From Epiperipatus broadwayi (Eukaryota; Animalia; Onychophora): DNA of 64,000 nt. Positions 1 through 64,000 of the stretch are shown piece after piece. How positions within the stretch are numbered: position 1 is the stretch's first letter; each line of letters starts with the position of its first letter. The stretch covers positions 6,448,001-6,512,000 of the forward strand of contig JAQFVV010000005.1 in NCBI GenBank assembly GCA_028023455.1. The letters run 5' to 3'. The notes below the pieces were generated by a model. The model saw nothing but the letters and a program-made list of their open reading frames with translations, was not told the origin of the DNA and did not search any database. Position numbers and translations under genes: made by a program.

Positions 1-1592
1 TTTAATATACAAAGTAATTTTTCTAAGTAAATATAATTATCCACAAAGGAAATAAAGTTTAAGGGTTATTAAAATACACAATGAAGTAATCCAAGACAAG
101 AAAGAATAACGATTTTATATCCCTCCTCAGATGAAATAAAATGACGATGAATGTTGAAACATAAAGTTCATTGATCATCCTTCGAAGAGGTAATCCAGAT
201 ATTCATTCTTTAAATATTTGCGTAGTAAAATATTTAACATCTTCTTGAATATAATACTCCAATATTAAGGGCAGCTTTTTAAATGAGAATTACGACGATT
301 ATATTTTAGGCATTGATTAAGTAGGAATAAATTTACATATTCAGGTTTAAAACATCAGCAGAAATCCCTGACATAAATTATCTAGCCAAAGAACTTCTTT
401 ATAAATTTTTGTCTTCTTAAATTTATATTTTGTAAACTCATTTCGAAGACGTTGATAACTTTTATAACCTTGTTAATTACACTGATTATTTTTTTATGGT
501 TCTTTATAATATTAAAGGCAGTAAATTAATTACTTGAAGCAGGTTTTAAAATATTGAATCTTCTTTTTTTTTCTTAAATGTGTTCTAAATTCGAACACAT
601 TTAAATTTACAGACGTAGTTCTTGCCTTGATAACTAAATAGAAGATTATTGTTATAACAATATTAGTTCGTTTTTATACTGGATTAATTTCTGCAAGCAT
701 ATCACATAATCATGCTCACACTCTCTATTGTTTAACATATACAATTTGTAATGAACCCCAAACGTTTATTTCCTTTGTTTCAACTGATAAAAATGCAATG
801 TTGACTTAAGGCTTTGTCAAATGTCAAGTTTTATATTAACAAAAAAAAAATAGTATTAGTTAGAAACATTTTATTTATGTGTGTGTATAAATAAACTAGA
901 ATTATTCATTTTTAGAATTATTCTTTTAATACTAACTAGTCTATATATATAGCTGATACATGAAAAGCTTAAGATAGGTGTAAGTTATTTATATCTGTTG
1001 ATTTGATATAGGCACAGTTAAATTCACAAAGAAACACAAATTGTTTTAGGTGAGGCTCATATGGTACTCTCACAGTACATTCAGTTACGACATGATAAGC
1101 ATTACTTATATTCTTTTTTTTTTTCAAGTCTACTTCTGCTGACATGAATGAGATTATCTAAAATTTGCTTTGATAATAATGGGTCTGAATTGGACCGAAA
1201 TTTACTCCATATTGGTTAATCATTCATTCTGGATTTCTTTTAGTTAGACAGTTTGTTTTTAATAAGAATCTATGATTTATGTTTCGTTTTTGAACAAAAT
1301 AGCAGATCCTATCTGGAAATGAGAGGAATTTTTAAGTTTACTTCATTGCAGTAGGAATTTTTTATATTTTGTTTATCAAGACAAATGCTATATTTTTTAT
1401 TTATTTAAAAGTTGGAAAAATAATTTCAAATATAATTTTCTTTATTTCAATGATATTATTTTAATGATATTAAGAAATAAAGTATATATTTAACTTATCT
1501 TATTACTGGTGTTGTTATTCTTTTTTATGAAATCAAAATCTCACATGGAGAAAGTGAAGGGAAAGATAAAAATAAGTCCTGAAGATTTAGAC

Positions 1593-1689
1593 TTTTTTTT
1601 CCATGTGTCATAGCATCGGCCGGGAAGTGAACCCGTTACAACTGCTTGTAAGGCAGCTGTGCTGACCACTCGACCACCAACGCTTGACA
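1593..1689 (-). mobile_element. tRNA-Gly(TCC)-derived SINE-like element / tRNA pseudogene, copy 1
   Basis: Minus strand 1683-1613 reads GCGTTGGTGGTCGAGTGGTCAGCACAGCTGCCT-TAC-AAGCAGTTGTAACGGGTTCACTTCCCGGCCGATGC. This follows the eukaryotic tRNA-Gly(TCC) body, but the anticodon is TAC and the T-loop is TTCACTT (invariant A58 lost). It is followed by TATGACACATGG and an A8 tail. A related copy lies at 40452-40560. Confidence 0.75.
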
Positions 1690-2899
1690 GACTTTTTTAT
1701 TCCTTCAATATATTATTTTAAAAACTTTAAAACATTCATTAATTTTTAATAACTTTATAACATTAATAATAATTATGACAAAATTATTTAATTTTATTAT
1801 AAATATGATGTAAACTGAAAGCTACATGTTGGTATATGAAGAATGCCTCTATTTCGAATATTTATGTATATACAACAAAATTAAATGTAGTTTCTTAACT
1901 TGATTTTCATTATGTTTATTAGATCTGCCTTTCTATAAAAAATGGATTTAAAACACCATATTAAAGATTTTATTTTTTATACATAAAAGAAATGCAAAAT
2001 ATGCTATTACCCATGATGGTAAAATTTCTAGGATCAGCTCTGGATACATATACAAATTGTTTTTTATTAATTTCAAAGCAACATACTTTTATTTAATTTA
2101 GTTTATTTTTCCAGCATATTTCTCAGTGTTCATCTGACAATTATTAACTCGATACAAATTAAATAGTAATGCTAGACTGGATGTAGCATTAGATAATCTG
2201 TAATGATACAATGGCATACTCTCGAACTCAAAAGGCCATGGACCGTGACTCAAATGTTACTTTCAGTTTTATATGAACTTCCAAGCAAGAAGTTATTCCT
2301 TATTTTTTATTTAATAATGAGCTTTTATTTTATGTTTTTTTCCTCTTCTTTATGCCAAAATATTACATGATTTTAACAAGTGAAGAAGCTATAAATTAAA
2401 TGGTTAAAGTTCATTTATGCTGCCTTGTTGAAGCTGAAATGAAATCACTTCTTTTTAAATGGTTATTTCTCTAAAATAATTATTGCTACTAGAAAAAATA
2501 TTGATAAAAGCGTACAAATTAAGAAATTTATAATTAATAATTATCTATTACGCCATATTAATTTACTTTTCAATTCAAATTTTTTCCTTAAAAAATTCTT
2601 CTGTATCGTAAAGAAAATAGTTGGTAGACACGCCCCCCCCCCCCTATACATTTAAGAGCTTTCATACCATTTTTTTAAACAACATGATGATAAATTTTTG
2701 CATCTGTGATGCCAATAGTAAAAATATATTTCCAAATTTATTCAATTGAATATTGTTAAGTCAAATGATATGCTCATTTAAATCATAAAAAATACTTTTT
2801 ATTTGCAAGATTATTAGTATATTTTAATCACAAAAAATCTCTATAAGTTCCTTTTTTAATAATTAAGCTGTCTAACAAAAATTCATCTGTTAGATAAAT

Positions 2900-3231
2900 T
2901 TTCAAAATATCTGATTGCTTTTGATACAAGAACCGACAATATATTCTAAGTGTCGCAATTCTCGTAGAATCATTTATATTTTTGCGACATAATGGCTAAC
3001 ACGTGAAAAAAATGTAATAGGATGATTGGTTGCTTGGGATCATGTGACAATTGAATACCATAAGTGATAGCTTGAACTCGAATTCGTCATAAAACAATCT
3101 AAAAAATATTAAATGAATTCGTAGAGAAAGTTCCGTGGAATATATAATGCGGGACGAATTACGGAATTTAATTAGCATTCGGTTTAACTTGATGTAGATA
3201 ATTGCAATGTCTTGTTTGCTTGCTATTTCAG
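2900..3231 (+). promoter_or_regulatory. CpG-rich promoter / candidate non-coding first exon
   Basis: Local CpG cluster in a CpG-poor background; inverted TGTCGCAA (2951-2958) / TTGCGACA (2982-2989); CACGTG at 3000-3005; splice-donor-like TTCAG|GTAAAT at 3231/3232. Confidence 0.4.
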
Positions 3232-3979
3232 GTAAATTCTATTTTTTGAAAAAGTTAATCAAATTACCTTTGTAGATGTAGAAAGGAAAGTATATATTTA
3301 TTTTCTAGAAGTAAAACTAGACAAAAACGGATTGATATTCTTATTATTGTACTCTTTTATTTATAGTAATTACCGTATATCAGTATATAGCGCAGACACT
3401 TAAAAGCATCAAAAGACTAAGAGCAGTAATATTAGAAGGAATTTATTTTTCAAAAGCAAAGCCGAAAACAGAACTGTGATTGTGCAACTAAATAAACTGC
3501 TATATATTTTCTTTTCGTGATAAAATATTGTAAATCATGTGACTGCCAATTTCTTTATGATTCAAAACTTTCCAGCTTTAGAACCAAAACAGCAATTAAT
3601 TTAATTGCTACTTTTGTAATGGATTAAGTACAAAATGAATTAAATAGTGCTAATTTTATTACTCTCTTGTTTCGCCTTACTGGGCAAAGTGTTAGACAAA
3701 TTAGAGTCAATTCTTCCCAATTAGAAATTTTAATTCTTATCTAATTTTTTATCATTATTTTCTCTAATTAACCTTAATGATTTAATTAGGCGCAACTCTA
3801 AGTAAAAGAAATTCTATTTTATAATATTAGCAGACAAATTTACAAATACTCAATACATTTTTATATAATACAATAACATACATAGTTTATAAAAACATAT
3901 GGCATATAAAATGATCAAAATCAATTATAACCTGCAAAACATCAACTCTATGTTTACAGATTTACTCTTCGGTTCACGT

Positions 3980-5510
3980 CTTCTGAATCGAAGTTACCTA
4001 AAAAATTCTGTTTCCGTATTTGTGATAGCCTATACAATTAGTGTATTTTTACTTCTGAAGTAACTAGTACTTTTCATCTTCATTATCATTTATAATTAAT
4101 CTTTCTCTAAAAGAGGGAATTTTCATTTTTTTAAATTAATCTAATGATTAAATCTTTATCCAAAATTTATTTTGAGTAAATTAAGGCAGTAACCCTTTTT
4201 CTATTATTTGTTCATCTATTATTGAATCTTTAATCAAACTTACATATTTTTCAAAACGAATTTAAACTGACCTGTTTTTAGTTGTTTATTTTTTCTTTTC
4301 AAACAGCATTACCTCCCTCTATTTCAGAAGTTCTGATTTTTTTACTTAACTTTGGACACAATGTTCCAATTATTTTGTTTTCTAATTCTTCTTTTGCTTC
4401 TCTAATATTCTAGCTAAGTATTTGCTATTTTTTTTTTTTTTTTCTGCAAAGTTCACCAATGTTGTAGTCTTTTGCTTTTGGAACTTCATTTTGATGGATG
4501 TGATATATTCTGTCTTCATTTTTACAATGTTGTTGTAAATCATGCCTTGTATTTTTTCCTTAACCCAGCTTGCCTGAAGAGAGTAAATCCATAGATCTAA
4601 AGACAGTTATTTTTAATCTTTGTTATCATTATACTTGCTATAGGTTTTTTTTTATATCCTAAGTATATTATTGTATTATATAAAAATATATTTTATATAC
4701 ATATTTGTAAATTTGTCTGCTAATAATTAAAATAGAAGAACTTATTTTATTTAGAATTGCATACTTAAGTTATTGAGGTTAGCTATTGAAAGTATCAATA
4801 ATGAAAATATAGATATCTCTCTCATATCGGATTAAAAGAATTAAAATTCCCAAATGGGGACAACTGATTCTAATTTGTCTAATCCTTTACTTTTTGAAGT
4901 GATGCAAAGGAAAACTGGCACAGTCAACTAAAATTTGTGATGAGGGAGAATTTGATAGAGAAAGGAAATAAAAATGTAAATCATTCTAAGATTTGAAAAT
5001 GTTGGGACAGGCAAACATAGGAGAATTTAACATTAAAATGGAAGTAAATGTCAAATTACTTGAAACAATTGGAAAATTTCTTTTTTCTATAAAATATTAA
5101 TAAAGAAAAATGTAAAATAGCAGCTTCATTATGTTTGGTTTTATGAAAGTTAGAGATTTAACAAAAATAAAGTATTTAATCTGAGTGGAATTTTCTTCTT
5201 CTATAGCAGTCAATCTTCAGAATTTAAATCATTAAAAATTCTGTTCTAGTTTTTGTATTAGCTACTTAATTAATGTATCTTTTACTTCTGAAGTAACTAC
5301 TGTGTTTTTCAATGTAATTACCATTTATCTTTTTTTGCAGAGAGGATTTTTTTTAAAATTAATCTATTGATTGTAATGTTTATCCAAAAATTTTATTTTA
5401 ATAGATTAAGACAACAACTGTCTGTTAATGATTTATTTATGTTTAAATCTTTAATTAAACAACTTTTAGTTATTTTTCAAAAATGAAATTGAAGTGATCC
5501 TTTTTTTCTT
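3980..5510. repeat. Diverged ~290-bp direct repeat pair (~3980-4280 and ~5213-5510), probably old LINE debris
   Basis: Shared blocks AAAAATTCTGTT, TTTACTTCTGAAGTAACTA, AAATTAATCTA.TGATT, TTTATCCAAAA and ATCTTTAAT.AAAC occur in the same order at an offset of ~1233 bp. Confidence 0.65.
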
Positions 5511-7984
5511 TTGAAAGATAATAGTTACTATATCAGTTGTTACATTCAGTAGAGAATTTTGTAATAAATAAGATACTTGTTCCATATTTTGAAATTAAAA
5601 TATGATTGATAGACTGATTAAACGGGACAGATTTTAGCCAAATATTGACTAAAACTTAAATGAACTTAGAGAAAAATTATTCAAATTATATAAATTTGGT
5701 GTTGGGGGCGGGGGGGGGGGGCACAAAACTAATGTTCATACAAAATTACAACAAGCAATGAGCCATAAACTATATGAAGCTTGGGGCTGTGCAAATGCCT
5801 ATCATAATTGTGTACAGAATTGTGTAGATTAGCTGTGTTTTGATGTAGAAATGACTGTAATTAAAATATATAGGTAAAAAAAAACAGCACAGAAGTATTG
5901 TATCACTGAACTATATGACATTCAAATCCAGTATCTAATCTACAAAGAATTCTTTTAATTTGGGCATGATTGAAATCTTAATTCTTGTTAAAATATAAAA
6001 TTCTTGCCCCCAATTAATCAGAGTTGTTTTTGAAAATCTTAGTAAATTATTTGTTCCAAGTAACCTTCAAGTTTTTCAAGCTCTGAAAAAAAAGAAATTT
6101 CAGCTACAGAAATGGCTTTGAAATACATGAAATGGGTTTGAAATAGTCTTTTTTGTATTGAATTTTTGATTGCATTTTTCATTCAAGAAATATTGTAACC
6201 CTAGTATTAAAATGCATGTATTAATTTATTCCATATACATATCTAATTGTTTTAATTGAGAAACTCATAGTAAATTGAAATCTTAATATCTATTACATCG
6301 ATATTTGCTGCTTATATAAATATTACAGTATGGTGACAACCATTTTTTATACTTATAGCAGCTCTAAATTTTGCTACCTCAAATGAACTCATTCAATCTC
6401 ACTTTCATTGCAATCTGAATTCAGTACACATGGATTTCTTTCTTAAATTTTTTTTTTTTTTTTGGCAGAGTTTAAAATTTCATTTGAAATTTCTAACTAT
6501 AAATAATAAAATGAAAATTGTTGATCTAACGGTGAGAGAAAAAAATTTCTTATTCTGAAAGTGGACTATTTATTTAAAATAAATAAATCAACCAGTTAAG
6601 AAGTACTGATAAGATAAAAAAAAAAATCCATGCCATTATTGTTTATGTTCTTGAAAAAGTTAAAATTGTAACTATGATATGAAATAATTTTTTGGCAAAC
6701 ATTCAATAAGTGTTGAATTTGCGGATAAAACATATGACTTGGAGGACTGATGATAATTAAGCTTCAATCATGTGTGAAAAGTTGAGTTGCAAATCTACTG
6801 AAAGGGATGACTCCAAACAGGGGTACTTATATAAATTCAGAAATAGATATGGACTTAACATCAAAATTACTAAAAAAGCTGCTGAACATAAGGTTTAGTA
6901 TATTTTCAATATGGAATGAAGTTATTAATGACTTTGAATGCTATTAAGAAAGTTAAAAAAATTTTTTTAGGCAGAACAAGATCTTGGGGAAGATAGATTT
7001 ATTAATACAACTAATGAAGAAATTGTAGAATTTTGAAAGCCATATAGAATGCTGAATAAATGAATAGTTAAGTCTTTTTTGGCATCAGCATTAGAAGAAA
7101 AGGTGAAAGAAGAAAATGAAGAGAAAAAGAAGTTCACATTGCACAGATTGTAAATAATAAAATTATGAGAAATGGCTCTAATGGAACATAGAATTATGAG
7201 AGTAACATTATAATCTTCTGGAAGACCAATTTGATAAATTAAAAAGAAAGAAGAAACAATTTTCCAGGATAATGATTATTAAAAACTTTTCATTACAAAA
7301 AAATGATGAAACTCCATCAACTTCGATCGTTTCAAACTTACTATGTTTTCCACAGATAGATGCCTACCTTATCTTATAATTCAGGGCTCCAAGATCATCA
7401 TGAATGGATGATTTTTTGATATATCAGCAGAAAGTCAATATACTAACTTTTCATTGCCTATTTTCATCAAAAATAAAATTATAAAAATGCATTACATTAA
7501 AGAAAAATTATATGTGTGAGAGAATATATCAAGTGAATACATATACATTCACCTATTACATATATATATAAATATGCTTTCAAAGTTTATTATTATATTT
7601 TTCATAAAGGGATTATACTTTTTTTTAGCATAAACTCTTAAACGCTAAGAAAACAATAATCGGGATAGGTTTAATAGTCTGGAAACATTATCTTTGCTTA
7701 AATCATTATAATCACTTATGGGATATGTTGAAACTGAATTGGGATAGAAGTTTCAATTTGTAAAAATTTATTTTTTAGACAGTCCTATTTAGGGATCTGT
7801 TTCATAGAAATGGAAAGGATCAATAGAGGAGATTTAAAAATGATCTATTGGTATAGGTTAGGTTGTTCTTGGCAGATCCTTGAAGTGATGAAACATTGGA
7901 AAATCAATATTGTTAATAGTAGTAAAGTAGTAATAATAGATAAATGTTTATTTTTCTAAATATTGATAAAATATGCAAAATTCA

Positions 7985-8080
7985 AGACCAGGATAAAGAA
8001 TAGCAGTTCTACCTAAGGAGCTATCAAAATTTTAAATTGATATAACTGCTTTTAATGAAAATATTATTTAGAGGAAATTT
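7985..8080 (+). mobile_element. RTE (BovB-like) LINE endonuclease remnant
   Basis: Translates as RPG*RIAVLPKELSKF*IDITAFNE, resembling the RTE APE N-terminal motif (R-T-A-L-V-A-R-E-L-x-R-Y-x-I-D-I-A-A-L-S-E). Confidence 0.55.
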
Positions 8081-9249
8081 AATAAAACAGATAGTTGGCT
8101 ACAATCTTTTTTTTTTTTTTTGGAAAGACAGTTTAACCAGTGAAAGAGAACTATATGCTGTTGTATTGTTGTAAGGTCTAACTTATTAAATTCTATGTTG
8201 TAACAACAAGAAGGAAAGGGGTAGACATGGGAAGATGGCAAACATCCCTATAAATTAAATAGTCATCATCAATTAACAATCAGTGAACAAATATAAATGA
8301 ATACATATAAAAGGACTAATAGTATCAACATAGAAGAATATAAATACTGTAGTTATAACATTTATACTTATAAGCTACAACACCAGCATTAAACTAAAAT
8401 AGTCAATAGTCATAGCTTGTGACTGAACTTAAAAAAAATTCACTGGTCCATGCCAAACTTAGGGCATGATATACAAACTATTATCTGCATGCACATACTT
8501 GATATATGCTGATCGTTATTAATGCTCTAGCCATGTGTTTTAATCTGTAAAAATAAAATACAATCAGTGGACTTTAACAGTCATTTTTACCTTTGCCCCA
8601 TGTAGAAAACCATCTGGATGTCCAAACACAAACACAAATTTCCACATATAAGTAAATAAATCTTTATTACTGTAGAGGTAGCTGAAGATCATAATTACCC
8701 TAGGGACTGTGACTAAACTAGAGAAAGTATAAATGTATTTGCTTAATCTAATTTAAATAGTTTTACTGGGATAATTTACAAATCCGTTGAAACACTTCAC
8801 TATAATGAAATCAAGTCATACACACTTCCAATTTATAGAAAATATAGCTGGAAGAATAAAGATATTAATACTTTTTAACAATTTTTTAACAAATTAATTA
8901 AGAAAATTGAGAAAAGATATGATACTTCCAACTCATGTATTTTGTCAAAAAATTATAATTTTGAATAGCAAAATGAGTTGATTTTTATTATAGTACATTA
9001 ATTAACCTTTACTTTCAGGTTTAGTCCCCCCTTTTTAACCAAATATAAAACAATATCTCACAAATAAGAGATAAGAAAATTTTTAATTAGCTAAAATCTT
9101 TTTTACAATTTTGAAGGAAAAATCAAATGAATAAAAAACATATTTTAAAAGAAATTATTTAAAATTATTTATTATTACTAATTATTATTTATATTAAAAC
9201 CTATTTGTAACTGTAGGTGTGCCCATTACAATAGCTTCTTAGCCTGGCT

Positions 9250-9410
9250 TTTTTCTCGATTTGAGAATGTGAACTACTTTAAATATTTGGGCAGTGTTTT
9301 ATACAGAAAGAGGAATTTAAATGCTGAAGTGCATTATAGATTCCAATGAGTTGCTGCTGGTTTTAACAAATTAAAAGATAGGGTATTTTATTGGAGTGAT
9401 GTTGCAAATA
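9250..9410 (+). mobile_element. RTE LINE post-RT domain remnant
   Basis: Translates to ENVNYFKYLGSVL followed by LNAEVHYR, matching the FxYLGS...EVxxRI motif of RTE ORFs. Confidence 0.55.
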
Positions 9411-10798
9411 GTTTTACAATAGAGCTGTTATTTTAATTACTTTATTGTATAGAAGTAAGAATTGACTTTGGTAAAAATCACATTTGTGTTGAATGTGTGA
9501 AATGAATGATAAAAAATTTCCTAAAAAAGTATGATGAACTTTAGCATGGTTATTATGGGATAGATAAAATATTTGAGTCTTTCAAAAAGAATAATTTGCT
9601 GTAGATATTAGAAGATAGTCTCAAAATATCAAGGAAATAGAATAATGCTTTATATGTCAATGTATTTATGGTTCATAGATTGGCCTCCATGTTCTCCAAT
9701 ATCATCTTTTATTTGTCTATTACTTGATAAAATATCTTGAGGGGGAGGGGCATTGGATTTTGTACATGCACATGTGACAAAGTTTAAGCTATTATTTGCT
9801 CATTCAAATCATCCATTATGAGTTTCAGAACAAATTAGAATAGTTGCTAAGATTCTGTTGTATTAAATTTATATATATATATAAAGAATTTTTAAGTTTT
9901 TATTTATTTTGTGTATATACGTATGTTTATGTTTTGCTTTAATATTTTATATTTACATACGTGGATATTTTTTTCTTATTAATTTTTTTTAATGTTCATT
10001 ATAAGCATGGCAAACTTCTAAACAAGTTTTTTTTGAAAAAAAAAAGAAATAATTTCCTTTTGCTAAATATTAGAAGTGGGATTATATAGTAAAAATAGTC
10101 AAAATCTAGGGGGAAATGCTAATTTATCAGGATTCATAAGCTGATGCATTTTTGTAGAACCCAAAAACTTAAACTGATACTGGTTATTATATTAATTTAT
10201 TTTTAACTGTTAAAATTATTTTTATACATATTAATATAAAAGGTGCCATAGTATGTAAATCCTCAAGAAGAGAAGAGACTATTTAAATCAATGGTAGCAA
10301 TAGTTGAAGTATATTTTTAAGATGATGAAAAATTTTGGAGGGAAAATTTACTGATATACATTTTATTAGGGAAGAATAGAATGTATGATAAAGATACAGA
10401 ATGAATATCAAAAATTGTCTTTGTAAATGTTAAGAACATAGGTGCATTGAGATAAAATTATTAAGTGTGGAATAGATGAAATTGCAGAATTTATTATTGT
10501 TTGACTATGGATATATAAATTTTCTAAGGTAAGACTATGGATAAGTTATATTGAATTTTGATAAGTGTCAATATGGATATGTACATTATATAGACAATAC
10601 TGGTGTAGAAACAACAATATATATATATATATTCATGTCAGACTGTTTGCGATCTCGATTGAGATGTGTATTCAATAATGCAGAGAAAGTATGACCAGGC
10701 CTAATTTGATTTGCAATCCACAATGCATATAAGTTTTAGATATCCACATAAGCTAAAACTCTATACTTTGATAATAGATTCATATTCATAAACAAATT

Positions 10799-11095
10799 TA
10801 TATATTGCTTATAATACTTCTTTCATATACACTTCAATGTAAACAAATTTTCTTAAAAACTTTTTTATTTTCCTTACAGCTTCCACTGTCCAGCAGTCTT
10901 CATCAGAGCTCTAATCTTCTTCTCTGCTTTAATTAAACTGTAAGGAAAATAAAGGTCATTTTAATTAAAGCAGAGAAGATTAGAGCTCTGTGGAAGACTA
11001 CTGGACAGTCGAAACTGTAAGAAAAATAAAGAAGTTTTTAAGAAAATTTGTTTGCATTGAAGTGTATATGAAAGAAGTGTTATAAGCAATATATA
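10799..11095. repeat. Long inverted repeat: arms 10799-10937 and 10960-11095, 22-bp spacer
   Basis: The right arm is the reverse complement of the left arm with scattered substitutions and one small indel. The spacer CTGTAAGGAAAATAAA is itself the reverse complement of left-arm bases 10864-10879. Confidence 0.95.
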
Positions 11096-12099
11096 TATGA
11101 TTATATGAAGATGTGCAAAGAAAGTGAAAGAGAAGAATAAGAGCACAAACAAATTACTCAGGATTAGTCAACAAAATGTGTACTCTTAGCCTTATTCTAT
11201 TTTATTAATAAAAATTTATGTAAATATAATCATTTCTTACTATAAGAACTAATTAAGAGTAACTGAATCTGTGGTTTAAAACTAAGGCTAACAATTTTAA
11301 ATACAAAGATGATTAATTATTTATATCAGGGTATTATAATGTAAGAAAATAAATGCATGGGTATAAAGTGTGTTTATGCATTTTAGGTTACAATAATGTA
11401 AAAGGGATTTTATGTACATCTTACCCAATGCTTTTGTATTTCAAATCTTATTAATATAATAATGATGTATTTAAAGTTAATAGATTTTATGTGTAATCTA
11501 ATATCTCAAATATAACTTTTTTTAATATTATGAATATGCAGTAACAATGTTTTTTAAATTATAATAAAAGAGAAATATTAAAAATAAACAATTACATTAT
11601 TACACAATATAAAATAAACAATTAAAACTAATAATAATAAGAAAATTATATAAAATATCTAATAAATATTACTATAATTTGAATTTGGGATATGAAAAGT
11701 GTGTTATCTGACAATGTTGTGAAGACACTAATATTAAATAAGAATAGGTTGTTTATTTAAAATAGTCCTCAATTTAAATACTGGAGGATAATAATCTCAT
11801 CATAATGATCAATGATAAATGCTCTACTTGGTCTTTAATTAGTTTGTTTCACTAACTAATCAATTATTAATTAACTCCATTTAATAATGCTGGAGAAGTT
11901 TTTCACTCTTTTAAGAGAAGCAAGTACAAATCATTGCTTAGCACACCTAGATGATATTTACTACATTGGGCTTATTTATTTTGCCTCAAGCATCTTTACT
12001 GGATTCATTTGCAACATTTGCAGGCTTAAATATTAGAATTGCTACTCCACTAACAAAATATAATTAAATCATTAGGATGCCTTGTTACATACTATATAA

Positions 12100-13796
12100 T
12101 GTGATGATCGCACATACTGCGATCACACATATAGATATTTAACATTTAAAGAATATTAAATATTGTGTTTGGAATACTAAAAAGTGAGTTAAAAAAATTA
12201 TAAACAAAGAAATGTTTTAATTAAGAAAAGAGAGGGAATTAGAATCAAAAAGATTCTTATCTTTTACCCTCCAAAGTCAAGATTTTGTGAATTGAAAAAT
12301 AAGTAAAGTTAGAAATATTGAAATTGTACATTAGAAAATTAATAGTGATAAAGAAATATAAATGAAAGACAAACTAAAATATGATGTATAAGAAAAAGTA
12401 AAGTTTTAAGAGTTTAAATAAGATTAAAATAGAAAGTTTAAAACATGACCAAAAGATAAGAATCTGGGTCATAAAAGTACACATTTGACGATAAAACGAA
12501 ATGCGTGTATGGAGTATATATGAAGTATGATAAAGACAAAAAAAATTAATGCTTGTCAAAATAAAATAAAAAAAAACATTTATTTAAAAATCTGTGTAAT
12601 TAAAAGAAAAAATAAATAAATAAATGTACATAGTGCTACGAAATTATGTAAAGGCAAATCTATATAAATGGCCGAAGGCACATTCAGAAAAGAAAAGGTG
12701 TGAACAAAAGCGAAAACAAAGGATTGAAAAGACAAAGAACTGGGGAATTTTAATTAAAAAGTTTTATTAGAGATTAGTAGAATTAGAGACTTCTTGTCGA
12801 GATGTTGGTGGAAATACTGCTCCGATAATAAGCAGCCATAATTAACAAGAAATGATTTCCAACATCAGTGACTCATCAAGAATGGCTGGCTAAGGGCCGT
12901 CGTGATCGCTTGCCGATTCAAACCTCCCGTGCTCTAATAGTTCCCGTCTAGATGTAACAACTGCCGACGTAGCGCCTGCCGGAGAGTTCGTTTTGCCTGG
13001 TCCTTGATGTCCTAAATGCGGAGGAGTTCCCACTACCAAAATCTAACCTAAGAGCAACCGTTCCCTGCTAAAGAAGGGGAGAAATTCCACGTGGCGGTCA
13101 GCAAGACTTCAAGTTAATTCAGAGACTTAATAACCTAGATAAATATGTATATTACCTTTTATATTTACATGTGCCCATACCTTGAATTTAGACAATGGCC
13201 AAGTTCTTACTTTGAATGATACAGACATTCTTTAACCTTTTTTTTACGTATACACGGAGTGAGGATTATAAATGTACAATCATTTATAGGATCTTTTTTT
13301 ATATATATCTTTTAATCGTAGCATTATAGCATAAATGTGTTTATTGTTTGTAAATGATTTAAAGTGTTTTTTTTTTATTGTTTAATTTATTGTATTAAAT
13401 ATCTTTTATTGATTTAAATCTGTTTCGTCTCATTCTTCGCCACTCCAAACAGTAATATATTTGTAGGGGTTGGGAAATAATTATTACTCATTTAGAGTAC
13501 TGAATTAACACGTGTAGCTGGTGGTGCAGTATTTTGATCCCATTAAAATTTATAAATATCCAAGCGCTGTAACTCTTTAAATCTTACAGCAGTCGGGAGA
13601 CAGTGACCGGGAAAGATAACCTGGGGCTATACCAGTATAGTTATAGGTTCGGTCAAGTACGGATATAGACTCGTTTATGTCCATATGTTCTCTCTGCTTG
13701 CGGTAACGGAAAGTGGACGATCTTGAATTTTAAGAATTCCCCATTATATATAAATAAAAGGGAAGATAAGCTTTTGATCGCCGTGTTTCCGTTACA
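12100..13796 (+). repeat. 5' LTR (1697 bp)
   Basis: TGTGATGA...GTTACA; direct repeat of 17160-18855; TATA-like CTATATAAAT at ~12660. Hand-aligned samples gave 25 substitutions in 420 bp (12721-13140) and about 7 in the next 300 bp. Confidence 0.95.
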
Positions 13797-13799
13797 ATT

Positions 13800-13817
13800 T
13801 TGGGGCCAGTCCGGGAT
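13800..13817 (+). other. Primer-binding site, tRNA-Pro type
   Basis: TTGGGGCCAGTCCGGGAT lies 3 nt after the LTR end and matches 15/18 positions of the tRNA-Pro PBS TGGGGGCTCGTCCGGGAT. Confidence 0.8.
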
Positions 13818-14816
13818 GTCTATTGCTGTGCAGTCAGTGATCACATGTTGAATAAATTTTATAAAATAACGTAAATATTTTCTAAAATATAAATAAATTA
13901 ATATATGTGTTTTTAAAATATATAAAATTAGCATCGTAAGTTTTAATGATAAATAATAAAAAATAGTCGCATATATAAGTAAGTTGAAGAAATATATATG
14001 TGTGATTTAATAGTCGCATATTCCAGTTAAGCTAAAAAATAAATGGATGTATGAGTTCATAGTCGTAATATTAAAGTGTATTCAAATATAATTATAGCGA
14101 TCAAATATAGATCATCCAGATGTAATTGTTGTTAACGAAAAATAAACTAGTTAAGCTTAAAAAAAAAAGGAATTAAAAATAAAGGAAGGTTTTCATTATA
14201 AATAATCGCGTATATTAGTGAAGTGAGGAAAATATATATGTATGATTTTAAAAATAATCGTGAGGATAACTTCATCAATAAAGTACAAACATAGTGTGTG
14301 CAACAAAGGATGTTAGTATGCTAAAGAAATATATATGTGTATGATTTTTTTTAAACAGCCGTAACCTTAAAGTGATCAAAAATTATAAACGTAATATGAG
14401 AAAATATATATCAGAAATGCGTATTGTTGGAAATACAGTCAAATAGAATGAATTTAATTATATATATCATTAACAGAGAGAAATAAAGTATAGTATTTAA
14501 GTTAAGTTAAATTTAAAAAATATCTAAGTGCGTCATTTAGTTAAGTATAGTGAGTAAGAGTTGCATAAGTAGGGGAAATATAGGACAATCATCAAGGTGG
14601 GACAGGCAGTCAAATGAATCTAAGGCAGGCAAACAAGATGGTGAACCAGAGTGCGGATGTTTGGGTTGGCTAGCAGTCTAAATGCTAACTAATAGATAAC
14701 AAAGAAATTAAATAGCTAATCAAAGTAAAAGGCAAAGAGTCTGTAGAAAGAAATTTTTTATATAAATCTATCCAGAAGAGTTCAATAAAATAATACTAAT
14801 AAACACAGATCAAGGG

Positions 14817-16389
14817 TTGAATAAATTGATATCTATGCATACAAGGTCCCAAGCTAAAATGGACCTTCAAGAAAAGGAAGTAAGAGAAGGGAATGAAGAT
14901 ACGGAGATGGAAGTAAAAGATGAAACAAACTATAGTGATATAATGGATATGCTAAGGCAAATGAGGGTTGAGCAACAGCAATTCATGAAGGAATACATGG
15001 ACAGAGAAGAGAGAAGGATGGAAGAATGGCAGATAAAGATAGAAATGGACAACCAGAAAGGAATTGCTGAAGCCATAGAAGAGATTAGAAATGACTTCAT
15101 CCAGCAATCAGAGGCAAAGGACACAGGAAATAGTCATGACAGGGAAATTAAGTGGGATGAACAAAGGGGTATGGAGCCATATGTATATGATGAATTAGAT
15201 AGGGCTGAGAGTATAGATAGAGTCAGCAGAGTTTGATCTGAGGGTAGATATAGGATGGCCAGAAAGGGGAATAAGAAAGTTAGAAAAAGAAGAGGAAGTG
15301 GAAGTGATAAGAGTAGAAGATAGTAGGATACTGACAAGCATGCAAGAGGATATAAGTCAGATAGCGAAGGCAGTAGAAAGGTTAAACACAAAATTTGAAG
15401 AGAGGATAAGTAGGTCAGCCAATAACAGCGCCAATACCGATGTATAGGGCATAGGACCAAGAACCACTGGTGAATGTACAGATATGGGCCATGGGAGTCG
15501 CATGGATTATCCTGCTGGCTTCCACCAATTTCTAAAAATACAAGTTTTCACTGGAGATCCTGGAGAAAGCCCTATGGAGCACTTGGGAAGCCTGGAACGG
15601 TATTTCAAGTTTAGTAGGATGAATGAGGAGGCCAAGATAGTGGTCGCCTGCAGTCACTTGCAGGGCGAATCTCAAGTCTGGTGGAACTCACTGTCCAGAA
15701 ACCTACCACGTTTGCAGGGTATCACAAGGCTTTGAGGACCAGTTATTGGAGTGAGGAACTCCAAGAAGATATGCTGCATCGGATAACACAGGAGAAATGG
15801 AGACCGGGAGAATCATTTACAACATTCTTTCGCCGTCAAGTAGCCAAGCTATAGATGATGACCGCAAACCCATTATCTGAGATGCAAATACTCCAAATAA
15901 CTAGGCATGGGTTTCCAAAAGAGATAGAACAGGCACTAATCAGTACAGAGAGGAAGACGGTGGACAGTGTGGCCGAGTTGCTAAGTGCATTGGATACCAC
16001 CAGGGCTGATCAGAAGGAGGATGGATGTAAACCTAGACCGCCTCCAAAAGAACCACTTACAATAAAAAACGGATGTGATCCTAGTGAAGGATGATGGAAA
16101 GAAGACCAGAAATATTCTACAGGGTGGAACTCAAGGAGGCAGGAAAATGGACGACAAAGATTGGAGACGGAATGGAAGCGTCCATATGACAGAACTGAAG
16201 ACCAAGGACGTAGGGATCAAAATCCACATCCCAGAGGAGGCAGAGGTGAGGTCAATAGAGAAAGGCAACCTCCAGATAAAATATAAACACCATCATAAAG
16301 AAAGGATGCATTCGCTGATACCAGATTGGAAATGGAATTGGATCATGAGCAATGGTGAATGGACTTTAATATTGAACAGGATAATGTGA
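14817..16389 (+). pseudogene. gag: Disrupted Ty3/gypsy gag (coiled-coil N-terminus plus capsid-like domain)
   Basis: ORF pieces 14817-15236, 15484-15735, 15855-16094 and 16075-16389 can be joined across frameshifts (~15230, ~15705, ~16080) and two in-frame TAG stops. The joined capsid-like text reads FTGDPGESPMEHLGSLERYF...LQGESQVWW...TTFAGYHKALRTSYWSEELQ. Confidence 0.8.
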
Positions 16390-16484
16390 GGGAAGAATGA
16401 GCCAGTAAATGGCCAAACAGTGTAGAAGAATACTATACCCAAACTAAGACGAATCATCAGATAGATAGTAGTGTGAGATCATAG

Positions 16485-16550
16485 ATAGAGGCTGAAGGTG
16501 TGTAGGTATAGATATTTGTAGATGGATCTTAGCAGTATATGGTGAGCCTT
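16485..16550 (+). pseudogene. Possible retroviral-type aspartic protease remnant
   Basis: Reads IEAEGV*V*IFVDGS*QYMVS just downstream of gag, resembling the (I/L)VD(S/T)GSQ active-site region with stops and a codon loss. Confidence 0.35.
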
Positions 16551-17140
16551 CTCTGTTATGCATTCATGGGTGTTCTATGGTCACCAGATCTTATTAGATA
16601 GAGAAGATAGGGACAGAGATCCCCTTCTCATAATGACTCACTGAATTAAGATTTCCAGTTAGATATTTGACAAATATCGTGAGTCAATGGATTAGAAACC
16701 AATGTATGGGGAAGGAACCCTATTAAAAATACGAGCTATCAGTAAAATATTCTGAGCTCATGGATGAGCTGGATGAAAAGATGCCAGCATCCCAACCCAC
16801 CTCGGGATAGTGACCAGTGTTGTCACTTAGAGGATTATCGTTGTAAAATGTGAGGTATGAACAGGTTTAATCAAATCACAGAGATATCCTGTGGATTCGA
16901 ACCTGTATATACAAGTAGGAGGCAGAAATAAAACTCATGTATAGTTTATAGCAAGATTAAATCGGTTTAGTAATACTGGTTGGGTCGTTAGAGTATGAAT
17001 GTAAGTTGCCTGGTCGGCCTCTCTAGGAATAATCTCATCACTAAGTTGTAGGAGTACATAGATATGAGATGGTTCTAACAGTAGTTAGGAGCATCTAGCT
17101 TTCAGTGCATTAAATTAAAATTTTTTAAGAAAAAATTTTA

Positions 17141-17156
17141 AAGGAGGGGAACGGGG
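17141..17156 (+). other. Polypurine tract, preceded by an 11-bp palindrome (17116-17140)
   Basis: AAGGAGGGGAACGGGG ends 3 nt before the 3' LTR; TAAAATTTTTT-aag-AAAAAATTTTA lies immediately upstream. Confidence 0.85.
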
Positions 17157-17159
17157 TAA

Positions 17160-18855
17160 TGTGATGATTGCACATACTGCAATCACACATAGTTATTTAA
17201 CATTTAAAGAATATTAAATATTGTGTTTGGAATACTAAAAAGTGAGTTTAAAAAATTATAAACAAAGAAATGTTTTAATTAAGAAAAGAGAGGGAATTAG
17301 AATTGAAAAGATTCTTATCTTTTACCCTCCAAAGTCAAGATTTTGTGAAATGAAAAATAAGTAAAGTTAGAAATATTGAAATTGTACATTAGAAAATTTA
17401 ATAGTGATAAAGAAATATAAATGAAAGACAAACTAAAATATGATGTATAAGAAAAAGTAAAGTTTTAAGAGTTTAAATAAGATTAAAACAGAAAGTTTAA
17501 AACATGACCAAAAGATAAGGATCTGGGTCATAAAAGTACACATTTGACGATAAAATGAAATGCGTGAATGGAGTATATATGAACTATGATAAAGACAGAA
17601 AAAATTAATGCTTGTCAAAATAAAAATAAAAAAACATTTATTTAAAAATCTGTGTAATTAAAAGAAAAAAAAAGAAAGAAAGAAATGTACATAGTGCTAC
17701 GAAATTATGTAAAGGCAAATCTATATAATTGGCCGAAGGCACATTCAGAAAAGGAAAGGTGTGAACAAAAGCGAAAACAAAGGATCGAAAGTACAAAAAC
17801 CTGGGGAATTTTAATTAAAAAGTATTATTAGAGATTAGTAGAGTTGGAGACTTCTTGTTGAGACATTGGTGGAAATACTGCTCTGATAATAAGCAGCCAT
17901 AATTAACAAGAAATGATTTCTAACATCAGTGACTCATCAAGAATGGCTGGCTAAGGGCCGTCGTGATCGCTTGCCGATTCAAACCTCCCGTGCTCTAATG
18001 GTTCCCGTCTAGATGTAACAACTGCCGACGTAGCGCCTGCCGGAGGGTTCGTTTTGTCTGGTCCTTGATGTCCTAAATGCGAAGGAGTTCCCACAACCAA
18101 AATCTAACCTAAGAGTGACCGTTCCCTGCTAAAGAAGTGGAGAAATTCCATGTGGCGGTCATCAAGACTTCAAGTTAATTCAGAGATTTAATAACCTAGG
18201 TAAATATGTATATTACCTTTTATATTTACATGTGCACATACCTTGAATTTCGACAATGGCCAAGTTCTTGCTTTGAATGATACAGACATTCTTTAACCTT
18301 TTTTTTACGTATACACGGAGTGAGGATTATAAATGTACAATCATTTATAGGATCTTTTTTTATATATATCTTTTAATCGTAGCATTATAGCATAAATGTG
18401 TTTATTGTTTGTAAATGATTTAAATTGTTTTTTTTATTGTTTAATTTATTGTATTAAATATCTTTTAATGATTTAAATCTGTTTCATCTCATTTTTCGCC
18501 ACTCCAAACAGTAATATATTCGTAGGGGTTGGGAAATAATTATTACTCATTTAGAGTACTGAATTAACACGTGTAGCTGGTGATGCAGTATTTTGATCCC
18601 ATTAAAATTTATAAATATCCAAGCGCTGTAACTCTTTAAATCTTACAGCAGTCGGGAGATAGTGACCGGGAAAGATAACCTGGGGCTATACCAGTATAGT
18701 TATAGGTTCGGTCAAGTACGGATATAGACTCGTTTATGTCCATATGTTCTCTCTGCTTGCGGTAGCGGAAAGTGGACCATCTTGAATTTTAAGAATTCCC
18801 CATTATATATAAATAAAATAGAAGTTAAGCTTTCGATCGGCGTGTTTCCGTTACA
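17160..18855 (+). repeat. 3' LTR (1696 bp)
   Basis: TGTGATGA...GTTACA, followed by the ATAA TSD; direct repeat of 12100-13796. Confidence 0.95.
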
Positions 18856-21800
18856 ATAAGTAGTGAAAAATTAACACTAACATATAAGAGTATTTATAAA
18901 ATATATTCCTTACAGATTTACTCATCTATATAAAGATAACTAACCCCATTTTAACTTTCCCTGAGATTGAACTTAAGAACCCATAAATCTTGCCATGTAT
19001 CACAGTGTTATATAAGTTTAATAGTTACTTACATTTATTTATACAATCTAAACCTAAAATAAATCCCATTTAATCCCATTCAATATGGCTAATAATATTA
19101 AGTCAAATATTACATGTACATGGCATAGTAATATCTGAGAAATTTTATTACATTAATAATAATAATATTAACTAACTAAGAAAGAAATAATTATGAGAAA
19201 ATGCATTAAATAATTCTCAAACAATTGTGACAATTTAAAATTTATCTCATTGAAATATTGATACTTGAAAAATGTTTGAGAGTTTTTGGGAATTTGCAAA
19301 CACTTAAACTAACAGCATCACAGATGATGGAAAGCACAAATAAGTTCATCTTGTAATATAATTCTTTCTGAAACAAAACAAAAATTAATAAATTTTACTT
19401 AGCATACTTGTTAATCTAAGGTAATTATATTTAACACATTAATCTGTTTTTAAGATTGTTTATGACTTTGACATTTATCATATTTAAGATTTGTCTCGAT
19501 AATCCATAATTTATGAGTGGCATTTTAATATTTATCTTTCCTAATCCATTATTTATGGATGGCATTCAAATATTTAGCATTGAAAAATCCGTACTGCATT
19601 TCTTTAAGCACTGGATATAGTGTTATTACACACAACAGTTTAATTTCATTTCAACAGATGGGATAATTTTATCCAAAGTATTAGCATTCATTACTTTTTT
19701 AATTTGGAATATAATTACTCTATTTACTTATATGTCTTCAATTCTTGTTGCTAATGGTTCTGATTGTATCTCTGATAAATTAATTATCCATAACAAAATG
19801 ATTTTCATTACTTTTTGAATCAAAGTTCATTTCTCTAAGTGACAAATTTATGGAGGGATATTTGAGTTGCAAAATTATTGTTCAAAGTTTTTCCTTACAT
19901 AATTAAAGATGAGACAATTCACCGTATTGAGACAAAAATGCATTTTTTCTTAGTAAAGAAAATAGTTATTATTACAATAATTTGAAAATAAAAATCAGCT
20001 ACTTGTTTGAAGTTAATAAATATAATTTTTCAAATCTGTCAGCTATTTACCATTATTTTCAATTGAAGAAATCCAGTATTTTATTGAAATAGTGAGAAAG
20101 CATTACATAAGTCAATTTGTCCATTTTCCCACTAACAGTTGGCTGTAATAAAGGATAATTCTTGAAATAAAGAATTAGTGAATTAATTAATGATAGTTTT
20201 TGGTTTATCTGTGGTTCATCTTTTTCTAGTACAATGAGAAGTCATTTTGCTAAGCAAATGCCTAGACTAGCTGATCATCATGTAGATGGCAAAGAAAATG
20301 ACGATTTAAAAATTTGAACCTGTTTAGGCAGTGAATGCAATAAAAATTTGTGAAGACTATCTGCAACTCCAGATTTTATATCAGTTATCACATGATGTCT
20401 GGATTACAGAATATTCTCCATATTTTATTGGGGTTTCTTGGTTTGTCTACTAAATATTAGAAGAGGTTGTTACAGTTATTTCCAGCAAGTGTTAGAGTTA
20501 AGATTTCTTTGAACCAATGAATCTTAAATCTTTAGAAACACCATTTAAAAATTAAGAAAAAAAAAAGAAAACAATTGCAGACTTTTCCAATGCTTTCACT
20601 TTCATTTCTGGGTTTTAAAATAACTCAAGCATTTATTTAAAATAAATAAATCATAAAACTTAATAGTTCTGAGATATTCAGTTAAATGTAAATTAATTTT
20701 TTAATGAATATCATTAAATAAATATTTTAGCAAAGTAAATCAATCTTTGCTAAATCTAAAATTTAAACATGTAATCTTCAACACAAACACACAAAATATA
20801 ACAACTGTTTATTATGCACATAAATAAAAATGTAATCTAAATGTAATTGCTTTACCTCAAAATATTTTAGTGTGGTAATGTTAAATTTATAATCTATTTT
20901 TTTACTTCTGTATAAAATTAGTTGTTTTATCTTTGCTCTTTGACAAGAATAATGACAAAATATATGCTACTTCTTTTATATAAGGATCGATAATAAAATC
21001 TGCTTAGAAAGCCATTAAAAAATGCTTTATAAAATTATATTTCTCATACACATTAGTACAAGAGATTATTAAACATGATTTTGGTTATATTCTATGCTAT
21101 ATACAATCAATGAGAACAATTAAAGCCGATTAAATTTTTTTATTTTTTAAAATATAATAGCCAGTTTACAGTAATATTGTAAGATTACAATTTATAGCAA
21201 TAGTAGCTCAACTAGATATGCATAATGATGGAGAACGAGTTATAAATTTACCAAGCATTCACAAAAAGTGTTTACACTTTTGGCTGAGATTGAAAAGGAA
21301 TTTTACTATGTACCAGCTGATGACTATTTATGAAAACCATTTACATGATAATAAATTTGTTCCACAAAGATGATAAATCTTCTGAAAATTAAATAAATAA
21401 AATTTTGAAAATGTTTAATATGACTTTCGACTAAATGAGAAATCGTTTCAGGAATGGTTTGATAACACATTGTAATAAAAAGCATATTTACTTTTAATCT
21501 AACAGTTTTATTCTTCATAATTACTTAACAATATAGTTTAGTATGGATATCACTTATCAATGGATTTGAATAAAAGGTTGCCAAAATGAAGTTTGAACTT
21601 AGTCATAAAGCTATTATATATATATATATAAATTAATAAAATACAAATAAGTTGTTTTGGAATTATTTCTAGATGGTCCAAATACTTGGGAAAAATACAT
21701 GAGTAGGATTGTTATTTAAAGATAAGGATAAAGACCAGTTGTGATAGTTTCAATGATCTATAAGGTATTTTTACTTGTGTGATAATTAAATGAATGGAAA

Positions 21801-23973
21801 AGAATAATATTGAGACAAATACAAGCTTTTAAAGTTGATAGGTTTATAGATAATAGTTTATATATAATATAATTTACATAGATGAGTAAGACATTTGAAA
21901 ATATAGAGAAATGCTTATAAAATAGTGAATAGAAATAAATTGTTGACACTGTTAATTTAAAATGTGAATGGATAAAAAATTAACCATTTTTTAATATGAA
22001 AATAACTATTACATTTATTATTTAGAATATAGAGAAGTCTGGGTTAAAAATAATTTAGAATTAAGACAAGGATACCCTATATTGCCTTTATTGCTTTTAC
22101 TATATTTAAAAGAAATGGGGTTGGTACTAGGATTAGAAAGAGTTCTTATATATATATATGAAGGGGAAATGTTATATGTTTTATCAATTCTATTTTGTTT
22201 TCTATATGCAGAAATTAATGAAGATTATTAATTTTTTCAATTTTTTAATATTTTAACATTTTCTTTCTTTTTTTTTTTTTTAGATTGGCAGTAAATCATT
22301 TCTGAAAAACTCTTATTTACAAAATATGTAGAATAAAGTTATTGGTATGGCATCAGATCAGAACTGGTTCATATAAATGCATTTTTTTAAATTTGGATTT
22401 TTTTATAACATTGTCAAAGTTGTTGGTAAGCTTATGTTTACGGGATTCCAGTTTTCCATTCTGATGATTCCCTGAACATATAATTAGTTATACATGAAGG
22501 ATATTATCTTTATTGGAAATACAGCAAATGTGGACTCTGTAGGTAAACATCCAGTTTAATTCATCAGTAACACAAACTTCAGATTTTTATAAGAAATGCC
22601 CAGAAATAGATCAATTTCATGTTGTAAATTAATAGGAATAAGAATCTCCACAAGAATCTTTGCCCAGATTTTGTATAAGAATTAATTGATTTATAAATGT
22701 TTTTAGACTGGGAATCATAATTGACCTATCCATGGAGTTGTCTATTGGGAGACTAATAATAATAACTAAAACACTAACTGATTAAATAACTTAGCCAGTG
22801 TTTGGCTAAGAATGGAAGTACCTGGATTTGATTGCTTCTTAATATTTGTAATTTTCCCTTGTTAGGTTTTTAATTAGTATTAGCACTATGTACTGTATGC
22901 ATCAAAATTAGGATTTCAAAAATCTATATAATTTTAAAATTTTTTGATTTGAAACTTTAGATATAATGCAATAATTTTAAACATGAAATGCACTTTTTTA
23001 AATCAATGTTTAGAAATTTATTTTTATTGGTGATTTTAAACTGCATGCTTGGAAATTATATTTTGAATGTTATAAGTTGTTATGAATTGATGCAACTTAA
23101 AACTGCCCGCCTCAACTGTTAAAAGCAGTCTGTTTTTAATATCTTAAACGGAAGAAATATTTTCTGCATAATACATTTTATTACTTCACTGTGATTATTA
23201 TATGAAACTTCTTATCATTTATGTAAATGATGTTAATTTTTATTTGTTGCTTTCATACATTTTAAAATCTAAAAATTGTTGACAAATTTTTAAGTTACTT
23301 AATTTGACTTTTCTTGCATTCCAATACTAGAAAATTACTTTTAACACAGAATCTGAAAATAATTTTTTGAGGAAATAAATTTAATATCGTTAGTTTTTTT
23401 TTTTTTTAATAGTTTGTATTTCAAACTAATAAATTGCCTATTCTTGAGAAAAGAAGGTCCATCATTAAAAACGCACTTTAAGAAAATAATAGTTCATCAT
23501 AAAAATATATATAATATATTTTAAAATTAAATCACCCCACATGGTTTAATGTTTAATATTTGTATATTTGGTTAGTATAGCATTATGCACTGGGATTATT
23601 TTCTATAATATTCTTTGTATTCAGTAGTTTGTGAAAAATAGAATTATAGATAGTTTTATTTATGTGGAGAAAAGTGTATCATGCAAAAATGTAAAGCAGT
23701 TAAAATTAATTATTCATAGTGTTTTGAACACTATTTGAAAAAATGAAAAAAAAAACTGAAAAATATTTTCTTTGGTCAAATTGTGAATGAGTATCAATTT
23801 TTTTTAGAAAATAACTGAATTAGTTATAAAAAAATTCTTAAAAAATTAAAGGTACTCTATTTGAACTTAATCAGTTTCAAAATTTTTTGTATAAACATCA
23901 CATATTTGCAAGATAAAAAAAATTCTCCTAATATCTAATATGAATAAAGATTTCTTTTTTATAATTTTTCAAA

Positions 23974-24774
23974 ATGGATGAAAAGGTTTTAAAAAAAAAA
24001 GAAAAGTTTATTAATGATGTAAATAATTACAAGGCTACTCAAACAAATACTTTAAAATTATCTGAAACATTTTATCGTAAATCAAAACATTTACATTTTA
24101 ATTTATGTGATAAAACTACTCAAAAACACGATTTGAAAACATTGGACAACTCTCATAATTATTTTTCTTGTTTTTTGTGTGGTTATAAAACTATTTACAG
24201 AAAAGATTTACAGAAGCATAACATAATTCATACAGGAGAAAAGCCTTTTCATTGTCACTTATGTGACTACAAGGCTGCTCAAAGAAGTAATTTAATGAGA
24301 CATGAAAAAAATCACCGTGGAGAAAAACCGTTCAAGTGCAGCATTTGTGATTTCAAGGGGGCTTACAAATATGTTATAAAAGTGCATGAAAGAACACATA
24401 CGAGAGAAAAACCTTTCCATTGCAACTTTTGTGATTACAGGGCCAATTATAAAAATGATGTGAAAAAACATGAAATAAATCATATGGGGAACAAACTTTT
24501 TCACTGTAGATTCTGTAATTACAAATCTGCTCGACATAGTTGTGTAATAAAACATGTAAAAATTCATTTTGAAGGTAAAAATTGTTTGTATTTTTACTTA
24601 TACTATTGCAAAGTCATTCAAAAAGATACAGAAGACAAATGTCACATTATTCCTGAATTCTTTAAGTGCTCCTTATGTGATTATAAAAATGCAGAGAAAA
24701 ATGTTATGGTGAATCATGAAAGGAATCATTTCACTGGTACAGACACTCTTGATTTTCTTGTACAATTTATTTAG
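23974..24774 (+). CDS. C2H2 zinc-finger protein (ZNF-A): 5 tandem fingers plus 1 detached C-terminal finger
   Basis: 266-aa ORF with repeated F-x-C-x2-C-x-Y-K...H-x3-H units and TGEKP-type linkers; ends FKCSLCDYKNAEKNVMVNHERNHFTGTDTLDFLVQFI. Upstream exons are not defined. Confidence 0.88.
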   Translation: MDEKVLKKKEKFINDVNNYKATQTNTLKLSETFYRKSKHLHFNLCDKTTQKHDLKTLDNSHNYFSCFLCGYKTIYRKDLQKHNIIHTGEKPFHCHLCDYKAAQRSNLMRHEKNHRGEKPFKCSICDFKGAYKYVIKVHERTHTREKPFHCNFCDYRANYKNDVKKHEINHMGNKLFHCRFCNYKSARHSCVIKHVKIHFEGKNCLYFYLYYCKVIQKDTEDKCHIIPEFFKCSLCDYKNAEKNVMVNHERNHFTGTDTLDFLVQFI

Positions 24775-27479
24775 TAAGTATTAAGTACAATTTTGGATAA
24801 CTTTTATATCATGATAAAAAGATAATGTATTAAAATAATTACATTCTCCATCCTTTTGACACAACATTCTGAAGTGAATCATCAGATCGAAATGTAAAAG
24901 AGAGTGTATATTATGATTCACAATAAATATATATATGTACTATATTTTCATTGAAAATATAAATATATGAATGTATATAAGTTATGTACATTTGTAGTAA
25001 AACTTCTGTATTGAACAATATTAGAATTTAAACAAATTTTTAAAAATCATGTAATATATTATATAATCTATCAAAATTACAGGACTAGTAACAAAATGCA
25101 AATTTCTTATTATTGTTTCTATTTTATTGTAAACAACCTATTTTGGTTTTAACATTTAATGTTATATATTTTATTTGAAAATTTTCAATGTAAATTAGAG
25201 TAAAATGATAAAATATGTGTGTTGAATGTAATGTCTTTCTAACAAATAGACATTAATGATATCTGCAATAAAAAAGTAGGAAACATATAAAACTTAAAAG
25301 CGAATATCAAAATATATTCTATAACAAACTTAAGTTGTTTTTTTTTATTTGTTTTTTTTTTTTTTTAGTGAAATGGTTAATATTATGATCATATGTATAA
25401 TTACAGTCAATTTTTTAAAAACTTATTACGTTTTGGAATTACAATCTGAAAAGTACTTCCTTACAGTTAAAATCTTTAGATTAAGATAATATCGTTGGAA
25501 GTTCTATTTTTTATTGCTTTAATATCGGCAATGATAGGGTCATTTTCATCTAATAATACCTGAAAAGAATTGTAGAGTTTATTCAGAAAAAAAATCTATT
25601 CTGGTTAATAGTAAACATGAGAAAATTATGTATATAAATATTTTAAGATTTTCTTTCAAATAATTAATCACAATTACTGATGATTAAGTTGTTAAGTTTA
25701 AAATTACTCTTATTCATGAGTGTAAAATCTTATCTCTGAACTCCTTTATTTAATCTGATTATTTTTATTTATATAACATTGGCAAACATTTGTGGATGGA
25801 TATATTTGTAACAGAGAAAATGGAACTGCAAATTAATCCCAATTGAAGAATTAAAAATTTAGAATTTCCACATGTTGTATATTATTAAATAAATAAATAT
25901 GCAAAAGATTTATTGTTTGGTAAAGTTCGTAAGAAATTTAAACATCAGAAGTGACAGATCTGAATTCAATCCATGAACCTTCAGGTCCAAAGGCTGCCAT
26001 TTTAGGACATAATATATTGCTTTAAATTTCTAATAACTTTTGGGTGAAAAAAAAAAAGAGAATAAATTAAATTATTTTTAATAAATTGTTTCTAAATATA
26101 TACAATCTCTTTGAATTCATCTGATGAATTACATAATTTTGATGTCTTTTTTTACTATGTGGATGATGAACATATGATAGTAGGGTAAAGCAACTATGAA
26201 ATCAGGTATAAAGTAATCGAAATAAAAAAAATGGCTACATTTCAATTTTTCCCTTAGTGATCTGATTATTGGATGTAATTACATAATTAACTTTGTATAG
26301 TCTATAGTAGTTATTTTTAATATATTTTTATTTAATTATTTAGACTATTCACTTATTATGAAGTATTTGCTTTTACAAATTTTGTCACAATGTAAAGATC
26401 AATAAAAGCTTTTTTTTATTTTCATTGATTTGTTATTTTAGATACTACATATTTATAATCATTACTAAACCTATCATTATAGGTTGTAGATTATATAAGT
26501 AGAATTTAGTTAGAATAACTACTAGAGATGGCGGAAACTGTGGAGCCATAATCTTAATCTTTTCCTACAAATCAGAAGCAATGCTTTAATTAACTAAATT
26601 ATTAAATTTTCTGCATGAAAAAGATGCAGAAAATCATTAGATGAGATTAGTAATCTTTGCAGTAAGTTGTCTAAAGATTCTATATTTGAGATTTCATAAT
26701 TAATTAGCAGTCTTTAATAAATATACCAAGTCAGTCTGCATTGAATTAAAAGTATTACAAAAATTAATTTCATGTATTAGTTATCAAAACAATTAGACAT
26801 CAAATAAAATTACATAATTTTTAAACTGCTGCTACAAATAAGTGTGAGAAATAACCAGATAATTACACTATTTTATGATTGAGATTTAATGTTTATTACA
26901 TCAGAGTGTGTATGATATTGCTGAAACATATTTTACTCCATTGCTGCCATTCTGAGCATCAGTAATCAATAGACTATAGTTAATAGTGCTTATTAAATCC
27001 ATATGCAGTTCTAATATCTGTTGAGTACTGTGGCTTATGATAGATGGCTGGAATGACATGAAATAAATAGTACCATATTACTTTGAATTTAAGATGCATC
27101 CAAATTTAAGACACAGTAGGATTTTAAGTTCGAAAAATTGAGAAAAAAATATCACCTGAATTTAAGATGCATTTATATATATTTAAATATGAAACTAATA
27201 TAAATACAATATAACTCACCTAATTTATTGTGAATCTTCTTGAGATATATAGTTCTTTCACTTTCTATATCTTCACATTCAGAACTTATATTCACATTTC
27301 ATTATTCCATCAGATACATCATCTTTAACCCATTTAAATTGCAGCCAAATATTACAATTTCTTTTGTCAATTTGCTTTCATGTAAAGTACATTTTTCTAT
27401 TGAAATCTGAATCATTCTTCTAAAATAATTTACATTTTTACAAAGATTTTCTGGAAAAAGTTTTAAATGTGTAAAATAA

Positions 27480-29240
27480 AATTTTAAAACATTCATTTTT
27501 ACATTGAAATTCAAAATGAAAACATCAAAATTGTCAATATCAGCAAAGTAGTGTTAAAAGATTCTAAAACATTCATTTTCACTTTAAAAATCAAAACAAA
27601 AAACATCGGAACGGTCAAAATTTTAACAGGCACTTTCTTGTGAAGAAAACAAGCAAACAATAGACACTTGGAAGGCAGGCTCATACATCATTTTTATATT
27701 TATTTGTTAATAGTAAAACTATTCTAAAGGTTATTTGGTAAACTTTTCTTGATAAAATAATAGTAAAATCGGCAAAATAATGTTAAGATTTAAAAAGTTT
27801 CATTTTAAAAATCAAAACAAAAATATCGGAATTGTCAACTTCAGCAAAATAACATTAAAAGATTTTAACACATTCATTTTCACTTTAAAAATCAAAATAA
27901 AAATATTGGAACTGTCAAAATTTTGACATGCACTATTGAGGAGAGAACAACAATCAACCAATCAGTGTCTTGGAAGGCAAGCTTTTATCTATTACACCTG
28001 GGTCTCGTTTTACGCGATAGATAGGTTCCTCAGAAAACGCGCAAATGAAATCACGCAAAAATAGACGTAACTTACATTGAAAAAGGGGGGATGCGGTCTG
28101 TGATTTTTCAAAATTTGCGTAAAAGCAAAGCACCAACGTAAAATTACTTCAAAATTCGCACAAAAAAAAAAATTAGGATATAAAATATGATTAATAAAAA
28201 TTTTCAAATTTGAAAAAAATTGATACAAGACAAACTTTTTTTAACCATAATATTTAATTTTATTCAAAATAATATATTTTTATGCATAATTTACATTGCA
28301 GTAATTTACATTTTTTTTATACACGTTTTAATTATTAACGCTATTTGCCGATAAATAGGTTCGTTTACAAACTGTAAAGATTCTTCACAAGAGGAACTAT
28401 AACTAGCGCCAACTTCACTCTCATGTTGTTGTTTTAATGGTTTTTCTAGTGACAACGTAATTAGTAATTAATCTTTGAGACGATGATTTTATTAATTGTT
28501 TATGAAGCTCGCAATATCCAGACATACAACCATTTAGCTCTCGTTGGAATTTAAGAGCATGTTCATGATTAGTGTCATTAGTAAGAAAATAATTTGCCAA
28601 CTGATTAGAAAGTTGAAGACCTTCTCGAATCATTTTGGAAATGAAAGGAACAGGTTCCACTTCTGTTTCATTATCTTTTTCTACATTTTCTTCTGTATCT
28701 AAACTATTTTTGTCTTTAATTTTTTAATTTTCAATTCCGTTTAAAAATCAAATTTTGTTTCACTGCTATTACTGACCTTTTAAAAATAAACTTGCGGACA
28801 TTAAATGATTAATAATTGATTAAACATTCTTTTTTAAAAAGCAAAAACAGAATGTGATTTAAAATGCAAAATTAACACGCACAGTGTTTGAACAAATTTA
28901 CTTTATAATCTTGTAAAATTTAATATGTGTATACATAAAATGTGGAAATCATAATTTTAATTTCATTATTGCATAAAATCTTACTATTATAAAGCACTGA
29001 AAATATTGAAATTACTAAGATGAAAGTCGAATTCCAATAATGTACTATTACTTTCAATATAACGTAAGTGCGCAAAAGTTCAACTTCCGGTGAAACATGA
29101 ATCGCGTAACTTTAAAATCATGTTAAATAAGTCTGCATAAAAAGAGACCCAGGTGTATATTGATTTGTTAGTTGTAAAAATATTCTAAAGGTTATTTGGT
29201 AAACTTTTCTAGATAAAATCAGCAAAATAAAATTGAAAGT
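27480..29240. repeat. ~300-bp tandem duplication whose second copy is split by the inner transposon
   Basis: Copy 1 is ~27480-27775; copy 2 is ~27776-27994 continuing at 29156-29240. Both share CTTGGAAGGCA...TATTCTAAAGGTTATTTGGTAAACTTTTCT, and each unit contains a ~75-bp subrepeat. Confidence 0.8.
27995..29155 (-). mobile_element. Younger Tigger/pogo-like deletion derivative (1161 bp), inner
   Basis: TIRs CACCTGGGTCTC.TTTTA.GC at both ends; TA TSD (27993-27994, 29156-29157); CpGs retained. ORF 28421-28660 (-) FLTNDTNHEHALKFQRELNGCMSGYCELHKQL resembles Tigger transposase C-termini; no DDE core is present. Confidence 0.85.
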
Positions 29241-30399
29241 AGAGTTTTTAGAGAGAGTTAAAGCCTTTTTTTGAAATTAATAAAAATATCAAAAACTATT
29301 TAACACATTATTTTATGTGCATTTATATCATAAAGTAAAGATCCACAAAAATAGAGGTTGAAAATTTTCACTTTGAATTTAAGACACCTTCTTTAGGGGT
29401 CCAAAATTTAGAAAAAAAAGTCTTATATTTGAAATACTACAGTATTTGCTTTTATAAATTTATTATGTAAGTTGGCAAATATGGAACTCTTTATTTTATG
29501 TATGATATGGATGTATGAAATTATATTCAAGTATAAAATCTAATTTTTTTAAAAATTAATTTTACGAGATACCAGATTCTATAAACCAAAATTATAATGA
29601 ATTAGACATATTAAAAGTGCATAATTGCAATTTGGAGAACCATGTACTTATTGTGATTTATATTTGACTTACTTCAACATTATCAGTCCATTGGATTATT
29701 TAAGAAATCAAACGATTGTTATATTAAGCATTGGAGATCAAACAATTTAATTTATGTCATTTTGAAAGTTCCTCATAAGAGGAATTTACATCATATAATC
29801 ATAGAAATGCCAACTGCTATGAACTCCATGTGTGAAAATAAATTATATTCATACACAGAATCAATGAAAGCCTCCACATTATTATTGTAAAACTGAGGGG
29901 GAAAGCACAATGAGAATGTAAATACTTATTTCAATAAAAATATCAATTTAGACTACAAGGTTTCATAGATCGATAGTGAAGGAGCTTTGGACAGAGGAAA
30001 GCCTAAGAAGAAGAATGCAGGTTTCAGTATGACAATAACAAAAGTTCTTTTTTCTTTTAAATGGGAATTTACTGATCATTAAATTATTCTAATGATTATG
30101 CATATAAACTATCAGATTTCAAAAAAATTTACTATGTGAAGCAATTAGTGTAAACAATAGGTGGGATTCCAATCACTCAAATCCCAGATATATTGTTATG
30201 GATTTTTTTGTCAACATACAAAAATAAATTTGTAAAAACAATTTTCATGCCCGATGAGTATGCATTAATTAAGATAGATCAAAATAGAGAAAATTATGTT
30301 ATTATAAAAAATATGTATTTAAATTATAATATTAATGATTTTTAAAAATTAACAGCCTTTTGGATTAGTGATAGTGCTTCAACTCACATATCTAAACGA

Positions 30400-33300
30400 T
30401 ACAATTATACCTGTCTTGAGTAATAATCATTTTAAAGTCCATTTAAACAAAAATATCCAATAACATTCCTATGCTATTTACAGGTCAGAAAACCATGCTC
30501 TTATTATTAATATATGAAATCAAAACAGTAAATTCACAGTGAGCAAAGAGGTCACATAATAACTGCATGTCCAAAAATTAAATGTCAACGTTGAAATGAG
30601 AGCCATGTTAACACATCAGCATAGAATAAATAATACTGTTACAAATTATGTTGCTCGATATTCAGCAGTAGAAGTATAAATCAACAGAAAATTGATATTA
30701 ACATGGATGACTTGTAATATTTCACAGAATATATTAGCAAATGATTTTATTCAAAGACAAGATCAGCAATCTGTTCAAAACATTTCTCTACCACAAAAAG
30801 ACATGAAATAAATAAACAAGCAGTTATAATAAACAAGACATTACAGCCACAATTGTACTTAATCTGTCACACACAGATTTGGATATAAATTCACTGATTA
30901 ACAAATACAAACCAGGTCATTTTCCACTGCACAAGGAAAGAGAGAAAAAGTGGATTGCAAAACTCCAGGTTAAATAAAAAAAAAAAGGATGTATCACAGA
31001 CTGAACTGCCAAAATGAAGTCATTTCTAAGCTGTCCAAAAAATGATGAATGACATGTCATAACAGATTTGATGTGTATCATGTTCAAACCTAATTACTAA
31101 TGAACTTTTGGATAAGGGACTAATATCAATAAATAGGATCATTCATTTAGCATAAATATTCATATTTCTTATATGATTTATATTCATATGCATAGTTTGA
31201 CATAATCATATTAATAAAAATGGATTCAGTTAATGTCAGAGGATTAAACTTTCCAAAAGAAAACCATCAACTTAAAAAAAATGCTTCATATTATTCAGCC
31301 ACACATAATTGGATTGGTGGAAACTTAAGACATATAACAAATTACAAACAGATCCATCCATTTTTTTTAAAAATTGTCATTATTCTCCAGAACAGCATTC
31401 TTGCCTTCAGCTGGGACAAGAATTGTGATGAACAAAACCTGTCCATTTGGCTCATTCAAAATAATATATATTGATTGCATACATGTTAATTGTTACAGTA
31501 TATTGCAAAAGACTTGCACTGAACATAGCATGTGTACATTCTTCTAGGTAAAATAATAATAGATTAATAAATACATTAAACTAAATTTGCATCCTCATTA
31601 CATATAATTTTAATAGGCGACCTCTATGTCACTTTCAATAAACTGTAGGGTTTCTGCCACAGAATTTTTTCAATAGTGGCAGATACACATTATTTGACAC
31701 TGTTTTCTATTTGCCAACATTGCATTATATGATCAACATTTCACTTAAAAACTTCCTTTTGAAATCATTCTATAGTGATTGTTTCTCTTAAAAATGATTT
31801 CACATATAGATCTGTGATCATAACAGATAAAAATTTGGGTACTACCCACTAAGAAGATTACAGAATCTCTTCTCAGAAATATACATATCATTATTCAAAA
31901 TTCTTGACTTGGAAATGGACCCTGTACAAACATGTATTACATTTGTGAATGTAATATATACAATACATAAAATAACTAAACCAATCCCCCCTCAAAAATT
32001 TTAACATTTGCAAATGACTTGCGCAAGGGAATTAAGGTTAGTGTTACCTCAGGAAAGGATCATATAAATGTAATAGCTCCAAGGAAAGCATAATGATCAA
32101 CTTGTGATTCACGTAGAGAATACCTAGCAATAAAAAAGAGGAAAATATACCTTAGTCAAACTCACATGATTTAGGCAGCATCTTTGCTGACCACTAGGTC
32201 AAGCTCAATTAAATCATGTTATGAGAGTAATCATAATGGAAGGAGCAGGCAACATATTAGAGCCATTTTATTCACATTTCAAAAATAATACAAAAATGAA
32301 AAATTAATCCTTCACAATACTTTCTATGTCCTTCAAAAGTTAATGTAACTCGTGTCTAGAGAGTTTATAGAAAAACTTGCTTCCATGCCAAACTCGTCAT
32401 CAAGGAATACATGTTGAATATTTCACTTTGTATATAAACATGCTAATTCACAGCAAAATATCTTGACAAATTTAGTTAATTTGATAAAAAATCTAATACA
32501 TACATGGACTTCATTCCATCTCATTTGTCAAGGAGGAAAATATATCTACATTTAAAAATCTGACCCATTTCAATGAATCCACTTGAGATTAAAATTCTGA
32601 AATCATTAATTAAAGCTATAAATGAACCTTATTTTTTGCTATTGCTGTCAAAGATTCAGTTTGCAAATAAAGGCTTTTTGACTGGGCAGGCTGTATTTTT
32701 GTTTACAACAGGAATCACAGAAACAATAAGAAAGATGGTCCAATTGTAGTTCAGCTGGACATTAAATCAAACATTTGATATGATACCAATTGATATTTTA
32801 TTCAATGAATTAGTGGATACATCAGTACTTAGGCCATTCATCTACTTGATTACAACTTTTCTAAGTTGAGAAGTTCAAATAAATTAGTAGAAAGTGCTCT
32901 TTATCATGCATTCCATTTAATTCAATTCCATAAGCTTGACCATTAAGTGTCTTATTTACATTCTATATCATTGCTCTTAAAACAATTCATAATTGGAATA
33001 TTTATAAGTGGATTAAAGGCAAATATTTCATGGATGACAGATCAGTCTTTCTGACAACAAAAAAACCAAAATTGCTAACAATTCTAACCAGTAATTTAAA
33101 CAAATTACTCTAGTTCAATTTAGAAAAATCTAGTACATGGTCTATATATTCAGGATGCCATCATGATTCCAGATACAAGGAAAAGTAATAATGTTATCAA
33201 CTCTTTGCAAGTCATATTTATCACTCTATGCCAAGTACCCTATTAAATTTAATAATGATGCATATATTCACTTATAATTAATGTATGCAAAACTCTTTCC

Positions 33301-34345
33301 ATACAGGGGGAGAGGAGGGTTCAATTTACCTGAAACAGATTGTGCCCTCTTTATCTCAAAATGAATTGGGTTTACATTGAATGAATTTTTTCCAAATTCA
33401 AGAAAACAATCTTATACCATCATGTACAAAACACTACATACAATTACTGGAATAAGTTATTTTCCCCTTTATTATGCATCTCCAATTTAGTATATTGCCC
33501 TTCCCTAAATAAAATTAAATACTGGGAGGCATACTTAATATGTGCTTCCCTATCCAATGATAGTAACAATCCCCTTTTAAACATAACCAATAAGGAGTTG
33601 ACTAAAAAATTGAAATATTAGTCCTGGAACCAAAATAGTATGATTTTCTCATAAAAGTAAATCATGAAACACTCCCATTCTTCACTTCAAGATATAAAAG
33701 AGATTGCACTGCTATGGGAGATATATATATATAAACTATGGTAAAGAGAATCAGAAACAATCACATTTTCCATTCACATGACCAATGTTAGATAATATTT
33801 AGTTGGATATCCCCTAAATAATTTCAAACAAAAATTATAACAGACAATTCTCTATACATTTGAAAAAAATATTTATGTACTCATTTGAACTAGCACATAC
33901 ACAATTCTCATTATAGTACCAGATGCACACTTATCTATGGCTTAAATACATGAAGATATCCTAATATATGTAGGGACAAGATGAATATATGCATAAGGGA
34001 TGAGAGAATCTCCCCAATAGACGTGGTTACTAATGTGACCTCTCGAGTTTATGATATGACTCACTATTATCAAAAAACCATTAATGTGATGAATATATAA
34101 AGCTCCAAATCTTATGCAGAAGTCACAAAATAATGATGCCAAGTTACTTTCAAAATTGTCAATTTGTGATACCTAGAATTTTTAATTTTCTCACTTCTTT
34201 CATGGGATAAAAAAGACATGCATGTTATGTAATTTACATACCTCTTTTTTTGTTTATTTGTAATCTCAAGTCTCTTCTTACTCTATCCTATGTATGTAGT
34301 TCTAAGTGCTGCATGTAATCTTATAGATCAATAAAGCTTTTTAAA
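30400..34345 (+). mobile_element. Degenerate L1/Tx1-like non-LTR retrotransposon
   Basis: Ordered remnants: zinc-knuckle-like EQRGHIITACP (~30540-30575); APE motif SVNVRGL (31226-31246); RT motifs VVQLDIK..FD (~32746-32785), PLSVLF (~32940) and KYFMDD (33021-33038); AATAAA-containing 3' end at ~34330. Many stops and frameshifts. Confidence 0.7.
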
Positions 34346-37074
34346 ATTATAGAAATACAACTAAAACATATGTATTTTATATTTTATTTCTTGTACACAA
34401 TCTTTCCTATAATATTTTGAAATCTTTAAAAGTAAACTCAATATTTCATTTTGCCCAGATACCAAGATTATGACTCTGAATAAAAGTATCTATGAATACA
34501 TTGATAATAAATTTAGAAGTCTTTTTGTCATAAATTCATGTTTTTGTAATATTAATTTAATAACATTTTGCGTTGTATATCACATAAGTACGAAAAGGAA
34601 ATTTTCCTACTAATTGAATTTTGTGCACGATAAAAAAAATTCCAAGACTTTTCTCAATTGTTATTTTAGCCACATAATATGCAACAATTTACATAAAATA
34701 TGGTAATAATACTCAAATCTTATTATAAATAACCAGAAATTAAATTGCAATTTCAAAATAATGAGAAAATATTGAAACATTTCTGATTAAAGATGTATCA
34801 AGAGAAAGCTTATTTAGAAATTATTATAATTTAATCTAATATAAAGTAATCTCAAAATAATCTTATAGTTTTGTGTGCTAATAAATTATAAGCTAAGAAT
34901 TGATAATAAATTAACTAAATTATTACCTATCAACAGGTACTGTTTAGATTGTCTAATGTTGTTCATTACATAATTATGATTTAAAATGCTGACTATATAT
35001 ATTCCTATACAATATTCACATGGGTAAAGACACCTTTGTGCAAATAAAATTCCAACTCCCCCCAATTCAGTGAATAAAAATGTTCAAGTTAAAACCAAAT
35101 GAATTCTATAAACATTTATACAGAAACAATAGAACATTAAGAAAATTATAATTATTTACACTTTTATCTTTTTATTTACATATTAATTCTCCTGGCTTTG
35201 GTAGCTATAAAATAACTTATAGAAATTCTGAAAATTTGTGATCAGACTCATCTTTAGAAAAATCCTTATTAACTACCTGACTAGTAAAATTTTCAACTAA
35301 TTTTTTATGTCCATAGTGTTTGAACATGTGTTTGGATCATTAACATTAAAATTTTATGTAAAATCAGAAATTTCAGGTTTTTCACTTTTAAAAAGGACAA
35401 CCTTCTCTGTTTTGAGCTCCAGATAACTTATTTGGCATTTTGTTCACGTTATGTCCTCAACTGGGGAGATCAGAACAAACAAATATAAATCTTTCACAAG
35501 TAAAATAAAAGACACAGGACACAATGATTCAATAATTATGAGGAGTAATTATAGCATTAGTTTAATACAAACAATTGTATATACAATGGAATTAATGTAC
35601 ATATTTGGAACTGAATATACAGTTGCATGCTAAGTTACACATTTACAAAATCTAATGTACATGTAACCATCTTTACACATAATGTACTTTGCTACATAAC
35701 TTTTAAGGCCATTCGTACCAATGAGGTCTGTCAGTGTAAATAATACACTGAAATGTTTTTGCATATTTTGTCATTTAACAGCATTATTTCCAAATTTTGT
35801 AATAGTTTTATATATATATTAACAATATCATTAGCAATTGCTCTAGAAAAAGTTCGTTTTTCACAATTATCTATATTAAGTATAGAAAATGAAATAGTGA
35901 GCAATTTAAAAGATATAAAAAAATTTTGTAATTAAAGTAAAAGAACACAGAAATATAACTAGTGGCACAAAACCCATGAAATATCCTTAATAGCTCTCAT
36001 CAGACTACTAATATATATAATCTTATATAAATAATTCTACTTTATCTACCTGGCTCTTTTGGCTTTCTAAAAACTGGTAATTGAGGTGATCTGTAGAAAC
36101 CCTATATGGTTTATCTACAGCCAGTGTCAATGTTTCTGATATCTGAACTTTGTTACAACTTCATTGCAAAAAGAAAAATATACAATTATATTTTTTTTAT
36201 TCCATAACAAGGCTGATGTAACTCTTCCATTTCCAATAATTAGGTCAACTTTAACCTACATATCAGTTTGTTAAAAATTATTCTTGCTTGTTTCAAAGTA
36301 ACCAATATATTTTGTTAAAAATAATTCTTGCTTGTTTCAAAACCCATTTATTACTTTTAATTTAATTCAGAGTTCTCTTATGCATAATTTGTTTATGATT
36401 TCTATTAACAAAGTTATATTTCTTCGATAATAAAATATTTACAATACTATTATTTATATGCTTAATGTTCCACTATTAATTACTTGAACATACATATACT
36501 GTTTATTCGATAATTTTTAGAAGCCATTAGCAGACCTTGTTCTTTACTTTCTTTATCTCAATAACGACTGCTAAGATGGAAGATCAGTTTCATATAGTAG
36601 GTGCATGTAAAGAAATATATTCATAGACAAAATGTTGAAGTGTTTCCTTTCTTCTTATCTCATACATAATAAATGCATTGCTTCAATAATTGCAAATGTC
36701 CTTTTCCCAGCTAAAAGGGCTTTGGTGGTAGAGCTTTGGGACTTTTTATTAAAAAATTCCAATTATTTATGCTTCAAATGGCGGAACTTAAAAAGTTCTG
36801 TATAATTGTTTTGTTAGAAATAGTAAGGAATAAATACGAAACATTTTTGCTTCTTTATTCCATCCTTTAAAAAATTACATACATAAAAATTCGTTATTGA
36901 GTGATAAAGCAAACTTTAACACATTTTAAAATGTCTTCCATTCCAAATATTCAATTTTTTTTCCCCTAACAATTTAAATTATATATTACTTTATCAAAAA
37001 AAATCTTAAAAATTTTTTTTTTTTCTTTCTCCTATTTATGATAATACACTGAAATAATCAAATGGCACATTTAT

Positions 37075-37203
37075 TAAAATGGATATTTTTTAGTGTAATT
37101 TTCACTACAGCACCCACGCAAGGTAGGGATTGGTTTCTATCCACTTTCAACATCTTGTGGGTGTCTGTAATCATAAACATATAACCAAAGACATGTGAAA
37201 AAG
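37075..37203. repeat. Direct copy of the arm of the 38.1-38.5 kb fold-back
   Basis: TAGTGTAATTTTCACTAC...GGTTTCTATCCA...ATAAACATATAACCAAAGACATGTGAAAA matches 38130-38245. Confidence 0.85.
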
Positions 37204-37288
37204 TAGTATAATTCCCAAGGTGCATATTTTGTGTTGAACCAGCACTCATCAGGGCCTAGATAACAATCTCATATCTTTATCTTTGTTC

Positions 37289-38020
37289 ATTAAACTGTAG
37301 TAATTGGCTCTCTCTCTATATATATATAATTATAATTGAAATAATATTTTTAAACGGTTTATAAACAATTCAAACAATCTTTAAATCCGCAGAAGTACTT
37401 TCGGTTACTTTCAAACCTGCCTCAACTGCTATTAAATTCAAAAACTAAAAGCGGAAGCAAACGTCATCAATTCAAATTCCACGAATCTCGTATTTTAATG
37501 TTAGAAGCTTGTCGATTTATCAAATGTGTTTTATTCCTGTTTATAAAAATTGCCTCTTTAATTTTTCTTTTACTATGGTTTCTCTCTTCATGAAGAATTT
37601 TCAAAATTAAATTTAAATTTATGTTTACATGTTTTTTCATGATCAAAGAAAACTGAAGAAGATATTAAATCACCATTATTTTTATTTTTTACACGCTTAT
37701 ATAAATTAAAGAGGCAATTTTTATAAACAGGAATAAAACACATTTGATAAATCGACAAGCTTCTAACATTAAAATACGAGATTCGTGGAATTTGAATTGA
37801 TGACGTTTGCTTCCGCTTTTAGTTTTTGAATTTAATAGCAGTTGAGGCAGGTTTGAAAGTAACCGAAAGTACTTCTGCGGATTTAAAGATTGTTTGAATT
37901 GTTTATAAACCGTTTAAAAATATTATTTCAATTATAATTACAATATTATTTTTAATTAACGGATATTTTTATTTATTTTATATATATAGAGAGAGAGAGA
38001 GCCAATTACTACAGTTTAAT
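37289..38020. repeat. Large inverted repeat: apparently perfect 238-bp arms (37327-37564 / 37703-37940), 138-bp spacer, plus outer arms (37289-37326 / 37979-38020)
   Basis: Base-by-base reverse complementarity across the inner arms. The outer arms share ATTAAACTGTAGTAATTGGC plus a (CT)n(AT)n tract of different length, and the right side carries an extra 38 bp (37941-37978). Confidence 0.97.
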
Positions 38021-38074
38021 TGATGCGTCAAATTTACTGTCCTCACAACATTGAAACAAACCACTTGATGGAAG

Positions 38075-38490
38075 TATATTAATATTTTTTATTAGACAAG
38101 AGATTATTCACTTAATTAATAATATTTCTGTAGTGTAATTTTTGCTACACCACTGTCATGCAAGATAGGGACTGATTTCTATCCATTTTTAACACCCTAT
38201 GAAGGAATATAATTATAAACATATGACCAAAGACATGTGAAAATGGGTTCTGTTTGCTTTTAACACCTTGTGGAGAAATATAATCACAAACATAACCAAA
38301 GATATGTGAAAATGGTCTGTTTCACATGTTTTTGGTCATATGTTTATGATTACATTCTTCCACAAGGTGTTAAAAGCAGATAGAAACCAATGCATGAGAG
38401 TGGTGTAGTGAAAATTACACTACAGAAATATTATTCATTAAGTGGATCATCTCTAATCTAATGAATGATTAATAAAATTATTAATATATT
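38075..38490. repeat. Second fold-back (arms ~38075-38250 and ~38318-38490) with a partial internal tandem copy; MITE-like
   Basis: CACTTAATTAATAATATTTCTGTAGTGTAATTTTTGCTACACCACT at 38109 is mirrored at 38399-38444. The middle ~38255-38315 repeats TTTTAACACC...ACCAAAGA.ATGTGAAAATGG. Confidence 0.88.
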
Positions 38491-40451
38491 CATCAAACTT
38501 TTTGCTTCTCTCAACCAATCTATTTGTTTAAGTAGCCATTGCACATAAATCTACCCTAAGAGGTGTCTTAAAATTTCCTTTAAATCTTTTCTTGAATGCT
38601 TTTTCCAAAAAAACTACTTCATTAGCATGTATTAAGCCTGATACAACCCTTTCATAAAATTGCATATGCTTCATATTTATTATAAACACATAGTATTATA
38701 AAATTGTTGTTTTTAAGTTTCCTTTTAGTTTCTCAAAATTTTACATGATTTATCTTATCATCATAAATAAGTATACCTGTCTATAGTTATACATCAGACC
38801 AAATTTATCAAATTCATCATTTTCTGGACAATTTACCAATATTTTTGATTTATTCTCATTAACGTAACACCATTCTCCTGGATTATTTACATTTGTCAAA
38901 AAATGTTTTCCCATTATCAGCAAAAATAACAATTTTGATGTAAAAAAAAAAACTGCTTTTAAAAGGAAATCTTTTTCCTCACCTGGAAAACTATTTAATT
39001 CATTTTCCTAATTTTGTAAATAAGTCATAAATAATATGGGGATAAAGGACATTCTTATCTAATTTAATAAATAATACTGGAATAAAGGATAGCCTTATCT
39101 CACATTTCTCACCTTCATAGACTTAAAAAAGCCTTATTTAATAAATACTTTTTATAACCTAATGAAAGCCACATGTATATTTTTTTTCTCTCCAGGCTCT
39201 TCTATAATTAGTTCATGTAATATTTAATAAGGATTTTCTATAGTAAAAATAGTACTACAAAGCTTCAATTTAATTGTATAGGTATTTCTATTACACTGTT
39301 TAAAACAGATGTTATGCCCCTGCATTTTATGATTTCTCAAAACATTTTTCAGGTCTTCCATCCAATATACAACTCACATTAATAATATAAGCAAATATCT
39401 TGCACATTACACTGGTTGCTGACACAGATCTATATTTACCCCCCCCCCATCCTGAGATTTTTGCTTTAGTTTTTAAACATCTATTTAATTTTACAAAATT
39501 TCCAACTTTTATTAAAGCTTGTCAGCAAATAGAAATAGTTCTCACTTTTAATATCTATTCTCTGTACTATTTTTGCTACTGTGTCAAACACACCTCTTGA
39601 TTTTGCCATTTGTACCCTTCATAACTTTCATAATTTCTCTCTCTCGAAAATCTTGATCATTCCTCCTTGAATCTTATCCCATGTTCCTTCAAAATCGGAA
39701 GTATATATTTCTAGTCTAAAAACAAAAAAAAAAACTATCTCTTTCATATGTTCTAATTTTTTTCTCCTTCCAAATTTTCTGACAATGATTCTTTAAGCAT
39801 TTCCAATTTTAATTTTTATATTTGTTTTTAATATTTTGTTTTTTAAACAGCTAATGTTTATTTGATCTTGTCTATTTATTTTATTTTTTTTCATACATAG
39901 TTCTTTCACCATCAAATATTATAAGTGATCTTTCTGTCTTATAGATATTTTTTCATACACTCTAAAAATTATTACAAACTTTTCCATGATTCATTCTCAA
40001 TCTTTTTCTAAAGAATCCATCTATTTATATTTGATATTTAAAATCTATTAAGACAGACATTTTGACCAAATCATTTGATTCTTTCCTACACATTGCTATT
40101 TATTAACATATACTGCCATTCTCACTATTTGTATGCCATAAAGTGCAAACTTTATCAATAGATGCCAAATGGTAGTATTTAATAAATCCTTATCTAGTAC
40201 ATCCCTTTTCCAATATCTCCACTCTAATTTCTAGTTTAAGATTTCGTAGGTGAGCAGCTTTTTCGATTTTTTGAACAATGCACTTGAATTATTAGATCTT
40301 ATGCACTTCTTTCTGTAGAAGCCATTTTTTAAAGTTTTTCAGATCAGGCTGTTTGTTTGATAATATAACAAAAAGTAAAAAATAATCACTGCTAGAGGAA
40401 AGGTGCTTTAGATCCAAAAAGGTTCAAGTAGAATGTTAAAAAAAATCATTA

Positions 40452-40560
40452 TGTCAAGCATTTTTAGCCAAGAGGTCAGCGCAGCCACCTTGCAAGCTAG
40501 CAGACGGTTGTTGCAAGTTCGCCTCCCAGCTGATGCTATGACATATGAAGGGAAAAAAAA
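40452..40560 (+). mobile_element. tRNA-Gly-derived SINE-like element, copy 2 (more decayed)
   Basis: TGTCAA-GCATTTTTAGCCAAGAGGTCAGCGCAGCCACCT-TGC-AAGC...GTTCGCCTCCCAGCTGATGC-TATGACATATGAAGGG-A8 has the same 5' leader, body and 3' tail as 1593-1689. Confidence 0.7.
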
Positions 40561-43500
40561 CATCACTGATAGAATCCATAACCTAGAAATATCTGGGAAT
40601 ATTTTGATAGGATGACACCGGACAAGGATTTATTAAGCACTATTTGGCATCTATTGATTATTAAAGCTTACATTAGATTATATAGATATAGTGAGAATAA
40701 AAGGATATTCTAATACTTGAAATCCATTACCTTCAATTCTGATAAAATTACGATCATTATCTTTATGTTTTTAATTGTGTATTTTTCAACATTTCCACTT
40801 TCTTGATTTTATTTTATTTATTAACTCTCCCATGTAACTAAATATACTATACACTTTTTTTTTTTTTATTAAGTTCTTAAATAAAAGTGGGGTTTTTTTT
40901 TAAAAAAAATTAAGGGGGTGGGGTGGGGGGGATAAAAAAAAGGAAAAAGGGAAAAAAAGGGAAAAAAGATTAATCTGGATATTTTTGAAATAATATAAAT
41001 TATAGAAAAAAAAAGGGATTCAAATGTTTTAAATAATTTTTTTAGTATAAAGAATTGTAAATTATTTTCTATCAGTAAAGTAGAAATTACTTTTTGTTAT
41101 AATAAATTTCTCATCTCTCACAAAACTTTTATAGTATATTAATTAGCATATCTATATGTCAAATCTGGGTGTGTTTTTTCCAGATAATTCATATGGAAAT
41201 TTTAAAAAGATCAAATAATTTTAAAAAAAAAAAAAAAATCTTGATTGTATATTACATGATTCTATCCTTTACTCACTAGTAATAATTTCATTCAGACAAG
41301 GAACAGTTAAAAGACAAACAGTCTATTAGCTTTCTTGATCTATGATTGGTCAAATTCTAATAATAGGAAAAAAAAAGATGAAAAGATTATGAGATATACA
41401 TATTATTTTAAAAATTACTACAATTTCAATAATATTTTATCTCTGAGTAAAATCAATTAAACACCATTGAAATATTAACTACACATTTCATGGTTTTTTA
41501 TTTTGTTTTAGATCAACTTTTTAAAATATTTTCCAATAAGCTGATCCACTTTATTGTGGCCATATAATTTTCTCTCTATTAATGTAGACTTTTATACAAT
41601 ATTCCTTGAATCATATTTCAATTTCATTAACATCAAAATTCAAATTAAACAGTTTTTTTATTTGAACTTTGAGACATACAGCTGAAAGATTTAACATTAG
41701 GCGAATTTATGTTTGTCTACATTTATGCATTATGCACTGTTTATTTTCATAGGTATATTTAAATGTTTACTTTATTTGAAAGTAACATGAAATACACAAT
41801 TATTGTATTGTTTTTACATAATTAGTAATTTCACTTATAATATGTGACTAATGATATATACATATAAATTCTTAATTATAATATAACTAAAGCATGAGTT
41901 GGGAGATAGCAATACTTTTTCAATGTAACTATCAATTATTATCTTGTTTCCAAGCTAAACTATTTGCTCTAATAACAAACAATAGCTTTTTAAATTTCTA
42001 TCCACTTTATTAAGGAAAATGATAAGATCATTCAGTAGTAATTATTCAGGAGTTGAAAACTAAAAAATTTCAAGAAAACTGAATATCGATTATACGAAAA
42101 AATATCAGGTATCATATACTAAAAGGTTAAAAAATATTAAATATATTGTGCAGATATGCATTTATACTTAATACTAGGAGCAAGTTTATTTTCTTGTTTT
42201 TTTTTTTTTTGTCTTATTTCAAGCAGAAAAATGTAATATTATTAAAAAAACTCAGCTAACCTTTTTTTGTTAGCTTTTGTTTGTTATTAATGTAAATCAT
42301 TTTGGCTGTTTTAAACTGTCTTCAATTTATGATAATGGAACAAAAAAAGCAAAAATTATTGTGCTCTTTTTGACTGGTAACACTACACTGAGCATTAGAA
42401 ATTCCCATCTTAGGAATAAATATTGCTTAAGATTTGTTGTTGTTTTTTGTTATAATAAAAAGAATAAATTTGAAATAATACAAGAATAAGAGAAATATTT
42501 AAAGTCTATCATGCATTTATAAATGCTATAGTATTTGGATTGTAATTTTTGTATGATCAATGTTTATCATCACTATTATTAATTATTTCTTAAAAAATAG
42601 TTTCCATACATCAATTATTCTCTTGTTTCTTGATATATTTTCCCCATACATTCATAACTATTGCTTTTCTTAAAACAATCTGACAACTTTTTTCTTCTAG
42701 ACCTTTTCCTATTAATTATTACTAAGAGAAACAATAAATTTTGGTCCAAAGTTATTGGAAATAATGGCATTGGTGTGAATTGATTTATAAAAATATTGTT
42801 TAGGCAGAAAAAAATGCTAAAAATAAATTTGGATCCATGCTAATAAACAATGGCATTTAATAGACTACATTAAAAGATGGTTTCAGAATGTAAAATAGTT
42901 CATATTACCCAAGTAGTTAAAAGTGCAAATTGTCGATCATTACTCGTATATTATAATGTAAAGCAGTAATTGTATTAAATAGTAGGTCTTTATCCAATCA
43001 CATTCATACTAAATTTATTCATTCCTTAGAAGCATTTACTTTCTGTGCTAAATTAAAATACATATATAAATTTCACTAATTTCTATTTTCATGACTGTCC
43101 TATTAATGGAAAATTGAATAAGAATTTTGATATGGATATAAGTCAATTTTTGGATTCACTAAAAAATAATCTTGGGTTGTTTTTGTTATTGATTAGTTAT
43201 GTAGTTAAAAAGAAATGTGACAATTTCTGTTAGGCAAAATAAGTTGAGTCGAGTACTTCAAAAGCAATATAAAGAATTAAAAATAGCAATTCAATAACTC
43301 AAAATGATTACTGAATTAAAAGTGCAGAAGAAACATAGACATTAGATAATTGAGATCACTTCAGATCTTTCTTGATAGATCAATATATAAATGTGAAAAA
43401 TGTTATTATAATCAAAATCCATGAATGACACTTTTATATATAATGATAAAATTTTAATTATCTGGAGTATTTTGACTTTTAATGATCAATGTATTCTAAG

Positions 43501-43639
43501 TTTTTATTTAGATATAAATGACGATATAGTGTATAGTTTAATGAAAAGTTTTCAGATTTTGCTGAGATTTTAGGAAAATTTTAAAATATGATGATGATAT
43601 ATTCAAAGCTATTGAAAATTTTAGAAATAATCAAACCAT

Positions 43640-44400
43640 AAGTTGTTTCATGTTATGTTAAAGGTGATTCTATTCCAATTTATATGTACAAGAGGAGTAA
43701 AATAGACTATCATTATTATTATCCATTATAAGAAAGGTGTTTTTCAAGAATTTTCAATAAATTGCTTCTGATCATAAATGAATGGTAACTTTAGAGAATT
43801 TTATAAACAGCATTAAGCAAGATTTTGTCAACAAATACAAAAAAGCATCTGAAGCAAATGATTGCTGTATATTTTACTTTTATTGATTTTATCAAGTTAG
43901 TTGACTAATTATTTGAATAAATCAATGGCAGTGTTTAAGATTAGTTGGTTGTCCATTGAAATTTAGTTGCTTTATTGTATACAGCTTCTACATGATGAAG
44001 TAAAATCTATTACAGTTTGTGCAAAATAAGGCATTTTAAAAAAATGATGTTAAATAAGGATATTTACTAATTCCAACTTTGTTTTCCATTTTAAGACTGT
44101 GGTTTTTAGAATTATTTACATGACTAGATTTACAGTATTCTGATGTTTGCGCTATCTTGTTATTTCAAAACATGATCTACAGAATGTAACTAATATTTTG
44201 AAAGTAACCTGTAAAGGACTTTGGTTTAGTAATAAATGAAAACATTCACTTTTTTATCGGCTAGTGATAAAACATTCTTCAGTTTTTTATTTGGATAGAT
44301 GACCATGTAAGACAATAAAACTTTTTAAGTAGAAAAGTGGAATTAGATGTTGAAATAAAAAACTAATTTCAGAGTGCTGTTGCTGCATTTACAAGTTGAA
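43640..44400 (+). mobile_element. Degenerate RTE-like reverse transcriptase fragment
   Basis: KGD...(Y)RGxxxLS at ~43660-43710 and FIDFIKLVD (cf. FIDFxKAFD) at ~43880, in RT motif order; heavily disrupted. Confidence 0.45.
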
Positions 44401-47164
44401 AGAAAAGATATTTCATCAAAATGATGTAACTACTGCAATTAGATCAGTTGTATATAAAATTATTTTGTCAATTTATTGTTAATGGAAATGAAACCTGGAT
44501 TCCTATTAACACAATATACAGGCATCAGAAAAATTACATTTAAGGATACTTATATAATTCTGAAAATATGATGGCAAGATCATAATATTATTTAGTATAT
44601 TCTTCAGTTTTTACTATTATAAAATCATATATTTGTTTTAGATTGCAGATATATGATTAAAGAATAAGATGTTTTCTAGAAAATTATTTCTTAACTTGAT
44701 CATGATTTTTTGATTCTGTTTATATTGTAAAGATTATCTCAAAGACCTTCTAAAGAAGATCAATGAATGTTGTTGGCTGTCATTTGTAAAATATGACTGA
44801 AAATAGATTGCAATGGATAGCTATATTTAGGCAAAGTATTGGAGTTTTTCAAAAGGTACAGTTTATTTCTGAAGTTAAAAGACAGCATTGCAAAATGTTA
44901 AATAAACAGTTTATGTGATATACATCAGTGTGTTTGTGGTTCATGGATTGGTTTGTACAATCATCTCAAAACTCATTTCTAAAGCATTTATTTCTTGTTT
45001 GTTTTTGTTTTTAAATTTGTCTGGAGTTGGAATATGGCCATACTTGTTTATGATAAACAAGTATGGTCATAGTCAACTATTACTTATATGTTTAAATATC
45101 TGTGCTGTATATAAATGTGTGGGTATTAAACAGATATCCAGCATTCTATTTTTTGATGTATATAAATTAAATTGTATCACAGCTATGTGTGTACTGTATG
45201 TACATTACAAACATTTGAACTATATATTATATATGGCTGTTTAAAAAGTATATGTATATATGATTTATTGCACTATTCTTATATTTTTTATTCTCATGAA
45301 GGCTTTGAAATGGATGATGTAGTTATGGGAGTCAAATTGTATATAAAATTGATTTTAGTTTTCTTTAAATTATATCTTTTCTGTATAAAAAAAGTAGTCT
45401 ATTTTTCTGTAAGGTGTTGCAAATGTAACTTATACATTCAATAAAAACATTTATTAAACGATCTTTGTTTTTTTTTTTTTTGTTTTTTTAATTAGAGTAT
45501 TAAACCGGAATGTTGTATTTTGTGTTATTTTCTTTACCCCTTTTCATATCAATGCATATTTAATTAAAGCAGTATTGAAAGGCAACATATCCTTGACTTT
45601 TTTTCATCTCTCTGTAAAATTCAATTTCAAAAAACAATGCTTTTTTGCATACAGATTATAATTTTTATCAGATAACATTTTTTAATAATACTCATTGTAA
45701 TAATAATAATATAAATTATTTATAATAATATGTTTATATTAATTACAGAAATAAAGTAACTATTATAATCTTAATTATCAGTTATTATTGGACAATTTGA
45801 AATTTCTTTGAGTATAATGAAAGTCAAATATTTTACTATAAAATATATTTATTTCTAATATTAATGATGTGTGTAAAATATAGTGCTTTTATTATATGCA
45901 AAATATTGTATTTACATGTGTGAGGGTATATTTTAATCCAATGTCAGACCATATTTATATTAAGTACAACTTCTTTATAACAATAATAAATTATTTCTAA
46001 TATTATTAAGTCATGAACCCATACATAAATATTGTGTTGAGATATTATTTTATATAGCTCTATGTTTTTTATAAACTGTAATAGCAATATTCAGCAATTA
46101 AGCTAATGCACATGTGCTTTGAATATTTTAAATTATAAATGAATACTCTCACTTTCCAAACACAAGATAAAGCCTTTTTGAAAAGATAGGATGAATCCAT
46201 CTATCTTTTTGACCCAAACGTTTATGTATGGGCAAATCTTAAGCGTTTTGGAAATGAGAGCGTGAAGATATTAAACAATCACTTTAAATATTGCTATTAC
46301 AGTTTATAAATATTGGGTCTGTATTTTTTCTGCAATATCTGTATGTATTGCAAATATTCTAAACATTATCAATTTATATCCAGTTTTATAAGATCAGGAA
46401 TTGTAAGCTCTCTTACAGGTGCAATTACTTTGGTGGTCAACTCCAGATTTTAATTTTATGCTGTGCTAGATTAGAATATATAAATTAAATCACAATTTAA
46501 AAAACTTAATGTGAAATAAAATATTAAATGTTATATAATATCAAACTTCTGAATAATAATTATGACTATACAAGACCAATAGTTCAAATTGAAGGAAATC
46601 TCTCCATTATCTGCACCACACAAATCCTTAAACATAAGTAATCATAAATCAATCTCAATTTATAAAGCAGATATTTTGTTCTTATGAAAATGTGAAAGAT
46701 GTAATATATACTATTACTAAAGATTTTTCTCTTTAGAACAAAAAACACAAAAAATTATATTTTAGCCAAAAAGAAATTATATTCCATTTATTTTTTAAGC
46801 CAATTTGACCCTCAATGTGTTGATTACTTTACTTGAAAATGATAGATAAAATACATTCATTATCTTATTTTTACATAATTAATAAGTACATATAAATAAA
46901 CTATAGACAGATAAGAGAGTAATTACACTTTTAAAAATAAATCATACCCATTAAATAATATATGATGTAACCAAAGGAATGATAAGGATATTTCCATGTA
47001 GTAACTAGAGAAATATCCCCAATCATTCCTTTTTTACACCATAAAAAATCTTTAACATATATCATTCTTGGGGGGAGGGGTTATAATTGATATGTATATG
47101 ATTAACAAAGAAGATATGAATCTTCTAAATTCTCATAAAAATATGTCTGAATTTAATTATTTTA

Positions 47165-48100
47165 TTAAGACCTTGATAAATGAATAAACAACTCAAGTGT
47201 ATCATGTCCAGTAAAATGATTATTTTCATGACTTTCCCAATCATTTTTAATTATGGTTTTGTAATCACAAAAATAGAAATTAAATACAGTATTATGAATG
47301 TAAGATTTGTTTCCTGTAGGATTAGTCTTATAATATTTCATACAGATTTTTTCTGTATATAAAAACTTTTGGGGTAATTTTTAATGTTCACAAGATAAGG
47401 ATTTTCTTCAACATAAAAACTTTCATGTGTTCTATTACACTGCTTATCATAATTATATTCAAATGAATTACAATGAAATGATTTTTTTCATGTGCTTTTA
47501 AATAATATTTAGAAGCTGTCTTGAATTCACAGAAATTATAGTGAAATGATTTTTCTCTTGTATGAATTCTTTCATGTCTTTTTAATTCATTTTTATAAGC
47601 AGTGAATTCACACAAATCGCAATGAAAATATTTTTCTCCTGTATGTTTTTATCATGCATCCTTAAACAACAATCATCAGATGTTTTGTATTCACACAAAT
47701 TACAATGAAAAGGTTTCTCTCCTATAAGATTTCTTTCATGTATTTTTAAATAATGTTTATAAGAAGTTGAGAATTCACAATAACTGCAATGAAAACGCTT
47801 TAATCCTGCATGAAGCTTTTCATGTTTTTTTATATGCCTTTTAGTAGAATCTCTGAATTTACAAAATCTGCACTGAAAAGGTTTTCCTCCAGTTTAAACT
47901 TTTTCATGTTTTGTTAAACTGCTTCTATCAGAGGCTTTATATTTACATAAGTTTCAGTGAAAAGGCGTTTCACCTTTATGAATTCTTTCATGTATTTTTA
48001 AATAACTTTTTTGATCACTTTTGTATTCACACAAGCTACATTGAAAATTTTTTTCTCTTGTATTTTTTTCAGGCATTTTGAGCCATAAGAATATTATATA
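47165..48100 (-). pseudogene. C2H2 zinc-finger pseudogene (ZNF-B)
   Basis: About 6 tandem finger remnants (e.g. FQCSLCEYKSDQKSYLKIHERIH, FQCRFCKFRDSTKRHIKKHEKLH) with in-frame TGA/TAA stops and frameshifts. It ends VFNFYFCDYKTIIKNDWESHENNHFTGHDTLELFIHLSRS* (stop 47167-47165). Confidence 0.88.
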
Positions 48101-48482
48101 ATAATATAAAAATATATAAATTATGTCATGCTTTGTAAAACACATTCTCAACTACTTATTATTTGTGAAGATTAAATGAATGAAACTTTTTAAAACCTTA
48201 AATAATATAATATTATTTAATATAAACATGTTTAATTATTATAACTGATTTAAACCTCACATTTTCAAAACTGATTCTTATTTCAAAATAAAGTCCCAAT
48301 TTGAAATGATTAATACATGTTATGAAGATACGCAGTAATAAATGATGAAGGATAATGTTTGTTACTGATTTTTAGATAATATATAGTTCTGTTCTTTTAT
48401 CAAGGATCATGATGATCACATGATACAATTTTCACTTTATCAATGACCATATAGCAATCTATACAAAAGAATAAAAAAATAT

Positions 48483-48530
48483 ATTAGTAGTCAAATTCAG
48501 CAATAAATATTGCTGAATTTGACTATTAAT
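48483..48530. repeat. Short hairpin (18-bp perfect stem)
   Basis: TAGTCAAATTCAGCAATA-aa-TATTGCTGAATTTGACTA (48488-48525), extendable by 5 bp with one G.T pair. Confidence 0.9.
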
Positions 48531-49009
48531 TAATGCTTTATTATGTATAAATATTTAAAAGTAATAAAATGAACATTCAAGGAAAAACATCTTTTGATCT
48601 AGACAACAATAAATTGCAAATTCTTAACATGATAAGAACTACTTTTGTCACTTTTCATTGAAGTGTAAAAAAAAACCTCTTCCTTCACGACAATACTCTT
48701 TCAGAAACTTGAAAAAAAATTGGCTGACAAAATACTAACAATACCTTACTCTATCTTGTCTGAATAACCTTTTCTGTTTCCAAAATATCTTACTAGAAAA
48801 AAATGTATCTGGGATCCCCATCCACAAAAATGTTAACGGAAAACATCTGAAGATGTCCTAGAATTACCATGTGCCAATAGAATGAATTCTGGAAGATTAA
48901 AGAGGATATTATATAATATTCATGAATATGCATTATTCTTAAGCATAAAATTTTACAATAAAAATAATGAATTATAATGGTGACAGTATATTTTATAAAT
49001 AACTATAAT

Positions 49010-49275
49010 AAACTACAGAAGTACTTTTAATTAATTTCCTAAATAAACCTTATCAAATCATATCCCAAGATTCACATTAGTCAACTATTATTTATAGAAA
49101 TCCTATTTTTATTTATAAAAATTGTCTCTAGTTTTTCTTTTATTATGAGTTCTCTCTTCATGTAGAATATTAATATTTTCTATACTTAAATACATTTTTT
49201 TGTGATCAAAAAAAATAAAACCTGTTATTAACTCATTATTATAATTATTTTTTAAGTGTTTATATAATAATTAAT
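49010..49275. repeat. Decayed paralog of the 37.39-37.71 kb arm-plus-spacer segment
   Basis: CAGAAGTACTTT (~49017); TTTATAAAAATTG.CTCT...TTTTTCTTTTA.TATG..TTCTCTCTTCATG.AGAAT (49112-49170); TGATCAAA (49203). Same order as 37390-37700. Confidence 0.75.
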
Positions 49276-51829
49276 GCTTTTAACTAGGCAACATTTCAAT
49301 TCTCATATGTACATAAGATTTGATAAATAATACTTTTTTGTTTGAAAAGTATATTTTCTGAACAATTTACCAATCTATTAAAATTATGAGGAACAAAAAA
49401 TGAAGCAATAAATAGATCTCTACATTTATTTAAAAAAAATCTAGCTTGAACTTTTAATATACATAGAAATGTCTTTTTTATTATTAATTTTCAATTCTTT
49501 CAAAAGAGTATTTTGTTTTTAAAATGACAAAGTGCAATAATTTATTAAACTTCTATCCTAAAAACAATATTTTGTTTTGCTGTTATAATATTAATAATAA
49601 ATGTTTTCTTCGTCATGCTAAATTTTTGGAATAACCAAAAATTTGAACTATATGCTGACTAGAATAATATTTCAAAGAAAATAATATTTGCCTGGTTTTA
49701 AAAGAACCTATTTTAAGGGCAATATTCTTTTATAATTTTGAAAGGTGAAAGTTACCGCATTCTCGGAAGTTGTACTTTATTTGCAAGATAATGTAAAAAA
49801 AAACAACAACTCTTATTTCACAGTAAAATGTATTTGTTTATATGTATTTTATCGAATATGAATATTTTGCTGAGTTACATAAAAGAAATAATGTGTTCTA
49901 GACTTCGTATTACACCAGTGCTCTATTTGCTTGCCCCACCTTTTAAAAATAATTCTTATCTAATTATGATTTTTAAACATTAAGTTTATTTTAAATAAAA
50001 TATCCTTAATTTGAATGAAATCATTATGTAAACTTGAACACTTTTAAATGTGTTTTAAACTGTCTAGGAGTGCTAAAAAAAAGATTTTTTTTTTTACTTT
50101 TAGGTATAAATTTATCTATAAGTTTTTCTTATACATTTAATATTTTGCTAATAACTTGTTTATAGTTTATATATCATGTATGGATTTAGAAGTTCTCAAA
50201 ATATATTTGTGTTGTTATATCAATGAAAGTAATATGAACATTCGGTATAGGATTGTTTAATAAATAGTATGGATGAACAGATGCATTTTGGAGATGTATT
50301 ATTTTTCATCAAATTATTGATTTATCATGTTTATGTCTAATTATTTTATAGTTAATGTGTTTTATTCATCTTCCATATCATGTTTATAGAGTTATTATAT
50401 GATAGATAGTAAATGATTGCAACTATTTTTATGTTATTTTGAAATATGCCTTAAAGTATAGTTTGTCATAGATGACTTACATTGTACATTGTATAGGGTA
50501 ATGTTTATGGTGGTTTATTCTTGTCAAGTTTATTTAGATTAGTGATACTAAGGTTAATTTTGCATCTGTAGATAAGTGTGGACATTTGATTATCCCATCA
50601 TTTTGCCAATCCTATTCATTGATGTTAGAGATAAGATATTGAAGACAGGTGTGTTTGACCTCTCTCTTTATTTGCTCTTGATATTGTCAAAGTAATTTTT
50701 AAAATAGTAATGATGTTAATATTCATAACATGAATATTGGCTGTGCAAAGACTTTGATAAAAATTATTTGTTTAAATGTAAATAGTTATTTTGTATAAGC
50801 ATAGATTATACATCACCCCCCATTTTATATTGTTCTTTTATTGACAATATAGTTTGTTAAACACATGAATGAAAGATTCTAATACTAATGACATATTTAA
50901 AATGATAATCAGATTTTAAAATAAAGAGAAAACTTTATTTACTCATAGGTAGTAGATATTTTCTTTAAAAATTGAAATTGATTATTAAACATTATTACAG
51001 TTATTTATATTTTGATTATTTGAAGATGTTTATAATTATTCTATTTAATATTATTAATAAAATGTTTATTTGATTCTTAATTTCTGATTTTGCCTTAGTT
51101 ATCATCATTTCCACAATCAGAAAATCAACATAACACAAGTATAATAACATTTGAGTTATAACAGTGCATAATACATAAAAGTCAGTCAGTTCATTAAATT
51201 TCATGTTGTGTAGCATTGAAGTTATTTCAATGTTTTAAAATTTTGATTACATTATCTTTATTTTAATTATAAGAAAGCTTAATGTAATCTCTGAGTATGA
51301 GCAAAATCCCCTTTTTATTCATTACATCATTACTGCCATCCTATATTATTGGATAAAAGTAATTGATAAAAGAGTCTCATTATTATGTTATAACCAGATC
51401 TATTTATTTATGATTCATGTTTAAAATAATTGCATAAGAAGAAATAATGTCTTATGGCATACAATATTATAGTGATGATATGATTCAAACCCGAGATAGA
51501 AATTTTATATTTTTGTATAAAATATATTTAATTGGTTTTGAAAATAGGCATGTAGGGGATAGCACTGGGTAAGACTAAAGTTACAATATATATATATATT
51601 TAAAGCTGTATTAACTGTCTAACTTGCTACTATTTCTTAAATCAATATGCATTTATCCATGCACCATGTGACCCATTTTACAATCATAATATATATTTAA
51701 TATTTATTCATGTTTATTATTATTTTTTATTTTCTGTACTTATGTTTCATATTCATTCATGCATGTCATGTAATTATTTAAAAATATATTTATTGATATA
51801 ACAAAATTTGTACAGATGAATACTAAATA

Positions 51830-52340
51830 CACTTTGCTAATGTTGGCTCAAATTCATTGCTGGTATTGGTTTCTTCCAAGGCTGGCTTGGTAACGTGGAT
51901 GTCCTAGGTCTGGTAGATGTATGGCAGAGCCATTAACTGCACTAATAAGTTAATGTACAAATGGCATTCCATTTTGTTGATATTGCCCACCTCTTTTCAG
52001 GTTGGCTCTATAATGCTGACATATCAGAACTGGTATCCGTGTGGTGTGAAATCATTGCCTCCTAACAGGATCCAGCGTGTTGCATCATAGACTACTTCAT
52101 TTACAATACACTATAATGTGGATATATCAGGTCCAATATTCATGTAGAGTCTGTGGGCTGTACTAGCAGATTCCATGTATTTGTAAACAAGAATCTAGAG
52201 GATAATATCTTGACCTTGTTCTGAAGAACTTTAAGCTTATTGAAAAATACATCATTGGGGTCCAGTGTTGGTTGTGTAAACTTTATAAGACAATTTAAAA
52301 ACTATACTTTAACTTCTAGCAATGCTCTCACCCCAAATGT
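51830..52340 (-). mobile_element. Jockey-clade LINE 3' remnant
   Basis: The minus strand gives NKLKVLQNKVKIL (~52240-52200), matching the Jockey LQxxQNKxLRxI motif, followed by a GHP-like terminal segment. Confidence 0.45.
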
Positions 52341-53128
52341 TCAAAAAATTTATTGAGGATAAGCATTATTATTGTACAATAAAAAACAATTGTATTTTCA
52401 CAAAAAAAAAAAATTAAAAAGTCAATCCAAGTAGTTATGTGATATTCATTTTTTTTTAAAACGATCTATTTAATGTTATATATATATACACACACGCAAT
52501 TATGGTAAACAAAGTATTTATAGAAGTGACAATATTTTTTCCAAAAATAAAAATTATTAACCATTACCTTATGATTTACTATTATTTCTTAAAATGGATT
52601 TTTGTATAAGTAAAATAGAGCTTTAGATGATTTTAATCACATTCCCATATATATGTTAAAAAGTGTTTCACTAGAAAATAGTTTAAATAAAATTGGAAAG
52701 ATTCTACTGATTAATGGAAAAAATAAATTTTAAGTTTTAAATATTCCATAATCTAATTCCTTGAGTCTGCAATGTGATTTCACATTACAATAGACTACTA
52801 TGGTAATGATTTAATAGTTAATTGCATACTTCATTTTCTCTTTAATTTTTATTAAAAATGTATCTCAATATTATCAAACTTCTCTAGAATTAAACCACAT
52901 TTGACAAGGGAAATTGGCCTTATAGTACCCTATTCATGAGTGCCACAGTGATCCTTAATCTAGTTTCTGATTATTGATCATTCTCAGATGGCTATTAAAT
53001 GATTATAATGCAAAACTGTTCCCTGAACTGAAAGTTAATAATAATTTGAAACTATTATCCAGTATCTAATGACTATTTATGTTCACTATTGTAGTAAAAT
53101 GCACCATTTATTTATTACTATTAAAAAC

Positions 53129-53200
53129 TATTAAGACCATGTACCTGAAAAACGACAATAGAGACCTCTACAAATGTTTTTCAGTTGCATGGTCTTAATA
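53129..53200. repeat. 72-nt hairpin (25-bp arms, 23/25 complementary) with TA ends
   Basis: TATTAAGACCATGTACCTGAAAAAC / GTTTTTCAGTTGCATGGTCTTAATA, with a 22-nt loop containing TAGAG-ac-CTCTA. Confidence 0.9.
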
Positions 53201-55899
53201 TATATTACTTTACGTAATGAGTACGCGCTTTACAAATTTAATTATCAAAAACTATCTGAATTGGCATATAAAAAAATGCAGTAGAGCATATTTTTAAGTA
53301 ATCATTTAAATAAGCACTAGATTCTATTATGGACACTCCCAATGTCTGTTGCATAAGATTCCATTTTAAATATGGAAAAAGTATTGTTAAGTTTAATATA
53401 AACTTATACTTTCATATTTGATATAATAATATACCAATGGAAAAATAAAAAAGTATATAGTACTCAATCCTTCTTTTAATATAAACTGGGAAGATTAAAT
53501 TTATCAGGCAAAAATTTCGAATTTATTAAAATATACTGCATAAGAGTTTACTATATATCTTATTTTTATAGTTCTAAATTTTGACTTCAGCAATTTTTTA
53601 ATATTATAGAGTGATATCAAATATTTAGTTCCAATTAATGTTCAGAAAGATCTTATGAAAATGAATAAAATTAAAAGGAAGGATTTTAAAACAACAAAAT
53701 AATAGAATAATTGGTCAGCTGGTGAATAATTGATTTTTAGGCAGTACCTATTAATATAAAAACTCTAAATGATCATTTGAAAAAAAATGGAATCTTGGAA
53801 TAGAATACACTTAAAATACATGTTGTATCTATCATGATAATATTAATAAGTATTTAGTTAAATTAAGATGAATATGCTAATACCTATAGAATTGTAAGGC
53901 TTAAATTGACATAATCATATTTGAACATTTCATCCACATGCTTTCCTTTTTTAATTTTTTACTACATTCATTTCTATGCATCATTCTTCCTCTACTTCAT
54001 CCAATCTTTGAATAGAAAATTATATTTTGTAACATTTTCATATATAAATAAAACAGTATGTAGTTTTTTCTGTAATTATGCTACAAATAATTCATATTTG
54101 TTTTTGTGATAACATTATAATAATTATTAGTATTCATGATAATTTTGATGATTAATAAATACAAATGTACTCTACTTATTTTTGTGATATCTGTGTTTGC
54201 TAGATAAAATTGAAAAGACATTAAAATGAAATCCTGTAAAATGAATATATTATGTATAATCAACACTTAGAAAGATTTAACTAATTTAATAAAATTATTG
54301 AACTTTAATTGAGAATGTGGGTTTATGAGACCACAAAGAGCTCAGTTTATAAGCAGGGCATACTCTCATTTAATATAGAATGTAAGCTAGATACCTTTGT
54401 CAAGGTAGTACAATTCTACAAATAAAATTTTAGTGTTGAACAAAATAAAAAAAAAACCTTATGCTAGTGCTTATAAAATACTAAAAAGTAGAATATTTTA
54501 TTGATGGGATAGAGAAAAATATCAATGAAAATTTTGATCTTTCTTTTTTTCAATAAATGCTACTACGTATCTTTAATCCTAAACTACAACCTATCAACCT
54601 GAGAACTTTTTGTAATTCTATTAGAATGCTATTCTCCAATAATTAACAAACACATTTCAGATTATGATGACCAACTTCATTCTTATCTATTTTCTCCTTC
54701 ATTGTTTATAAATATACATACATCCACTGACATAAAAATATTTTCATAGTAAGACTTTATTTTTCCAGTATTGTTTACTGTATAGTATTTATACTAGTGT
54801 TTATTATTATTTGTTCTATTTACTACATTTAGGTTTCACATTCCTTTATGCATGTTATAGTTTTATATATTGGTTGGACAAAATAAATTTACAAGACAAT
54901 TTTAAAGGCTATACTTTGACTTTTAACAATGTTCTCAGTATAAACTTGTGGAAATTAATATGTATCTGTTCTAAGAATTTGTTGAGGATAAATATTATTA
55001 TCATACAATAAAAAATTATATTTTCAAAAAAACATTTTATGATCGAGATTCATTTCAAATTTTTTGTTATCTCCAAATCTTTCTATTTTTTAAATCTATT
55101 CCTTAAATACTACCAACTACACTAATACTTAATCATCAATTTCTTCTCCAATCTTTTACATTCATCACTTTTGCAATATACATCTCATAATTTCCTTTTG
55201 CTCAAAATAAATCCCTGATGCAATTTTCCCATATTCTCATAATTTCCCTAATAAAGATGTTTCATTAACTCTTTTCAACAATGCTAATCTCATCTTTCTA
55301 ATATATCCCTTCCATTATTCTCTATATCCAAATTCTTTGAATCACCAAATTTTTCTCTTTTTAAAAGTAATTATTCACATTGATGCTCAATATTAAATCA
55401 TTTAAAAAACATTTAACAAACTACAAACTGGAATCTGAGTTTAGGTAATATTTCACTATCACAATTTTTATACTAAATTATTAATATTACATCATCAGTA
55501 TCATATACTTGTTTCATAACTTAATTTGAGATGATCTTCAAAATCCATATTACAATCTTACAGAATATCACCTTAATTATTTACATAGATGTTAATTACA
55601 ATATGATACAAGTTTAAACATAAATGAATAGTCATTGTACCTTAGAAAATTCATTCCACAATGAAGACAATAACACATTCCATTACATCATAGATAGAAT
55701 AATTATTTTAGAGATATCTAAGCTATGACAAGAATAAGTGATTTAACATTCTGTCAGATGGATTACTTTTATGCATCACTAATAAAAATTCTACCGATTT
55801 AATTCTTTTTTAGTAGAGGCTGAAAACTTCTGTTGGCTTAACACTAATCTAATACATTAACCAGCATTATCAGATTTTTAAAATTAAATTTTGATTTAT

Positions 55900-57050
55900 T
55901 TATTATGTAAATCAATACAAGAATCTCAAGAGTTTAACATTAAGTAAAATGATTAGCTTCATGATTTTCAATATAGTTTTGTGTGTTATTGAAAATATAT
56001 AATGACATATAAACACTTCAATAATTGCAGCAGTCTCTTGATATATATTATATTTATTTATTTTGATCAAAGTTGTATTTTATATGAGTACTTTTTATAA
56101 CTCATAAAGTCACTTTGTAAACACCTAAATTGCACTGAAAAGGATTTTGTTTTCATGTATTTTAAAGTAAGATACCTTCTCAAGCAACACTGCAATTACA
56201 AGAGTTGCAGTGGGTAAGTTTTACTTCCTAATAAATTCATTCATCTATTTTTAAATTTTTTTGATAGCAATCTTATAAACATACAAGAAGGAATAAAAAA
56301 ATAATTCTGCAGGAGTTTATTTTGTCAGCAATCTTCTTATAATCACACAAAATCTAATGAAAATATTTTTTATTTGTATGTAATTTTTTATGTAAGTTTA
56401 AGCAATATCTGATACCAATTTAGCAATCATATAAGGTTTACTGAGAAAGGTTTTTCATCTGTATGAAGATTTTTGTAAATTTTTGAAGAATATTTTATAA
56501 CAATTATATATGAACTGCAATTTTAAGATTTTTTTTCTCTCTATGTAAGCATTTATGTCTTTTTAAATTTTTTTGATCTATTCTGTAATCAGAGACAAGT
56601 ATAATAAAATAGGTATTAAATTATTTTTAACAGAAATCTTGTTACACATATATAGTTTTCATTTTTAACTACTTTCTTGATCTTTTAATATATCTGTAAT
56701 AGCAATGGCAAATACTTTATATTCTATATCTTCTTTCACATATTTTAAGGTTACTTTTTGAAGCAGTGTTATAATACAATGTTGGCATTGAAAAAAAAAA
56801 TCTTACATATATTTTCATGCCTTTTAAAACTAGTTCTAATTGCAAGCACTCTTATAATCACACAAAGTGCAGTGAAAAGGCTTTATTGATCATGAATTTA
56901 TTTATTTTTGTCCACAAATCTTGGAATCATATAAGTTGCACTGAAAAGATTTCCAAGTCTGTATTTTATCATGAAATTTTAAATTAGCATTAACAGCTAT
57001 TCTCTAATGACATAAATTGCAGTGGAAAAATTCAACTTTAGCATGTACTT
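55900..57050 (-). pseudogene. Heavily decayed C2H2 zinc-finger pseudogene (ZNF-C)
   Basis: Repeated minus-strand CCTTTT/TTTCA(C/G)TGCAA..T.TGTGATTATAAG finger starts (~57025, 56945, 56880, 56220, 56140) with many stops. It ends VFICHY...ENHEANHFT*C*TLEILV at ~56020-55905. Confidence 0.75.
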
Positions 57051-59537
57051 TAAAATTACTTCCAGAAAACAGAAGATATAAATTCATCAGCCAAGACAGA
57101 GGATATGAATTAAATGGTTAATTACACAATTTAAATCTTGTTTTTTTTTTTATTAATATGTTAAATATTATCTGTTTATACATACTATAACATAACATTA
57201 CATACATTTCATATTAATAAATTTAACAAGAGGATATTTTCTTATAAAAATAAAAAGTATAATTCCAGCTTCCTTATGATTAACTTTTGTAATTCTACTA
57301 CTATTTATTGAAAACATTATTATATATATAAATAGATCTTTACACGGTATGAGTCATATATACATATGCTTGAAAACCTATTTGTAAAAATTAAAATTAA
57401 ATAATACCACTTATATTCTTTTTATCTAAAACATACTTTTTATGTAGATTTTACAAATAAAAATAAATTTTAGAATTTCTTACATGTTATATATTTTGAA
57501 ATAATTGTTCTTTAAATATATCACATGATTTCATTTTACAATACACTACAATATTGATTTAATAGTTAATGTTATAACTTCCCGTTTTCTTCTAAATTTT
57601 GTAAATATTAAAATTGATTTTTTTTACATCAACCACATTGACTTCTCAAGGTTACATTTAATCTATGCTTGAAAACAAAAATTCATTTTCAGTTACCCTA
57701 TTCATGATATATTCATGCAAAAATATATAATTTACTGAACACTGCATGACAATACCAAAGATCCTTCAATTAGTATCTAGTAATTAATCTTGTTTGGATA
57801 GTGACTCGATGTCTGTAAAGTAAATTATGATCTGAAGGTCACTGAATAAAAAACTGCCTAGAAATTAATTTGGGACTATTATCTGATATTTATTGATTAT
57901 TCATTAATATGTACCATGACTAGTATCATGGATTATTTTCATAAAATATATTTTTATAACAACTACTGGATATATCATCCCACATTGCTATATGGATAAA
58001 TATAGTTGAACACACCTTGGGTCAAATATGATTTTCAATTATTGGTATTTTCAATTTAAAAAAAAATGGCTTTAGATTAAAAAGATCCATTTATAAATAA
58101 TAAAGAGTTTAAGATTAATAAATCATTTATATCACTACTAATGTAACAATTATCTTTTTGTACAGATACAAAATAATAGAGCAATCAATCCATATTTCAA
58201 CAATTTTCAATACACAACAGTCCTTTCATTACAAAATATAGTATCAACAAATCATTTTCTATATAACACTTATCATTTTGCTCCAAAAATAGTTCATTTG
58301 ATACAAAAAAAATCATCACTGCAATAAATGATAGAAAGATTATAACATCCACAATATATGAGTTATCAATACAACACTATTGATTGTCTCAGTTTTAATT
58401 ACAGCAATCTTTTTATATCATTTAATATGCAAAGTAAATATTTTAAAACAGTTTTTGAAAGTGTTTATAAAAAAAAGTAAGCCCGAAGAATAATAAAACC
58501 AATAAAAATTCATCAGGTGCTAATTAATTGGTTTTTAGATATCATTCATCATCAAGATGTTTTAAGTGAACATTATTTAATTCTGCAACTATTATTGAAA
58601 TATTAACATATCTATTCAATTCAATTAGTTAGTCTACTAAAATAATACTGATATTTATCTATAGAAAGAGTTTGTTGGGGGGGGGGAGATTAATACAATA
58701 AACAAATAAGTATAATGGATAAATTAATATTTTCAAAATAATATTCATTACATACTAAACTAAATTTCTTTCATTAATCTCTTACTCTTTAAGTACACCT
58801 ATCAACAATTTTCTTCTATCTCTCTTTCAGCAATCTCTTCTAACACACCCTTTCCTTTGATGCAAATGCTCAATCCAATTCCTCTTTTTTTTTCTCATAA
58901 TTTTGATAATGAATAATGTTTTTTCCTTTCATGTTTCTCCAACATTTATATTACTAATCTTACCCATCTGATTTATACTATTTATTTTCTTCTAAATCCA
59001 TATTCCCAAATCCTTTGATCTTTTGCTAATTATCAATATTTGTCCTAAATAAAAGAAGATACTAAACTAAATGCACAAAAGCTTCTTTTATAAATTTTAC
59101 TATCAATCAATGTCAAAATAACCTACTATTGTTATAAAGTCTATTTGACCATTACAATTCTTATTTTCAATCTTTATCATTCTTCTGCCATTTCATAGTT
59201 ATTAAAAATTTCAAATGTTCTATAATTATATGTTGTGGGTGTGGGTACATTACTTTATCAAAACTTCATTAGATTTTTAATAAAATATGGTAGACACTTA
59301 CATTGATACTTATTCTATAAATAAATGGGACAACATATTCTACCATATTACATTCTGATCAATTATTTAAAAATGTCTCAATCATGACAATTGACTGGAC
59401 ATTTATTATTCTCAAAGATAGATATTTAAAATATTCAATGGAATTCTAATAATTATTTTGTCATCAAATAAATTTGTGGATTGCTTTAGGACTAAATACT
59501 AAATATGACATTATCAAGATATAATTTGAATTATTTG

Positions 59538-61106
59538 TCATCTTAAATTTACAAGAAATTCAAGTGTGTCATAATCAGTGAAATGACTAGTTTCATGACT
59601 TTTCAAAACACAGCTATTTGCATTCTGGTAATCACATACATAACACTTAAAGACTCCAGTATTCTGACCATCATTAAGCATATCTTTTTGTTTATTTTGA
59701 TAAAACATTAAAAAAGAATATTCATGAATATTTTTTTGGTGATACCTCAGACCACTCTGAGAACCAGCTTTGTAATCGCACAAGCCCCATTGAAAAGGTT
59801 TTTCTGCAATATGCTTCTTTTCATGCATTTTTAAGGTATATTTTGCACAAGTTTCATAATTACATAAATAACAGTGATAAGGTTTTTTTATCATATGTGA
59901 TCTTTCATGTACTTTCATATATTTCTTGTGAATTGTTTTAAAATTACACATGTTGCAGTGAAATGGCTGTTGTCCTGAATGTGTTATTTCATGTCTTTTT
60001 AGATAACGTTTTGCAGCTGTTCTATAGTCACATAAGCTACAATGGAAAGGCTTGACTCCTGTATGTATACTTTCATGAGTTTTTAATGTATTTTTAGAAA
60101 TAGTTTTGTATTCACAAAAGCTGCAATGGAAAGGTTTTTCGTCTTTATGAATATAATCATGAATTTTTAAACTGTGTTTGTCAGCAGTCTTGTAATCGCA
60201 TAAGCTGCACTGAAATGGTTTTACTTCTATATGTTTTCTTTCATGCAATCTTAAATTACCTTTTCTGGCTGTCTTGTAATTGCACAGGTTGCAATGGAAC
60301 GGTTTATCTATAACATGTGTCATTGCATGGATTTTTAAACTATTTTTAACAGCAGTTTTATAATCACACAAATGACAATGAAATGGTTTTTCTCCTGTAT
60401 GTTTAAGAAAATGAACTTTTAATCTACGCTTAACTCCAGTCTTGTAATTACACAAATTGCAATGGAAAGGTTTATCGATACCATGTGTGATTGCATGTAT
60501 TTTTAAACTATTTTTAACAGCTGTTTTATAATCACATAAATGGCAATGAAATGGTTTTTCTCCTGTATGTATAAGTAAATGAACTTTTAATCTACTTTTA
60601 ACTGCAGCCTTATAAGAACATAAATGACACTGAAAAGGCTTTTCTCCAGTATGTGTTTTTTCATGTAATTTTAAACATTTAGTATCTGCTGTTCTATAAT
60701 CACATATGCTGCAGTGAAATGGCTTTTCTTGTGAATGCATTCTTTCATGCAATTTTAAATTATATTTCACAGCAGTTTTGTAATCACATAAGCTGCACTG
60801 AAAGGGTTTGTTTCCTGTATGTGAATTTTCATGAATTTTTAATTTTGTTTTATCAGTAGTCTCATAGTCACAGAAGTTGCAATGGAAAGGTTCTTCAACT
60901 GTATGAGTTCTTTCATGCACTTTTAAACAACCCTTTTCAGTAGTATTATAATTACAAAGGGTGCAATGGAAAGACTTGACTCTCAAATGTATTTTTCTAT
61001 GTGCTAATAAACTATATTTAACTGAAGTCTTGAAATCACACAAGTTGCAGTGAAAAGGCTTTTTCCCTTCTGTATGCTTGCTTACTTTTCCAAACTTTTG
61101 ATTCAT
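59538..61106 (-). CDS. Multi-finger C2H2 zinc-finger protein (ZNF-D): 15 intact tandem fingers, 1 degenerate (C>W) finger, 1 detached C-terminal finger
   Basis: 522-aa ORF of F-x-C-x2-C-x-Y-K-T...L-K-x-H-x3-H repeats; ends FKCYVCDYQNANSCVLKSHETSHFTDYDTLEFLVNLR. The true start is uncertain. Confidence 0.9.
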   Translation of the reverse strand: MNQKFGKVSKHTEGKKPFHCNLCDFKTSVKYSLLAHRKIHLRVKSFHCTLCNYNTTEKGCLKVHERTHTVEEPFHCNFCDYETTDKTKLKIHENSHTGNKPFQCSLCDYKTAVKYNLKLHERMHSQEKPFHCSICDYRTADTKCLKLHEKTHTGEKPFQCHLCSYKAAVKSRLKVHLLIHTGEKPFHCHLCDYKTAVKNSLKIHAITHGIDKPFHCNLCNYKTGVKRRLKVHFLKHTGEKPFHCHLCDYKTAVKNSLKIHAMTHVIDKPFHCNLCNYKTARKGNLRLHERKHIEVKPFQCSLCDYKTADKHSLKIHDYIHKDEKPFHCSFCEYKTISKNTLKTHESIHTGVKPFHCSLCDYRTAAKRYLKRHEITHSGQQPFHCNMCNFKTIHKKYMKVHERSHMIKKPYHCYLCNYETCAKYTLKMHEKKHIAEKPFQWGLCDYKAGSQSGLRYHQKNIHEYSFLMFYQNKQKDMLNDGQNTGVFKCYVCDYQNANSCVLKSHETSHFTDYDTLEFLVNLR

Positions 61107-61270
61107 CTTTAATTACTCAAAATACCCTTTTTTCTGTATACATACTTTGATATTTTAAAGGATTTTTATTCTGAAAGATTTATATTTACACAAACAGCAA
61201 TGAAATGGTTTTTCTCTTGAATATTTTCCTTTTTAGCAGCACTGTAATTATAAAAGTTGCATTTTCTATG
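61107..61270 (-). pseudogene. Decayed finger remnants upstream of the ZNF-D ATG
   Basis: The minus strand gives HRKCNFYNYSAAKKE and, after a frameshift, KPFHCCLCKYKSFRIKIL*, closed by stops before 61106. Confidence 0.65.
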
Positions 61271-62524
61271 AAATTTACAGTTTTAAAATTGTACAATTAA
61301 AATTCAAGTGAATTATCTTGAGTAAAACATTTTTATTCATATCAGAAGTATTACTAAGTTCATTTATGAATTATATTCTTTTCACAATAATTTTTATAAA
61401 GCAAGGCAGCATTATTTTTCTATTGTCTAATATCTTTTATCTTCACTAGGCGACTTCAAGCAGAAATCATTTTCTTGAAAAGTATGCATTGGTAAGCAAT
61501 ATTTCATCATCATTATCATTATTATCAATTTTATGTGTTTATTTATACTTTTGTAATAGAATTCTTTGCATGTAACATATTTTTTCTATACTTTTGTTAT
61601 TTCATTATCAAAAATGGTAACTAAAACATCTGTTTATTTTTTATATTGAATGTTAGAGAGCCATACTGTATTTATAAAAGTTGATATTTTATATAACTTA
61701 ATAGCTTTAATTAGAAAATTTCAGATTTTTTATTTTAAAAAATTAAAAATTTTGTTTCATGTCTAATGCAATGGTCTATCAAAATTTTAATAACTAAAAT
61801 ATTCAATGTAATTAATAAAATATTGACTTCACCATTTCTCTTACATAACTTCTCCTATTCAATAGTAAATCCAGTTCATATTAAATCCTATTTCAATACA
61901 TTGTACATATAATTTTTAAAATAATATTAATATTGTTCTATGTGTATGTTTATGTAGATTTTTTTTAAAAATCGCAAAAATATTATTAAATAAAATTAAT
62001 CAATTTTTAAAGAATATTTTAAATATAAAATAATTTATTATCTTCAATGGGACACTTTCTAATTTTTAATGCTTAACTAGAACAATATTTTAATGTTATT
62101 TTACAATATGTTAATGAAATTTCAATATCCAAAATTATTTCAGTCAGTGATCAAATGTAATTTTACTAATTGAATCAGTTACTTATGGCTATACCAATAC
62201 ATTATTTATTCCACATAATGGATACTATATAATTCATACTGATTATCTAATGAAGTCATACTAAATTGTGAAAAGTAATCTTAAAATCACCAGCTATTAA
62301 CCTATGATTATTATATTTCCCTCCATAACTTGTAATAAGACAGTGAAGATAAATCGATCCAACATGATCTACTTTTACTCTAGTACTTGTCAGAATCATA
62401 TACAGCTAATATTTTGTAGAAAAGAAGTTTTTAAATGTGCATTACTGCCAACCTAAAAAAACAAAAAATATATAAAAAATATTAAATCAGCATTTATTTT
62501 TTATAGCGTCTGTATACAATTGTA

Positions 62525-62684
62525 ATCACATTCATATCGGCTTTTTCAAACCAAATTGTGCAAACGCTTTTATTGCTGCATAAATTCTATATCTTGTATG
62601 GGTCAGAGGACATTCATTTGTTATTTAACACTTGCAAAAAGCGTTTGCACAATTTGGTTTGAAAAAGCCGTATATGAATGTGAT
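62525..62684. repeat. Inverted repeat: 47/48-bp arms (62525-62571 / 62637-62684), 65-bp spacer
   Basis: ATCACATTCATATCGGCTTTTTCAAACCAAATTGTGCAAACGCTTTT is mirrored with a single 1-nt indel; CpGs are retained. Confidence 0.95.
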
Positions 62685-64000
62685 AAAAAATATTACTAAA
62701 ATTTTATAAATAAAAGAGTTTTGAGTTGTTTTTTTTTTTTTTTTAAAAAAAGCAAAGTTTTTACTATCAATAACAGACGATTGAAAAGTAAATTGGTTTA
62801 ACATATGAAGAAATAAACATAAAATATTCAATTATGATTAGCAACTTCAGGAGTATTTCACACAAAATAATTATATATATATCAAAAACAAAACAAATCT
62901 TGGAAAACCTTTTTCCACATTATGTGACAACATGATTATTCAAAAGCATTCCATAAAGATGAAAACAATATAGAAAGATGAATGATCAAAAAATAAAAAT
63001 AAATATATCATCCAATATAGGCAGAAAAAATGAAAAGATAAAAAAAAATTATAACACATTATAGTGTCAATAATATTTTTTTATTCTGTGCCAACTATAC
63101 AGAATTATAATTTTTTTAAAATAAATATCACAGATGAAAAGGGAAGGAGGGTCTGTATATAGAAAATGAAAAGATAAAAATGATATTGTTGTTACCAAAA
63201 ATCCACAAAACAAAGTTCCATTATGCAAAATCAAAGTTTGCATAACTTCAAATTTATTTTTTAGAGTGTTGTGGTAAATTTTAAAGTATGCACTCACTGT
63301 AATTAATTTAGTTTTAAATATATCATGTAAAACTATAAATATTAAATGTATTAATTTAAAAAATAATTTATTATTACGGGCTAAACTAGAATTTTCACTG
63401 TATATTTCATAAAATATCAATTTTGAAATAATAGTTATTCAGTAATTATTATTTATTAAACAACTTAAATAATAATCTTTTAAAAACATAAAAAAATATC
63501 AAATATATTACTTAAAAATTGCACATACTGTCAATATGAAAATAGAATCTTAAAATATACCAAAGAATCTTTTAAATTTTTTTAAAAATTCTCCATTTAA
63601 TAACAACTTTCAATAAAATAATATTATTCAATATTAAATGAAATGAAAATGAGAAACATCAAATTTATTATTAAAAATCATTCATAAATACAAAATGTAT
63701 TATTACACAGTAAATAAAAATATTTATTCACACACTATCACCAATATTAAAAATTACTAAAAATTAAACTGTTTAAAAATAAGATTTAACTATTAATTAT
63801 TAAACAATTTAGTCATTAATAACCATAAAAAACTTTTTAAAAAATATTTGTAAATTTATTTTTGAAACCACAGAAAATTCATTTTCTAATGAAGGTGGAA
63901 ATTATAACAAGTGATGATTGAGTTAACAATTTAAAATATTAACATTGATATGCAAACAGAAAAGACTCTATATTATTTGTAATTAGAAATCAATGTTAAG

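What the first reader, a model, noticed from the sequence alone, without database searches (positions are those of the whole stretch)
59538..59651. Conserved C-terminal module (detached finger + HFTxxDTL[DE]-hydrophobic tail) in all four ZNF paralogs
ZNF-A ends HERNHFTGTDTLDFLVQFI* (24661-24774), ZNF-D ends HETSHFTDYDTLEFLVNLR*, pseudogene B ends HENNHFTGHDTLELFIHLSRS* (47165-47285) and pseudogene C ends HEANHFT*C*TLEILV (~55905-55960). In each, a ~20-30-aa linker separates the last finger from the array. Finger number and DNA-contact residues differ widely while this tail is kept, and no KRAB-, ZAD- or BTB-like N-terminus is visible (seen). Inference: the tail is a short amphipathic cofactor-binding motif that defines an expanding ZNF family with a C-terminal effector, a possible functional analogue of KRAB-ZNFs or ZAD-ZNFs.
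Basis: partly seen in the sequence, partly recalled or inferred. Interest (0 to 1): 0.78.

Follow-up and report, generated by a model that had tools for sequence, protein, structure and literature searches.

The report
Conserved tail on zinc-finger paralogs
Four neighbouring zinc-finger gene copies (two intact, two dead) in a very AT-rich animal genome all end in the same detached finger plus a short acidic-then-greasy tail; selection has kept it and nothing like it turned up in public protein databases, but what it does is untested.

Summary
Window 59538-59651 (minus strand) is the last C2H2 finger, a 14-residue tail and the stop codon of a 522-aa, 17-finger ORF (ZNF-D). The same module closes all four zinc-finger loci in the window: A and D are intact, B and C are decayed. 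The module is a 24-31-aa aromatic-rich spacer, an atypical last finger, then F-T-x-x-D-T-L-[DE] and a hydrophobic run, with the stop 14-16 codons after the last His.

The paralogs are old: about 65-70% DNA identity, with unalignable flanks. Between A and D the tail core is as conserved as the zinc-ligand and framework positions (dN 0.20 for both). Contact residues (dN 1.0) and the 3' flank have diverged. Conservation ends at the stop codon.

Pfam, PDB sequences and a tail-focused profile search of 1.84 billion representative proteins found no counterpart. No N-terminal effector domain is visible.

I read it as the signature C-terminus of a lineage-restricted, effector-less ("ZF271-like" style) ZNF family that evolves by birth and death. 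It is probably a protein-docking or self-association unit, but that function is inference only. The amphipathic-helix claim is not consistently supported. Expression could not be shown.

This scan noted the same tail before on other DNA of this genome (s1-182756, s1-174696).

The parts
59538..61106 (-). ZNF-D: 522-aa open reading frame with 16 intact array fingers, one finger with Cys->Trp, a spacer, the terminal finger and the tail
   Evidence: The chance of a 522-codon open frame at this base composition is about 2e-21. GC is 0.305 against about 0.24 around it.
61107..61226 (-). Decayed finger remnants with in-frame stops just upstream of D's first ATG
59652..59723 (-). D spacer, 24 aa, aromatic-rich, containing QKD; homologous to A's spacer
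59583..59651 (-). D terminal ('detached') C2H2 finger, FKCYVCDYQN...SHETSH
59541..59582 (-). D tail, 14 aa, FTDYDTLEFLVNLR; the stop codon follows at 59538-59540
23974..24774 (+). ZNF-A: 266-aa ORF with 5 array fingers, a 31-aa spacer (24568-24660), the terminal finger (24661-24729), the tail (24730-24771) and the stop. The N-terminal 65 aa hold degenerate finger remnants.
47165..47287 (-). Pseudogene B terminal module: finger remnant (first Cys lost), 16-aa tail FTGHDTLELFIHLSRS, and stop
47388..48082 (-). Pseudogene B decayed finger array, with stops and frameshifts
55916..55990 (-). Pseudogene C terminal module remnant, HEANHFT*C*TLEILV: two in-frame stops, stop codon lost, frameshift in the finger
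56105..57051 (-). Pseudogene C decayed finger array

Best explanation
The flagged stretch is the coding 3' end of ZNF-D. It belongs to a roughly 60-70-aa C-terminal module that closes every zinc-finger paralog in this cluster. The module has three parts:
- an aromatic-rich spacer;
- a terminal C2H2 finger with its own conserved features, CDY[KQ][NT] and [NS]HE.[NS]H;
- a tail, F-T-x-x-D-T-L-[DE]-hydrophobic x3-x-hydrophobic, ending 14-16 residues after the last His.

It is the signature C-terminus of a lineage-restricted C2H2 family that has no recognisable effector domain. The family evolves by birth and death: tandem copies, pseudogenes, finger gain and loss, and turnover of contact residues.

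Shown:
- The tail is translated.
- It is conserved at the protein level as strongly as the zinc-ligand and framework residues.
- Conservation stops at the stop codon.
- No known domain and no public protein matches it.

Inferred: the detached finger plus tail does not read DNA. It serves as a protein-interaction unit, with the acidic-then-hydrophobic tail acting as a short docking motif for a partner (co-regulator, SUMO-like or Groucho-like surface, or another family member). That would give these otherwise effector-less arrays their output.
For: - Four of four ZNF loci carry the module, and nothing else in the window does.
- The duplicates are old: 65-70% DNA identity, no flank similarity.
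- A versus D: tail-core dN 0.20 equals framework dN 0.20, against 0.50 for other positions and 1.02 for contact positions. Array-wide dN/dS is 0.38/1.16.
- Identity collapses right after the stop: 0.38-0.50, against 0.59-0.74 in the tail.
- Invariant residues carry synonymous codon differences: TTC/TTT for Phe, GAC/GAT for Asp, ACT/ACA for Thr, GAA/GAG for Glu.
- Stop position is conserved within 2 codons in A, D and B.
- The spacers of both intact copies are open and in frame (P about 0.005).
- Pfam finds only fingers, and PDB profile hits end at profile position 73-75, before the tail.
- In a control, the half-finger-plus-tail profile gave generic arrays under 20 bits and members over 70 bits. 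It found no tail-bearing protein among 1.84e9 representatives.
- Precedent: a short, lineage-specific, family-defining ZNF-associated sequence is known, the 28-aa FiNZ (PMC10547256).
- Precedent: effector-less clustered ZF271-like arrays, for which partners are explicitly sought, are known in Hemiptera (PMC6444547).
- Unverified scan notes report the same tail at loci 2.4 and 4.5 Mb away.
Against: - There is no evidence of binding, of transcription, or of any output.
- The one run guessed to be RNA gave only contigs, with no long piece laid on D's coding region.
- Only three usable tails exist. dN/dS on 14 codons is noisy: A-D omega is about 1.3 for the tail and 0.9 for the core, because dS is low there.
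- The 'core' was delimited after seeing the data.
- Both intact ORFs have decayed fingers and stops just upstream, so they may be truncated or dying genes.
- The structure prediction failed.
- The helical amphipathicity is inconsistent between copies.
Confidence: 0.55

Rival explanations
1. Passive conservation. The terminal finger and tail are the part of the gene that unequal crossing-over within the array cannot shuffle. The tail would be a structural C-cap or packing element of the last finger (together with the aromatic spacer), with no partner-binding role.
For: - Internal fingers are visibly duplicated and shuffled. D carries a two-finger tandem duplication, 134/168 nt identical, and shows strong 84/168-nt periodic self-similarity, whereas the ends align collinearly.
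- The tail is no more conserved than the finger framework.
- Tail-only dN/dS is not significantly below 1.
- The spacer is also partly conserved and aromatic.
Against: - Ordinary C2H2 arrays need no such cap.
- None of the 120 best generic array hits, and none of 1.84e9 representative proteins, has a significant match to the tail.
- Non-framework residues of the same collinear fingers have diverged much more, 28% against 73% identity.
Confidence: 0.25
2. The tail is specifically a repressor-recruiting motif, SUMO-interacting (SIM-like) or EAR/eh1-like. That would make the family a functional analogue of KRAB- or ZAD-ZNFs that silence transposons.
For: - An acidic/Thr flank followed by L-[DE]-hydrophobic x3 resembles SIM and plant EAR cores. 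This rests on my own knowledge of those motifs and was not tested.
- The cluster sits in repeat-rich DNA: an LTR element and a high-copy hairpin repeat.
- Contact residues evolve fast, dN 1.02.
Against: - Phe occupies positions where the SIM core, as I recall it, wants V/I/L in A, D and B.
- LxLxL is met only loosely.
- No SUMO, TLE or TE-binding evidence exists.
- The follow-up on the sister locus reached the same negative conclusion.
Confidence: 0.12
3. The tail is a short acidic-hydrophobic activation motif or a nuclear-export-like signal rather than a repressor dock.
For: Net charge is -1 to -2, with bulky hydrophobics (F, L, V, I) interleaved with D/E/T. That composition is typical of minimal activation motifs, by my own knowledge.
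Against: - No test was possible.
- The pattern does not complete a classical export-signal spacing in D or B.
- The terminal residues vary (I, R, S).
Confidence: 0.1
4. Nothing here is a working gene. All four copies are relics, and the shared end only reflects slow decay of a once-functional family.
For: - B and C are clearly dead.
- A and D are preceded by decayed fingers with stops.
- No long piece of the run guessed to be RNA lay on D's coding region.
- D's protein is not on record in any gene call.
Against: - A 522-codon open frame at 25% GC has chance probability of about 2e-21.
- A-D array dN/dS of about 0.33, with framework dN 0.20, shows long purifying selection.
Confidence: 0.1
5. 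The conserved block is a nucleic-acid signal (3'-end processing, a regulatory site or a mobile-element end) that merely overlaps the reading frame.
For: Synonymous divergence of the tail core between A and D is low, dS 0.23.
Against: - Conservation ends at the stop codon.
- Third-position changes are tolerated at invariant residues, and dS is 0.85-1.76 against B.
- No repeat termini or flank similarity were found.
Confidence: 0.03

Closest known systems
Hemipteran ZF271-like / APEZ C2H2 expansions (Panfilio et al. 2019, PMC6444547)
   Same: - Tandem clusters of 4-8 genes with pseudogenes.
- Variable finger number.
- No KRAB or other domain.
- Fingers of the CTCF/Kruppel type. Here the best PDB matches are CTCF fingers, and several of the best database hits are named 'zinc finger protein 271-like'.
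   Different: - The paper reports no domain besides the arrays for ZF271-like proteins. Here a conserved spacer-finger-tail module closes every copy.
- None of the hemipteran hits retrieved carries a significant match. The nearest, an Apolygus protein ending ...HTGNKKLELL, scores 7.5 bits, which is not significant.
- The organism of this window is not known to me.
FiNZ-ZNFs of cyprinid fish (Wells et al. 2023, PMC10547256)
   Same: A short (28-aa), lineage-restricted, acidic, family-defining sequence with no similarity to known domains, attached to a rapidly evolving ZNF array.
   Different: - FiNZ is N-terminal, defines about 700 genes, and has expression and morpholino data.
- Here the element is C-terminal and fused to a dedicated finger.
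- Family size is unknown and there are no functional data.
KRAB-ZNF and ZAD-ZNF families
   Same: Clustered, fast-evolving C2H2 arrays with one conserved non-array element shared across paralogs.
   Different: - KRAB (PF01352) and ZAD (PF07776) are N-terminal folded domains with known partners (KAP1; ZAD dimerises).
- Neither is present here.
- The element here is 14-16 residues long and lies at the C-terminus.
Ikaros/Hunchback-type C-terminal dimerisation fingers
   Same: C-terminal finger(s) separated from the DNA-binding array by a long spacer and used for protein-protein contact rather than DNA reading. An arthropod 'hunchback family' cluster was the top ESM-Atlas feature hit for the module.
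   Different: - Those proteins use two fingers and have no such tail.
- The Atlas hit shares only 121 of 256 features, below the level expected for true family members, so it is a lead only.
- Ikaros and Helios PDB hits cover just the finger, at E of 0.008 or worse.
Plant C2H2 proteins with a C-terminal EAR motif (SUPERMAN/ZAT type; from my own knowledge)
   Same: A short acidic/Leu-rich repression motif placed at the extreme C-terminus of a C2H2 protein.
   Different: - The EAR core is LxLxL or DLNxxP and binds TOPLESS, in plants.
- Here the core is L-[DE]-F/L/I-L/F-V/I, in an animal-type array.
- No homology is implied.

Membership tests
C2H2 zinc-finger array proteins (Pfam zf-C2H2, zf-H2C2_2, zf-C2H2_16) | Tandem C-x2-C-x12-H-x3-H fingers joined by TGEKP-type linkers, above Pfam gathering scores | tested here: met
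   D: zf-H2C2_2 267 bits, zf-C2H2_16 177 bits. A: 79 and 56 bits. 25 intact fingers were mapped.
KRAB-ZNF | KRAB domain (PF01352) N-terminal to the array | tested here: not met
   No KRAB hit in A or D at E<=1, nor in upstream open frames. Small upstream exons beyond 3-5 kb cannot be excluded.
ZAD-ZNF | zf-AD domain (PF07776) at the N-terminus | tested here: not met
   No PF07776 hit, although several of the closest lepidopteran array hits do carry it.
BTB-ZF / SCAN-ZF | BTB (PF00651) or SCAN (PF02023) domain | tested here: not met
   Absent.
FiNZ-ZNF | 28-aa N-terminal FiNZ sequence, cyprinid-specific | not tested
   No FiNZ sequence or model was available in the tools. It differs by position (N-terminal against C-terminal) according to PMC10547256.
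ZF271-like / APEZ class | Many tandem C2H2 repeats with penta-peptide linker, no other domain, tandem gene clusters with pseudogenes (descriptive class, PMC6444547) | tested here: met
   The descriptive criteria are met. Phylogenetic membership in the hemipteran clades was not tested, and identity to retrieved hemipteran proteins is only 36-47%.
SUMO-interacting motif (SIM) | Core of four V/I/L-type residues (one position free) flanked by acidic or phosphorylatable residues; binding to SUMO | tested here: inconclusive
   By inspection only. The acidic/Thr flank is present. The core has Phe where V/I/L is expected in A, D and B, and only the dead copy C (LEILV) fits. Binding cannot be tested here. 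The motif definition is from my own knowledge.
EAR repression motif | LxLxL or DLNxxP at the C-terminus | tested here: not met
   The tails read LDFLV, LEFLV, LELFI and LEILV. None is LxLxL; B is the nearest (LxLxI).
Ikaros/Hunchback dimerisation zinc fingers | Two C-terminal C2H2 fingers that mediate dimerisation | tested here: not met
   There is one detached finger only. Sequence hits are restricted to the generic finger scaffold. Self-association cannot be tested here.

The most novel reading that the evidence does not exclude
The spacer-finger-tail module is a newly evolved C-terminal effector or docking unit. It would define a large, genome-wide ZNF family in this lineage, an independent solution to the problem solved by KRAB, ZAD and FiNZ, placed at the opposite end of the protein. 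It would couple fast-evolving arrays (contact-residue dN about 1) to a chromatin or co-regulator partner, possibly for transposon control.
Probability: 0.12. Interest if true: 0.7.

Novelty: new variant of a known kind. Interest (0 to 1): 0.35.

Why it matters
Many invertebrate ZNF expansions, such as the ZF271-like/APEZ class, have no recognisable effector domain, and how they signal is an open question (PMC6444547 calls for a search for alternative partners). A short conserved C-terminal module that marks a whole family would give a concrete handle for partner searches and tethering assays, and a simple marker for annotating the family. As it stands, this is a well-supported sequence signature without functional evidence, and another follow-up in this scan has already seen it at a sister locus.

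Tried and rejected
1. Word-index protein search restricted to D residues 455-522: no candidate. This is uninformative, because even A and D share no 5-residue words in the tail.
2. Whole-D search: 6117 generic arrays, best 35-50% identity, and none of the top 120 has the tail.
3. Profile design. A 40-aa module profile is swamped by multi-finger arrays, which reach up to 119 bits, so I used the 30-aa half-finger-plus-tail profile instead. It gave 3 hits at E<=1e-3, all finger sums or a repeat artefact. Diverged tails scoring under about 36 bits would have been missed.
4. AlphaFold2 on A's last 91 aa with a 3-row alignment: pLDDT 41.6, unusable, so no fold search was made.
5. 'The tail is a decayed linker plus the start of a lost finger': in-register DNA identity to 20 real junctions is not above out-of-register controls. 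Rejected.
6. 'The spacer is an intron': rejected, because both intact copies stay open and in frame.
7. Amphipathic helix: the hydrophobic moment is significant only for A.
8. A fifth tail look-alike at 53757-53795 (-), HFFSNDHLEFLY**: E = 0.65 with no fingers nearby, so I treat it as chance.
9. Reads. Only contigs were available. One run is guessed to be RNA, and no long piece of it lay on D's coding region. Nothing can be said about D's own transcription, ends or splicing.
10. Exact-protein look-up of D: not on record.
11. Literature search for the tail peptides: nothing relevant.
12. ESM-Atlas feature search: only generic small C2H2 clusters.

Scope notes:
- The organism stayed coded, and I did not pursue it further.
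- Pseudogene C was never read through for a database search.

Full report
**What is at the coordinates.** The window is 25% GC throughout and holds four loci with C2H2 fingers:
- A, 23965-24774 (+)
- B, 47165-48082 (-)
- C, 55916-57051 (-)
- D, 59538-61226 (-)

The flagged stretch 59538-59651 is, on the minus strand, the last finger (59583-59651), a 14-residue tail (59541-59582) and the stop codon of a 522-aa ORF with 17 fingers, ZNF-D. ZNF-A is a 266-aa ORF with six intact fingers. B and C are broken by stops and frameshifts. Pfam sees only C2H2 models in A and D.

**The observation.** A six-frame motif scan and a profile scan find the tail four times, once at the end of each locus, and nowhere else. 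The tails read:
- A: FTGTDTLDFLVQFI, then stop
- D: FTDYDTLEFLVNLR, then stop
- B: FTGHDTLELFIHLSRS, then stop
- C: FT*C*TLEILV, with the stop codon lost

Each tail follows a finger that is set off from the array by a spacer, 31 aa in A and 24 aa in D. The spacer is itself partly conserved: aromatic-rich, with a shared QKD. In both intact copies the spacer is open and in frame with the array. That has a probability of about 0.005 at this base composition, so it is coding sequence and not an intron. In D the unit before the spacer is a finger whose first Cys has become Trp.

**Is it more than shared ancestry?** The paralogs are old. Self-BLAST gives 65-70% DNA identity over the arrays and no similarity in the flanks.

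In a four-way DNA alignment, pairwise identity by segment is:

| Segment | Pairwise DNA identity |
|---|---|
| Tail | 0.59-0.74 |
| Last finger | 0.54-0.69 |
| Spacer | 0.44-0.63 |
| First 100 nt after the stop | 0.38-0.50 |

Conservation therefore ends at the stop codon.

A and D align collinearly over A's five array fingers. The comparison by position class is:

| Position class (A vs D) | aa identity | dN |
|---|---|---|
| Zinc-ligand/framework | 64% | 0.20 |
| Contact positions -1/2/3/6 | 15% | 1.02 |
| Other finger positions | 33% | 0.50 |
| 11-residue tail core | 73% | 0.20 |

The whole 14-residue tail is 57% identical. Array-wide dN/dS is 0.38/1.16. Fisher tests against non-framework positions give P = 0.006 for the core, which was chosen post hoc, and P = 0.035 for the whole tail.

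Invariant tail residues carry synonymous codon differences between copies, which argues for constraint on the peptide rather than on the DNA.

Two caveats apply. Tail-only dN/dS is noisy, with omega from 0.24 to 1.3 on 14 codons. And dS of the core between A and D is low, 0.23.

**Is it a known domain, and does it occur elsewhere?**
- Pfam on the isolated module gives only sub-threshold finger hits.
- A profile of the module against all PDB sequences hits CTCF, ZNF64, Ikaros and similar fingers. Every alignment stops at the finger's second His.
- The word-index search on D's C-terminus found no candidate. That means little, because A and D themselves share no 5-mers there.
- The whole-protein search returned 6117 generic arrays. 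The best are 35-50% identical, and several are named 'zinc finger protein 271-like'. None of the top 120 has the tail.

Because the claim rests on absence of relatives, I ran the exhaustive HMM search. I first checked locally that a 30-residue half-finger-plus-tail profile separates members (over 70 bits) from the worst-case generic arrays (under 20 bits). A 40-residue profile would have been swamped. Against 1.84 billion representatives, only three proteins reached E<=1e-3. All three are sums of finger matches or a repeat artefact, and none has the tail.

The search could have missed tails that score under about 36 bits. This organism's own proteins appear not to be in the public sets. Unverified notes of this scan report the same tail (HExNHFTD...EILIQLT) on paralogs 2.37 and 4.49 Mb away on the same sequence. 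I could not read those loci.

**Gene status and context.**
- No upstream open frame within about 3-5 kb of A or D matches any Pfam domain.
- Both intact ORFs are preceded in frame by decayed fingers with stops, so their true 5' ends are uncertain.
- A 522-codon open frame at this composition has a chance probability of about 2e-21. Together with framework dN of 0.20, this shows long-term purifying selection on D.
- D also contains a two-finger tandem duplication, 134/168 nt identical. This is direct evidence of array growth by unequal exchange.
- Public reads were available only as contigs. In a DNA run, depth over parts of the finger array is 20-50 times that of the flanks, which fits a large family or collapsed linker sequences. 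The tail bin is only about 2 times the flanks.
- In the run guessed to be RNA, most of what laid on the stretch was 90-95% alike, and it showed some depth over the fingers. No long piece of it lay on D's coding region. Nothing can be concluded about D's own expression, ends or splicing.

**Mechanism.**

Shown: a translated, selectively maintained, family-specific C-terminal module with no known counterpart.

Inferred: it is a protein-interaction unit. The reasons are:
- The finger is detached from the DNA-reading array.
- It has its own conserved non-ligand residues.
- It is followed by an acidic-then-hydrophobic peptide of the kind that usually docks onto a partner.

I could not decide between co-repressor docking, SUMO binding, activation, and self-association.

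Specific ideas tested and not supported:
- A consistent amphipathic helix.
- Origin of the tail from a decayed linker plus next finger.
- A confident structure.
- Membership in the Ikaros/Hunchback dimerisation-finger type. There is one finger only, and the sequence and feature hits are generic.

**Comparison with what is known.** By its features, the locus belongs to the class described for Hemiptera as ZF271-like/APEZ. That class has tandem clusters with pseudogenes, variable arrays, CTCF/Kruppel-like fingers and no effector domain, and its partners are explicitly unknown (PMC6444547). The nearest conceptual precedent for a short, lineage-specific, family-defining ZNF add-on is the 28-aa N-terminal FiNZ of cyprinids (PMC10547256). 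What differs here is the C-terminal position and the coupling to a dedicated detached finger.

**Verdict.**
The family signature and the absence of a known domain hold up. The effector function and the amphipathic helix are not shown.
- It is a new variant of a known kind, of moderate interest, and this scan has already met it at a sister locus.

Noticed in passing
window 12097-18857: LTR-retrotransposon-like element. Two 1.7-kb direct repeats (12097-13798 and 17157-18857) are 95.9% identical and flank about 3.4 kb of higher-GC DNA (0.32-0.34) with only short ORFs, one of them 139 aa at 14817-15236.
   Followed up: no
window ~62480-62700: Very high-copy hairpin (MITE-like) repeat. Inverted arms lie at about 62513-62570 and 62637-62690. 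Summed contig depth in the DNA run is about 1000 times that of the neighbouring unique sequence, and the repeat is also present in the run guessed to be RNA.
   Followed up: partly
window 60210-60545 (-): Within ZNF-D, a two-finger unit (168 nt) is tandemly duplicated. It is 134/168 nt identical overall, and the first finger plus linker is 76/84 identical. This is a recent array expansion.
   Followed up: yes
window 61107-61226 (-) and 23974-24168 (+): Decayed finger remnants lie at the 5' side of both 'intact' genes. Those upstream of D's ATG carry in-frame stops. The first 65 aa of A hold degenerate fingers. The true starts are uncertain.
   Followed up: partly
window ~24811-24824 (+) and ~59500-59513 (-): A and D share a 14-nt block, TTATATC[A/T]TGATAA, about 25-40 nt downstream of their stops in the alignment. 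At this AT content it is marginal (rough expectation about 0.1 by chance). It could be a 3'-UTR element.
   Followed up: no
window 53757-53795 (-): Weak tail look-alike, HFFSNDHLEFLY, followed by two stops, lying between pseudogenes B and C on the same strand. E = 0.65 and there are no finger remnants nearby, so it is probably chance.
   Followed up: yes
window 1612-1683 (-): A tRNA gene is the only Rfam match above gathering score in the window.
   Followed up: no
window 37083-38431: Cluster of short direct and inverted repeats at 79-84% identity. It overlaps the inverted-duplication note s1-087270 on this window.
   Followed up: no
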